Positions 1 to 49,160 of a stretch of 49,160 nucleotides of DNA are shown in pieces. Every line of letters begins with the position of its first letter. Position 1 is the first letter of the stretch. The translations under genes were made by a program, and so were the position numbers. The notes below the pieces were generated by a model. The model saw nothing but the letters and a program-made list of their open reading frames with translations, made no database searches and was not told the origin of the DNA. The DNA is taken from NCBI GenBank assembly GCA_011174795.1, contig DUEY01000005.1:4885-54044 (forward strand). The letters are read 5' to 3'. This DNA is from Dehalococcoidia bacterium. Lineage in GTDB: Bacteria > Chloroflexota > Dehalococcoidia > SZUA-161.

Positions 1-735
1 GAGCCTGACCGGGAGCCCCTGGCGCCGGCGCTTTCACAGAGCAATTACCAGAGTGGTGCCATGGGTGCCGCAGCGACGATGGGCGCTGTATTTGCTCGTA
101 TGTCGACCGGAAAGGGGCAACTCGTTGATATATCCGAGTCCGAGGTCTGGGCCACCATCCATCTCGGGCATGGGGTGCATCTGGGCATTTTCGAAGGTCG
201 GAAGAGCATCAGGGCGGGGCATCGTACGATAAGTGTCTACCCCTGGTGCATACTGCCCTGCAGGGACGGCTACATGTGCATGATCGCTATTCAGGGCTAC
301 CAGTGGAAGCGGTTCCTCGAGGCTATGGGAAGTCCGGAGTGGATGAAGGACGAAAGGTTCAGGGACAGGATTATGATGGCCTGGCAGTATGCCGACGAGG
401 TCGATTCCCTGGTTGAAACGTGGCTCCTCGATCATACCAAGGAAGAGATATTCGATATTTGCCGGCAGAATCAGATTACCTTTGCACCGGTGAGAGACGT
501 AGCCGAGGTTGCCCACGACCCCCATTTCGAGGAACGGGGCTATTTTGTGGAGATGGACCGTCCTTCAGCAGGTGTGCTGAAGTATCCAGGGGCGCCTTAC
601 AAGCTTTCCGAGACGCCGTGGCGGTTGTACCGCCCTGCGCCGCTTCTGGGTGAGCATAACGAGGAGATTTACTGCAGCCGCCTGGGATATTCCAAGGACG
701 AACTGGAAAAATTGCGGGCAGACGGGGTTATCTAA
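1..735 (+). CDS. Family III CoA-transferase (CaiB/BaiF), 5'-truncated by the window edge; appears to lack the catalytic Asp
   Basis: Frame is open from base 1 (EPDREPLAPALSQSNYQSGAM...). Motifs TGKGQLVDIS and RPAPLLGEHNEEI are typical of CoA_transf_3. Confidence 0.9.
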   Translation, partial: EPDREPLAPALSQSNYQSGAMGAAATMGAVFARMSTGKGQLVDISESEVWATIHLGHGVHLGIFEGRKSIRAGHRTISVYPWCILPCRDGYMCMIAIQGYQWKRFLEAMGSPEWMKDERFRDRIMMAWQYADEVDSLVETWLLDHTKEEIFDICRQNQITFAPVRDVAEVAHDPHFEERGYFVEMDRPSAGVLKYPGAPYKLSETPWRLYRPAPLLGEHNEEIYCSRLGYSKDELEKLRADGVI

Positions 736-766
736 CGCAATAAGCACGTTATTACTATACTAAAAA

Positions 767-825
767 CCGTTCGTGGTGAGCTTGTCGAACCATGAACAGC
801 CCTTCGACAGGCTCAGGGCGAACGG
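767..825. repeat. REP-like imperfect inverted repeat (hairpin)
   Basis: CCGTTCGTGGTGAGCTTGTCGAA-13nt-TTCGACAGGCTCAGGGCGAACGG; the 23-nt arms are complementary apart from 4 positions. It resembles a widespread dispersed palindromic repeat family (from memory). Confidence 0.75.
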
Positions 826-838
826 CAAAGATAGGTAA

Positions 839-858
839 GCTGGCCGACGTCGGCCAGC
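839..858. repeat. Perfect 20-bp palindrome
   Basis: GCTGGCCGACGTCGGCCAGC is its own reverse complement. Confidence 0.8.
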
Positions 859-891
859 CAACACTGAAGCAAAGCAAAGGGAGTAGCAAAC

Positions 892-2100
892 ATGGCGAAC
901 TATCCTCTGGAAGCTTATCGCGTCGTTGATTTCTCATGGGTATGGGCCGGCCCTTTGCTGGGCATGATACTGGCCGATATGGGCGCTGAGGTCATCAAGG
1001 TGGAAACGAATAAGCGGCTGGATAGCGCCAGATTAACGCCGGGGCGCTCCACTGTAGGGCCGGAGACAGACTTCGTTTTCCACAGCATGAACCGGAATAA
1101 GCTGGGCATCACTGTGGATATGTCTCACCCTAGAGGTGCGGAGGTGATAAAGGAGCTTATAAAGATAAGCGATATAGCTGTGGAGAACTTCTCGCCGAAG
1201 GGACTGAAGAATCTCAATCTTGATTATGCGGTGCTGAGCGAGGTCAATCCACGGCTTATCATGATTTCACTGCCGGCTGCTGGCCAGTACGGGTCGCTGT
1301 CGGATATCGTCACCTATGCTCCGTCTCTGGGTGCTCTCTGCGGCTATTCGAGTTTAATCGGTTATCCCGGTGAGCGGGTGCTGGGGGAGCAGACGCCCTA
1401 TCTCGATATTAACTCGGCTATACACGGGGCGTTTGCTGTCATGGCTGCTCTCTATTATCGTGAGAGGATAGGGAAGGGGCAGTATATCGACATGGCGCAG
1501 ATAGAGGTAGGAGCGTCTACTATTGGGGAGGCGTTCATGGAATATTTTATGAACGGCAGGGTGATGGGAACTGCGGGGAACCGCAACCGGGCGATGGCTC
1601 CGAACAACAACTACCCGTGTAAAGGTGAGGATAAGTGGGTATCCATAGCGGTAAAGACCGACGATGAGTGGCGCGGCTTGTGTGATGCTATCGGGAACCC
1701 GCCATGGACAGGGGAGGAGCGGTTCAGCGACAGGGCCAATCGGATGAGCAACCAGGACGAACTTGACAAGCTGGTATCTGCCTGGACGATCGAATTGAAT
1801 TATTACGAGGCGATGGATATTTTACAGAAGGCGGGTGTGGCGGCGGCTCCCTGCCTGGATTTGACGGAGCGGTTCTCCGACCCGCACTTCGAGAGCAGGG
1901 AGACTCATTTCCAGGTTGAACACCCTGCGACGGGTGTGGATATTATCGCGGGGATACCCTTTAAGCTGAGCGAAACGCCGTGTGAAGTGCGAAGACCCGC
2001 ACCGATGCTGGGCGAGCACAACGAGTATGTCCTCGGGAAGCTTCTGGGCAAGAGCAAAGATGAGATTGCGCAGCTTATAGAAGAAAAAGTCATCTATTAA
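892..2100 (+). CDS. Family III CoA-transferase (CaiB/BaiF), Asp-containing subunit
   Basis: RVVDFSWVWAGP, LADMGAEVIKVE, NRNKLGI, PYLDINSA (catalytic Asp position), APMLGEHN; RBS AGGGAG. Confidence 0.93.
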   Translation: MANYPLEAYRVVDFSWVWAGPLLGMILADMGAEVIKVETNKRLDSARLTPGRSTVGPETDFVFHSMNRNKLGITVDMSHPRGAEVIKELIKISDIAVENFSPKGLKNLNLDYAVLSEVNPRLIMISLPAAGQYGSLSDIVTYAPSLGALCGYSSLIGYPGERVLGEQTPYLDINSAIHGAFAVMAALYYRERIGKGQYIDMAQIEVGASTIGEAFMEYFMNGRVMGTAGNRNRAMAPNNNYPCKGEDKWVSIAVKTDDEWRGLCDAIGNPPWTGEERFSDRANRMSNQDELDKLVSAWTIELNYYEAMDILQKAGVAAAPCLDLTERFSDPHFESRETHFQVEHPATGVDIIAGIPFKLSETPCEVRRPAPMLGEHNEYVLGKLLGKSKDEIAQLIEEKVIY

Positions 2101-2125
2101 TTAGTCTTAGTTTATCTCGCAGTTC

Positions 2126-3313
2126 TTAGCCGCGAGGCAGTCCCAAGCCCCTCATGGCGACGACGATGCGGTTAATCTCGGATGTGCCGCCGGCAATGGT
2201 GTCGCCTCGGGTGTAGAGATAGGCCTGTTCTATGGCTCCACCGACCGGCGCCCTGGTTCCGCCTTCCAACTGACCGTAAAGCCCCATGAGCCCCACGCCT
2301 ATATTAGAGGACTCCTGAAGCAACTCGGCGCAGAAGGTCTTGCTCATTGATGCCTGGTAGCTGGGCACGAGCCCTTTATCTTCCATCCAGGCGATATTAT
2401 AAGCCATCAGTCGCCCTATTTCGCTCTTAATGGCTATTTCAGCCAGCTTCTGCCGTACTATCGGGTTTTCTATCAAGGGTTTTCCGTTCCGCTTTGCCTC
2501 TTTGGAGAATTCCAGAATATCGGAAAGCATACGCCGGTTGCGGGCTATGTACTCAATGGCGGCGGTGCGCTCGAAGTCGAGGGCTCTCATCATGCAGCGC
2601 CAGCCGTCATTCTCCTCACCCACCAGGCAGTCCTTCGGGATGCGGACGTCATCGAAGAAGACCTCGGAGTTGCAGTATTCACCGGCGATGTTGACCAGGG
2701 GGTTAACGGTTACCCCCGGTGTTTTCATATCCAAGAGGAATAGACTGATGCCTTTGTGTTTGGGAACTTCGGGGTCGGTCCTGGTCGCCAGCCAGCACCA
2801 GGATGCGCGGTGTGCAGCGCTGCACCAGATCTTCTGACCGTTGACTATATAGTCATCGCCCTTTTTCACCGCCCTGCATTTCAGGGAGGCCATATCGGAG
2901 CCAGCCTCGGGTTCACTGTAGCCGGTACACCAATAGGTTTGCCCTGAGGATATCCCGGGAAGGTGCCTTTTCTTCTGCTCGTCAGTGCCGAATATTATCA
3001 GCGACGGCCCGATCCACATGACGCCGCCCACACCCATATCGCAGCCGGGCACCATGTTGTAGGACATCGTTTCCCTGTAGATAAGGTGCTCCATGCGGGT
3101 GGCATCACGACCGCCATACTCCTTGGGCCAGGACATGGTGAGCAGGCCTCTGGCTGCAAGTTTCTTGGACATACGCTGGGCTGCTTCCCAGCCTTCGTCT
3201 GTGCCGTACTCCTCGTTCACCGCTCCTTTCCAATCGGAGTCCATTTCGGTAGCGATAAAATCGTTCAATTCTTTACGCAGGGCTTCCTCTTTCTCGGTGA
3301 AACCGAATCTCAT
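2126..3313 (-). CDS. Acyl-CoA dehydrogenase (Glu-containing subunit type of heteromeric ACADs)
   Basis: WPKEYGG, YSEPEAGSD, NGQKIW, LDFER, TIAGGTSEI, GLGLPR. Confidence 0.93.
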   Translation of the reverse strand: MRFGFTEKEEALRKELNDFIATEMDSDWKGAVNEEYGTDEGWEAAQRMSKKLAARGLLTMSWPKEYGGRDATRMEHLIYRETMSYNMVPGCDMGVGGVMWIGPSLIIFGTDEQKKRHLPGISSGQTYWCTGYSEPEAGSDMASLKCRAVKKGDDYIVNGQKIWCSAAHRASWCWLATRTDPEVPKHKGISLFLLDMKTPGVTVNPLVNIAGEYCNSEVFFDDVRIPKDCLVGEENDGWRCMMRALDFERTAAIEYIARNRRMLSDILEFSKEAKRNGKPLIENPIVRQKLAEIAIKSEIGRLMAYNIAWMEDKGLVPSYQASMSKTFCAELLQESSNIGVGLMGLYGQLEGGTRAPVGGAIEQAYLYTRGDTIAGGTSEINRIVVAMRGLGLPRG

Positions 3314-3361
3314 GTATGCTGGCTCCTTTCCCGACCGGGGAGTTTAAAAAAGTGCATTGAT

Positions 3362-3390
3362 ATGATAAAATACGCTCGTGGTTTAGTCAA
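3362..3390 (-). promoter_or_regulatory. Sigma70-type promoter for the ACAD at 2126..3313
   Basis: TTGACT-17nt-TATCAT on the minus strand. Confidence 0.55.
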
Positions 3391-3408
3391 ACCTAAAAGG
3401 GGGCTAAG

Positions 3409-3723
3409 ATGCCGCAGAGTATGCTTGATGTACAATTAGGGACAACGGTAAGGAGTGCCGGGCGGGCACCGACGAATGGCACGTATGAGTTCGTTGAGCA
3501 TGTCGAGCCTACCGATTGTACTCCACCTGAGGACCAACGCACTGTTTATCTTTTACGGGGAGAGGTTCTGCCCAAGTCTCCTGTGTGCGATAAGCGGTGC
3601 CTGTGGAAGCTCGTGGATATTAGCTACGAGATAAGACCGGAGAGGGACAGCACTGAGTACGCGCTCAAGGTTGTGAGAGGCGATAACCCCGATGTACCCT
3701 ATCCCGCGGGGCAGAAGAAGTAG
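3409..3723 (+). CDS. Small protein, YjzC-like with a C-terminal extension
   Basis: RAPTNGTYEFV...RGEVLP...C..W pattern recalls YjzC-family proteins; good RBS AAGGGGG. Confidence 0.55.
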   Translation: MPQSMLDVQLGTTVRSAGRAPTNGTYEFVEHVEPTDCTPPEDQRTVYLLRGEVLPKSPVCDKRCLWKLVDISYEIRPERDSTEYALKVVRGDNPDVPYPAGQKK

Positions 3724-3735
3724 GGGTCGTAAAGC

Positions 3736-5088
3736 CTACATGCATTGCAAGATGCCCCTGGCCCAGGGACAATCACCGCACGGCAGGGCGTAATCGTAGC
3801 AGTCTTTTCTGAATACGGGCGCTACTATTGAGTAGCAGCCGTCCGCGTGGGGACAGTCACCGCAGGGCGCAAAATCGAACCTGTCGACATACCTGCGAAA
3901 GCTGCGGTATTCCCTCGAGTTCCATATCTCTTTAAAGTCCTGCTGTAGAACGTTTCCGAAGCTTACACTGGTGATACTCTTCTCCCTGTGATTGACATAA
4001 CATGTATAGGAATGGTAGAGATTATGGCAGGGTCGTACGAATCCGTCCCAGCTAACGAAGGCAATCCTGTCCCGTATAAAGCCGCATTCCCTTCGAGTTC
4101 TCGGTATCAATGGTGGAAGGTCTAAGGCGATACTCAGTTCCTGGGCTTTGGCGCTGGCCTGGTCGAATATCTGGGAAACCTGAGCGATAGAGGTACCGTC
4201 TCTCGACACAAGGCTTTTCAAATTCAGCAGGACGTTCTGCTCCCGGGCGCTCGTTACAATTTTCTCGAGTAGCCTGAACTGCTTCTCCATGTATTCGTTG
4301 AATCCGGGGACGCTTGTCCATACGGGCTTAGTCGAGCGCATTTTATCCTTCAGTGGCGGGATGCCGAAGAGGGCATTAGAGTAGGCTTCTACCTCGATGT
4401 CGTCGAGGGAAAGGTCCCAGCCGAAGGTTTGCGATTCGGCCTTAGCCTCGTTGAAAAGCTCTATAGCAAGGTCGGAGTCGGAGTCGTAGAGAATCTGCTG
4501 GTTCATCTCCTCAGTGTGAGGCAGCAGGTTGGTAACGATAATGAAGCTTATGCCGTGCTGAGCCGCGAGGTCTACCAGTTGGGGCAACTCGGCGACGTTT
4601 CTCTTCATGGCAACGAACTCGAAGCCGAGCCTGGGGGTCTGACTTTCGAGCTTTTTCTTAGCCTCGTTCAGCAACTGGATACCCCGGAGCACCTCATCCA
4701 GGGTAGCCCCTTTCCTGATTGCGTTGAAGGTCTCGGCGGTTGCGCCGTCGATCGAGATGACAACGTCATCGATTCCTGAGGACACAAGCTGTTCCGCAAT
4801 ATGCCTGTTGATAAGCGTGGCGTTGGTGGTGAGGCTTAGAGTACCGTTTGGGGGGAGGTGTGCCTTGCCGAGCCGGATCATCTCGATGAGGTTTTCGTTC
4901 ATTAGCGGCTCGCCGATGCCGATGAGATTGACTGTTTCGATTTCGGGGAAGACCGGCAGCAGGGCCTTGTAGGTCTCGAGGGTCATATCCCCTGTCTCTT
5001 CCTTGACTACCTCTCTAATGCACATGATGCAGTTAAGGTTACATCTCGATGAGACCTCGATATTCAGCTTCTTCGGAATGTCATCCAT
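3736..5088 (-). CDS. Radical SAM/SPASM putative metalloenzyme (tungsten-oxidoreductase-related) maturase
   Basis: CNLNCIMC; GIGEP; C-terminal CGF..VSWDG..PC..LYH..FGN...CGDC...CGDCPWARGILQC, as in TIGR04311/TIGR04317-like families (from memory). Confidence 0.8.
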   Translation of the reverse strand: MDDIPKKLNIEVSSRCNLNCIMCIREVVKEETGDMTLETYKALLPVFPEIETVNLIGIGEPLMNENLIEMIRLGKAHLPPNGTLSLTTNATLINRHIAEQLVSSGIDDVVISIDGATAETFNAIRKGATLDEVLRGIQLLNEAKKKLESQTPRLGFEFVAMKRNVAELPQLVDLAAQHGISFIIVTNLLPHTEEMNQQILYDSDSDLAIELFNEAKAESQTFGWDLSLDDIEVEAYSNALFGIPPLKDKMRSTKPVWTSVPGFNEYMEKQFRLLEKIVTSAREQNVLLNLKSLVSRDGTSIAQVSQIFDQASAKAQELSIALDLPPLIPRTRRECGFIRDRIAFVSWDGFVRPCHNLYHSYTCYVNHREKSITSVSFGNVLQQDFKEIWNSREYRSFRRYVDRFDFAPCGDCPHADGCYSIVAPVFRKDCYDYALPCGDCPWARGILQCM

Positions 5089-5210
5089 TACCGAGTTGCT
5101 CCACTAGTGCCGGTGGCAGAAAAAGACCGGAGTAAAATCCCTCCGGATTTCATTGTATCACCATTCCACCTCAGCCTCAACGAGGCTGGCGCTTGGCAAT
5201 GGTGACGTGA

Positions 5211-5239
5211 GAAGCTCGCTTGCAGCGCAAGCGAGCTTC
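5211..5239. terminator. Perfect 13-bp stem hairpin downstream of the ACAD-fold gene
   Basis: GAAGCTCGCTTGC-AGC-GCAAGCGAGCTTC; there is no strong U-tract. Confidence 0.55.
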
Positions 5240-5274
5240 CTCCTTGCTTGACGCCTGTAGTAGCTTAAGTTCGT

Positions 5275-6519
5275 TTAGAGCCTTCTGCGCACGAGATACG
5301 AAGCAAGGAATTTCCTGTCAACGTTGGGGGTGCGGTACAACTGGAATATCATAGAATCTCGGTACATAAGCTCCAGGGGCCAGCCTTCCTCCCGTTCGAT
5401 ACCGCGTGAGCCGAGGAACTCGATAGCCTTCTGGCATGCCTCGATGGCGGCAGGGAAACAGTGGCGTGCAGCGAGGACGCCCCATTTGCCATGGCTTGCC
5501 TCCATATCGCCGGCATCCCAGAGCTTACAGGCCTTGGTGCAGATAGCACGCCCGGCCTCCGCGGCAACCCACATATCCGCTATGGGGAAGTGGATTCCCT
5601 GGTACTCGATGAGGGGGCGCTCCCAGCGTATGTTGGTCTGGGTGTACTCTACAGCGATTTTTATGGCTGCCTCGGTGACGCCGACAGCCTGGAAAGCCTG
5701 GTTCGCCATATGTTTGTTCATACCGTCAACCAGGGCGTGAATGCCTTTACCTTCGGGAGCTGCAAGGTACTTCTTGTGAACCTTGCAGTCTTTGAATATT
5801 ACCTCATAGCGGGCACAGCCCCACCGCGCGCCCATGAGGTCGCCTTCACGTCCGCGGACGATACCTTCGGCATCGTCATTGACGATGAACAGGGAAAGGC
5901 CGCTGGTGCGCTTGGTAGGGTCGGTTTTCATCAGTGCCATATGCCACTGGAGGCCGAAAGGACCGGGGGTGGTCATTGTCATGAACCATTTGGGACCGTT
6001 AAGGACATAGTAGTCGCCGTCAAGGACAGCGTTGCCGCGCATCCCGCCCATGTCCACGCCGGACTCGGGGTCGGTAGCCATCACGGTGCAAAACCCCCCG
6101 TCCATCGTTCGCTTGAAATACTCACGCTTGGCGTCCTCATCCGGTGTCCATTTCTCAAGGATATGGACCCAGGGCTCGCCGTAGGCGAAGGCGTCATCGA
6201 GCCTGGGGGTGTAGCCTATCTTGGCTATCTCAGCCGAGAGCAGGCTGCAATCGAGAAGGTTCCACCCTGGCCCGCCGTATTCCTTGGGAATAGTCCTGCC
6301 GTAGAAGCCGGCGTTTATGATAGATTTCATCAGACCGTAGTAGACCTCCGACATCTCGGTCATCGCCAGTGAGCCGCCGAGGCGGTCCAATCCCCTGCGG
6401 TTGGGCAGCCACCATTCCTCGATAATATCCCTGGCCTTCTCCAGGTACTCGTACATCGTGGGGGTCCACTCTTCGGGGTGGTCATACGGGTCATAGATAT
6501 TGAGCTTCATCAGGTCCAT
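5275..6519 (-). CDS. Divergent acyl-CoA dehydrogenase-fold protein
   Basis: IPKEYGGPG, TDPESGVD, LNGPKWFMT, EVIFKDC, LELMYRD are present, but the catalytic/FAD motifs are altered; RBS AAGGAGG. Confidence 0.85.
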   Translation of the reverse strand: MDLMKLNIYDPYDHPEEWTPTMYEYLEKARDIIEEWWLPNRRGLDRLGGSLAMTEMSEVYYGLMKSIINAGFYGRTIPKEYGGPGWNLLDCSLLSAEIAKIGYTPRLDDAFAYGEPWVHILEKWTPDEDAKREYFKRTMDGGFCTVMATDPESGVDMGGMRGNAVLDGDYYVLNGPKWFMTMTTPGPFGLQWHMALMKTDPTKRTSGLSLFIVNDDAEGIVRGREGDLMGARWGCARYEVIFKDCKVHKKYLAAPEGKGIHALVDGMNKHMANQAFQAVGVTEAAIKIAVEYTQTNIRWERPLIEYQGIHFPIADMWVAAEAGRAICTKACKLWDAGDMEASHGKWGVLAARHCFPAAIEACQKAIEFLGSRGIEREEGWPLELMYRDSMIFQLYRTPNVDRKFLASYLVRRRL

Positions 6520-6585
6520 TTCGTATCGCCTCCTTAAGGTGTCTTGACCGTTGCCGACTCGGTATGCAGGTAAGACAACAGAACT

Positions 6586-6615
6586 AGTTTACTTGTTTTG
6601 CCTTGTTTGTGTCAA
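6586..6615 (-). promoter_or_regulatory. Sigma70-type promoter for the divergent ACAD-fold gene
   Basis: TTGACA-18nt-TAAACT on the minus strand. Confidence 0.45.
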
Positions 6616-6683
6616 GGCAGGGCAATTGACATAATAATAACATTTTTTATCGATGATGTTGCTGCATTGCAAGAGTGCGAGAA

Positions 6684-6712
6684 TTGACTTGCAAGGTATT
6701 AGTTGGTACAAT
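6684..6712 (+). promoter_or_regulatory. Sigma70-type promoter (extended -10) for the glycyl radical enzyme
   Basis: TTGACT-17nt-TACAAT, preceded by TGn. Confidence 0.65.
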
Positions 6713-6840
6713 TTTAGTTTGGGGTTAGTGCGCCCCGATTCCATTATGTCATGGTGAGACTAAAGTCACATACAGGCCATCGGTAATAGCTTAGAATGAA
6801 TCACAACCGAAGATGCTTGGACAGTGAAAGGAGGCCCTAG

Positions 6841-9294
6841 ATGGCTAAAACAGCGGAGAGAAAGACGGAGACACAGCGGATAGCGGACAAGGTGCGGTAC
6901 AGGACGATGATGGGCCAGCGTACGGGCAGGGTCGAGGAGCAGGAGAAGCTGGGTAAAATAAGCGATATCCGACCGACGCTGAGGCTTGATGTCGAGCGTG
7001 CCAGGCACGTTACGCAGGCATATAAGGAGACAGAGGGCGAGCCGATTGTCCTCAGGCGGGCGAAGGCGATGGCCAAGCATCTGGACAATATGACGATATA
7101 CATCAATGATTATGACCGCATTGCCGGTAATTCTTCACGTTCTCCCGACCACGTAATAAGCTATCCTGAGCTCTACTCCCGCTGGACAGATAAGGCCATC
7201 GAGATGGGCTACAAGGATATGGTGAGTGACGAAGAGCGGGAGGAGATGCACGAGATACTCAAGTACTGGTTCAATAAGTCGGTGCAGGGGGCGGAACGTT
7301 CTTATCTTGCCGAAGAGGATAAGCCCTACTGGTCCTACATGAACCAGGGTGTCTTTGTCTGGGTGCATGGCGCCCACTCTGGCCAGGTTCCGAACTACGA
7401 GAAGGTGTTTAAGGTTGGACTGAAAGGGATACTTAAAGAGGCGCAGGACAAGCTGGAGGAGGTTAAAGCCGACAGGGAGCTTGTACGTGACGACCCTAAG
7501 GAATTTCTGAAGCAAAAAGCGTTCCTGGAGGCAGTAATCATAAGCATTGAGGCTGCTATCAGGTGGGCACACCGGTATGCCGACCTGGCGAAGGCGATGG
7601 TCAAGGAGGAGAAGAGACCCGAGAGAAAGAAACAGCTGGAGAAGATTGCGAAGAGCTGTTCATGGGTTCCCGAGAACCCTCCGCGGTCATTCCACGAAGT
7701 CCTGCAGGCATGGTTCCTGCTCTTCCTGCTCGTGAGGGTGCTCGACATCCAGACCAGCGGTATCGGTGACAGGGTAGACTACCTGTGGTATCCGTTCTAC
7801 AAGAAGGACAAGGAAGAAGGGAGGATAACACCGGAGGAAGCCAAGGAGTTAATGGAGTTCATCTGGCTCAAGTTCACCGAGTTGGCTGACTTCAATGCCC
7901 CCATTATGGGCAGCGGCGCCCATACCACGCCCCGCTATATAACGATAGGCGGCCAGGACCGTCTGGGGCGGGATGCTACCAACGAGTTGACCTACCTGAT
8001 TATGGAAAGCGTCAAGTCGCTCGGTCTGGTAGAGCCGATGATGGTGGTCAGGGTTCACCGCAACACGCCGGATGAGTTCCTCTATCGCTTCACCGACATT
8101 ATGAGGGAGGATGCCGGGCATTACGGCATCTTCAACGATGAGTTCATGGTACGGTGGCTGATAAGCAAGGGAATGCCGATTGAGGATGCCCGCAATTACG
8201 GTATCGAGGGTTGCATGAGGTGGGCTGTTATCGGCAAGCCCATGGGACACCGCGGCATCGCCGGCGTAGGATTTGCCCTGCCAAAGTGCCTGGAATATGC
8301 GTTAAATCAGGGCAGGGATGACAAGTTCTTCGGCGGCAAACAGGTAGGGCCAAAGACGAAGGACCCGCTGAAATTCAAGTCAATCGAGGACGTGATACAG
8401 GCGTATCTGGAGCAGGTGAAGTTCTTCACCGAGAAGATAGTGATTTACAGCAATATCACGGATGCTCTCGAGGAGGAGTGGCTGCCGCAGCCTTTCAACT
8501 CGGCATTGCTGGACGGCTGCATTGAGAATGCCAAGGATGTCAGGGATATCCATTACTGGCACAAGACCAATATGCAGCCTGTTGGGCAGACAACGGTCGT
8601 TAACGCCCTGGCGGCGATGAAGAAGCTGATCTTCGAGGATAAAAAGGTAACCATGGCCCAGCTATTGCAGGCACTCAAGGATAACTGGGTTGGCCATGAA
8701 GAGCTGAGGCAGATGTTCCTCGATGCTCCCAAGTTCGGCAATGACGATGACTACGTAGACCTCTTTGCCCGGGATGTACACATCAGGACATGCGAGACGA
8801 TACACCAGTTTAAGACCATCTATGGATTCAACGTTCAGTCCGACGGCAGCGGCAGCGCCAGCTATTTCTCATTCAGCGGTCTTACCGGAGCCACACCCGA
8901 CGGCAGGAAAGACCGCGACGTTTTCACCGATGGCACTGTCTCCCCGGCGCCAGGCACCGATAAGAAGGGGCCGACCGCAGTCCTGAGGTCGGTTGCCAAG
9001 ATAGACCCGCTGCTGACCTTCAATCACCTGTTCAACCAGCGGTGGATGCCGGAGTTCCTCGAGGGTGATAACAGGTCGAAGTTCGTGGCTTATTTGAAAA
9101 CGTTCATAGACCTCGGCATTCACCATATCCAGGGCAACGTGATTGACGATAAGGTTCTGCGCGATGCCCAGAAGCACCCTGAGAACTACGAGAGGCTGGT
9201 GGTGAGGGTCGCTGGCTTCAGCGCCTATTTCACCGATATGCACAAAGAGGTGCAGGACCAGATTATCGAGCGCACGAAGCAGCGGTTCAACTAA
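6841..9294 (+). CDS. Glycyl radical enzyme (PFL-like superfamily), uncharacterised class
   Basis: 817 aa; C-terminal LVVRVAGFSAYF (Gly792); Cys loop YGIEGCMRW (Cys458); PKFGNDDDYVD; GATPDGR; RBS AAGGAGG. Confidence 0.95.
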   Translation: MAKTAERKTETQRIADKVRYRTMMGQRTGRVEEQEKLGKISDIRPTLRLDVERARHVTQAYKETEGEPIVLRRAKAMAKHLDNMTIYINDYDRIAGNSSRSPDHVISYPELYSRWTDKAIEMGYKDMVSDEEREEMHEILKYWFNKSVQGAERSYLAEEDKPYWSYMNQGVFVWVHGAHSGQVPNYEKVFKVGLKGILKEAQDKLEEVKADRELVRDDPKEFLKQKAFLEAVIISIEAAIRWAHRYADLAKAMVKEEKRPERKKQLEKIAKSCSWVPENPPRSFHEVLQAWFLLFLLVRVLDIQTSGIGDRVDYLWYPFYKKDKEEGRITPEEAKELMEFIWLKFTELADFNAPIMGSGAHTTPRYITIGGQDRLGRDATNELTYLIMESVKSLGLVEPMMVVRVHRNTPDEFLYRFTDIMREDAGHYGIFNDEFMVRWLISKGMPIEDARNYGIEGCMRWAVIGKPMGHRGIAGVGFALPKCLEYALNQGRDDKFFGGKQVGPKTKDPLKFKSIEDVIQAYLEQVKFFTEKIVIYSNITDALEEEWLPQPFNSALLDGCIENAKDVRDIHYWHKTNMQPVGQTTVVNALAAMKKLIFEDKKVTMAQLLQALKDNWVGHEELRQMFLDAPKFGNDDDYVDLFARDVHIRTCETIHQFKTIYGFNVQSDGSGSASYFSFSGLTGATPDGRKDRDVFTDGTVSPAPGTDKKGPTAVLRSVAKIDPLLTFNHLFNQRWMPEFLEGDNRSKFVAYLKTFIDLGIHHIQGNVIDDKVLRDAQKHPENYERLVVRVAGFSAYFTDMHKEVQDQIIERTKQRFN

Positions 9295-9322
9295 GACAGG
9301 CTACAGGCGTGGCTTGTATTTT

Positions 9323-9366
9323 GGGGAAGGGCGGCCGAAGGCGTAAGGCCGCCCTTCCCCGTTTTT
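9323..9366. terminator. Bidirectional intrinsic terminator between convergent genes
   Basis: GGGGAAGGGCGGCC-10nt-GGCCGCCCTTCCCC followed by GTTTTT. Confidence 0.8.
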
Positions 9367-9385
9367 GTAGCATTATGAGCGGTGC

Positions 9386-9778
9386 CTATGACTCGGCCTT
9401 CTTGAAGGCGTGCAGGGTGGTATTGTCGTCTATCTTCTCGAAGTCTACCTCGACGGGCATGCCGATGTAGACCTCCTCAGGTTCCATGAGACCGTGGGTT
9501 ATCAGCCGTGGTCCTTCCTCGAGCTCTACGAGCAGCACCGGCCAGGGATAGGGCATGGTTGCATGCTGTATGGTATAGCTGTGCACGGTTCCTTTGCCGC
9601 TGCACTTGGTCCATTCATACTCGAATGAGTTGCAGTAGGGGCACATCTCTATCGGCCAGAAACGGAACTTGCCGCAGTCTTTACATTTCTGCAGCAGCAA
9701 CTCGTGGCGCTTCAGGCCGTCGTAGTATTCCTGGTTTATAGGTCCCGGCCACGGGGCCAGTCTCGGTACCTCAGACAT
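9386..9778 (-). CDS. DUF35 Zn-ribbon/OB-fold protein (thiolase/aldolase partner)
   Basis: LLLQKCKDCG...CPYC...GKGTVHSYT...VELEEGPRL. Confidence 0.9.
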   Translation of the reverse strand: MSEVPRLAPWPGPINQEYYDGLKRHELLLQKCKDCGKFRFWPIEMCPYCNSFEYEWTKCSGKGTVHSYTIQHATMPYPWPVLLVELEEGPRLITHGLMEPEEVYIGMPVEVDFEKIDDNTTLHAFKKAES

Positions 9779-9790
9779 AGGACTTCTCCT

Positions 9791-10951
9791 CTAGGGTGAA
9801 CGTAGAATCAATGCGCCGGTAGGGATGCCGCTGCCGGCGGTAACGAGCACATGTTTGCAGTCGGGCACCTGTACCGGCGAGGTGCCCCTTATCTGGCGCA
9901 CGCCCTCGACTATCTGGTTCACGCCGTGGATGTAGGCCTCGGAGAGGCAACCGCCGCTGGTATTGCAGGGAAGCCTGCCGTCTATCTGCAGGGCGCCGTC
10001 TCTGACAAATGGACCGCCCTCCCCGAACTTGCAGAAGCCGAAGCTCTCCAACTGCATTATCACCAGCGGGGTGAAGGCGTCGTAGAACTGGGCGCAGTCG
10101 ATATCCTCAGGCCCTATTCCCGCCTCCTTCCACAGGTGCGGGGCAAGGCGGGTGTATTCCTCCAGGTCGGCGATATTCTCGCGCTGATAGCTGGTCATCA
10201 TCTCAATCCAGCTGCCCGTCCCCTGCTCCGCAGCCATGATATAGACCGGCTTCTGCTTCAGGTCTTTCGCCCTCTCCGGTGAGGTCACGATGAGGGCAGC
10301 TGCGCCGTCCGTCTCCTGGCAGTAATCGAACAGGCGCAGCGGGTAGGCGATCATTCGGGCGTTGGCGTGGTCCTCGAGCGTCAGGGGCCTGTCGTGCATC
10401 ATAGCCTTCGGGTTCATGTTGGCGTGCCTCCTGAAGGCAACGGCAACCTCGCCTAAATCGGTGGTCTTGGTGCCGTAGAGGTGTATGTGTCTGATAGCCA
10501 TGACCGCGACCATAGAGCCCGGTGCCATCAGGCCGAAGGGTATAGAGTACTGGAAGTGTCCTGCCATAGGCATCGCCGACGCCATTTGTCCGTAGCGGAA
10601 CCCTGAGCGTTCATTCAGCGCCCGGAAGCATGCCACATACTTAGCCTTGCCCAGTGCCACCGCCATAGCCGCCATTTGCACGATACCACAGCCAGCGCCG
10701 CCGCCGAAGAAGACCTCGGGGAAGAACCTCAGGTTCTCGATGCCGAAGTTCCTGGCTATCTCGTCGACCTGGTTGCTGTCTACCGAAAACCTGACGATAC
10801 CGTCGAGTTCCTTGGGACTTATCCCGGCGTCCTCACAGGCTGCCTTTATCGCCTCTAGCGCCAGGCGCATCTCGCTGCGGCCGGAGTTCTTGGAGTACTC
10901 CGTCTCACCGATGCCGACGATACAGGCCTTGTCTTTCAAAGAATCCGCCAT
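9791..10951 (-). CDS. Ltp2-like thiolase-fold protein (probable acyl-CoA retro-aldolase)
   Basis: IVGIGETEYSKNSGRSE, CQETDG, FYDAFT, NTSGGCLSEAYIHG; both Ltp2-type Tyr residues are present. Confidence 0.85.
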   Translation of the reverse strand: MADSLKDKACIVGIGETEYSKNSGRSEMRLALEAIKAACEDAGISPKELDGIVRFSVDSNQVDEIARNFGIENLRFFPEVFFGGGAGCGIVQMAAMAVALGKAKYVACFRALNERSGFRYGQMASAMPMAGHFQYSIPFGLMAPGSMVAVMAIRHIHLYGTKTTDLGEVAVAFRRHANMNPKAMMHDRPLTLEDHANARMIAYPLRLFDYCQETDGAAALIVTSPERAKDLKQKPVYIMAAEQGTGSWIEMMTSYQRENIADLEEYTRLAPHLWKEAGIGPEDIDCAQFYDAFTPLVIMQLESFGFCKFGEGGPFVRDGALQIDGRLPCNTSGGCLSEAYIHGVNQIVEGVRQIRGTSPVQVPDCKHVLVTAGSGIPTGALILRSP

Positions 10952-11005
10952 TTTTCAACCTTCTAATGTCTTAGTATACAGCCGCATGTGACCCAGCAAT
11001 AGCCA

Positions 11006-11467
11006 CTAGCTGCCGGAACCCCGGGTAGGCAAGGCCATGGTGATCTGGGCATTACAGAAGGGGCCTTCCTGGGTCACGGAGTTGACCTGTAGTTCAACCA
11101 GGTGCAGGCCTGACAGATACCCTTCGTCCTCGCCCCCGATCCATTTCCTGATCACACTACCTGATACTGTCATCGTATCGCCAACACAGCAATTACCTTC
11201 GATGTTGAAACGGGTCTTCTTTAGTTCTCCTTCGGGACCGCTCCAGTCGGTCGCCAGCCTGGACAATATACCTTCGGAGTGCATAATATTAACGATCATA
11301 TCCCTCTGCTGTGCCTTTAGAGCGAAATCTTTGTCATGGTGCATCGGGTTGGTGTCTCTCGTAGCCCAGGCACCGCCACTGATCTTGACCGCTGTCATTT
11401 GCATCGAGTAGGAGCCAATATCCTGCCCCTCCGTTACATCCTCCCAATAAACCGTATGATGAGACAT
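11006..11467 (-). CDS. MaoC-family hydratase subunit (ChsH1-like)
   Basis: ATRDTNPMHHD hydratase motif; start moved to the ATG at 11467 behind RBS AAGGGAG. Confidence 0.8.
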   Translation of the reverse strand: MSHHTVYWEDVTEGQDIGSYSMQMTAVKISGGAWATRDTNPMHHDKDFALKAQQRDMIVNIMHSEGILSRLATDWSGPEGELKKTRFNIEGNCCVGDTMTVSGSVIRKWIGGEDEGYLSGLHLVELQVNSVTQEGPFCNAQITMALPTRGSGS

Positions 11468-11469
11468 CT

Positions 11470-11979
11470 TCAACTCCCTTCGCCTTGTTCTTTCGGTTTA
11501 TACTTCAGCACAGTCCTGACCTCTCGTCCAACCATCTCACCCTTCTGGTTATAGTATGTTTGGGTCGTGGTGATGAAGTGCCCGTCCCCGATGCGTGTCC
11601 TCTTCATGTCGGATACGCTGTCGAGCTTCATGATGTAGTATAGCTGGTCACCGGGGCGCACCGGCTTGTGGAACTCATGTATCATGTCTGTGGCAATCCA
11701 GGTGTCGACGCCGGGGAGTTCGAGTTCCGCCATGGGCATCCAGGGAAACTCAGGGAATGGCCACATCCGGGGCATGCACCACACCATTAGCATCTGGGGA
11801 GGCGCAATGATGCCGCCATACTTGCTCTTCTTTGCGTACTCCTCATCGGTGTACAGGGGATTTGCGTCCTCCATCATTTCACAATAGTGCCTGATCATCG
11901 ACTTATCAACTTCGTCAGGGGCATAGAAGGGCTCGGATTCCTTGCCTATCAACGCCAAATCCTTTTCACTTAGTGCCAT
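11470..11979 (-). CDS. MaoC-family dehydratase N-terminal type protein (ChsH2 N-domain-like)
   Basis: IRHYCEMMEDANPLY...YGGIIAPP...EFHKPVRPGD. Confidence 0.85.
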   Translation of the reverse strand: MALSEKDLALIGKESEPFYAPDEVDKSMIRHYCEMMEDANPLYTDEEYAKKSKYGGIIAPPQMLMVWCMPRMWPFPEFPWMPMAELELPGVDTWIATDMIHEFHKPVRPGDQLYYIMKLDSVSDMKRTRIGDGHFITTTQTYYNQKGEMVGREVRTVLKYKPKEQGEGS

Positions 11980-12059
11980 TTAAGTTCACCTCCATGGGTA
12001 TGGTTAATATAGTACTTCTCCGCCTTCTTCCTATGCATACCGAGACCGGCGGATTGATA

Positions 12060-12854
12060 TTATTTCCCCTTCCAGACCGGTGGCCGCTTCTCCATGAATG
12101 CTTTTGGTCCCTCTTTGGCATCCTCTGTATCGAAGATAATCCAGGACTGCAGTCTCTCGATGGAGTATGCTGCATCGAGGGCAAGGCCTCGGAGCACGGA
12201 TTCCTTTATCGCCTGCACCGCAAGCGGGCCATTGGAGCAGATTTTCTCGGCATACTGCATTGCTGTCGGCATGAGTTCCTCGCGGGGCACGACCTTGTTA
12301 ATCAGACCTATCTCGTAGGCTTCCTGGGCGGTGAACTGGTTGGCGGTGAGCAGCATCTCCATGGCGCGGCAGTAGGGTATCTGGCGGGGGAGCCTCACCG
12401 TCGTGCCGCCACCGGGGAAAAGCGCCCAGGTGGGCTCCATAACGGCGAAAACTGCGTTCTCAGAGGCGACCCTGATATCCGTGCCGAGGAGCATCTCCAA
12501 CCCGCCACCAAGACAGTAGCCGTTAACTGCTGCGATTACCGGCTTCCAGAGGTCGAACCCGCGGAGCACGGCGTTGAGGGGTCTGGTATCCGACTGGAGG
12601 TCCCTGAGGTCGGCCTCGGTGATTCTGGGGAGGAACGTCTGGAGGTCGCCGCCGACGGAGAAGGCAGTCTTGCCGGCGCCGGTGATGATGGCTACCCAGA
12701 TATTGCGGTCGTCCCGGATATCCATCCAGGCGTCGGAAAGACGCTCCATCATTTCGTCGTCCATGGCGTTCATAGCCTGGCGGCGGTTCATGGTGACGAT
12801 TGCGATATGGTCCTTCTTCTCATAGATTACTGCTGGTTGCTTCTCCTCTGCCAT
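12060..12854 (-). CDS. Enoyl-CoA hydratase (crotonase family, both catalytic Glu present)
   Basis: KPVIAAVNGYCLGGGLE...MEPTW; start reassigned to MAEEKQ (ATG 12854, RBS AGGAGG). Confidence 0.9.
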   Translation of the reverse strand: MAEEKQPAVIYEKKDHIAIVTMNRRQAMNAMDDEMMERLSDAWMDIRDDRNIWVAIITGAGKTAFSVGGDLQTFLPRITEADLRDLQSDTRPLNAVLRGFDLWKPVIAAVNGYCLGGGLEMLLGTDIRVASENAVFAVMEPTWALFPGGGTTVRLPRQIPYCRAMEMLLTANQFTAQEAYEIGLINKVVPREELMPTAMQYAEKICSNGPLAVQAIKESVLRGLALDAAYSIERLQSWIIFDTEDAKEGPKAFMEKRPPVWKGK

Positions 12855-12901
12855 GTTTGCCTCCTGTATTTTTATAGTGAGACTTTTAGTAATTCCTGTG
12901 C

Positions 12902-13318
12902 CTAGCTCTCTACCGGCTTGAACTTGGGCAGGTACCAATCCTGGTCTTCGACCTTCTCGAAGAACAACTCGACAGGCATATCAACATATAAATCCTCGTT
13001 TTTGCAGCCTACTATATTGGTATGCATCCGGGGCCCTTCCTCCAGCTCCACGATGGCGACATGGAAGGGTGTATCAAAGGCTGGATAGAGCGCCTGGTGT
13101 GTGACTTCCCAGGTGAAGATTTTAGCCTTTCCGCTCGCCTTGACACGCTGGAAATTCGTGCTCATGCACCTGGGACAAAGGATACTGGGGGGAAGCCAAT
13201 AGTAACCGCAGTCATCGCACCTCTGGATGAGCAACTCCTGTCTCTGGCAGCTATCCCAGTAGGGCTTTGAGTCTTCACTGGGCAACGGAAGCGGTTTAGG
13301 TATCTTGAATTCCGCCAT
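12902..13318 (-). CDS. DUF35 Zn-ribbon/OB-fold protein
   Basis: LLIQRCDDCG...CPRC...VELEEGPRM; start reassigned to MAEFK (RBS AAGGAGGT). Confidence 0.9.
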   Translation of the reverse strand: MAEFKIPKPLPLPSEDSKPYWDSCQRQELLIQRCDDCGYYWLPPSILCPRCMSTNFQRVKASGKAKIFTWEVTHQALYPAFDTPFHVAIVELEEGPRMHTNIVGCKNEDLYVDMPVELFFEKVEDQDWYLPKFKPVES

Positions 13319-13320
13319 GA

Positions 13321-14490
13321 TTACCTCCTTAAGATCATGGTAGAGCAACTGAAGGTTGGAGGATACTCGTTGACCACGCCGCCGAAGCCGGTAACGTAAG
13401 CGGTCTCCGCATCCTTCACCTGCCTCTCACCACAATCTCCCCTAAGCTGTTGTACTGCCTCTATGATGTGGCCGAAACCGAACGTGTGGCCTTCTGAGAG
13501 CAGGCCACCGGCAGTGTTGCAGGGGAGCTCTCCACCGAGCTCTATCCTGCCGTCCTCGACGAATGGGCCACTTTCTCCTACTTTACAGAAGCCCCCCGAC
13601 TCCAGTTGGACTATAAAGACGATAGTGTAGGCGTCGTAAAGCTGACAGATATCTATATCCTTGGGGGAGAGCTTTGCCATTTTATAAGCTGTATCGCCGG
13701 CCTTTGCCCATACAGCCCAATCGGATACATCAGGACGGCGCCAGGGACGCAGCAGCGGTGCTCCGTGGGCCTGGCCAAATCCGCTGATATAAACGGGCTT
13801 GTGCTTGAGGTTCTTAGCCCTCTCCGCTGAGGTAACTACTACGGCTGCACCGCCATCGGTCCAGGCGCAGCAATCGAACAAGCGCAGGGGCTCCACCACC
13901 CAGCGAGAATTCTGATGGTCCTCCAGCGTCATGGGCCTGCCATACATCTGGGCGTTTGGGTTCATGTTGGCGTGTTTTCTGCAGGCGACAGCGATTGCGC
14001 CGAACTGCTGGCTGGTGGTCCCGAAGTCGTGCATATGCCTGCGGGCTATCTGGGCAAGGAACGGTGTCGCCCCGATTTCTCCATAGGGCAGGGTAAACTC
14101 AAAGCCGGGAGGTAAACCGAGAGGGACGTCGATGGGATTGTTCTGCCAGCCATAGCAGCAGACAACGTTATTGCATATGCCTGCGTTGATTGCCATGGCA
14201 GCCATTTGTACTAGGATGATGGGTGTAGCGCCACCGGCATCTACCGTTGAGGTGAAGCCGGAGTGGATTCCCAGCAGGTCAGCCGCTCTTCCTGCAAAGC
14301 CATGACGCTCGCCCTGCTGTGACGGGTGCACAAGAAGAAGCCCGTCGATGTCATCCTTGGTGAGTCCGGCATCCTCTATAGCTCTCTTGCAGCCCTCGAG
14401 GGCGAAGCCCATGGTACTGCTTTCGGGGTTCTTCCGGGCGAGCTTGGTTATGCCAACTCCAGCTATGGCATATTTATCCTTCAAGCTCAA
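13321..14490 (-). CDS. SCP2-type thiolase-family protein
   Basis: AIAGVG, PLRLFDCC..TDGG, LYDAYT, NTAGGLLSEGH; TTG start with RBS AGGAGGT. Confidence 0.88.
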   Translation of the reverse strand: MSLKDKYAIAGVGITKLARKNPESSTMGFALEGCKRAIEDAGLTKDDIDGLLLVHPSQQGERHGFAGRAADLLGIHSGFTSTVDAGGATPIILVQMAAMAINAGICNNVVCCYGWQNNPIDVPLGLPPGFEFTLPYGEIGATPFLAQIARRHMHDFGTTSQQFGAIAVACRKHANMNPNAQMYGRPMTLEDHQNSRWVVEPLRLFDCCAWTDGGAAVVVTSAERAKNLKHKPVYISGFGQAHGAPLLRPWRRPDVSDWAVWAKAGDTAYKMAKLSPKDIDICQLYDAYTIVFIVQLESGGFCKVGESGPFVEDGRIELGGELPCNTAGGLLSEGHTFGFGHIIEAVQQLRGDCGERQVKDAETAYVTGFGGVVNEYPPTFSCSTMILRR

Positions 14491-14539
14491 TCTTTCACCT
14501 CCTTTACTGCGTCAGCGGGAAGTTCAGACTGCCAGCCCT

Positions 14540-15475
14540 TTAGCTTAGAGACAGAATCCTGGCGGCGTTCTCCCCCAGGATGGCGTTAACTTCTGCCTCG
14601 GTGAAGGTTATCCCCTCCGGGGCTTTCTGTGGCAAGTCCCTGATAATATCTGCGTAGGCTCTCGTGGACATGAGTGCGGAGACATAAGGATTGTCGGTTC
14701 CGAACAGGACCCTATGAGGTCCAAGACGGTCCAGGGCATGCCTCAGAACCTTGCAGAACTTGAGGTAATTGGCATGGGCTACATCCTGCCAGGCGGAGAT
14801 GTCGGTCATAATGTTGTATCTCAACCCGGCGGTATAGAAGAGCTGCTCATGCCAGCCGAACGCCATGTGTCCAGCGGTTATTATCATATTGGGGAATTCT
14901 TGTGTCACATCGTCGAGGTGTATCGGGTCACCGTACTTGGCGCGCAGGGGGACAGCGCCAAACTGTCCTGTATGACATGTCACCGGGAGACCCAGTTCGT
15001 AAGCCTTTTCCAGAACCTTGTAGGTAACTGCATCGTTCATGAAAAAGCCTGTCTGTGGATAGAGGTTCAGGCCCTTGAGCCCCCATTCCTTGATAGCATG
15101 CACCAAGAAATCCGCTGCGTTTGGTCTACGGGCATCGACGGTGGCGTAGGCTATTATTTTATCCGGGTGCTTGCTTTGAAGGTCTGAGAAGGCCTTGAGT
15201 TGACCTTCGAGAGATACCTCAGGCTCGCCATACATGAGCCAGAAATCCATGGGCAACAGTACGGTCTTATCGATTCCATTGGTCTCCATGTCGTTGATTA
15301 ATGCTTCTCCCTCGGGATCCCAAAGGGCGGGAATCATGGTCTCCATTACCATTTCTGGCGGCATTTCTATTCCCAGGTTCCTCATGCCGTTGATATACAT
15401 ACCGTTTACCGTTTGCCACCATCCCTCGGAGTACCATTCCCGTGCTGCTAAGTGATAATGGGCATCGATAATCAT
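14540..15475 (-). CDS. Amidohydrolase family 2 protein
   Basis: MIIDAHYH, CHTG, GHM, RVLFGTDNP; start reassigned to ATG 15475. Confidence 0.88.
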   Translation of the reverse strand: MIIDAHYHLAAREWYSEGWWQTVNGMYINGMRNLGIEMPPEMVMETMIPALWDPEGEALINDMETNGIDKTVLLPMDFWLMYGEPEVSLEGQLKAFSDLQSKHPDKIIAYATVDARRPNAADFLVHAIKEWGLKGLNLYPQTGFFMNDAVTYKVLEKAYELGLPVTCHTGQFGAVPLRAKYGDPIHLDDVTQEFPNMIITAGHMAFGWHEQLFYTAGLRYNIMTDISAWQDVAHANYLKFCKVLRHALDRLGPHRVLFGTDNPYVSALMSTRAYADIIRDLPQKAPEGITFTEAEVNAILGENAARILSLS

Positions 15476-15513
15476 TTCTACTCCTTTCTCCTCAGGCAAC
15501 CACCTATAGCAGG

Positions 15514-16677
15514 TCAGGGCCTGGGCAGACCCAGTCCTGCGATTGCGATGATTATCCTCTCTATCTCGTTGCTGCCGCCGCCGACAGCCATCATCAGGGA
15601 GAATTTATACTCCCACGCCATGTATCCGTCGTATGGAGCCCGTTTACCTTCCAGTAGAGTGCCGCAGGGGCCCATGATATGCACTGCCGTATTGGCCAAG
15701 CGCCGCTCCAGTTCGCTGGTGAAGGTCTTGGTGATAGATGCCTCCGAGAAGGGAACGATACCATTACTGAGAAGCCAGGCTACCCGATAGGCGAACAGGC
15801 GCCCGACCTCGAGGTCTATCGCCAACTGGGCTAGTTTCTGCCGGATGATCGGGTCCTTGCTGAGGGGTTTACCATTGCGCTCGGTCTTTTTGGCATACTC
15901 AACCACTTCTTCGAAGAAGCGCTGGTGCTGGGCTACCGTGCCTCCCATAAAGACCCTCTCATGGTCCAGAGCAGTGGTGAGATAGTCCCAGCCCTTATTG
16001 AGCTCTCCAACCACCGCAGTTTTGGGAACGCGCACGTCATCGAAGAAGACCTCATACTGCAGATAGTCCCACATGGTATCCATCTCTCTTACTGTGATAC
16101 CGGGGGTCTTCATATCGACAATGAACATGCTGAGTCCCCTGTGCCTCTTGGGGGCGTTGGGGTCGGTTCTGACTGTCATCCAGGCGTAGTGGGCTTGGCC
16201 GGCAAAGCTGGTAAATATTTTAGAACCGTTGATGACCCACTCATCGCCATCGAGAACGGCTGTAGTCTGGCACGCCGCAAGGTCGGTGCCGGCGTTGGGT
16301 TCAGTGTAACCAAGGCAAAACGTTATCTCACCACTGAGAATCTTGGGCAGGTACTCCTTCTTCTGTTCCTCGCTACCGATGCGGATGAGGGTAGGCCCGA
16401 CCATATTCTGGGCAAGAATATGAGCGCCGGCGGGCGCCCTGTGCCTCATCATCTCCTCGCCATAGACCAGTTGCTCCATGTAGGGGCGTCCACCCCCACC
16501 ATACTCTTTCGGCCATCCTACGCCCAGCCATCCTTTTTTCGCCAGCTTTCGGCTGAATTCTCGGCTGAAAAGGTCATGGGGGGTGCGTCCCTTGTGCTCC
16601 GGCCCTAGCTCCTGGCGAAGGAATTCGCGAAGCTCCTCTCTGAAGGCTTGTTCCTCTGCAGTGAAACCGAAGTCCAT
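15514..16677 (-). CDS. Acyl-CoA dehydrogenase (Glu-containing subunit type)
   Basis: WPKEYGG, YTEPNAGTD, NGSKIFTS, LDHER, VGGGSNEI. Confidence 0.93.
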   Translation of the reverse strand: MDFGFTAEEQAFREELREFLRQELGPEHKGRTPHDLFSREFSRKLAKKGWLGVGWPKEYGGGGRPYMEQLVYGEEMMRHRAPAGAHILAQNMVGPTLIRIGSEEQKKEYLPKILSGEITFCLGYTEPNAGTDLAACQTTAVLDGDEWVINGSKIFTSFAGQAHYAWMTVRTDPNAPKRHRGLSMFIVDMKTPGITVREMDTMWDYLQYEVFFDDVRVPKTAVVGELNKGWDYLTTALDHERVFMGGTVAQHQRFFEEVVEYAKKTERNGKPLSKDPIIRQKLAQLAIDLEVGRLFAYRVAWLLSNGIVPFSEASITKTFTSELERRLANTAVHIMGPCGTLLEGKRAPYDGYMAWEYKFSLMMAVGGGSNEIERIIIAIAGLGLPRP

Positions 16678-16709
16678 AGCATCTTCCTTTCACGCCTTCG
16701 TTCTGCGGC

Positions 16710-17843
16710 TTAGAGGCCTATTTGCTGGGCAACGATTTCCTTCTGGAAATCGGTGTTTCCGAAGGCGACCTCTGTCGATTTCGCCCTGCGATAGTAGAGC
16801 CCGATGTCGTGGTCTCTGGTGGTACCTATAGCGCCGTGGCACTGCACTGCCCTCTCTGTAACGAAGAGGTAGGAATCGTTTATCCAGCCCTTTGCCACAG
16901 CGATGTCCATGGTAGCGGGAAGACCTTCCGCAAGCTTCCACGCAGCAAGGTAGAGGATGCTTCTGCTGGTGTCAACCTTGGTCCACATATTGGCGCAGTA
17001 GTGCTGGATTACCTGGAAGCTGCCTATCGGCTTGCCGTACTGCTCCCTTTCCTTGACATAGCTCAGGGTCATATCGAGGGATGCTTCGGCGCCTCCGACC
17101 ATCTCGGCACATTTGGCTATCGTGGCATGTTCCAGGACTTTCTCAATGACGGGCCAGCTATTATGGAGTTCTCCGAGCATATTCTTCTGAGGCACGCTGA
17201 CGTTCTCAAAGACAACCTCGCAGAGCTTGTCAGCACCGATGGTGGGCATTACCTCGCACTTAATGCCGGGGCTCTTGGCATCTACCAGGAACAGGGTGAT
17301 ACCCTCTTCAGGTGAGGAGCCTTCCTTTGTTCTAGCGACGCATATTATGCAGTCGGCGATATGGGCATTTTCCACGAAAAGCTTGGTGCCGTTGATGACG
17401 AAGCTGTCGCCCTGAGCCACGGCTTTCGTCTCCACTCCGACTGCACCATACAGTGCATTGGGCTCGCTGAGTGCCAAGGTGAGGATAAGTTCACCGCTTG
17501 CTACCTTGGGGAGGAACTCTTTTTTCTGTTCATCGGTGCCTGCAAAGAGAATTGGCAGGCTGCCCGTAACCACGGTACAGAAGAAAGGCCCGGGCAGGAT
17601 GTTACGCCCCATCTCCTGTAGTAGAATGACGAGGTCCATAAAGCCCATCCCCATGCCGTCGTACTCTTCAGGAAGCACCAGCCCCATCCAACCCAGTTCA
17701 GCCATCTTGCGCCATAATTCAGGCGAATAACCCTTCTCGTCTTCCTCGAGCTCTCGAACCAGTGTTTTCGGGCATTCCTTGCTTAGAAAATCACGTGCCG
17801 ATGTCCGGAGCATTTCCTGCTCTTCGGTTAAGTCGAGGTTCAT
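16710..17843 (-). CDS. Acyl-CoA dehydrogenase partner subunit (non-catalytic type of heterotetrameric ACAD)
   Basis: LPEEYDG, LSEP, REQYGKPIGSFQVIQH, QCHGAIG, YYRRAK...FG; it lacks the EGT motif. Confidence 0.88.
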   Translation of the reverse strand: MNLDLTEEQEMLRTSARDFLSKECPKTLVRELEEDEKGYSPELWRKMAELGWMGLVLPEEYDGMGMGFMDLVILLQEMGRNILPGPFFCTVVTGSLPILFAGTDEQKKEFLPKVASGELILTLALSEPNALYGAVGVETKAVAQGDSFVINGTKLFVENAHIADCIICVARTKEGSSPEEGITLFLVDAKSPGIKCEVMPTIGADKLCEVVFENVSVPQKNMLGELHNSWPVIEKVLEHATIAKCAEMVGGAEASLDMTLSYVKEREQYGKPIGSFQVIQHYCANMWTKVDTSRSILYLAAWKLAEGLPATMDIAVAKGWINDSYLFVTERAVQCHGAIGTTRDHDIGLYYRRAKSTEVAFGNTDFQKEIVAQQIGL

Positions 17844-17858
17844 AGCAGCCCCCTTATT

Positions 17859-19124
17859 CTAATCGTGGTTGAGCCAGGAGCGGTGACCGTCCCAGTAATC
17901 CTCTACTTCCACAACAGTTGCTGTGCCCTGGCCGAACCCGCCGCATATAGAGGCACAGCCGTATCTGACACCACGGCGGTTCATCTCATGGACAAGTGTG
18001 CCTAATACTCGAATACCGCTCGCTCCTATGGCATGACCGATGCAGAGTGCATCTCCGTTAACGTTCATTTTATCGTAATCTACACCTAGTTCTTTGCATA
18101 ATACAATAGGCACAACCGCGAAAGCCTCGTTTGTCTCCCACAGGTTGATATCGCTTGGTTTTAAACCTGAGCGCCCAATAGCTTCCTTGGTCGCCAGAGT
18201 AGCGCTATAGCCCATAATGCTGGGGTCGCACGCAGCCCACCCTATGGATCTTATGGTGCACATGGGCACTAATCCCAGCTCCCTGGCTTTCTCCTTGGGC
18301 ATAAACACGCCGGCACCGGCTCCGTCGCTTTGCTTGGACGAGCTGGCGGCAGTAACTTTCCCGTTTTCCTTGTAAAGTGTCGGGAGTTCACGCAGCTTTT
18401 CTATGGTTGTATCGGGTCTGACGTCCTCATCGTAGTCAACGATTTTCACCGTCCCATCGCTAAGCTTGCCTTCACATGGAATTATTTCATCTTTAAACCA
18501 GCCGTTCTTATAGGCTGCCGCCGCCCTCAGATTGCTACGCAGTGCCCACTGGTCCATCTCTTCTCTCTCGATATTGAACTTATCTGCAAGGTTTTCGGCG
18601 GTTATACCCATGCCTATCATGGCGCCTGTATCCACAATATCCCACAGCTTTGGATTGGGCAATCCGCGCGAGGTCGCGCCCGTGGCTATGGCTTCCTCCA
18701 TCATCTTTTCCATATCCGTATCGAATGTCCAGAGGGGGATAGGGAAGTGAGAGCAGCTCTCGTAGCCACCCGAGATAACGATATCCTCTATACCCAGCTG
18801 GATAGCCATGATTCCGAAGTGAGCACCGGCCATGCTCGAGGTACATGCCCGGTCAACACTCAACCCCCGGGTCTCGAAGGGGCAGGTCAGCAGAGCGACG
18901 CTTCTTCCGGGGTTTGCCTGCTCTCCGGACTGGTTTGGCGAGCCCATAGTTACCTCGTCGATCATGGATTTATCCAGCTTTGTGCGCTTAAATAACTCCT
19001 CGATCACGATAATCGTCAGGTCATCTCCCCGCATGTGCGAGAAGAATCCCGGTCTCTTCTGACTCCCTCTCCCCCAGGGCGTTCGTGCGAAGTCCACCAT
19101 TACTACTTCTCTTACTTGGGCCAT
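17859..19124 (-). CDS. Acetyl-CoA C-acyltransferase (canonical thiolase)
   Basis: DRACTSS (nucleophilic Cys), NEAF, GHAIGASG, ICGGFGQG. Confidence 0.92.
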   Translation of the reverse strand: MAQVREVVMVDFARTPWGRGSQKRPGFFSHMRGDDLTIIVIEELFKRTKLDKSMIDEVTMGSPNQSGEQANPGRSVALLTCPFETRGLSVDRACTSSMAGAHFGIMAIQLGIEDIVISGGYESCSHFPIPLWTFDTDMEKMMEEAIATGATSRGLPNPKLWDIVDTGAMIGMGITAENLADKFNIEREEMDQWALRSNLRAAAAYKNGWFKDEIIPCEGKLSDGTVKIVDYDEDVRPDTTIEKLRELPTLYKENGKVTAASSSKQSDGAGAGVFMPKEKARELGLVPMCTIRSIGWAACDPSIMGYSATLATKEAIGRSGLKPSDINLWETNEAFAVVPIVLCKELGVDYDKMNVNGDALCIGHAIGASGIRVLGTLVHEMNRRGVRYGCASICGGFGQGTATVVEVEDYWDGHRSWLNHD

Positions 19125-19156
19125 TTAGATTTTCCCCTTTCGGTGATATTTTTAAT

Positions 19157-20353
19157 CTACCAGCTTCTTGGCAACCCCAGTGCCAGTGAACAGACGAGGT
19201 TCCTCATAACCTCCGAGGTACCGCCGCCCATGTTCAGGCTGATTGATTGCAGGTATTCCTTCTCGTATTTACCGTTTAAAGGTGCCCATTTAGAGTACTC
19301 TACCTGTCCGTAGAGCCCCAGTATCTCGCAACCAATATAGCTGAAGCGCTGGTTTAGCTCAGTGGCGAGGACTTTGGCTGCTGCGGCATAGGATCCGGCG
19401 GCTATCAGGCCGTGTTTTTCCTGGTTCCAGACAATGAAGTAAGCAAAAGCACGACCCGTTTCGATATCAATGGCTAGCTGTGCAAGTTTATGCCTGATAT
19501 GAGGATTCTCTGCTAGGGGCTTCCCCCCTCGTTTGGTCTCTTTACAGAACTCGACCAGTTCCTCCAGTTCCCGTCTCAGGAATGAAAACAATATGATCAT
19601 CGAGCGCTCGAAGTTCGACATCATCTGTGAGGCGAGCCAGCCTTCGTTCTCTTTGCCTACCATGTTGCGTGCAGGAACGCGGACATCATCGAAAAATACC
19701 TCGTTGAACAGGTGAGAGCCCTCCAGGCTCAAGACTGGATTTATAGTAATGCCGGGGGACTTCATGTCGACAAGAAAGAAGGAAATTCCCCGGCTTCTCT
19801 TCTCCTCGGGATTCGTCCTGGCGATCATGAAACCCCAGTCGGCACGGTGGGCGCCGCTGGTCCATATCTTTTGACCGTTGACGACGTAATCATCGCCATC
19901 TCTGGTGGCGCGTGTGGTCAGGGATGCCAGGTCGGAGCCGGCACCGGGCTCGCTCCACAATTGGGTCCAGAATAGCTCTGCCCGCGCAATGGGAGGCAGG
20001 TGTTCCTTCTTTTGCTCGTCGCTTCCGCCATAGAGAAGCGTGGGAGCCAGCATACCTACGCCCCAGGGATCAACGCCTGCTCCTCTGTAGTACCCCTGTA
20101 CCTCGCTGAAGATGAACTGCTCTATGAGTGGAGCATCCTGACCACCGTATTCCCTGGGCCATGCTCGGGAAAGCCAGCCCTTTGCCGCCAGCTTCTTGGC
20201 CATCTTTTTATGGAACTCCCAGCATACATCCAAGCCGAACATGGCCTCCATGGATGTTCCCCATTCTGGCGGCGCTTTTGCCATCTCTTCCCTGAAGAAG
20301 TCGTCGAATTCCTTTCGCAGCGCTTCTTGTTCAGGGTTGAATCGAAAATCCAT
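19157..20353 (-). CDS. Acyl-CoA dehydrogenase (Glu-containing subunit type)
   Basis: WPREYGG, WSEPGAGSD, NGQKIWTS, NFERS, GGGTSEV. Confidence 0.93.
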   Translation of the reverse strand: MDFRFNPEQEALRKEFDDFFREEMAKAPPEWGTSMEAMFGLDVCWEFHKKMAKKLAAKGWLSRAWPREYGGQDAPLIEQFIFSEVQGYYRGAGVDPWGVGMLAPTLLYGGSDEQKKEHLPPIARAELFWTQLWSEPGAGSDLASLTTRATRDGDDYVVNGQKIWTSGAHRADWGFMIARTNPEEKRSRGISFFLVDMKSPGITINPVLSLEGSHLFNEVFFDDVRVPARNMVGKENEGWLASQMMSNFERSMIILFSFLRRELEELVEFCKETKRGGKPLAENPHIRHKLAQLAIDIETGRAFAYFIVWNQEKHGLIAAGSYAAAAKVLATELNQRFSYIGCEILGLYGQVEYSKWAPLNGKYEKEYLQSISLNMGGGTSEVMRNLVCSLALGLPRSW

Positions 20354-20411
20354 AGTTACCTCTTTCCGGCTACCGGTTGCTTACGGATGTTTTTCATACG
20401 CTGTACGGCTA

Positions 20412-21218
20412 TTATTTACCCTTGAATATCGGCTCGCGTTTCTCCAAAAAAGCCTTGGCAGCTTCCATGAAGTCCTCGGTCTTCAGCAGCTTGCTTTGAA
20501 GGCTGACCTCGTACTTCAGCTGCTCCTTAATGTCTGTCTCCGTCAACGCTCTGTTCATGGCTTCCTTAGCTATGCCCACTGCCAACGGTGGATTCTTGGC
20601 TATCTTCTCCACCAGCTCCATGGCAGTCTTCATCAGGTCGTCGTGGGGAACAACCCGGTTCACGAGTCCTATTCGGTCAGCCTCTTCAGCGTCGATAATG
20701 TCCCCCGTGAACATAAACTCACAAGCCCTGGGTAGCCCGATGACTCGGGGAAGTGTAAAGGAACAGCCGCTATCGGGAGCGACCGCTCTTTTAACGAATA
20801 TTGAGGCGAATCTGGACTTATCGGAGGCGATTCTTATGTCGCAGGCCAGGGCAAGACCGAGACCAGCGCCAATCGCTGCACCGTTGATGGCAGCGATTAC
20901 CGGCTTGCTCATACTCCTGATCCTGATTACCGTGGCTGCGAGGGTTCCCTCTGCGTACGTCTCGCCCTCGGAATCCTCAACTGCTGCCGCTGCATCTCCC
21001 AAACTGGAAAAAAGGCTGAGGTCTATGCCGGAGGAAAAATGCTTGCCGGCTCCTGTCAGGAGCACTGCCCAGATATTTTCGTCCTGGCTAATCTCTTTGA
21101 ACGCAGCATCAAGCTCGTTCATGAGTTCTTTGTTAAAAGCATTACCAACATCGGGACGGTTAAGGGTTATGGTCGCTATGGCACCTTTCCTCTCCATGAT
21201 AAGCGACTGATAAGCCAT
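20412..21218 (-). CDS. Enoyl-CoA hydratase/isomerase (PaaG-like, Asp type)
   Basis: TLNRPD, FSSGIDL, KPVIAAINGAAIGAG, APDSG. Confidence 0.9.
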   Translation of the reverse strand: MAYQSLIMERKGAIATITLNRPDVGNAFNKELMNELDAAFKEISQDENIWAVLLTGAGKHFSSGIDLSLFSSLGDAAAAVEDSEGETYAEGTLAATVIRIRSMSKPVIAAINGAAIGAGLGLALACDIRIASDKSRFASIFVKRAVAPDSGCSFTLPRVIGLPRACEFMFTGDIIDAEEADRIGLVNRVVPHDDLMKTAMELVEKIAKNPPLAVGIAKEAMNRALTETDIKEQLKYEVSLQSKLLKTEDFMEAAKAFLEKREPIFKGK

Positions 21219-21248
21219 CTACCGTCTCCTATGTCTTTTTAATAAAGT

Positions 21249-22049
21249 CTATCTTCCTTTGAATACAGGGGGCCTCTTTTCCATGAAGGATTTGATGCCC
21301 TCCTGAAAGTCCTCAGTTTCAAGACAGATCCTCTGGGCAAAGGTCTCTAATTGTATGAGTTCCTCAATATCGCTGGTCAGCGCCTTGTTCGTAGCCCACT
21401 TGGTCAGTTCAATAGCCATCGGAGCTGCCTCGGCTATCTTCTTGGCCATATCCTTTGCTTCTTTTATGAGTTCATCATGTGGCACAACCTTGTTTACCAG
21501 ACCTAGTCGCTCTGCTTCTTTAGCGTCTATTCTGGCGCCGGTATACATGAATTCAAGCGCCTTAGCCAATCCTACCAGACGTGGCAGGAAGTAGGTCAAC
21601 CCATTGTCAGGGATGAGCCCCATACGGACAAAAACATTAGTAAACCTGGCCTTCTCCGAAGCTATGCGTATGTCACAGGCTAAAGCGAGAGAAAAGCCCA
21701 TGCCGGCAGCAACACCGTTAACCGCAGCTATTGTCGGTTTCTCCAGCTTAGCCACTCTTAAGCCTGCCATGCCCATAGGTTCCTTCAGTTGCTGTTTGGT
21801 CCTTGGTGGAGCCTCTGCTCCGGGGACGGCCAGTGTCAGGGTCTCCTCGACATCAGCACCTGCACAAAAACCAGGGTCGGCTCCTGTGAGGATGAGTACC
21901 CTTATGTCGTCATCGCTTCGTATTTCCTCAAAAGCGCTGCTTAACTCGAACCACATTGTGGGGCTGACAGCGTTTAGCTTTTCAGGGCGGTTCAGTATCA
22001 TGGAGGCAATGCCGTCTTCCTTTTTGATAATTATAGTTTCGTAACTCAT
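21249..22049 (-). CDS. Enoyl-CoA hydratase/isomerase (PaaG-like, Asp type)
   Basis: LNRPEKLNA, FCAGAD, KPTIAAVNGVAAG, IPDNG. Confidence 0.9.
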   Translation of the reverse strand: MSYETIIIKKEDGIASMILNRPEKLNAVSPTMWFELSSAFEEIRSDDDIRVLILTGADPGFCAGADVEETLTLAVPGAEAPPRTKQQLKEPMGMAGLRVAKLEKPTIAAVNGVAAGMGFSLALACDIRIASEKARFTNVFVRMGLIPDNGLTYFLPRLVGLAKALEFMYTGARIDAKEAERLGLVNKVVPHDELIKEAKDMAKKIAEAAPMAIELTKWATNKALTSDIEELIQLETFAQRICLETEDFQEGIKSFMEKRPPVFKGR

Positions 22050-22280
22050 TTGGCAACAACCCCTCCCTTCAACTTGCTCAGGGGTGGTAAACTCCTCATG
22101 TAAGGAGGAGGCAATATCTCATAGCACGGGCAAACTTGAGTGAGTCAGCCTGCAAATCGGGTGGCCGCGGCGGTCCACAGCCAACATAGCAATGGATGTT
22201 AGCCGTAACGCTATTGCAGAACCACTGACGCTGATTATTGCTAGAAAGAAACCCTTTCTATTTTATTAGCTATACGCTGC

Positions 22281-23177
22281 TTAAAAAGCCATTTCCGGCA
22301 GGGAGAGGGTCCCCAGCTCACGAATCTTTGCTTGCAGTTCTGGAATAGTCCATCTTTTTTGGATGTCGATAGAGTTCGCAAGATACCAGCCGTTGAACAG
22401 CTCCAGTTTACCTCCCCTGATGGATATAACCCGTCCAGTTATGTCCTGTGCTGCGTCGCTGGCCAGGTATACGACCAGTGGGGATACGTTCTCGGGGGCA
22501 AACTCATCGAACTGGCCCTCACCCGGTATTTCCGTAAAATATCCGGAAAGTGTAGTCATCCTGGTCCTGGCCATAGGGGTGACCGAATTCACCGTAACGT
22601 TGAATCGTTGAAGCTCCCTGGCCCAGATAAGGGTCAGGCATGCGATGCCTGCCTTGGCTGCGCCATAATTACTCTGTCCAGGATTGCCTATGAGGCCGGC
22701 GTGTGAAACGGTGTTAATTATGCGCCCGCCGCTTTCCAGCTTACCTGCTTTGCTCTGCTCTCTGAAATAGGCAGCGGCCCATCTGCCGCAGTTGAAAGTG
22801 CCTGTTAGGTGGACATCGAGTACGGCATCCCACTCCTCTTTTGACATATTGAAAATCATCTTGTCTCTCAGGAAGCCGGCGTTGTTGACGAGGATGTCGA
22901 GCTTGCCGAAGCTATTAACAGCGGTGTCTATAATCCTTTGTGCTCCCTCGAAATCGGTCACGCTATCGAAGCAAGCTACTGCATCCCCACCGGCATCCTT
23001 GATCTCCTTGACCACATCATCAGCGGGACCTTTAGCCTGTCCCGTGCCGTCCCATTCCACGCCGATGTCATTGACTACTATTTTGGCGCCTTCCTCAGCC
23101 ATGGCTAAGGCATGGCTTCTTCCAAGTCCTCTTCCTGCGCCTGTCACGATTGCGACCTTGCCATCCAGAACACCCAT
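22281..23177 (-). CDS. SDR oxidoreductase (3-hydroxyacyl-CoA dehydrogenase-like)
   Basis: TGAGRGLG, VVNDIG, NNAG, YGAAK. Confidence 0.92.
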   Translation of the reverse strand: MGVLDGKVAIVTGAGRGLGRSHALAMAEEGAKIVVNDIGVEWDGTGQAKGPADDVVKEIKDAGGDAVACFDSVTDFEGAQRIIDTAVNSFGKLDILVNNAGFLRDKMIFNMSKEEWDAVLDVHLTGTFNCGRWAAAYFREQSKAGKLESGGRIINTVSHAGLIGNPGQSNYGAAKAGIACLTLIWARELQRFNVTVNSVTPMARTRMTTLSGYFTEIPGEGQFDEFAPENVSPLVVYLASDAAQDITGRVISIRGGKLELFNGWYLANSIDIQKRWTIPELQAKIRELGTLSLPEMAF

Positions 23178-23218
23178 ATTTGTACCTCCTTTTTTATTGG
23201 GCTAGTAAGCTATTCCTG

Positions 23219-23338
23219 TTAGGGGGAGATGTTGTCCTTATTCGTGTTCGAGGGTAAAAAGAAGTTCTTCTTCGGATGTTGCTCATCCTTGAAGAACAGG
23301 TTTATTCTGCTCACTGATTCTCTTCTTTGATAAGGCAT
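23219..23338 (-). pseudogene. 39-aa open fragment resembling an internal piece of a family III CoA-transferase
   Basis: MPYQRRESVSRINLFFKDEQHPKKNFFLPSNTNKDNISP aligns by eye with RIGPFFKDDPHLEKSGPFLHLNTNKKSI of the 24789..26009 protein. Confidence 0.6.
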
Positions 23339-23358
23339 GCGCAGAAATCGCGTTTGTT

Positions 23359-23388
23359 ATTCTATACTGTTTTCGCACGCAGTGTCAA
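23359..23388 (-). promoter_or_regulatory. Internal sigma70-type promoter upstream of the SDR
   Basis: TTGACA-18nt-TAGAAT on the minus strand. Confidence 0.55.
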
Positions 23389-23421
23389 GGTAAACACTAG
23401 GAGTGAGGAACTTCAGTTCTC

Positions 23422-24750
23422 TTAGAAAATGGATTCGATGAGGTACTCATCACCCCCTATTATATTTTCCTTCTCTAGTTCGGCGACCTCTTCGTCGGAC
23501 ATCCCCAGTATGTCTTTGAATACGTAGTCGTTATGCTCGCCGAGGCACGGCGGCGGCTTGCGTATGCTAAGCGGGGTTTTAGGCATCTTCCAAAGCATTC
23601 CCGGATAGAGATGGGTTCCCGCTTCGCGGTGACTTACTGCCTCGAAGAAACCGCGGCTCACCAACTGAGCATCGCGAAAAGCATCGCGCTGGCTTATCAC
23701 CGGTCCCGCCGCTATGCCCTCTTTCTGCAGAATGTGCATCACCTCGTAGTTGTCATGGTGACATGTCCATTCCTCGACGAGCTTGTCGAGCTCATCCTGG
23801 TTCTCGAGGCGTCCTAAGGCCGTGGAGAACCTCTCCTCGCTGCACCAGTCGGGATTACCAAGGGCGCGGCAAAACCCTTCCCATTCCTCATCTGAGGATA
23901 CGGCGATCGCTACCCAGTCATCATCGCCGCGGCAACGATAAACGCCATGGGGTGCCATATAGGGGTGACGATTGCCCATGGCGGTCTGAATCCTGCCGTT
24001 CATAGTATAGTCCATAACGGCATCGGCCAGATGCGGGACCACGGTTTCGATCTGGGCAAGGTCGATAAACTGTCCTTTCCCGGTGCGTTTACGGTAGTGC
24101 AGGGCGCAGAGGATGGCAAAGGCGGCTGTGGCGCCGGAGGAAGCATCACAGTGGAATAGCAGCGATTGGGTGGTTGTCAGGTCAAGGTCGGTATAGCCCG
24201 TCAGCCAGGTATGACCGGCTAAGGCTTGAAGCTGTGCCCCGAAGAGGGAGCAATACTTGTGAGGGCCGGTGCAGCCCAGCCCGGGCATCCTGAGATAGAT
24301 TAAGTCCTCTTTAACCTCCTTGAGTGTATCGTAGGTTAAGCCCAACTTCTCCATGGTGGCAGGGGCGTTGCTTTCGAAGAAAACATCGCTTACATTAATC
24401 AATCTCTTGAAGACATCCTGTCCTTCGGGCCTGGTGAGATCCATACAGCAGCTTATCTTATTGCGACCCAGTGCGTGGAACATGGCGAAACGGTCCCAGG
24501 GTCTGTCTCCCGCCCAGTGGTCGAAGTAGGTTTGGATTCCACCTGTGCCGCCAAATGTTGCCCCTGTAGTGGGAACGAGGCCCTGAGGTGGTCTGGGCAT
24601 ATAGCCTCTCGTTATAGGGGGGAAGTGATGGACGGATTCCACCAGAATGAGCTCAGCTCCCAGGTCTGCCAGGAGCATGGTTCCGAAAGGCCCGGCGAAT
24701 ACCACCGGAATAGCAACGATTCTAACGCCTTCTAACGGAAGCTTAGCCAT
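23422..24750 (-). CDS. Family III CoA-transferase, Asp-containing subunit
   Basis: FAGPFG, LADLGAE, GRNKIS, FHCDASSG, PPCLGEHN. Confidence 0.92.
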   Translation of the reverse strand: MAKLPLEGVRIVAIPVVFAGPFGTMLLADLGAELILVESVHHFPPITRGYMPRPPQGLVPTTGATFGGTGGIQTYFDHWAGDRPWDRFAMFHALGRNKISCCMDLTRPEGQDVFKRLINVSDVFFESNAPATMEKLGLTYDTLKEVKEDLIYLRMPGLGCTGPHKYCSLFGAQLQALAGHTWLTGYTDLDLTTTQSLLFHCDASSGATAAFAILCALHYRKRTGKGQFIDLAQIETVVPHLADAVMDYTMNGRIQTAMGNRHPYMAPHGVYRCRGDDDWVAIAVSSDEEWEGFCRALGNPDWCSEERFSTALGRLENQDELDKLVEEWTCHHDNYEVMHILQKEGIAAGPVISQRDAFRDAQLVSRGFFEAVSHREAGTHLYPGMLWKMPKTPLSIRKPPPCLGEHNDYVFKDILGMSDEEVAELEKENIIGGDEYLIESIF

Positions 24751-24788
24751 TTTCTTAACCTCCTCGATGGATACTGAGGGCTACGGGC

Positions 24789-26009
24789 TCAGATAACTCC
24801 GCTCTCACGGAGCTTCACCAGGTCATCTCTGGTATATCCCAGAATATTGCAGTATATCTCTTCGTTATGTTGCCCTAAGAGCGGAGCTGGGCTCCTGATT
24901 TGCCAGGGTGTATCGGACATCTTGAAGGGTGCCCCGGGATAGGTGACCTTGCCTGTCTCTGGATGGTCGATCTCGGTGAAATATTCCCTTTCCTTAAGAT
25001 GTGGGTTCTTGAGTAGATCTTCGGGGCTGTTCACAGGAGCGCTCGCGATTTTGGCATTGATGAATTTCTCGAAGAGTTCCTCCTTATTGTGGTCGGCTAG
25101 CCAGGAGTACCAGATGGCATCGAACTCCATCCCTGCCTCCATACTGAAGATATTCTGAAACCTGGGATCTTCTAATAGCTCCGGCATCTCCATTGCCTGC
25201 AGGTATCTAGGCCACCACTGGGGCAGGCTGAGTGTGTTAATGAATCCGTTTTTACACGGGTAGACTCCTTGGGGCATGATGAGCATGCGCACTGCTTCTC
25301 GAGGCGGCGGCCAGCGGGTGGTAAGCACACCCGCACAGATATAACCCATAAGGTATATAATCCTTCTGTCGGCACTTCCAGCTTGGGTTTCCATAATAGA
25401 GATGTCTACATGCTGACCAGCTTCCTGGAGCTCTGCGGCGTACAGAGCACCCATCGCTGCTACAGCGCCGACAGTTCCCGCTTGATACTGGACGACATTG
25501 CCGCCGAGTTTCAGGGGTTCTCTCCCTGCAATTCCCGTAGAGTACATTTCACCGCCCATAGCATATTCGACTATCTCAGCTGCCTTGAAGTCGCGGTAAG
25601 GACCGGTCTGTCCGAAGCTGGAGATGGAGACCATCACTAGCTTGGGATTTATCTTCTCCATGGTTTCATAGTCAAGCCCCAGACCGGGCATAACGCGAGG
25701 TCTGAAGCTCTCTACGAGGATGTCCGCGTCCTTAACCAGCTCTTTGAGTATTTTTTTACCTTTCTCGCTCTTTAAATTGAGCGTGATGCTTTTTTTGTTG
25801 GTGTTGAGATGAAGAAAAGGCCCGCTCTTCTCTAGATGCGGGTCGTCTTTAAAGAAGGGCCCTATCCTCCTCGCCGGGTCTCCCTCTCCTGGCTTTTCTA
25901 TCTTTATAACATTAGCGCCATAATCAGCTAGAAGCTTGGTGCAGTAGGGGCCTGCCATATACCAGGACAGGTCTATTACTTTGACGTCCGATAAGGCTTG
26001 CTCAGGCAT
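24789..26009 (-). CDS. Family III CoA-transferase, Asp-less subunit
   Basis: MAGPYC, LADYGA, NTNKKSI, VVQYQAG (Gln at the Asp position), APLLGQHN; start put at ATG 26009 from RBS spacing. Confidence 0.9.
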   Translation of the reverse strand: MPEQALSDVKVIDLSWYMAGPYCTKLLADYGANVIKIEKPGEGDPARRIGPFFKDDPHLEKSGPFLHLNTNKKSITLNLKSEKGKKILKELVKDADILVESFRPRVMPGLGLDYETMEKINPKLVMVSISSFGQTGPYRDFKAAEIVEYAMGGEMYSTGIAGREPLKLGGNVVQYQAGTVGAVAAMGALYAAELQEAGQHVDISIMETQAGSADRRIIYLMGYICAGVLTTRWPPPREAVRMLIMPQGVYPCKNGFINTLSLPQWWPRYLQAMEMPELLEDPRFQNIFSMEAGMEFDAIWYSWLADHNKEELFEKFINAKIASAPVNSPEDLLKNPHLKEREYFTEIDHPETGKVTYPGAPFKMSDTPWQIRSPAPLLGQHNEEIYCNILGYTRDDLVKLRESGVI

Positions 26010-26067
26010 TACATTCACCCCCCTTGAAACTCTTGATAAAAAGCTGAAACAAGGTCATTCGCACTAT

Positions 26068-26670
26068 TCATGTAGCGGTTGCTTCCAAACCCTTCTTGAA
26101 AGCCTCGAGGTTTAACTCCAAACTCTTTGGAGCTATTATCTCTTTCAGGGCCTCTTCAAAAGAGCTGAGTGAAATAGGCAACATCCCGGAGCCAGCCAGT
26201 GCTCCCACCATCAGTACATTGGTCGGTAGAGGCGTTCCACCGTCTACAGATGGTTCGATAACCCTGACTTCGCCAGTCAGCTCTCTCAGCCCCCCCAGCA
26301 CATCTTCAATAGGGGGATATGTGGCCTGCCCGGAGAGAACCCAGATAGGGTATATAGGCCTTGGGCTGACGATAACCCTGGTCTCGGGGTTGCCGAAATC
26401 GGCGATAACCCGCAATGCTTCCATGGGCTCCATTCCAATAACGATATCCGCTTGCCCCTCCGGTGTGAGCGGACCGCACTGTGTCTGTAGGGAGAAACGA
26501 ACGTGGCTCAGCACGCCACCACCTCTTTGAGAGGCGCCATAGGTTTCACCGACGGTTACATAGAAGCCATCCTTGATCCCAGCTGTAGCTACGATTTGCG
26601 AAGCCAGGACATTTCCCTGACCGCCGACGCCTGTTATGATAAGATTCAGTGGATCCTTTTCCAGGGTCAT
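26068..26670 (-). CDS. iorB: Indolepyruvate:ferredoxin oxidoreductase beta subunit
   Basis: GVGGQG, ETYGASQRGG, EPMEALR; follows iorA. Confidence 0.9.
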   Translation of the reverse strand: MTLEKDPLNLIITGVGGQGNVLASQIVATAGIKDGFYVTVGETYGASQRGGGVLSHVRFSLQTQCGPLTPEGQADIVIGMEPMEALRVIADFGNPETRVIVSPRPIYPIWVLSGQATYPPIEDVLGGLRELTGEVRVIEPSVDGGTPLPTNVLMVGALAGSGMLPISLSSFEEALKEIIAPKSLELNLEAFKKGLEATAT

Positions 26671-26673
26671 ATT

Positions 26674-28575
26674 TCAGTTCCCTTCAATTACGATTGCTCC
26701 CTGCGGGCATAGGTAGGCACAAACCCCACAGCCGGTACATACGATTTCATCGATCCTTGCCTTTTTAGTAGTGGGATCCCAGATTATGCCGGGACAGTTG
26801 AAGACTCTGCTGCAGAAGCGGGCACACCCGCACTCATCACCGATGCACTTATCCGGGTCGACGAAGACCTTTTTCTGCGGCCTTTCTTTAGTCTCCGCCA
26901 GGTGGCATCTCCGGCGGAAGACCATCACCTTGGGGCCGTCTTCCTGTAGAAGGTCACAAAGCTCCTCTATGGCTTCGTCGAGTTCAAACGGGTCTCTTAC
27001 CTTAACCGGTACGCCGATAGCTCGGCAAATTCCCTCGATATCAACAACAGGTGCTGGTTCTCCCAGGGCGTCTATTCCGGAACCGGGATGGGGCTGAAAG
27101 CCTGTCATGGCTGTTCCGGCGTTATCAAGCACGACCATGAGAACATTGCTGTTGTTGAACCGTGCGTTGATAAGCCCTGGAATTGCGGCATGATAAAAGG
27201 TTGAGTCACCGCATACGGCGACAACGGGCCTGTTGAAATCGAACTGCCCCAGCTTGCCAAAACCGGTGGCCAGCCCTATTCCGCTCCCCATACAGTGGAT
27301 TGTCTTGAGTTGAAAGTAGCCGGCTGGACCAGCTCCCATAGAATAGCAACCGATATCACCAGTAACGAACCCATCACGCCCATCCAGCTTCAGGGCGGAT
27401 TTTATAGCCCACATAGAAGCCCGATGGGGACAACCGGCGCAGAAGGTAGGTATCCTGGGGGATAGGTAGGGTTGCACTAACTCCCGTGCCCGCTGGGCGT
27501 ATGCCTCATCTCTGCCGCTGTATTCCACGCCCTTTATGGTTGCTAATGCCTTGGCTACTTTATCCTGGTTCATCTCACCGCATGCCGGTAGATGACCTGA
27601 CTTGGCACCATAGACCTCAATCGGGCCCAGTGTCTTTGCCTGCTCTGCCAGGAGAACCTTTATGTTTTGCTCGAGGAAATCGTCCACCTCCTCAACGATG
27701 AGCAGTTCATTCGCTGGCTTCAAATGGTCGATGATGAATTTTTCCGGTAGAGGCCATGTGGTGCCTATCTTAAGAATCCCCACCTCGCTATCGAGGCCGA
27801 GCGCTGCCACGGCTTCTCGAGAATAGAACCAGCCAGTGCCGCTGGTGACGATGATGAATTTTGCACCTTCGGGACCAACATACCAGTTGAATTTTGAGTT
27901 CTCAAAGTCCTCCCGTGCCTGTTCCAATTTCTGATGCAGTGCGGCGTGCTGCAGGGCAACGAAGGCCCCGGCGATACTTACGCCCTCAAAGCTGGGTGAC
28001 CTCTTCCTCTCTGGGAGTTCACCGAGCTCAACATTACCTCTGCTGTGGGATATTCTTGTTACGCTTCTAATTATGCAGGGTAGCCCGAGCCTTTCGGAAA
28101 GCTCAAAGGCGTACTTGGTCATTTCTCTTGCTTCATTGAATGTTGCGGGCTCTAGTAAAGGCAGGTCGGCGAACTTGGCGAAATTACGGCTGTCCTGTTC
28201 ATTGGGGCTGGATATAGCTGAGGGGTCATCGCAGGCCACGATGACAAGGCCGCCCTTGGTACCGCTCAGATTGACAGTCATCAGGAAATCAGAGCATACG
28301 TTGACGCCGTTTTGTTTCATGGCCACTATGGCCCTTAGCCCGGTGAGGGAAGCAGCGGCTGCTGCCTCCAGTGATACCATCTCGTTGACTGACCACTCGG
28401 CGTAGAGGCCGAAGTGCTCCGCTACACGTGCTAGGGATTCTAGAATTTCGGAGGAAGGGGTTCCCGGATAGGCGGAACTGAAGTCAACTCCAGCTTCGAT
28501 TGCCCCTCGAGCAATGGCTTCATTGCCCATCATGAGCACGCTCTGTCCGGGCCGGTCTATCTTTATTACCGACAT
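26674..28575 (-). CDS. iorA: Indolepyruvate:ferredoxin oxidoreductase alpha subunit
   Basis: MGNEAIARGA, YPGTPSSE, CAGCPHR, GDIGCY, GDSTFYH, TAMTGFQP, C-terminal ferredoxin CTGCGVC. Confidence 0.93.
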   Translation of the reverse strand: MSVIKIDRPGQSVLMMGNEAIARGAIEAGVDFSSAYPGTPSSEILESLARVAEHFGLYAEWSVNEMVSLEAAAAASLTGLRAIVAMKQNGVNVCSDFLMTVNLSGTKGGLVIVACDDPSAISSPNEQDSRNFAKFADLPLLEPATFNEAREMTKYAFELSERLGLPCIIRSVTRISHSRGNVELGELPERKRSPSFEGVSIAGAFVALQHAALHQKLEQAREDFENSKFNWYVGPEGAKFIIVTSGTGWFYSREAVAALGLDSEVGILKIGTTWPLPEKFIIDHLKPANELLIVEEVDDFLEQNIKVLLAEQAKTLGPIEVYGAKSGHLPACGEMNQDKVAKALATIKGVEYSGRDEAYAQRARELVQPYLSPRIPTFCAGCPHRASMWAIKSALKLDGRDGFVTGDIGCYSMGAGPAGYFQLKTIHCMGSGIGLATGFGKLGQFDFNRPVVAVCGDSTFYHAAIPGLINARFNNSNVLMVVLDNAGTAMTGFQPHPGSGIDALGEPAPVVDIEGICRAIGVPVKVRDPFELDEAIEELCDLLQEDGPKVMVFRRRCHLAETKERPQKKVFVDPDKCIGDECGCARFCSRVFNCPGIIWDPTTKKARIDEIVCTGCGVCAYLCPQGAIVIEGN

Positions 28576-28583
28576 GTGGTCTC

Positions 28584-29687
28584 CTAGCGGAGCTTTCTCA
28601 GCTCTGCATCGCTCAAACGCAGATACAGGAGATTATTCTTATCGCCTGTGCGTTTGACTATCTCGTCCAGTGCTCTCTTTTTCTTTAGCAGCGATGCTTC
28701 CCGTAGATGGCTCAGGTTTGCTTCAGGCAAAGGCTTGGTCTCTATTATGCCGTCCTCCTTTGCCTTATCGATAATCATCTTTCCCTCCGGCGTTCTGACT
28801 ATCAGGGTATTCCAGTCGTCAACTCCCTCGACCATGCCTACCGAGAGGTCTGCGAACTCGGAGGTCATATCGAAGCAAATACCGCAGGTCGGCTTGACGA
28901 ACTCCCTGATTTCGTCCAGAGGGAATTCCAGGGTGCCTGCTTCGGTAACAACCACCAGTTTGTTGGCTGGTGGGGGAGGGATGTCCAGCCGTTTGATTTG
29001 TGAAGGGTTGATCTTTCCCTTCAGGAATTCGTGGAAGCTTTTGTAGGATAAGGCCCAGGTGCAGAAAAGACCGATGGCGAGCTTGACTTCTTTTGAGCCG
29101 TTTTCGTGCTTGGATGCCTGCATCTTGCGCAGAGCTAGAATCTGGCATGGCATACCTACGATACCGAGTGAAACCGTTTGCTGTTTCATCGCCTCATTAA
29201 GCCGGGCAAGAGTTGCTGAGGCAATATAATTAGAGCCGGCGCAGCTTAGCACCTGGGAACTATCCTCCACCAACACCGACGTGGGCATAAGGCTTTCGTT
29301 AAAGGGTTTGGTGAGCACTGTAGCCCCTATCTCACCCTTGCTCATGGCATAAGCGGTCAAGGCGGAGACCACCCCGCCGTACTGGCCGCGGTTGCGGGTC
29401 TTGCTGTCCTTTGCCTGCGCCATCTCAATGGAGATATAAGGGCCAAGTGAGGAATCGGAGCGCTCCTGACCGAATATCCTTCGATCGAGTTCGGAGATAT
29501 CGGTGAGGGTTCGAGGGCAAAAATCGTAGCATTTCCCGTCGGTGATGCCGCAGGGCTCGATGACCGCTACCCTGTCCTTGACTACCTTAATATAGGGACA
29601 GATGCCGACACATGCTCCGCAACTGGTACAGAGCCCTGCATTAAGAACCTCTTTTTCAAGGTCTGTAGAGCCTTTACCTGCTTCCAT
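28584..29687 (-). CDS. FrhB/FdhB-family (F420 hydrogenase/dehydrogenase beta-like) Fe-S flavoprotein with an N-terminal ferredoxin domain
   Basis: CTSCGACVGICP, QYGGVVSAL, VGMPCQ, IGLFC, C..C.D..SEFADLSVG, WNTLIVRT. Confidence 0.88.
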   Translation of the reverse strand: MEAGKGSTDLEKEVLNAGLCTSCGACVGICPYIKVVKDRVAVIEPCGITDGKCYDFCPRTLTDISELDRRIFGQERSDSSLGPYISIEMAQAKDSKTRNRGQYGGVVSALTAYAMSKGEIGATVLTKPFNESLMPTSVLVEDSSQVLSCAGSNYIASATLARLNEAMKQQTVSLGIVGMPCQILALRKMQASKHENGSKEVKLAIGLFCTWALSYKSFHEFLKGKINPSQIKRLDIPPPPANKLVVVTEAGTLEFPLDEIREFVKPTCGICFDMTSEFADLSVGMVEGVDDWNTLIVRTPEGKMIIDKAKEDGIIETKPLPEANLSHLREASLLKKKRALDEIVKRTGDKNNLLYLRLSDAELRKLR

Positions 29688-29719
29688 ATAAAGTAATTCT
29701 GTCCTCTTCCAGCATAATC

Positions 29720-29748
29720 ATGTTAAACATATAAGCGTCAGCTATCAA
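29720..29748 (-). promoter_or_regulatory. Sigma70-type promoter for the frhB-like/iorAB unit
   Basis: TTGATA-17nt-TAACAT on the minus strand. Confidence 0.45.
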
Positions 29749-29783
29749 GTACCACTTTAGTACTACATTCAACAATGAATGAT

Positions 29784-30995
29784 TTAAGAGTCCTTCCCGT
29801 ATCTTTTTATTACTGCTTCGTTTACCTCTACACCGAGGCCAGGCTTCTGGGGAATGGTGACATATCCATCGTTTCCTATCTTTATAGACTCGGTTAGTAT
29901 TGCGTCTCTTATATCAGTGGTGAATGGCGGGTCGCAGGGATATTCAAGATAGGGACAATTACTTAGCGAACCAATAAGTTGAAGATTAGCGGCGAGCGAC
30001 AACCCGCTTCCCCAGCAGTGAGGTATGAGCATCTTACCTTTCTGTGCGGCCATTTCGCCTATCCTCTTCACTTGCCCGATGCCCCCTGAGAAGTGGACGT
30101 CAGGTTGAATAATATCGTAGCAGTCGAGGAGTTGCCCGAATCGCTCCTCTCCCTGTTCAAGCTCTCCTCCTGCGATTAAGATCTCCGCTTTTTCCTGGAG
30201 TTCTCTGATGCCATAAAGGTCGTGCATGGGAAGCGGTTCTTCAAGCCAAAGGCATTTCAATCTTTCCAGCTCCCGGGCAAAATTGAGGGCCTTCTTTCGT
30301 GACCAGAAAGGAGGCAGTGGATTCGGTGCTTGATTGGCATCCACCATAATCTCCATATCAGCGCCGACGGTCTCCCTAACCTTCTCGATTGCTTTTAAGT
30401 CGTTTTTAATGTTTCTATGATGCGCTCTCAGCTTGATAGCTTTGATTCCCTGCTCTTTGTATCTCCTGGCATCTTCGACATGTTTCTCAATTGATATTTT
30501 CTCACCGGTGCTTATATAGGCCTTGACTCGCTCCTGCGTTCTGCCCAGCAACTCACAGACAGGTTTATTCTTCGCCTTTCCCAGCAGGTCCCAGAGAGCA
30601 ACCTCCACGCACCATAGCCTCGGCTCGAAGTGCCTGAGCATATAGAGCCCTTTGGTTATGTGGGGAAAGAGCAGTCGTTTCTTATAGGGAGTCGTGCCGG
30701 CACTCTTTTTGGGAATATTCATGCTTCTCATATTCTGAACGAATCTTTCGATATCGGCGATATCCTCTACCTGTTCCGGGATCAAAGGTTTTACTTTCTT
30801 ATCAATGAATTTTTTCGTTCTCAGAATGCTGAAGGAAAGCACGGAGGAGTATCCTTTTATGCCTTCATCGGAGAGGATCTCTATCAGGGTGAAGGTGAAG
30901 TGTTTCTCGGTAAAGCCCGGTATCCATGCCGGATGGAAATAGGGCTTGGGAATGGGGATGCTTATCGAGTAGGTTTTAACATCGGTGATTTTCAT
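29784..30995 (-). CDS. Mandelate racemase/muconate lactonizing (enolase superfamily) enzyme
   Basis: ALWDLLGK, IKLR, MVDANQ, WLEEP, AGGE, IQPD, PHCW, PGLGVE. Confidence 0.9.
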   Translation of the reverse strand: MKITDVKTYSISIPIPKPYFHPAWIPGFTEKHFTFTLIEILSDEGIKGYSSVLSFSILRTKKFIDKKVKPLIPEQVEDIADIERFVQNMRSMNIPKKSAGTTPYKKRLLFPHITKGLYMLRHFEPRLWCVEVALWDLLGKAKNKPVCELLGRTQERVKAYISTGEKISIEKHVEDARRYKEQGIKAIKLRAHHRNIKNDLKAIEKVRETVGADMEIMVDANQAPNPLPPFWSRKKALNFARELERLKCLWLEEPLPMHDLYGIRELQEKAEILIAGGELEQGEERFGQLLDCYDIIQPDVHFSGGIGQVKRIGEMAAQKGKMLIPHCWGSGLSLAANLQLIGSLSNCPYLEYPCDPPFTTDIRDAILTESIKIGNDGYVTIPQKPGLGVEVNEAVIKRYGKDS

Positions 30996-31065
30996 TTAGG
31001 GTCTCTGAAAACGGCGGCTGGACATGCCGCGTTTGACCTTCATTTAAACTGGTAGTACTGCGTTA

Positions 31066-32934
31066 TTACTGGGGGCGTTCAACGTTTTCTATTTCCAACT
31101 CCCGAATCTTCGCCGCTGTGGGTATACCGTCTTTGGTCCAGCCCCTCAGCTCGTAGTACTCGTCAATCGCCTTCTCCAGTTCTTCACCTTTGGGAACGTA
31201 GTTACCGGTTACGGGAACTGGCACCATCTCTGGTATGATATCATCTTTCCTGATCATACCGAATCTGCAGTTAAACAGCCGCTTCAAGTTGAACATTCTT
31301 TCCCCTGCCATTAGCAGTTCTTCTACGTCGAATTCTTGGCCGGTTATGGCGGATAGCATTGCGGCCTGTGTTTTAGGTGTTATAAAAGCCATCACGGTGA
31401 ACTTACACTGAACCAGGGAATCGGAGACATCTGCGAGGTCTTGGGATACTTTCGTGTTGAGCGGCTGCCCTTCTAGGGAGTATTTTTTAACCCCTTTTCC
31501 ACCTATATGAAATGAGGTGAATCCAAAGCCAACTGGCTCCGCCCATCCAATCCCATGCATGTGGCACGCTCCTCTTTCCGAAGTACCATATGCTATGGCT
31601 AAGCCGGGGAATGCCCTCGGATCATGCATGGGGAATGCCTGCCCCTTGCTGTGCATAACTATGTTTATCGAATCATGTCCTATTTTCTGCGCTGCAGGTA
31701 TCAATCCATCTGCCAGCACATCACCCAAGCCTTCTCTCTTACCTATCTTGTCAACCATCGCGATTACGGCATCTGCATTACCCCATTCGAGGTCAATGCC
31801 ATCTGTATCGCTATCTGCAATCCATCCCTTTTCATAACAACTCATTGCGAACGCAATTATGCTGCCGGTCTCGATTGTATCGATACCATATCTGTTGCAC
31901 ATATCATTAGCTTTAGCAATAGCGGCCATGTTATCTACCATACATAGTGTGCCGAGGGCGGCGCTGGATTGATATTCGGCCCCGTGCCCTTCGACAGCGT
32001 ATTTAGCTGGTGATGTTACCTTCACTAGTCTGCCGCAACCGAGGGGGCAGCCGTAGCAATGGTAGCTCTTGGTCAGGATCTCGCGTTGCATCTTGGCGCC
32101 GCCGATATTGGCCGCTATTCTGGCGCATTCGCCTCTCTTAGCGTCGCCTCTGGCCCAGTATTTAAAAGGTACATCACCTATCGATTCCCATATATCCAGG
32201 AGTATCGCAGTGCCGTATTTGTTGTACATGACGGAGACCGGACCATCCTTGGCGAGTTTGGCAGTACCTCTAATAAGTTTTGACAGTCGTCCCTTATCCG
32301 CGATTGACACGGTCTTTTTACCCTTTACAGCAAGGGCCTTCAAGTTCTTGGAGCCCATTACTGCGCCGACACCACTCCTGCCAGCCGTTCTACCCATATC
32401 GTTCATAACACCGGCGAATTTAACCAGATTCTCGCCGCCTTGACCGATACAGGCTACTCTGACATCCCGGTCTTCCAGTTCATTCCTTATCTTTTCCTCT
32501 GTTTCATATGCATCTTTGCCCCATAAACTGGAAGCGTCTTTGATTTCGACGCCAGCATCTGTAACAAGCAAGTAGACGGGTTTTTGGGCTTTACCCTTGA
32601 TGACAATGGCGTCGTAGCCCGCCCGTTTTAGAAATGGTCCAACCCAGCCTCCAGAACTGGCCTCAGCCCAAATACCGGTTAACGGTGATCTGGTAGCAAC
32701 CTCATATCTGCTGGATAAAGGGATTCCGGTGCCTTGATATGGGCCGACAGCGAAAACCAATGAATTATCCGGCGAAAAAGGCTCAACGCCGGGTCCAACT
32801 TCATCATAGATAATCCTTGCCGCTAGGCCGCTTCCACCGATGTACTTCTGCGCCATTTTCTCGTCGAGCGCCTGTTCCTCTATCTTCCCGCTGGTCAAAT
32901 CTACTCGCAATATCTTTCCCATATACCCGAACAT
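31066..32934 (-). CDS. Tungsten-type aldehyde:ferredoxin oxidoreductase family protein
   Basis: GKILRVDL, SPLTG, GRSGVGAVMGSKNLKA, CYGCPLGC, YGIDTI, RGACH, YYELRGW..DGIP. Confidence 0.92.
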   Translation of the reverse strand: MFGYMGKILRVDLTSGKIEEQALDEKMAQKYIGGSGLAARIIYDEVGPGVEPFSPDNSLVFAVGPYQGTGIPLSSRYEVATRSPLTGIWAEASSGGWVGPFLKRAGYDAIVIKGKAQKPVYLLVTDAGVEIKDASSLWGKDAYETEEKIRNELEDRDVRVACIGQGGENLVKFAGVMNDMGRTAGRSGVGAVMGSKNLKALAVKGKKTVSIADKGRLSKLIRGTAKLAKDGPVSVMYNKYGTAILLDIWESIGDVPFKYWARGDAKRGECARIAANIGGAKMQREILTKSYHCYGCPLGCGRLVKVTSPAKYAVEGHGAEYQSSAALGTLCMVDNMAAIAKANDMCNRYGIDTIETGSIIAFAMSCYEKGWIADSDTDGIDLEWGNADAVIAMVDKIGKREGLGDVLADGLIPAAQKIGHDSINIVMHSKGQAFPMHDPRAFPGLAIAYGTSERGACHMHGIGWAEPVGFGFTSFHIGGKGVKKYSLEGQPLNTKVSQDLADVSDSLVQCKFTVMAFITPKTQAAMLSAITGQEFDVEELLMAGERMFNLKRLFNCRFGMIRKDDIIPEMVPVPVTGNYVPKGEELEKAIDEYYELRGWTKDGIPTAAKIRELEIENVERPQ

Positions 32935-32936
32935 CT

Positions 32937-33356
32937 CTATTCCTCCACCTCTTTTTTACCCAGTTCATTTACGACCTCAGGCTCGGCGAGAGTTTCGAGT
33001 AACACCCCTGTACTCATTACCACGGGCATGATTACATCTTTGACACCTCTGACTCTCATAACCTCCCTAAACAACCATAATCCCTCTGGTTCGATGCCCT
33101 TCATTATCGGTTTTAGCATTGTCATGACCTTGAGGGTGGTCACTCTTATAAGGGGCAGTTTCATGAGAAGGACGGTAATATCTTCGAGGGTCATCCTGAA
33201 AACGACTCTCATAATGACCAGTACAGCGCTCAGAACCCGACCCGTTATCCTTATGATTACTGTTAGCAATATCTCTGTTATGGGATTGCTTACGAGGTGT
33301 TCCAGCAGCAGGAGCAGGTAACGCCTGCTGGTAATCCACCGTGTCATTCTCTCCAT
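32937..33356 (-). CDS. Hypothetical hydrophobic protein (139 aa) directly upstream of AOR
   Basis: Strong RBS GGAGG 6 nt before the ATG; the stop lies 2 nt before the AOR start and the 3' end supplies the AOR RBS; it fills the coaBC-AOR gap. Confidence 0.6.
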   Translation of the reverse strand: MERMTRWITSRRYLLLLLEHLVSNPITEILLTVIIRITGRVLSAVLVIMRVVFRMTLEDITVLLMKLPLIRVTTLKVMTMLKPIMKGIEPEGLWLFREVMRVRGVKDVIMPVVMSTGVLLETLAEPEVVNELGKKEVEE

Positions 33357-33375
33357 CGTTGTCCTCCAAAAGATA

Positions 33376-34593
33376 TTAGGTATCTTTCTCGGCAGGAGAC
33401 CTCTGTGCTCGAGAGAGCAGAACCACTACCTTATCCAGGATCAGGTGGGCAACTTCATATTTAGGCATCAGGGAGAGTTGCTCAACCTTTCCCTTGCGGT
33501 CGATCAGGATCACACGGTTTGTATCTGTGGCAAAACCACTGTCCTCAGCGGTAATATCATTGACTGCGATAAGGTCAAGCTTTTTTTTCTTAAGCTTCTC
33601 GGTTCCCCGTACTATCAGGTCTTTGCTTTCGGCGGCGAAGCCGACCTTGATGATATTTCCTCTTACTTCACCGATAATATCCGGGGTCTTGACCAGCTCG
33701 AGAGTCAGCGTTTCCGACTCCCGCTTTATCTTATCCTTAGCAACCTTTGCCGGGTGATAATCAGCGACTGCGGCAGCCATTATCAGTACGTCGGCTGCGG
33801 CTGTAGCCTTGAGCACAGCTTCTCTCATCTCAAGTGCGGACTCCACGGGAATCACCTCAACACCTGCAGGAGGCGGCAGTTCCGTAACGCTGGTTACCAG
33901 GGTTACTGTTGCCCCTCGGTCGCGGGCTGCCTCAGCTAACGCATAGCCCATCTTTCCTGAGGAGCGGTTGCCGATGTAGCGTACCAGGTCAATGGGTTCT
34001 CGGGTCCCTCCGGCGCTGACCACGATATGCTTGTCAACTAGGTCGCCTTTTTTTCCCAGGGCCTGGAAGATGGTACCCAGTATTTCATTTGGGTCGACCA
34101 GGCGTCCCATGCCGACCAGGCCGGAAGCTAGCCAGCCATATCCCGGGCCAGCGATGATGAATCCACGGGAGCGCAGCTTGGCAAGATTCTCCTGAGTTAT
34201 CGGGTTGCTGTACATCCCGGCATCCATCGCTGGCGCTAATATAATTGGTGCCCTTGTGGCAAGCACGGTGCAGGTCAAGATTTCATCGGCAATGCCTGCT
34301 GCAAGTTTGGCAATGGTGTTGGCGGTAGCAGGTGCGATAACTACGACATCAGCCCGTTCTGCAAGAGAGACATGCTCGATGTTGAACTCAGCAGGGGTCT
34401 CCCACATGTCGGTGATAACAGGTCTATGGGTAACGCTGCGGAAGGATAATGCAGAGACAAACTTTGTTGCTGCCTTGGTCATTACCACGTCAACAGCTAA
34501 CCCTTTCTGGGTTAGCTTGGCGGCGATATCCACTGCTTTATAAGCAGCGATACTGCCGGTGATCCCCAAGACTACGTTTTTACCCTCAACCAT
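33376..34593 (-). CDS. coaBC: Phosphopantothenoylcysteine decarboxylase/synthetase
   Basis: LGITGSIAAYKA, HVSLA, APATAN, PAM, AGGTREPID.VRYIGNRSSGKMG, AAAVADY, VGFAAE. Confidence 0.97.
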   Translation of the reverse strand: MVEGKNVVLGITGSIAAYKAVDIAAKLTQKGLAVDVVMTKAATKFVSALSFRSVTHRPVITDMWETPAEFNIEHVSLAERADVVVIAPATANTIAKLAAGIADEILTCTVLATRAPIILAPAMDAGMYSNPITQENLAKLRSRGFIIAGPGYGWLASGLVGMGRLVDPNEILGTIFQALGKKGDLVDKHIVVSAGGTREPIDLVRYIGNRSSGKMGYALAEAARDRGATVTLVTSVTELPPPAGVEVIPVESALEMREAVLKATAAADVLIMAAAVADYHPAKVAKDKIKRESETLTLELVKTPDIIGEVRGNIIKVGFAAESKDLIVRGTEKLKKKKLDLIAVNDITAEDSGFATDTNRVILIDRKGKVEQLSLMPKYEVAHLILDKVVVLLSRAQRSPAEKDT

Positions 34594-34612
34594 GCTTTCT
34601 CCGTGAAATTGA

Positions 34613-35383
34613 CTACCGTCGCAGATTAAGCTCGTATATCAGACTGAGTCCGATAAGCGTTAAATCGGGCTCCAGCGCATCTATAATCGTGGTCTCTTTG
34701 GCTATGATGTTCGCCAAGCCCCCTGTGGCAATCACCTTCGCCTTCCCTCCCAGCTCCTTTCGCATCCGTGCAACGAGTCCCTCTACTAATCCTACATAGC
34801 CGAATATGATACCGGATTGCATTGCAGCTACACTGTTTCCACCTATAGCCTTCTGCGGTCGAACCATTTCCACACGTGGTAACTTGGCAGCATGCTCGAA
34901 AAGCGCCTCTGCGGAGATTTCTATGCCGGGAGCAATGGCTCCACCCAGATAGTCTCCCTCTGCTGAGACAGCATCCAGGGTGGTAGCGGTGCCGAAATCT
35001 ATGACTATCAACGGGCCGCCGTACAGCCTGTGTGCCGCAGCTGCATTGACCACCCGGTCAGCTCCTACCTCACGCGGATTATCGATTGAGATACGGACCC
35101 CGGTCTTGGTACCAGGGCCTACAACGGTAGGTGTGACCTCGAAGTAACGCTGGCACAGCTCCTCGAAAACCGCCACCAGGGGAGGGACCGAGCTTGATAT
35201 GATGGCACTTTCGATATCTGAAAAGGCAAGACCCTTGAGGGGCAGCAGGTTGGCCAATACAGCGGCGTATTCGTCGGCAAGCTTGTGGACATCGGTACTG
35301 AACCTCCAGGTAGCCTTAAGCCTCTCGCCCTCGAAGACACCTAGTACTAGATTGGTGTTTCCTATGTCGGTTGCCAGCAGCAT
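34613..35383 (-). CDS. coaX: Type III pantothenate kinase
   Basis: MLLATDIGNTN, SSVP, VGADR, IDFGTATT, GGAIAPG, ATGG; start reassigned to ATG 35383. Confidence 0.96.
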   Translation of the reverse strand: MLLATDIGNTNLVLGVFEGERLKATWRFSTDVHKLADEYAAVLANLLPLKGLAFSDIESAIISSSVPPLVAVFEELCQRYFEVTPTVVGPGTKTGVRISIDNPREVGADRVVNAAAAHRLYGGPLIVIDFGTATTLDAVSAEGDYLGGAIAPGIEISAEALFEHAAKLPRVEMVRPQKAIGGNSVAAMQSGIIFGYVGLVEGLVARMRKELGGKAKVIATGGLANIIAKETTIIDALEPDLTLIGLSLIYELNLRR

Positions 35384-35467
35384 GATATCATCGCCTAAAA
35401 CCGGTTCCCGGGAATGAAAAAGAGAAATCTTACAGCCAACTGAAAGGCGCAACCCAGCGTGGGGGCT

Positions 35468-35496
35468 ATTATAGCGGAGTTTACCTAAAGTTACAA
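35468..35496 (-). promoter_or_regulatory. Sigma70-type promoter for coaX-coaBC
   Basis: TTGTAA-17nt-TATAAT on the minus strand. Confidence 0.6.
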
Positions 35497-35535
35497 TATG
35501 AGACCGGTTTACGCGCCGCTTTTTGAGTTTCAAGC

Positions 35536-35564
35536 TTGACAGGGGAATTCATGTACTATACACT
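35536..35564 (+). promoter_or_regulatory. Sigma70-type promoter for the padR operon
   Basis: TTGACA-17nt-TACACT. Confidence 0.65.
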
Positions 35565-35574
35565 ACGCCATGAC

Positions 35575-35593
35575 TACCTCGTAGTACTAGGTA
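35575..35593. promoter_or_regulatory. Candidate PadR autoregulatory operator
   Basis: Inverted repeat TACCT-N9-AGGTA between the promoter and the padR RBS. Confidence 0.4.
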
Positions 35594-35606
35594 AAGAGGT
35601 GAGAAA

Positions 35607-35951
35607 GTGAGATACGGACGTGAGCTCCTGAAGGGGAGCACCGAGCATTTAATACTTTCCTTGATTGGACAGGAGCCGATGTATGGCTATCGTTTGATTA
35701 AGGAGATGGAGAAAAGGAGCGGGGGATATTTCCGGTTCAAGCAGGGCACCCTCTATCCTGCTCTGCATAGACTGGAGAAAGATAAGCTTATACAGGGCAA
35801 GTGGGAGAGGCTTCCCAACGGGCAGGAAAGGAGATATTACTACCTTACCGAGTTGGGACAGCGGGCTTTAGATGAGAAGAGAGCCGAATGGGAGGGATTC
35901 TCGGCTGCGGTGAATCTGGTTATCGAACCGGCCAATTTAGCGGAGGTTTAG
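35607..35951 (+). CDS. PadR-family transcriptional regulator
   Basis: ELLKGS..LILSL....MYGY.L...GTLYPALHRLE...RRYYYLT..G. Confidence 0.95.
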   Translation: MRYGRELLKGSTEHLILSLIGQEPMYGYRLIKEMEKRSGGYFRFKQGTLYPALHRLEKDKLIQGKWERLPNGQERRYYYLTELGQRALDEKRAEWEGFSAAVNLVIEPANLAEV

Positions 35952-35961
35952 ACTCAGTCCT

Positions 35962-36945
35962 ATGCTACCTGAGCTTAGACGGTATCTAATAAACATCAGC
36001 TTGAACTCCAGACTGGACCCACGAGAGGATGGCGACGTTGTTCGGGAGTTACAAACTCATTTTGAGGATGAGATTGAAGAGTTGTGCGAGGCCGGTTTCT
36101 CCGATAGAGAGGCTGTAGATATGGCGACCAGGAGGTTCGGCAGTGCCAGGGATATCGGTCGTGAACTCTATGAGGTTTATAGCGGTGGAACATGGCTCCA
36201 GGCACTATTGGCGGGAGTACCCCATCTGCTCATCGCTCTTACGTTCGCTCTTCATCTCTGGCGAACCAGCTACTGGCTGATTTTTGTGTCACTGGTGATA
36301 GGTGGAGTGACTCTCTATGCCTGGCGTCGCGGACGACCGGGATGGTTCTATTCCTGGCTGGGCTATTTCTCCATGGTTTCGCTTGCTGTTGCTTTCCTGG
36401 TTATATTTGTTGCTGAGCGTGTCCTGCCGCCGCTGGTTCTGGGGAATAACGCACTCTGGGTAGTGATCGTGGTTTACGTTGGCGTTGCGCTTTGCTTAAT
36501 GGGATATATTGTCATACGTGTGGTACGTCGTGACTGGCTTTTCGCTTCATTGATGCTACTGCCGTTCCCCGTGCTTTTTGTGTGGTTCGTCGCCCTGGAG
36601 CGAGATATGGGGCTCATGGACTACCCCAGGCATGGTTTCCAGGGAGGTGATTTGGAGGTAGCATTTACCTTCCTCGCCCTGGGTGGGGTTTCTGCTGCTT
36701 TCATTCGTCTCAAACAGCGGCACCTCAAGGTCGGTATACTGTCAATAGGGACACTGTTCATTCTAGCTATGATCTGGCGTTTTACCGAGAACGGCTTCCA
36801 TCCCGTTATCTGCTTCTTGTTGGCGCTTTTCCTTACTATCCTCGTGATGAGTCCGGCGGTATTGCAGTGCAGAGTAAGGCGTTGGAGGGAGGAAGTCGAA
36901 GCTTCGGACCGTGCATTGCCTGAAAAAGTTTGGGAAAGACAATGA
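35962..36945 (+). CDS. Membrane protein with an N-terminal HAAS/permease-prefix domain (PadR partner)
   Basis: ELQTHFED...G....A...A.RRFG...IG.EL followed by several hydrophobic helices. Confidence 0.8.
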   Translation: MLPELRRYLINISLNSRLDPREDGDVVRELQTHFEDEIEELCEAGFSDREAVDMATRRFGSARDIGRELYEVYSGGTWLQALLAGVPHLLIALTFALHLWRTSYWLIFVSLVIGGVTLYAWRRGRPGWFYSWLGYFSMVSLAVAFLVIFVAERVLPPLVLGNNALWVVIVVYVGVALCLMGYIVIRVVRRDWLFASLMLLPFPVLFVWFVALERDMGLMDYPRHGFQGGDLEVAFTFLALGGVSAAFIRLKQRHLKVGILSIGTLFILAMIWRFTENGFHPVICFLLALFLTILVMSPAVLQCRVRRWREEVEASDRALPEKVWERQ

Positions 36946-36955
36946 AGTGTTCTCT

Positions 36956-37819
36956 ATGAACAAGGTGGCAGTCATTACTGAAAGCAGTTCCTGTGTTCCC
37001 CGGGAGGTAGCCGAACAATATGGCATACGTATACTACCGCTGCACCTTATTTTCGAAGATCGCGCCTATCTTGATGGAGTCGATATAACTCCTCAGCAGT
37101 TCTACAGGCTTCTACGAAAGGCGAAAAAACTGCCTACCAGTTCCTCTCCATCACCAGGTGAGTATTTCGAAGCATTCAGTGAGCTAGGGAAGAGCAGCAG
37201 CAGCATATTGTGTGTCACCCTTCCCCAGAATCTCGGCATGTCATTTGACGCTGCTGTGGAGGCTAAGGGTATGGCTGAGGAGAAGATGCAACAGGTTCGT
37301 ATTGAAGTCTTCCCCGCTCGTTGCCCCTCCCTGGCACAGGGCTTTGTCGCTCAAGCAGCGGCTCGGGCAGCAGCCTCGGGTCATGACCTTGATGAGGTTG
37401 CACAGGCAGCCCGGGATATGATGTACCGGGTGAACGCGATCGCTATGCTGGACACCCTGTACTACCTGGCTAAAGGGGGGAGGATACCGAAAGCTGCTGC
37501 ATGGGCAGGCTCTCTGTTCAAGATCAAGCCTATACTGGACGCAACCGAGGATATACATCTATTGGAGAGATGCCGTACCCGGAAGCGGGCGTTGAAGCGG
37601 TTGCTTGAGATTATGGGTGAGCGGACTGACGGTAAGCCGGTATGTGTAACGTTAATGCATGCCGATGCTCCTGAGGAGGCGGAACTGGTTCAGGCTGATC
37701 TCATGTCTCGGTTCGATTGCCGCGAGTTCTATGTCACAGATTTCACCCCGGTGATGGGCACACATACAGGGCCGGGGGCGATTGGCATAAGCTTCTATAC
37801 TGATAACGCAGCAATGTAG
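36956..37819 (+). CDS. DegV/FakB family fatty-acid-binding protein
   Basis: MNKVAVITESS, YLDGVDIT, YLAKGGRI, IKPIL, GTHTGPG; start reassigned to ATG 36956. Confidence 0.92.
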   Translation: MNKVAVITESSSCVPREVAEQYGIRILPLHLIFEDRAYLDGVDITPQQFYRLLRKAKKLPTSSSPSPGEYFEAFSELGKSSSSILCVTLPQNLGMSFDAAVEAKGMAEEKMQQVRIEVFPARCPSLAQGFVAQAAARAAASGHDLDEVAQAARDMMYRVNAIAMLDTLYYLAKGGRIPKAAAWAGSLFKIKPILDATEDIHLLERCRTRKRALKRLLEIMGERTDGKPVCVTLMHADAPEEAELVQADLMSRFDCREFYVTDFTPVMGTHTGPGAIGISFYTDNAAM

Positions 37820-37856
37820 TCGATGTCGCGATTCTAGATTATGAAAGGGGCTGGTT

Positions 37857-38729
37857 ATCGACAGGGTTGTTGTTGTCACCGATAGCGTTGCCTGTCTCCC
37901 CAGGGAACTGGTGCAACGATACGACATCAGGATTGTGCCGATAAGTATTATTATCGAAGGTCGGCCATACCGGGACGGTGTTGACATAACGCCCCAGGAG
38001 GTCTACGAGCTGATAGCGAGCAGCAAGGAGCTTCCTACTACCACATCGCCATCCCCAGGGGACTTTCTTGAGGCGTATCGCGAGCTTGCCGATAGAGCCA
38101 GTGGTATTGTGTGTATCACCATTTGCTCGGAGATTAGCATGATGTATGATTCAGCAGTGCAGGCGAAGCAGATGGCTGAGGAGGAAATGCATGGTATCGC
38201 TATAAACGTCGTTGACTCCCGCACTGCCGGGGGAGCAGAAGGTTTTGTGTCGTTGGCGGCTGCCGTAGCAGCGGCTTCGGGAAAGAACCTGACGCAGGTT
38301 ACTGAGGTAGCTGAGCAAATGATACCGCGGGTGAACATGGTGGCTGTGTTGGATACTCTCGAATATCTGGCACGGGCTGGTCGTATCCCCAGGGCAGCTT
38401 CATGGATTACCTCTATGTTGAAGATAAAGCCTATCCTGACGTTTTCCCAGGGCGAGATAAGGCCGCTGGAGAGGGCTCGAACAAAGCCGCGAGCGGTAAA
38501 GCGTCTGGTAGAGATTATGAGGGAACGGACAGGCAGCAGGCCGGTCCATGTCAATGTGATGCATGCCAATGTGCTGGAGGAAGCGGAAGCGCTGAAGAAG
38601 CAGGTGGAATCTGAATTTGAATGCGCCGAAATTTTTATAGCTGACTTCGCGCCGACTATGGGCGTGCAGGCTGGTCCCGGAGTGCTCGCTCTTGCTTTCT
38701 ACAGCGAGGAGGACAACGATGTGGGATGA
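37857..38729 (+). CDS. DegV/FakB family protein; probable non-canonical ATC start
   Basis: The conserved N-terminus DRVVVVTDSVACLP is in frame upstream of the tracked GTG; YRDGVDIT, VVDS, AGRI, IKPIL. Confidence 0.88.
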   Translation: MDRVVVVTDSVACLPRELVQRYDIRIVPISIIIEGRPYRDGVDITPQEVYELIASSKELPTTTSPSPGDFLEAYRELADRASGIVCITICSEISMMYDSAVQAKQMAEEEMHGIAINVVDSRTAGGAEGFVSLAAAVAAASGKNLTQVTEVAEQMIPRVNMVAVLDTLEYLARAGRIPRAASWITSMLKIKPILTFSQGEIRPLERARTKPRAVKRLVEIMRERTGSRPVHVNVMHANVLEEAEALKKQVESEFECAEIFIADFAPTMGVQAGPGVLALAFYSEEDNDVG

Positions 38730-39405
38730 GTTCGGGGTGATTCTGGGCAGCTATATTCTGGGGTCTATACCATTCATATATATCATGGGCAGGCTTCAGG
38801 GCATTGACCTCAGAGAGTATGAAGATATGCATATCGCGCTCTGGCAAAAATTTGGGCGCACTCAGGCGTTTATCGGCACTTTCTCCGATTTTTTCAAAGG
38901 TATCATAGCTGTTCTTGTTGCACGGGAGGCGTTTGATTTATCTCCTGGCTGGGTTGCCTTCGCCGGGGTAGCTGCTGTGGCAGGGCAGATGTGGCCTGTA
39001 TTTATGAAGTTCGATGGTGAAAAGGGTAACAGTATAGGGCTGGCTATGTCTGGCACTCTCGCTACGAAAACGATGCTTTTCGGTTTAATACCGATAGTCA
39101 TTGGATTCGGGGTTAGAACGCTCCCCCGGTTCTTCGCACGTCATCAGACAATAGATGATCGGTTAAAATTCGGTGGTCCTCCGAGCCTGAGTCTGCCGCT
39201 GGGGATGCTGGGGGGTTTTACCGTAATGCCTCTCGCGGCATGGGGTTTGGGGCAGCCTTCTGAGGTCGTCATTGCCTTTGTCGGCCTTGTCGTGCTCATC
39301 ATCGTGAGAAGGTTAACCGCCGGTTTGCGTGAGGACTTGCGGAAGCCTTTGGATAAAAGAAGCGTACTGTTAAACCGCTTCCTCTTCGATAGAAGCGAGG
39401 TTTAG
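38719..39405 (+). CDS. plsY: Glycerol-3-phosphate acyltransferase PlsY-like
   Basis: SYILGSIPF, GIDLR, DFFKG, AVAGQMWPVF.KF.GEKG; start ATG 38719 with RBS GGAGG. Confidence 0.8.
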   Translation: MWDEFGVILGSYILGSIPFIYIMGRLQGIDLREYEDMHIALWQKFGRTQAFIGTFSDFFKGIIAVLVAREAFDLSPGWVAFAGVAAVAGQMWPVFMKFDGEKGNSIGLAMSGTLATKTMLFGLIPIVIGFGVRTLPRFFARHQTIDDRLKFGGPPSLSLPLGMLGGFTVMPLAAWGLGQPSEVVIAFVGLVVLIIVRRLTAGLREDLRKPLDKRSVLLNRFLFDRSEV

Positions 39406-39498
39406 CTAATTAACACCTTGCTTGCTATCCCACTTTGATATTCTTCCAATCACCATTTCTCCTTGTTTGGCTAAGCACCGTCGGGTTATAATGGGTTG

Positions 39499-40086
39499 AT
39501 GGTTGCCGGGAAAGTAATCTCAGATGTGCAGAAGCTGAAGCAGGGATTGAAGGTATTGCCGGAGCCTGTGGCCAACCCCGTGTTTGTTGCTGTCAGCGGT
39601 CTGCCGGGTACGGGCAAGTCTTACTTCAGCCGCAGGCTGGCGGAGCTTCTCCCCAGTGTTATCGTGGAAAGCGATGCACTACGCAGGATACTGTTCCCCT
39701 CTCCAACCTACAGCGCACAGGAGAGCCAGCGCCTTTTTACGGCTTGCCATTCGCTCATCGAGGAACTCCTCAGCGGCGGGATTACGGTTGTCCTCGATGC
39801 CACCAACCTGATGGAACAGCATCGGGAGCGTCTTTACCGTATCGCGCAGCGCCTTAAGGTGAAGCTTATCATGATCCAGGTAGAAGCGCCCCGGGAACTG
39901 GTGCAGCAACGCCTTCAAGGCAGGTCTCGGGGGGTTGATGCTGAGGATAACTCCGATGCTGACTGGGGTGTCTATCGGAAGATGAAGGCGAGTGCGCAGA
40001 GGATTCGACGCAACTACTTCGCGGTCGATACATCGAGGGATATTGCCCCCGTTATCGACAGGATAGTGCGGGAAGCGAAGCGGTAA
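39499..40086 (+). CDS. P-loop kinase-like protein (AAA_33 type)
   Basis: SGLPGTGKS, SDALR, VVLDATN, RL..R...SDA. Confidence 0.85.
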   Translation: MVAGKVISDVQKLKQGLKVLPEPVANPVFVAVSGLPGTGKSYFSRRLAELLPSVIVESDALRRILFPSPTYSAQESQRLFTACHSLIEELLSGGITVVLDATNLMEQHRERLYRIAQRLKVKLIMIQVEAPRELVQQRLQGRSRGVDAEDNSDADWGVYRKMKASAQRIRRNYFAVDTSRDIAPVIDRIVREAKR

Positions 40087-40220
40087 ATGCTGTATGCTGC
40101 CTCCAAGCACAGCATTTCGCAGGGCAGCATTTTCCCTGCCGGTTGAATTCGATTGCCCCTCCGTTTCTTCTGTGCTATATTTAGGGAAAAGGCCATTATC
40201 ATTTACGAGGGGGGATTGAA

Positions 40221-41162
40221 TTGTTTGACGAGTTAAAGGTTTTCAGCGGAAATGCACATCCTGACCTGGCTCGAAGGGTCTGCGACTATCTTGGCATACC
40301 CCTGGGCCAGATGGAGGTATTCGAGTTCAGTAACGAGAATATCTTTGTCAGGGTCCTAGAGAATGTGAGGGAGCGGGATGTCTTCGTTATTCAGCCCATC
40401 AGCTCTCCAGTCAATAAGAACCTCGTCGAGCTGTTGATAATAATCGATGCCATGAAGCGTGCCTCAGCGGGCAGGATTACCGCGGTGATGCCCTACTATG
40501 GCTATAGCCGTACTGATAAGAAAGACCAGCCTCGCGTGCCGATCACAGCGAGGCTGGTGGCCGATTTAATTACGGTATCTGGAGCTGACCGTGTGCTGAC
40601 GATTGACCTCCACGCCGGGCAGATTCAGGGATTCTTCAACATCCCCGTAGATGAACTGACTGCCCTCTATACCCTGAGCGACTACTTCCTGGAGAAAGCT
40701 CTAAAGAACCTGGTGGTGGTGGCTACCGATGTCGGAATAGCCAAGCGTGCGCGCGACCTTGCCGCACGGCTTAATGTGCCTCTGGCAATTGTCGAAAAGC
40801 GCAGGGTGGGCAATGTCGATAAGTCGGAGACCCTGACCGTCATCGGTGATGTCAAGGGCAAGCGCGCCCTGCTGGTGGACGACGAAGTTGATACCGGGGG
40901 CTCGATTGCCAACGCAGCTGTGACGCTGAAGAAGCACGGTGCCATTGAGATTTATGCCTGCTGCACGCATCCCATCCTCTCCGGGTCGGGGGTGAAGCGT
41001 ATAGCCGAGAGCATAATCAAGGAGTTGGTGGTCACCGATACAGTCCCTGTACCGGAAGAGAAGAGGATCGATAAAATAACCGTTCTTCCACTGGAATCGC
41101 TGATTGGCGAGGCGATTCACCGCATTCACGCCGGGCTCTCAGTGGGTGCGATGTTCCAGTAG
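40221..41162 (+). CDS. prs: Ribose-phosphate pyrophosphokinase
   Basis: FSGNAHP.LA, YYGYSR.DKK..PR.PITA, DLHAGQIQGFF, VDDEVDTGGS. Confidence 0.97.
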   Translation: MFDELKVFSGNAHPDLARRVCDYLGIPLGQMEVFEFSNENIFVRVLENVRERDVFVIQPISSPVNKNLVELLIIIDAMKRASAGRITAVMPYYGYSRTDKKDQPRVPITARLVADLITVSGADRVLTIDLHAGQIQGFFNIPVDELTALYTLSDYFLEKALKNLVVVATDVGIAKRARDLAARLNVPLAIVEKRRVGNVDKSETLTVIGDVKGKRALLVDDEVDTGGSIANAAVTLKKHGAIEIYACCTHPILSGSGVKRIAESIIKELVVTDTVPVPEEKRIDKITVLPLESLIGEAIHRIHAGLSVGAMFQ

Positions 41163-41176
41163 AGGCTGGAGGTGTT

Positions 41177-41446
41177 GTGGTGTCCCCCCAGGAAGACCAA
41201 TACCTTTCCCCTGAAGACAAAAAAAGCTATGAAGAAGTGGTTGACTCGTGGAAAGACGAGGATATCGAGGCGTACCGGGATGTCATCGAGGCCAATGAGG
41301 ATGAGCAGCTTCTCGGTGGATACGTTATGGTGGAACTGGACCCGCTGACAGCTAAAGATCTGGTAGATATGGCCCAGAGTCGGGGTATTGACCCGGGCCG
41401 GCTGGCGGCCGAGCTTCTACGGAATGCCCTCATGGGCGGCAAGTGA
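41177..41446 (+). CDS. Small acidic hypothetical protein, possible C-terminal ribbon-helix-helix
   Basis: RBS GGAGGT; fills the prs-secA gap; C-terminus VMVELDP...LVDMAQSRGIDPGRLAAELL. Confidence 0.6.
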   Translation: MVSPQEDQYLSPEDKKSYEEVVDSWKDEDIEAYRDVIEANEDEQLLGGYVMVELDPLTAKDLVDMAQSRGIDPGRLAAELLRNALMGGK

Positions 41447-41501
41447 CAATGATGTATGAAATTGATTATCTGGTGAGAAAGGGCTAAGGGCGGAATAAGG
41501 C

Positions 41502-44069
<2,568 letters not shown>

Positions 44070-44096
44070 GTTAGATGCTGGGGAGGGTGAAGAGAA

Positions 44097-44366
44097 GTGG
44101 AAAACGCGGCGGTTGCGCAGGTGTTTCGGGACTTGGCCGATGTGCTGGAGCGGAAGAAGGAGAACCCTTTCAAGATAAGGTCGTACCGGCGCGCTGCCGA
44201 GACTATAGAGGTCCTGCCTGTCCAGTTAGAGCAGGTGGTGAGTGAGGGCAGGCTGCGGGAGCTGCCGGGCGTCGGTGAGGCGATCGCCAGAAAGATTACT
44301 GAGATTCTGACCACCGGGCGTCTACAGAAGCTGGAGGAGCTTCGCGCCGAGATGTCTGGAAAATAA
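44097..44366 (+). CDS. Stand-alone DNA polymerase X N-terminal (8 kDa HhH) domain protein
   Basis: N..VA..F..LAD.LE...ENPFKIRSYRRAA...LPGVGEAIARKI.EIL.TG.L..LEELR. Confidence 0.85.
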   Translation: MENAAVAQVFRDLADVLERKKENPFKIRSYRRAAETIEVLPVQLEQVVSEGRLRELPGVGEAIARKITEILTTGRLQKLEELRAEMSGK

Positions 44367-44369
44367 GAG

Positions 44370-45107
44370 ATGGCAAAGCGTGAGTCCCAGCTTAAGAATG
44401 TAGCCTCCGCTGGGGATAGCGAGGCAATCAGGCATCTAAAGCAGGCTATCGCCGCCGGTAAGCCCTGGCATTTAGCGCTGCTGGAGGCCATCGGGCTCTG
44501 GACCTGTACCGAGGAAAGCCATAACGGGCACAGCTACTGCTACCTGCTCGATGGGGAGGCTTTCGACTGGCTGCTGCTCGCGGAGCGCCTCTGCCAGGAG
44601 ATAGCGGATGTTGTCCCCGAGGAGGAGATGCTCGACCTCCTCTTCTACGGCAGGCTGCCCGGGGAGCTCTCCGACGACGAGTTCAGGGCGCTCATCGGTA
44701 GCGGTAAGTACCATGCCCATCTCAACTATCTCTACGGCGTCACCGTCGAGAGGTTTGTGCGTCTCGCCATAGAGGAGGAGATTCACAAGGAGTGCCACGG
44801 ATACGTCTTCTCCGGCAGGGACGGAGGCTTCTGGGACAGCTACCAGCGACTCTATGGCGCCAGCCAGGAGACGCTCTTACAGCGGTTCAGAGAGGAGAGG
44901 GGCTATCCACTGTTAGATGGCCTCAACCTCGACCAGTTGGAGGAGTTCACCTACTGGTTGTTCAAGTACCGGCTGAAGAACTGCGATAAGGAGAAGGTGG
45001 CCAGCGACACCAGGAAGGGCGTGGAGCGCCTCAGGCGTCACAGCCCGGGCAGGAGCCTCACTGTCATCAGTGAGAACCCCTCGCACGTTATCGACCACGG
45101 CACCTAG
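44370..45107 (+). CDS. Hypothetical protein (245 aa)
   Basis: Long ORF 3 nt after the previous stop, with coding-like GC3 bias; no family recognised. Confidence 0.75.
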   Translation: MAKRESQLKNVASAGDSEAIRHLKQAIAAGKPWHLALLEAIGLWTCTEESHNGHSYCYLLDGEAFDWLLLAERLCQEIADVVPEEEMLDLLFYGRLPGELSDDEFRALIGSGKYHAHLNYLYGVTVERFVRLAIEEEIHKECHGYVFSGRDGGFWDSYQRLYGASQETLLQRFREERGYPLLDGLNLDQLEEFTYWLFKYRLKNCDKEKVASDTRKGVERLRRHSPGRSLTVISENPSHVIDHGT

Positions 45108-45149
45108 GTGCTGCCAGGTCGGTCTGAAGCTGCAAACACTCATCTGGAC

Positions 45150-45178
45150 TTGGCACGGCTGTAACTATGTGCTAAAAT
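45150..45178 (+). promoter_or_regulatory. Sigma70-type promoter for the Fe-S oxidoreductase
   Basis: TTGGCA-17nt-TAAAAT with a TGn extension. Confidence 0.5.
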
Positions 45179-45203
45179 TCCTCTGGCTGAAAAAGGAGGA
45201 ATC

Positions 45204-47261
45204 ATGCCTGAGACCATGCTTGACGCGCACCGCGAGATATTCTTCGATATCGATTTCGGCTGGATCATTTACATACTGGCCTTTGTCTCGGTGGTGTATC
45301 TTATCTACGCCTTCTACCGCCGCTTCAAGCTGTGGAGAATGGGGCAGAAGGATGACACCTTCGCCAACATCCTTGAAAAAATAAAGAACTTCGTCTACAC
45401 AGCTACCGTCGACGGCATCGTCCACAGGCGAATCCTGCGGGACCCTTACCCCGGGATAATGCACGCCCTTATTTTCTGGGGCGCCGCTCTTCTCCTGCTG
45501 GGGACCGCGATGGACGTCATCAGCCATTATATCGTCGAATTCCTCCACGGTAACACCTATTTAGCCATCTCCTTCCTCGCAGACCTCGGCGGCGTGATGA
45601 TCCTGATAGGCTTGATTTTAGCTGCCTACAGGAGGTATATCCAGAAGCCGGACAGGCTGGATAACATCCCGGGCGATGCTATCGGCCTGCTGCTCGTGTT
45701 TATCATTGTGCTGACCGGGTTCATCCTGGAAGGGCTGCGCATGGTCGTCACCGCCGCCCATTTTACCGATTTACCGATAATGAGCGAATGGGCTCCGTGG
45801 TCCTTCCTTGGCTATGGCTTCGCCAAGGCCTTCGAAGGCAGCAGCCACCCGGTTGGCTGGTATCAGGGCTTGTGGTGGTTCCATTCGCTGCTTATCATCG
45901 GCGCGATTTTCTACATGGGGCTCCTCTTCCCCAAGCTGTCGCACCTCTTTGTCTCCCCGATAAACGCCTTTTTCCGGAGGACAGGGCCCAGGGGTGCGCT
46001 CAGGCATGTCGAGCTTGAGGAAGCCGAGACGTTCGGCGCCGCTAAAATCCAGGACTTCACCGTCAAGGACCTGATGGACCTCGATGCCTGCACACGCTGC
46101 GGGCGCTGCCAGGATAACTGTCCCGCTTATCTCAGCGGGAAGCCTCTATCCCCGAAGAAGCTGATACAGGACTTGAGGACGCTGCTGAACGAGCGGGCTC
46201 CCGCTCTGCTCAGCGGCAACCCCGGGGATAACGGGCGCCAGATGCTGGGCGAGGTCATAACCGAGGACGAGATATGGTCGTGCACCACCTGCCGTGCCTG
46301 CCAGGAGCAGTGTCCCGTTTTCATCGAGCCAATCAACAAGATAATTGAGATGCGGCGCAACCTGGTTCTGGAACTGACCCAGTTCCCCGAAACCGCTATG
46401 CAGGCGCTGAGGAGCATGGAGCAGCGGGGACATCCGTGGCGGGGCACCATGTCAACGAGAACGGACTGGGCGGAGGGCCTTGATATTAAGCTGCTTTCGG
46501 ATGATAGCAATGTGGACGTTCTCTTCTGGGTTGGCTGCACCGGTGCGCTGGAGGAGCGGAATATTAAAGTTGCCAAGGCGGTGGGGAAGGTGCTGAAGGC
46601 AGCGGGGGTGAACTTCGGCATACTGGGTCCCGAGGAGAGTTGCTGTGGCGAGCCCGCCCGCAGAATAGGAAACGAGTACCTTTTCCAGTTGCTCGCGCAG
46701 CAGAACATCGAGATTCTCAAGAACTACGGGGTGAAGAAGATAGTTACCGCCTGTCCCCATGGCTACAATACGATAAGGAACGAGTACCCCCAGTACGGCG
46801 GCGAGTTCGAGGTCTGGCACCATACCGAGTTTATCCTCGAGCTGCTGAAGCAGGGCAAGTTGAAGCTTGCCCGGAGCGTGGACAAGAAGCTCACCTACCA
46901 CGATTCCTGCTACCTGGGCAGGTACAACGACATATATCAGGCGCCGAGAGAGCTCCTGCACAGTGTAACCGGGGCAGCGCCCGCGGATATGGAGCACCGT
47001 ATGAGCAAGGGTTTCTGCTGTGGCGCTGGCGGCGGCAGGATGTGGATGGAGGAGCAGATCGGCACGAGGATGAACCAGATTCGCACTGAAGAGGCTGTAA
47101 AGACCGGCGCCGAGGTGATAGCGTCAGCCTGTCCCTTCTGCATCCAGATGTTCGAGGACGCCATCAAGGCGCTGGAGAAGGAGGGCTCGCTCAGGGCGAT
47201 GGACATAGCGGAGATAGTCGCCGAGGCGCTCGAGTATGGTGCGTACGAGGAGAATTCATAA
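45204..47261 (+). CDS. Membrane-bound heterodisulfide-reductase-related Fe-S oxidoreductase (NarI-like + 2x4Fe-4S + CCG; FadF/HdrF-like)
   Basis: N-terminal TM helices with His residues; CTRCGRCQDNCP; CTTCRACQEQCP; CCGEP; YHDSCYLGR; CCGAGGG; ACPFC. Confidence 0.9.
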   Translation: MPETMLDAHREIFFDIDFGWIIYILAFVSVVYLIYAFYRRFKLWRMGQKDDTFANILEKIKNFVYTATVDGIVHRRILRDPYPGIMHALIFWGAALLLLGTAMDVISHYIVEFLHGNTYLAISFLADLGGVMILIGLILAAYRRYIQKPDRLDNIPGDAIGLLLVFIIVLTGFILEGLRMVVTAAHFTDLPIMSEWAPWSFLGYGFAKAFEGSSHPVGWYQGLWWFHSLLIIGAIFYMGLLFPKLSHLFVSPINAFFRRTGPRGALRHVELEEAETFGAAKIQDFTVKDLMDLDACTRCGRCQDNCPAYLSGKPLSPKKLIQDLRTLLNERAPALLSGNPGDNGRQMLGEVITEDEIWSCTTCRACQEQCPVFIEPINKIIEMRRNLVLELTQFPETAMQALRSMEQRGHPWRGTMSTRTDWAEGLDIKLLSDDSNVDVLFWVGCTGALEERNIKVAKAVGKVLKAAGVNFGILGPEESCCGEPARRIGNEYLFQLLAQQNIEILKNYGVKKIVTACPHGYNTIRNEYPQYGGEFEVWHHTEFILELLKQGKLKLARSVDKKLTYHDSCYLGRYNDIYQAPRELLHSVTGAAPADMEHRMSKGFCCGAGGGRMWMEEQIGTRMNQIRTEEAVKTGAEVIASACPFCIQMFEDAIKALEKEGSLRAMDIAEIVAEALEYGAYEENS

Positions 47262-47271
47262 CCGTTCAGGT

Positions 47272-47304
47272 AAAGGACGAGGCTGTCAGGGCCTCGTCCT
47301 TTTT
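47272..47304. terminator. Bidirectional intrinsic terminator overlapping the GT2 stop
   Basis: AAAGGACGAGGC-7nt-GCCTCGTCCTTTTT. Confidence 0.7.
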
Positions 47305-48203
47305 CCATACTTCATCCTTAAAAAATCGAGGATTGCCCGCAGGATGTAGTAAGAACCCCTCCATTGCCCTGTTATGCGCGAGTAGTCCCATATGACTTTG
47401 GGAAGCGTGATGAGGAAGTACAGGGCAGCCAGAGCGAACCGGGGCCTGGTGAGGTGCTTGTCCAGGAAGATAAAGTGGCCCCTGGTAGCGTAATACAGCG
47501 GCTGTCCCTTGAGCCTTTCCCTCTTCGCCTCGCCCCATCCCTTGTGCCAGATTCTGGACTCCGGCACATAGAGCACCTTATAGCCGCTGCGGGCCGCCCG
47601 CACACAGAAGTCTGCATCCTCCCAGCCGAAGAAGAACCGCTCGTCGAGCAGGCCCACGGTTTCCAGCACCTCGCGTGATATAAACATGAAGCACGAGCAA
47701 ATCCAGTCTACCTCGGCCTGTTCGTCCAGCTGTCCCCGGTCAGCCTCACCGCTGCCCCTGATGGGGGTTTTCCCGGTGCGGTAGTCGATGATGCCGCCGG
47801 CGAACCATATCTGCTCGGGAGCCTCATAACAGTATATCTTGCCCCCGGCAATCCCTATCCTCCCGTCATTCCGGGCGACCTCAACCATCTTATCGAGAAA
47901 GTCGGGAGTAACCACAGTGTCGTTGTTCAGTAAGACGACGTAGTCCGCTCCCCTGTCCAGGGCGTCCTGTATCCCGATATTGCATCCCCCAGCAAAGCCC
48001 TGGTTTCGCTCGTTCTCAATCAGCCGTATGCTGTCGCCGAACCGCTCCCGCAGGAGACGGGCGTCATCACCGTCCGAGCCGTTATCAATGACTATAGTCT
48101 CGTGATTGGGATAGGTGGTATGCTTGAGGGACTCCAGGCATTCCGCGCTGTCGTTGAAGTTGTTCCAGTTGACCAGGACGATCGATACTCTGGGCGGCGG
48201 CAT
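47286..48203 (-). CDS. Glycosyltransferase family 2 (rhamnosyltransferase-like)
   Basis: VSIVLVNWN, IDNGS, N.GFAGGCN, LLNND, LDERFF..WED.DFC.R. Confidence 0.92.
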   Translation of the reverse strand: MPPPRVSIVLVNWNNFNDSAECLESLKHTTYPNHETIVIDNGSDGDDARLLRERFGDSIRLIENERNQGFAGGCNIGIQDALDRGADYVVLLNNDTVVTPDFLDKMVEVARNDGRIGIAGGKIYCYEAPEQIWFAGGIIDYRTGKTPIRGSGEADRGQLDEQAEVDWICSCFMFISREVLETVGLLDERFFFGWEDADFCVRAARSGYKVLYVPESRIWHKGWGEAKRERLKGQPLYYATRGHFIFLDKHLTRPRFALAALYFLITLPKVIWDYSRITGQWRGSYYILRAILDFLRMKYGKRTRP

Positions 48204-48871
48204 CAGCGGCTCCTGCCCTTTTTTATAGCCACGGCGATTATATATCCCGACGAGATATGCTCGTCGTTCCTGAACTCACGCACTCCGTATCTGCGCTCCA
48301 CGGAGTTATCCGCAAGGGTGACGTCGCACTGTCCGTAGAGGCTGATGCTGCTGAAATACCTGCTGAGCAAACGTTGGAACTCCTCTGGCCAGAACTCCTT
48401 GACGTGGTAGGGATTCAAGGGCTTCGCCAGGTTGGGGGAGAAGACCCTCCTGTTCGGGGTGGAGCAAATCAGCAGGCCGTTCTGCTTCAGCACCCTATGG
48501 CACTCAGCAAGGAATTTCCGGTAGGTTCTTAGATGCTCCAGCGTCTCAAAGGATACGACTGCGTCGAAGGAATAGTCGGCGAAGGGCAGCGTCGCAGCGT
48601 TGCCGCATATGAAGCTTGCGCCCTCTCCAAACCGGTCCCGGGCATAGTTCACCGCCTCGAGGGATATATCAACGCCGACCGCTCTTCGTGCTCCCCCTTC
48701 CGCCAGGTAAGCTGCCCCGTAACCGGTACCGCAAGCCACGTCTAAAACGTCCTTGTTACCGGTCAGGTTGGCGGCGAAGATATACCGGTCTATATGCTCC
48801 TTGTAGATATCCGGCGGCGTCTTACCTGGCACAACACGTTCGCCGGTGAATTCCATATCAGTCCCGGTCAT
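48203..48871 (-). CDS. Class I SAM-dependent methyltransferase
   Basis: FTGERVVP, HIDRY, VLDVACGTGYG, FDAVVSFETLEH, STPN; TGATG overlap with GT2. Confidence 0.92.
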   Translation of the reverse strand: MTGTDMEFTGERVVPGKTPPDIYKEHIDRYIFAANLTGNKDVLDVACGTGYGAAYLAEGGARRAVGVDISLEAVNYARDRFGEGASFICGNAATLPFADYSFDAVVSFETLEHLRTYRKFLAECHRVLKQNGLLICSTPNRRVFSPNLAKPLNPYHVKEFWPEEFQRLLSRYFSSISLYGQCDVTLADNSVERRYGVREFRNDEHISSGYIIAVAIKKGRSR

Positions 48872-49140
48872 TTATACGACTCCGTCTTTCGGCTTGTCTT
48901 GCTGCAAGCATCTTATGAGATTTAACAACTGGCGGTATATCATAGTATTCGTGCTACCCGGCCCCGCACTATTGTATCACACAAGGAACAGGCGCGATTA
49001 CCCCCGAGTTTGCAGAAGAAATGGGTATCGTAGTGGACAAAGTTGACAAAACAGTTTATACTTCAAAGCTAAGGGAATTCGGGACGTACTCGGTTAAGTT
49101 GAAATTATTAGATTGCATAGGGATTTGAAGGGGGTTCTCT

Positions 49141-49160
49141 ATGGCAGATAAGAGGGTTAA
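49141..49160 (+). CDS. Start of a CDS running off the window (MADKRV...)
   Basis: ATG behind RBS AAGGGGG; upstream TGGACA-17nt-TATACT at 49034..49062. Confidence 0.45.

Follow-up and report, generated by a model that had tools for sequence, protein, structure and literature searches.

A glycyl radical enzyme with arginine two residues after its thiyl cysteine, encoded beside acyl-CoA genes in a Dehalococcoidia genome

The window analysed here, a stretch of 49,160 nucleotides from a Dehalococcoidia bacterium, carries at 6841-9294 on the plus strand an intact open reading frame that starts with ATG and encodes an 817-residue PFL-like glycyl radical enzyme (GRE; P0001). GREs are oxygen-sensitive radical enzymes. 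Membership of this superfamily, in its PFL-like division, was confirmed: Pfam places the PFL-like domain PF02901 on residues 49-666 (561.1 bits) and the Gly_radical domain PF01228 on residues 699-798 (90.3 bits). Gly792 lies within R-V-A-G-F-S-A-Y-F (R-V-A-G-F being residues 789-793), and the thiyl loop, G-C-M-R-W, carries Cys458. As this is the sole cysteine on the loop, the Cys-Cys pair of the PFL type is absent, a difference from the formate lyases PFL and TdcE that goes with a low score to their model (TIGR01255, 93.3 bits against 994.2). HMMER alignments to solved GREs pair Cys458 with Cys433 of glycerol dehydratase (GDH) and Cys466 of IseG, and Arg460 with Glu435 and Glu468 of the same two enzymes. 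The Gly792 motif, the lone cysteine in GCMRW and the replacement of Glu by Arg at Cys+2, all put forward in a first-pass annotation of this DNA, are thus borne out. Foldseek gives query-normalised TM-scores of 0.82-0.88 to solved GREs, a range that does not tell the classes apart. The AlphaFold model has a mean pLDDT of 83.8 and values below 50 at residues 455-468, the Cys loop, so that the active site cannot be modelled from that prediction.

Table 1. Features at and around the GRE gene; positions are those of the window.
Feature	Position	Strand	Remark
Family-III CoA-transferase pair, first gene cut by window edge	1..2100	+	syntenic in G004, G020
Acyl-CoA dehydrogenase	2126..3313	-	best NCBIfam match a PimC-like model, below cut-off
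Radical SAM/SPASM maturase (TIGR04311 type)	3736..5088	-	syntenic in G004, G020, G007
Acyl-CoA dehydrogenase, divergent from GRE	5275..6519	-	
Sigma-70-like promoter site TTGACT-17-TACAAT with TG	6684..6712	+	10/12 consensus matches
18-nt motif (6756-6773), 18-nt gap, -10-like TAGAAT (6792-6797)	6756..6797	+	
Ribosome-binding site GAAAGGAGG	6826..6834	+	upstream of GRE ATG
GRE coding sequence	6841..9294	+	817 aa; ORF list and Pfam
Cys458 codon	8212-8214	+	
Arg460 codon	8218-8220	+	
Arg471 codon	8251-8253	+	
Asp668 codon	8842-8844	+	
Gly792 codon	9214-9216	+	
Intrinsic terminator, hairpin and T run	9322..9368	+	fold energy against shuffles
DUF35/ChsH2-OB and Ltp-type thiolase, MaoC-type hydratase pair, enoyl-CoA hydratase, second DUF35 and thiolase-like pair	9386..14490	-	
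Amidohydro_2 (PF04909) protein	14540..15499	-	paralogue in activase operon
Three acyl-CoA dehydrogenases, thiolase, two enoyl-CoA hydratases, SDR, second family-III CoA-transferase pair	15514..26018	-	

The gene is monocistronic, with a promoter-like site and a strong terminator of its own, as had been proposed. Its flanking genes (5275-6519 and 9386-9778) both lie on the minus strand, the promoter-like site is conserved in part among orthologues, and the terminator consists of a 15-bp G+C-rich hairpin (9322-9361) with a T run behind it; its fold reaches -38.7 kcal/mol (z -5.3), and none of 200 shuffles folds as well. The core of the 18-nt motif is unchanged in all 8 orthologous upstream regions, and the genome itself holds 6 copies of the motif, compared with 1+1 when the motif is reversed as a control. 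Together with the TAGAAT element it is probably a regulator site or a second promoter. The motif is common to oxidative-stress genes, not to CoA genes. A search of the leader (6450-6900) against Rfam returned no match.

No gene for a GRE-type activase or for a small Fe-S subunit was found in the window by profile searches, in agreement with the first-pass annotation, and activation in trans is hence a necessity. The one GRE activase of the genome (TIGR02494, 370.2 bits against a cut-off of 174.35) lies on another contig, at G000:C42:15142-16008, in an operon that reads CoA-transferase, CoA-transferase, Amidohydro_2, acyl-CoA dehydrogenase, activase, acyl-CoA dehydrogenase; the orthologous operon carries GRE paralogues in relatives. 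Exactly one GRE and one activase in a small genome make the pair to be expressed unambiguous, with the caveat that the assembly is 89.6% complete and a second copy of either could be missed. The window's sole radical SAM gene (404.8 bits to TIGR04311, cut-off 400) was considered as an alternative activase and rejected, because it is of the TIGR04311/TIGR04317 maturase type, the window holds an aldehyde:ferredoxin oxidoreductase gene, and a canonical activase exists elsewhere in the genome. Throughout the same assembly we found neither a BssC/TutF-type small subunit (PF08201, best E 0.62) nor one of the HpdC type (NF033716, 0 matches), and no conserved small ORF was found beside family members. 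At five loci, small ORFs lie immediately before the family GRE; they lack a Cys-rich motif and are mutually unlike, and were rejected as subunits.

The cluster of CoA-ester genes around the GRE is the strongest functional clue, and it goes beyond what had been claimed for this locus. Its minus-strand part also holds IorAB-type and aldehyde:ferredoxin oxidoreductase genes. The arrangement recurs: the enoyl-CoA hydratase-DUF35-thiolase block of 9386-14490 is syntenic in six relatives, where the GRE orthologues (83-88% identity) are flanked by this block with Amidohydro_2 and acyl-CoA dehydrogenase genes, and by acyl-CoA dehydrogenase/CoA-transferase genes. Paralogues with 71-79% identity in three relatives (G012, G013 and G014) head same-strand operons of one or two GREs, two CoA-transferases and an acyl-CoA dehydrogenase, followed in G013 by an MFS transporter (Pfam). 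The Amidohydro_2 protein has a 50%-identical homologue in a GRE operon of another phylum, and in a record titled Deltaproteobacteria MAG a single strand reads mutase, acyl-CoA dehydrogenase, enoyl-CoA hydratase, Amidohydro_2, MaoC, MaoC, acyl-CoA dehydrogenase, enoyl-CoA hydratase, acyl-CoA dehydrogenase, GRE. Among 80 named loci, homologues of the window's acyl-CoA genes occur at 14 of the 20 with a C-x-R loop and at 23 of the 60 with other loops, counts that were made with the window's own neighbours as probes and that include related genomes that are not independent. An adjacent activase shows the opposite trend (2/20 against 41/60). Organic-acid transporters (MFS, TAXI-TRAP) adjoin some family members, which suggests that the substrate is an acid taken up by the cell and not a hydrocarbon. 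At one family locus, 2-hydroxyacyl-CoA-dehydratase-like genes and an activator ATPase lie upstream of the GRE. None of the orthologues is co-transcribed with the acyl-CoA cluster, and in G018 the orthologue is present and the cluster absent.

The matches listed include 120 homologues with 52-94% identity, mostly from Dehalococcoidia MAGs. The enzyme had been called an orphan; this holds for the lack of an adjacent activase and not for the sequence, since these homologues form a conserved family. Counting the query, Gly792 and Asp668 are kept in 121/121 sequences, with no Ala/Ser/Thr replacement of the aminoacyl-radical type at Gly792; Arg471 is kept in 120, Arg365 and Arg568 in 118 each, Cys458 in 117 and Arg460 in 103. 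One might suspect a decaying or non-catalytic GRE-like protein, given that Cys458 is lost in four sequences (three Ser, one Gly) and that some paralogues of the A-C-A-S-Y type in the query's own subclade lack Arg460. Yet neither the query nor its orthologues have lost Cys458, Gly792 or any of the family-invariant residues, identity among them is 83-94% over at least 12 genomes, their upstream signals are conserved, and the cognate activase is retained in the genome. Such decay is therefore hardly credible.

In the tree, which was built without HPAD, PAD, IAD and AAD decarboxylase sequences, the C-x-R family is monophyletic (support 1.0) and nested in a 51-tip clade (support 1.0) made solely of non-C-x-E GREs. 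It branches outside all C-x-E tips and outside the X-succinate synthase (XSS) references, which form a separate 15-tip clade (support 0.977). Its companions in the 51-tip clade are uncharacterised GREs with C-V-Y-L, N-C-M-[AS]-W or N-C-M-V-P loops, which share a P-G-K motif after the loop, often an arginine in the Arg471 column and D-G-S/T at 668, but have no arginine at Cys+2. A search of cluster-representative proteins gave 8143 matches, the best with 43% identity and the family's own representative absent; since members up to 94% identical are listed elsewhere, we do not take this as rarity. No curated equivalog passed, HpsG (567 bits), HypD (508), HpfG (459), CutC (448) and PflD (383) all staying below cut-offs of 1000-1109. 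The earlier proposal of a candidate new class is supported in these respects. In our literature search no title or abstract described a C-x-R GRE; supplementary trees or similarity networks may already show the cluster unannotated. PMC3971608 does not mention GREs. A 2026 GRE review (PMC13450708) recognises seven classes, with no C-x-R class among them, and whole clades without any tested function.

By score, the closest characterised enzymes are the C-x-E 1,2-eliminases (B12-independent glycerol dehydratase and others; PDB 1r8w, 5ymr, 9rco, 6lon), with 479, 443, 414 and 403 bits, equal length and the same single-subunit architecture. Besides the catalytic Glu that is Arg460 in the query, His164 of GDH stands opposite Gln182, and the sulfonate-binding Arg676 of IseG opposite Asp668. 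The enzyme might then be a 1,2-eliminase or isomerase of a hydroxy- or amino-acid in which Asp668 or His176 has taken over as general base and the carboxylate is bound by the arginines. This would fit the best matches in sequence and Foldseek E-value, which are GDH, IseG and propanediol dehydratase, and the position of Asp668, which lies on the active-site strand two residues before that of GDH Tyr640. Furthermore, HypD-type enzymes already use carboxylated substrates, according to the review (PMC13450708). Against it, the same review states that every characterised eliminase or isomerase keeps C-x-E, the Glu being catalytically essential where tested. With the query family outside all C-x-E tips, and with aldehyde-handling and microcompartment genes found nowhere near the GRE in the window, we consider this explanation quite unlikely.

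The XSS (BSS TutD, PDB 4pkc/5bwe; MASS MasD, PDB 9o8u) have the GRE fold in common with the query and resemble it in other respects. Their loop likewise starts with C-M (Met459 in the query), an arginine is fixed 10-11 residues before the start of a P/A-K helix, and Trp616, Tyr751 and a one-residue-longer D-G-x-x-S-P motif are XSS-like rather than C-x-E-like. In query-normalised TM-score BSS and MASS come first (0.88, against 0.85 for GDH), and genes of the enzyme types known from bbs adjoin the query gene, namely a CoA-transferase III pair, acyl-CoA dehydrogenase, hydratase, SDR and thiolase with DUF35. The differences are as clear. Identity is about 30%, and TutD (362 bits) and MasD (361) score below glycerol dehydratase (479). 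The query loop is C-M-R-W, two residues shorter between Cys and Arg, whereas TutD, MasD and two natural XSS have C-M-S-P, a thiyl loop that forms an oxyanion hole. No beta, gamma or delta small subunits accompany the query, and acid transporters near its family members take the place of a hydrocarbon context.

The first-pass annotation had further placed Arg471 in the register of the fumarate-binding arginine of BssA. That arginine is Arg508 in BSS and Arg492 in MASS, as given in PMC12358834. MAFFT puts Arg471 in the same column as the arginine of two natural XSS references, which were found through a PF08201 search of the class and include one with 1201 bits to MasD; counted from the helix that follows, Arg471 is likewise in register with BSS Arg508. 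Pairwise BLASTP instead puts a different XSS residue opposite Arg471, and the loop has a pLDDT below 50 in the AlphaFold model. The suggested equivalence thus depends on the alignment used. An arginine in this column is also common in sister clades without Arg460. Two other sources of XSS references were tried: homologues of the XSS-like P0019 were all proteins of about 800 residues, some of them under the name 'benzylsuccinate synthase', with no genuine XSS among them, and tblastn against plasmids returned only CutC, HypD and YbiW-like genes.

Could the protein then be a canonical hydrocarbon-activating XSS, adding an alkane or alkylbenzene to fumarate? The bbs-like gene set, the C-M of the loop, the MAFFT position of Arg471 and the TM-scores speak for it, as do family members from records titled tar-biofilm MAGs. 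We nevertheless judge it very unlikely. Besides the tree, the loop, the missing small subunits and the acid transporters, the BbsA and BbsB models fall far under their cut-offs on the window neighbours (28-34 bits against 250 and 111-135 against 750). True XSS with BssC/TutF subunits occur in 4 of 301 genomes of the class and in none of the six sampled genomes of family f1. The review (PMC13450708) moreover describes the alpha-beta-gamma architecture as retained by all known benzylic XSS.

The main rival to fumarate addition is decarboxylation by the GRE as the last step of a CoA pathway. In such a scheme, beta-oxidation would shorten an aryl- or alicyclic-alkanoate, the family-III CoA-transferase would free the residual acid while activating fresh substrate, and the GRE would strip CO2 from it, Arg460 and Arg471 holding the carboxylate beside the thiyl. 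GRE decarboxylases (HPAD, PAD, IAD, AAD) act on free carboxylic acids, as we propose for the query, and CoA-transferase genes lie directly 3' of the paralogous GREs. We take residue 482 to be the thiyl cysteine of PAD, in which case Gln484 means that Cys+2 is not always Glu. This glutamine is catalytically essential, and known GRE decarboxylases use acids made via 2-oxoacid:ferredoxin oxidoreductases, both according to the review (PMC13450708); the IorAB-type and aldehyde:ferredoxin oxidoreductase genes of the minus-strand cluster, and the 2-hydroxyacyl-CoA-dehydratase-like genes before one family member, would suit this scheme. Yet, in a comparison made by scores and not by active-site columns, the IAD and HPAD models reach 388.5 and 335.4 bits against cut-offs of 1100 and 1150, and the solved arylacetate decarboxylase 7e7l (361 bits) and HPAD (248) fall below the eliminases. 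The genome has no HpdC-type subunit, and a salt bridge to arginine would presumably hinder one-electron oxidation of the carboxylate. Decarboxylation is therefore unlikely, if less so than the alternatives weighed above.

We favour a reading in which the GRE belongs to a new, conserved family defined by the Cys-Met-Arg-Trp loop and handles a free carboxylic acid, probably a dicarboxylate, in connection with the family-III CoA-transferase and a beta-oxidation-like module; taken as a whole, it has in our view an even chance of being correct. Action on a carboxylate, one of the options of the first-pass annotation, is plausible because Arg471 is near-invariant and lies, in the multiple alignment, where XSS keep the fumarate-binding arginine; the CoA-transferase and beta-oxidation neighbours agree with it. 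The residues, the family, the clade and the gene linkage are shown by the analysis; what the enzyme acts on, by which chemistry and with what part for the arginines is inferred, in what would be a new carboxylate-handling class. By homology, Gly792 would receive its radical in trans from the single activase of contig C42, with Cys458 as the working thiyl. The acid would be held by Arg471 and the family-specific Arg460, in a pocket that may also include the conserved Arg365, Arg568, His176 and Asp668, and would be exchanged with the paired CoA-transferase and the module of acyl-CoA dehydrogenases, hydratases, SDR, thiolase/DUF35 and Amidohydro_2. Asp668, being invariant, could pair with Arg460 or act as the base, so that Arg460 need not contact the substrate. 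The sharing of the upstream motif with oxidative-stress genes and the lack of co-transcription with the cluster in orthologues count against the carboxylate reading.

Our leading specific guess within the carboxylate reading, a tentative one, is an XSS-like C-C addition of the fumarate type that dispenses with small subunits. The thiyl would take a hydrogen atom from an organic substrate, the substrate radical would add to an arginine-clamped fumarate or similar enoate, and the substituted succinate would be converted to its CoA ester and then oxidised in the manner of the bbs pathway, here with no beta and gamma subunits on the GRE. The position outside the XSS clade, the closer match to glycerol dehydratase and the lack of a BssC/TutF gene weigh against it. 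More doubtful still is the narrower proposal of a first subunit-free GRE hydroalkylase, in which a C-H of a non-hydrocarbon organic acid is added to fumarate between Arg460 and Arg471. Its substrates might, for example, be acids from buried organic matter that are alicyclic or branched. Such an enzyme would open to subsurface Dehalococcoidia, by radical chemistry, acids otherwise blocked for beta-oxidation, and would add to the GREs a new functional class marked by the C-x-R signature.

A clear signature, arginine for the catalytic Glu, marks the C-x-R family; its conservation is good, and its linkage to CoA-transferase and beta-oxidation genes recurs. If the radical chemistry were new, whether of the C-C or the C-CO2 kind, it would bear on subsurface carbon cycling and on biocatalysis; if the enzyme were instead a variant of a known reaction, the Glu at Cys+2 would be shown to be dispensable in that reaction. 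Dehalococcoidia are common in marine sediment, which makes their anaerobic attack on recalcitrant organic acids of interest. A search of sequencing runs with sampled sequence words gave no RNA dataset among the matches listed. Four metagenomes contained at least half of the sampled words, three of them from marine sediment and one from seawater.

The gene encoding the query glycyl radical enzyme (GRE) is intact. Its product matches two GRE domains (Table), carries the glycine motif R-V-A-G-F-S-A-Y-F, which contains Gly792, and has a sole loop cysteine, Cys458, within G-C-M-R-W. The genes on either side lie on the opposite strand. Together with the promoter-like and ribosome-binding sites upstream and the hairpin with its T run downstream, this shows that the first-pass annotation correctly described the gene as monocistronic. 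In HMMER alignments with solved structures, Cys458 falls on Cys433 of glycerol dehydratase and Cys466 of IseG, and Arg460 on their catalytic Glu435 and Glu468, which upholds the proposed replacement of Glu by Arg. A decaying gene is a very improbable reading of such an open reading frame.

Table. Positions of the query GRE, neighbouring signals and related loci (window coordinates unless a contig or locus is named)
Feature	Position	Strand	Details
Query GRE	6841-9294	+	single ORF, ATG start, 817 aa
Pfam PFL-like domain	residues 49-666		561.1 bits
Pfam Gly_radical domain	residues 699-798		90.3 bits
Promoter-like site	6684-6712		TTGACT-17-TACAAT
18-nt motif and -10-like hexamer	6756-6797		hexamer 18-19 nt after motif
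Strong ribosome-binding site	6826-6834
Hairpin and T run	9322-9368		15-bp G+C hairpin, -38.7 kcal/mol, z -5.3
TIGR04311-type radical SAM/SPASM 'metalloenzyme maturase'	3736-5088	-
Aldehyde:ferredoxin oxidoreductase	31066-32934	-	26 kb from maturase gene
Activase, own genome	C42:15142-16008		370.2 bits (TIGR02494)
Other 18-nt motif sites, own genome	C1:19510, C15:15816, C47:6951, C1:30458, C62:19248
Orthologue with in-frame TAG	G006:C102:97-2532		85% identity
GRE fragment, residues 6-254	G017:C1:1212396-1213142		74% identity
GRE fragment, residues 650-816	G017:C1:1553724-1554224		84% identity
L033, orthologue locus without acyl-CoA cluster	G018:C1:38500-58499
L076, four GRE copies	about 6600-14200		three full-length ORFs consecutive at 6635-14190
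L078, GRE and dehydratase run	329-6675
Tandem GRE pairs (G013 and G024)	L038 7557-12505, L039 7567-12514

A homologue search scored 7998 candidates, 2940 of them at E up to 0.001; the best 120 of these, the matches listed, share 52-94% identity with the query. The few that are named bear unspecific labels ('formate C-acetyltransferase', 'glycyl radical protein [Chloroflexi bacterium]'). The gene had been called an orphan. In the sense of sequence this is not borne out, given at least 120 homologues at these identities: by sequence comparison, the query belongs to an unassigned GRE family. In a library of representatives at 50% identity the best match reaches only 43%, against dozens at 52-94% in a 90%-cluster collection, and the family's representative seems absent from, or hidden in, the former.

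The cationic residues of the family are conserved. When the 120 listed homologues are aligned with the query (121 sequences), Arg471 is found in 120, Arg365 in 118, Arg568 in 118 (plus three Lys) and Arg460 in 103 (plus one Lys). The full G-C-M-R-W loop occurs in 87, Cys458 in 117 and Trp461 in 93; His176 is kept in 119 and Gln304 in 116, and Asp668, Trp616 and Gly792 are invariant. Within the query's own subclade, the catalytic Cys is Ser in three paralogues (P0198, P0199, P0200, whose glycine motif reads A-G-S-S) and Gly in one (P0187), all with the radical Gly retained; further paralogues have an A-C-A-S-Y loop, with Arg460 gone. These changes suggest that duplicated copies either diverged rapidly or ceased to be catalytic.

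In fold and cofactor logic the enzyme is of a known kind. The query passes none of the NCBIfam equivalog models (the best, HpsG, gives 567.4 bits where 1000 are required) and falls below the cut-off of the PFL2-3 subfamily model (546.9 against 678.2). Its closest solved structures are glycerol dehydratase (479 bits), IseG (443), propanediol dehydratase (414) and HpsG (403), followed by CutC and HypD (about 390), TutD (362) and MasD (361). We built a tree of 119 sequences (FastTree LG+gamma, 754 columns): 36 of the query family, 70 representatives (those under 740 aa excluded), 7 proteins like X-succinate synthases (XSS) and 6 references, namely CutC, HypD, two YbiW-type isomerases and two natural XSS alpha subunits. 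The latter adjoin BssC/TutF small-subunit genes in Dehalococcoidia genomes, and one scores 1201 bits to MasD (PDB 9o8u). The tree is rooted by midpoint only and its deep nodes are weak. The query family is monophyletic (support 1.0) and nested in a 51-tip clade (support 1.0), whose loops include C-M-W-P, C-M-I-P, C-V-Y-L, C-V-T-W, C-V-G-W, C-V-S-W, C-V-R-W and C-M-A-P. No member has the C-x-E loop; every C-x-E tip lies elsewhere, and XSS and XSS-like proteins form a different clade (15 tips, support 0.977). A 2026 review recognises, in the text accessible to us, seven GRE classes, states that C-x-E is retained throughout the eliminases and isomerases and that entire clades lack validation, and lists no C-x-R enzyme (PMC13450708). 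Hence the suggestion of an uncharacterised class survives clustering: the family sits in no characterised class with the same residues. Neither the accessible text of that review nor the literature searched, at abstract level, describes a C-x-R family or its coupling to CoA-transferases, though supplementary trees may show the cluster unannotated. The part of a cold-seep preprint (10.1101/2020.02.02.928283) that we could consult describes Dehalococcoidia GREs of assA and bssA/nmsA-like type, with the query family not among them.

Several residues are common to the query family and XSS. The first-pass annotation placed Arg471 in register with the fumarate-binding Arg of BssA. In the multiple alignment this column indeed holds the Arg of both XSS references and most XSS-like proteins, and a gap in C-x-E enzymes; the spacing from this Arg to the helix-opening Lys, which speaks for the match, is 10-11 residues in TutD and MasD types and query family alike. 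The Cys-to-Arg stretch is two residues shorter in the query family. In the accessible text of PMC12358834, the XSS residue (BSS Arg508, MASS Arg492) is the fumarate clamp, and the other carboxylate is held in the oxyanion hole of the Cys loop. Since pairwise BLASTP pairs Arg471 with a different XSS residue, and since the AlphaFold model (mean pLDDT 83.8, pTM 0.88) drops below pLDDT 50 exactly at 455-468, we regard the equivalence as plausible only. A role of Arg460 in substrate binding is tempered by the Arg at the 471 column in sister families lacking Arg460, and by Asp668. In HMMER alignments Asp668 falls on IseG Arg676, which binds sulfonate, and two residues ahead of GDH Tyr640; this looks like a charge swap relative to C-S lyases. 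Asp668 might pair with Arg460 or serve as a base; as it is invariant even where Arg460 is lost, it is not just a partner of this Arg. An eliminase or isomerase with such a relocated base is an improbable alternative for a family outside all C-x-E tips.

Activation had been expected in trans, and the own genome (1.81 Mb, 76 contigs, 89.6% complete, one PFL-like gene) encodes exactly one activase above the TIGR02494 cut-off, the next best hit scoring 30.9 bits. It matches neither the BssD nor the PflA equivalog, and lies in a same-strand series of CoA-transferase III, CoA-transferase III, Amidohydro_2, acyl-CoA dehydrogenase (ACAD), activase and ACAD. Activation in trans appears to be a habit of the GRE family: just 2 of its 20 C-x-R loci have an activase next to the GRE, whereas for neighbouring loop types the figure is 41 of 60. 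The assembly has no small subunit of HpdC type or of BssC/TutF type (best E 0.62); the latter occurs in 4 of 301 sampled genomes of the class and in none of the 6 sampled from the window's taxonomic family. A canonical hydrocarbon XSS, which the common residues would recall, is quite improbable given this and the separate XSS clade.

Gene context is the main functional clue. The query is surrounded by a large acyl-CoA cluster: two pairs of family-III CoA-transferases, six ACADs, three enoyl-CoA hydratases (ECH), one pair of MaoC-type hydratases, one SDR, one classical thiolase and two of Ltp type (the Ltp-type ones each paired with a DUF35/ChsH2-OB protein) and an Amidohydro_2 protein, besides IorAB-like, FrhB-like, enolase-superfamily and aldehyde:ferredoxin oxidoreductase genes. 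The enzyme set is that of the bbs pathway of benzylsuccinate, yet BbsA and BbsB models score far under their cut-offs. The maturase also adjoins the GRE in three relatives (66-70% identity). By tblastn of the window's proteins, orthologues at 83-88% identity in six genomes (G003, G023, G004, G020, G016, G007) have the same flanking genes, the GRE always alone on its strand. In G018 the acyl-CoA cluster is missing and DegV, PlsY and SecA genes adjoin. There the GRE is 2.4 kb from a DegV-PlsY-kinase-Prs-SecA block that lies 27 kb off in the window, as if the whole cluster had been inserted or deleted between the two.

Paralogues at 71-79% identity (loops D-C-M-R-H and D-C-L-R-H) in G012, G013 and G014 head same-strand GRE(-GRE)-CoA-transferase-CoA-transferase-ACAD operons, whose CoA-transferase and ACAD genes are orthologues (50-81% identity) of those around the C42 activase. 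In G013 a PAS histidine kinase lies upstream and an MFS transporter follows the ACAD (Pfam); in G024 the contig ends right after a tandem GRE pair. The theme extends to members that share 48-58% identity and come from MAG records titled Dehalococcoidia, Chloroflexota (tar biofilm), Deltaproteobacteria, Nitrospinae, Desulfobacterales or Candidatus Solincola. One lies in a single-strand mutase-ACAD-ECH-Amidohydro_2-MaoC-MaoC-ACAD-ECH-ACAD-GRE series; others accompany ECH and a TAXI-TRAP transporter, or carboxyltransferases, SDRs and an MFS transporter, and another 2-hydroxyacyl-CoA-dehydratase-like genes with an activator ATPase. On a Nitrospinae MAG contig (L078), a C-M-R-W GRE ends a same-strand run after two HgdA/B-like dehydratase components and a BcrAD/BadFG-type activator ATPase; this putative operon combines radical enzyme systems of two distinct kinds. 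A Dehalococcoidia MAG contig (L076) has four GREs with C-M-R-W loops (50-58% identity, tblastn). Of the 80 loci compared, 14 of the 20 with a C-x-R loop and 23 of the remaining 60 contain one or more homologues of the acyl-CoA genes in the window, a count whose probes are the window's own neighbours and whose loci include short ones and related, non-independent genomes. The family is linked to CoA-transferases and beta-oxidation genes.

From this link we infer that the GRE and a family-III CoA-transferase exchange a free acid, which would be the GRE's product or substrate. The textbook case of such coupling is XSS followed by BbsEF and BbsG. In view of this precedent and the residues common to XSS, our leading, if tentative, guess on the chemistry is a thiyl-based radical addition that has fumarate or an enoate like it as acceptor and would proceed without small subunits. 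Acid transporters and a polar pocket suggest that the co-substrate would itself be an acid, not a hydrocarbon. A terminal decarboxylase, whose substrate would be an acid released by the CoA-transferase, is the main rival and in our view rather unlikely. What probability remains goes to chemistry that nobody has conceived so far.

In the window's taxonomic family, 23 of 24 other sampled genomes have a GRE match, full-length at 83-88% identity in 12. The GREs of G006 and G017, interrupted or in two separate fragments, may represent pseudogenes or reflect faults of assembly. Within the taxonomic order, top matches fall to 44-47% identity, with N-C-M-[AS]-W loops, and each of the eight loci inspected at 43-47% has an activase beside the GRE. 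Only two others among 401 evenly sampled genomes of the phylum reach E 1e-200, both with other loops. Four runs from four studies (marine sediment and seawater metagenomes) each contain at least half of the sampled words of the window's DNA.

The 18-nt motif and its hexamer precede the GRE in all eight orthologues compared, with a geometry that would suit a class II activator site whose centre is near -41.5. Across 1.59 Mb of compared loci, every occurrence of the motif lies at an orthologous GRE or at one of the sites listed. The own genome has six copies, each oriented toward a downstream gene (1+1 for a reversed-pattern control). The other five precede genes for a thioredoxin-reductase-like flavoprotein, rubrerythrin, an alpha-2-macroglobulin-like protein, a small ORF with DnaK, and MsrB. 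Given these genes, the GRE seems to belong to a small regulon of redox or stress type, and not to be co-controlled with the CoA genes.
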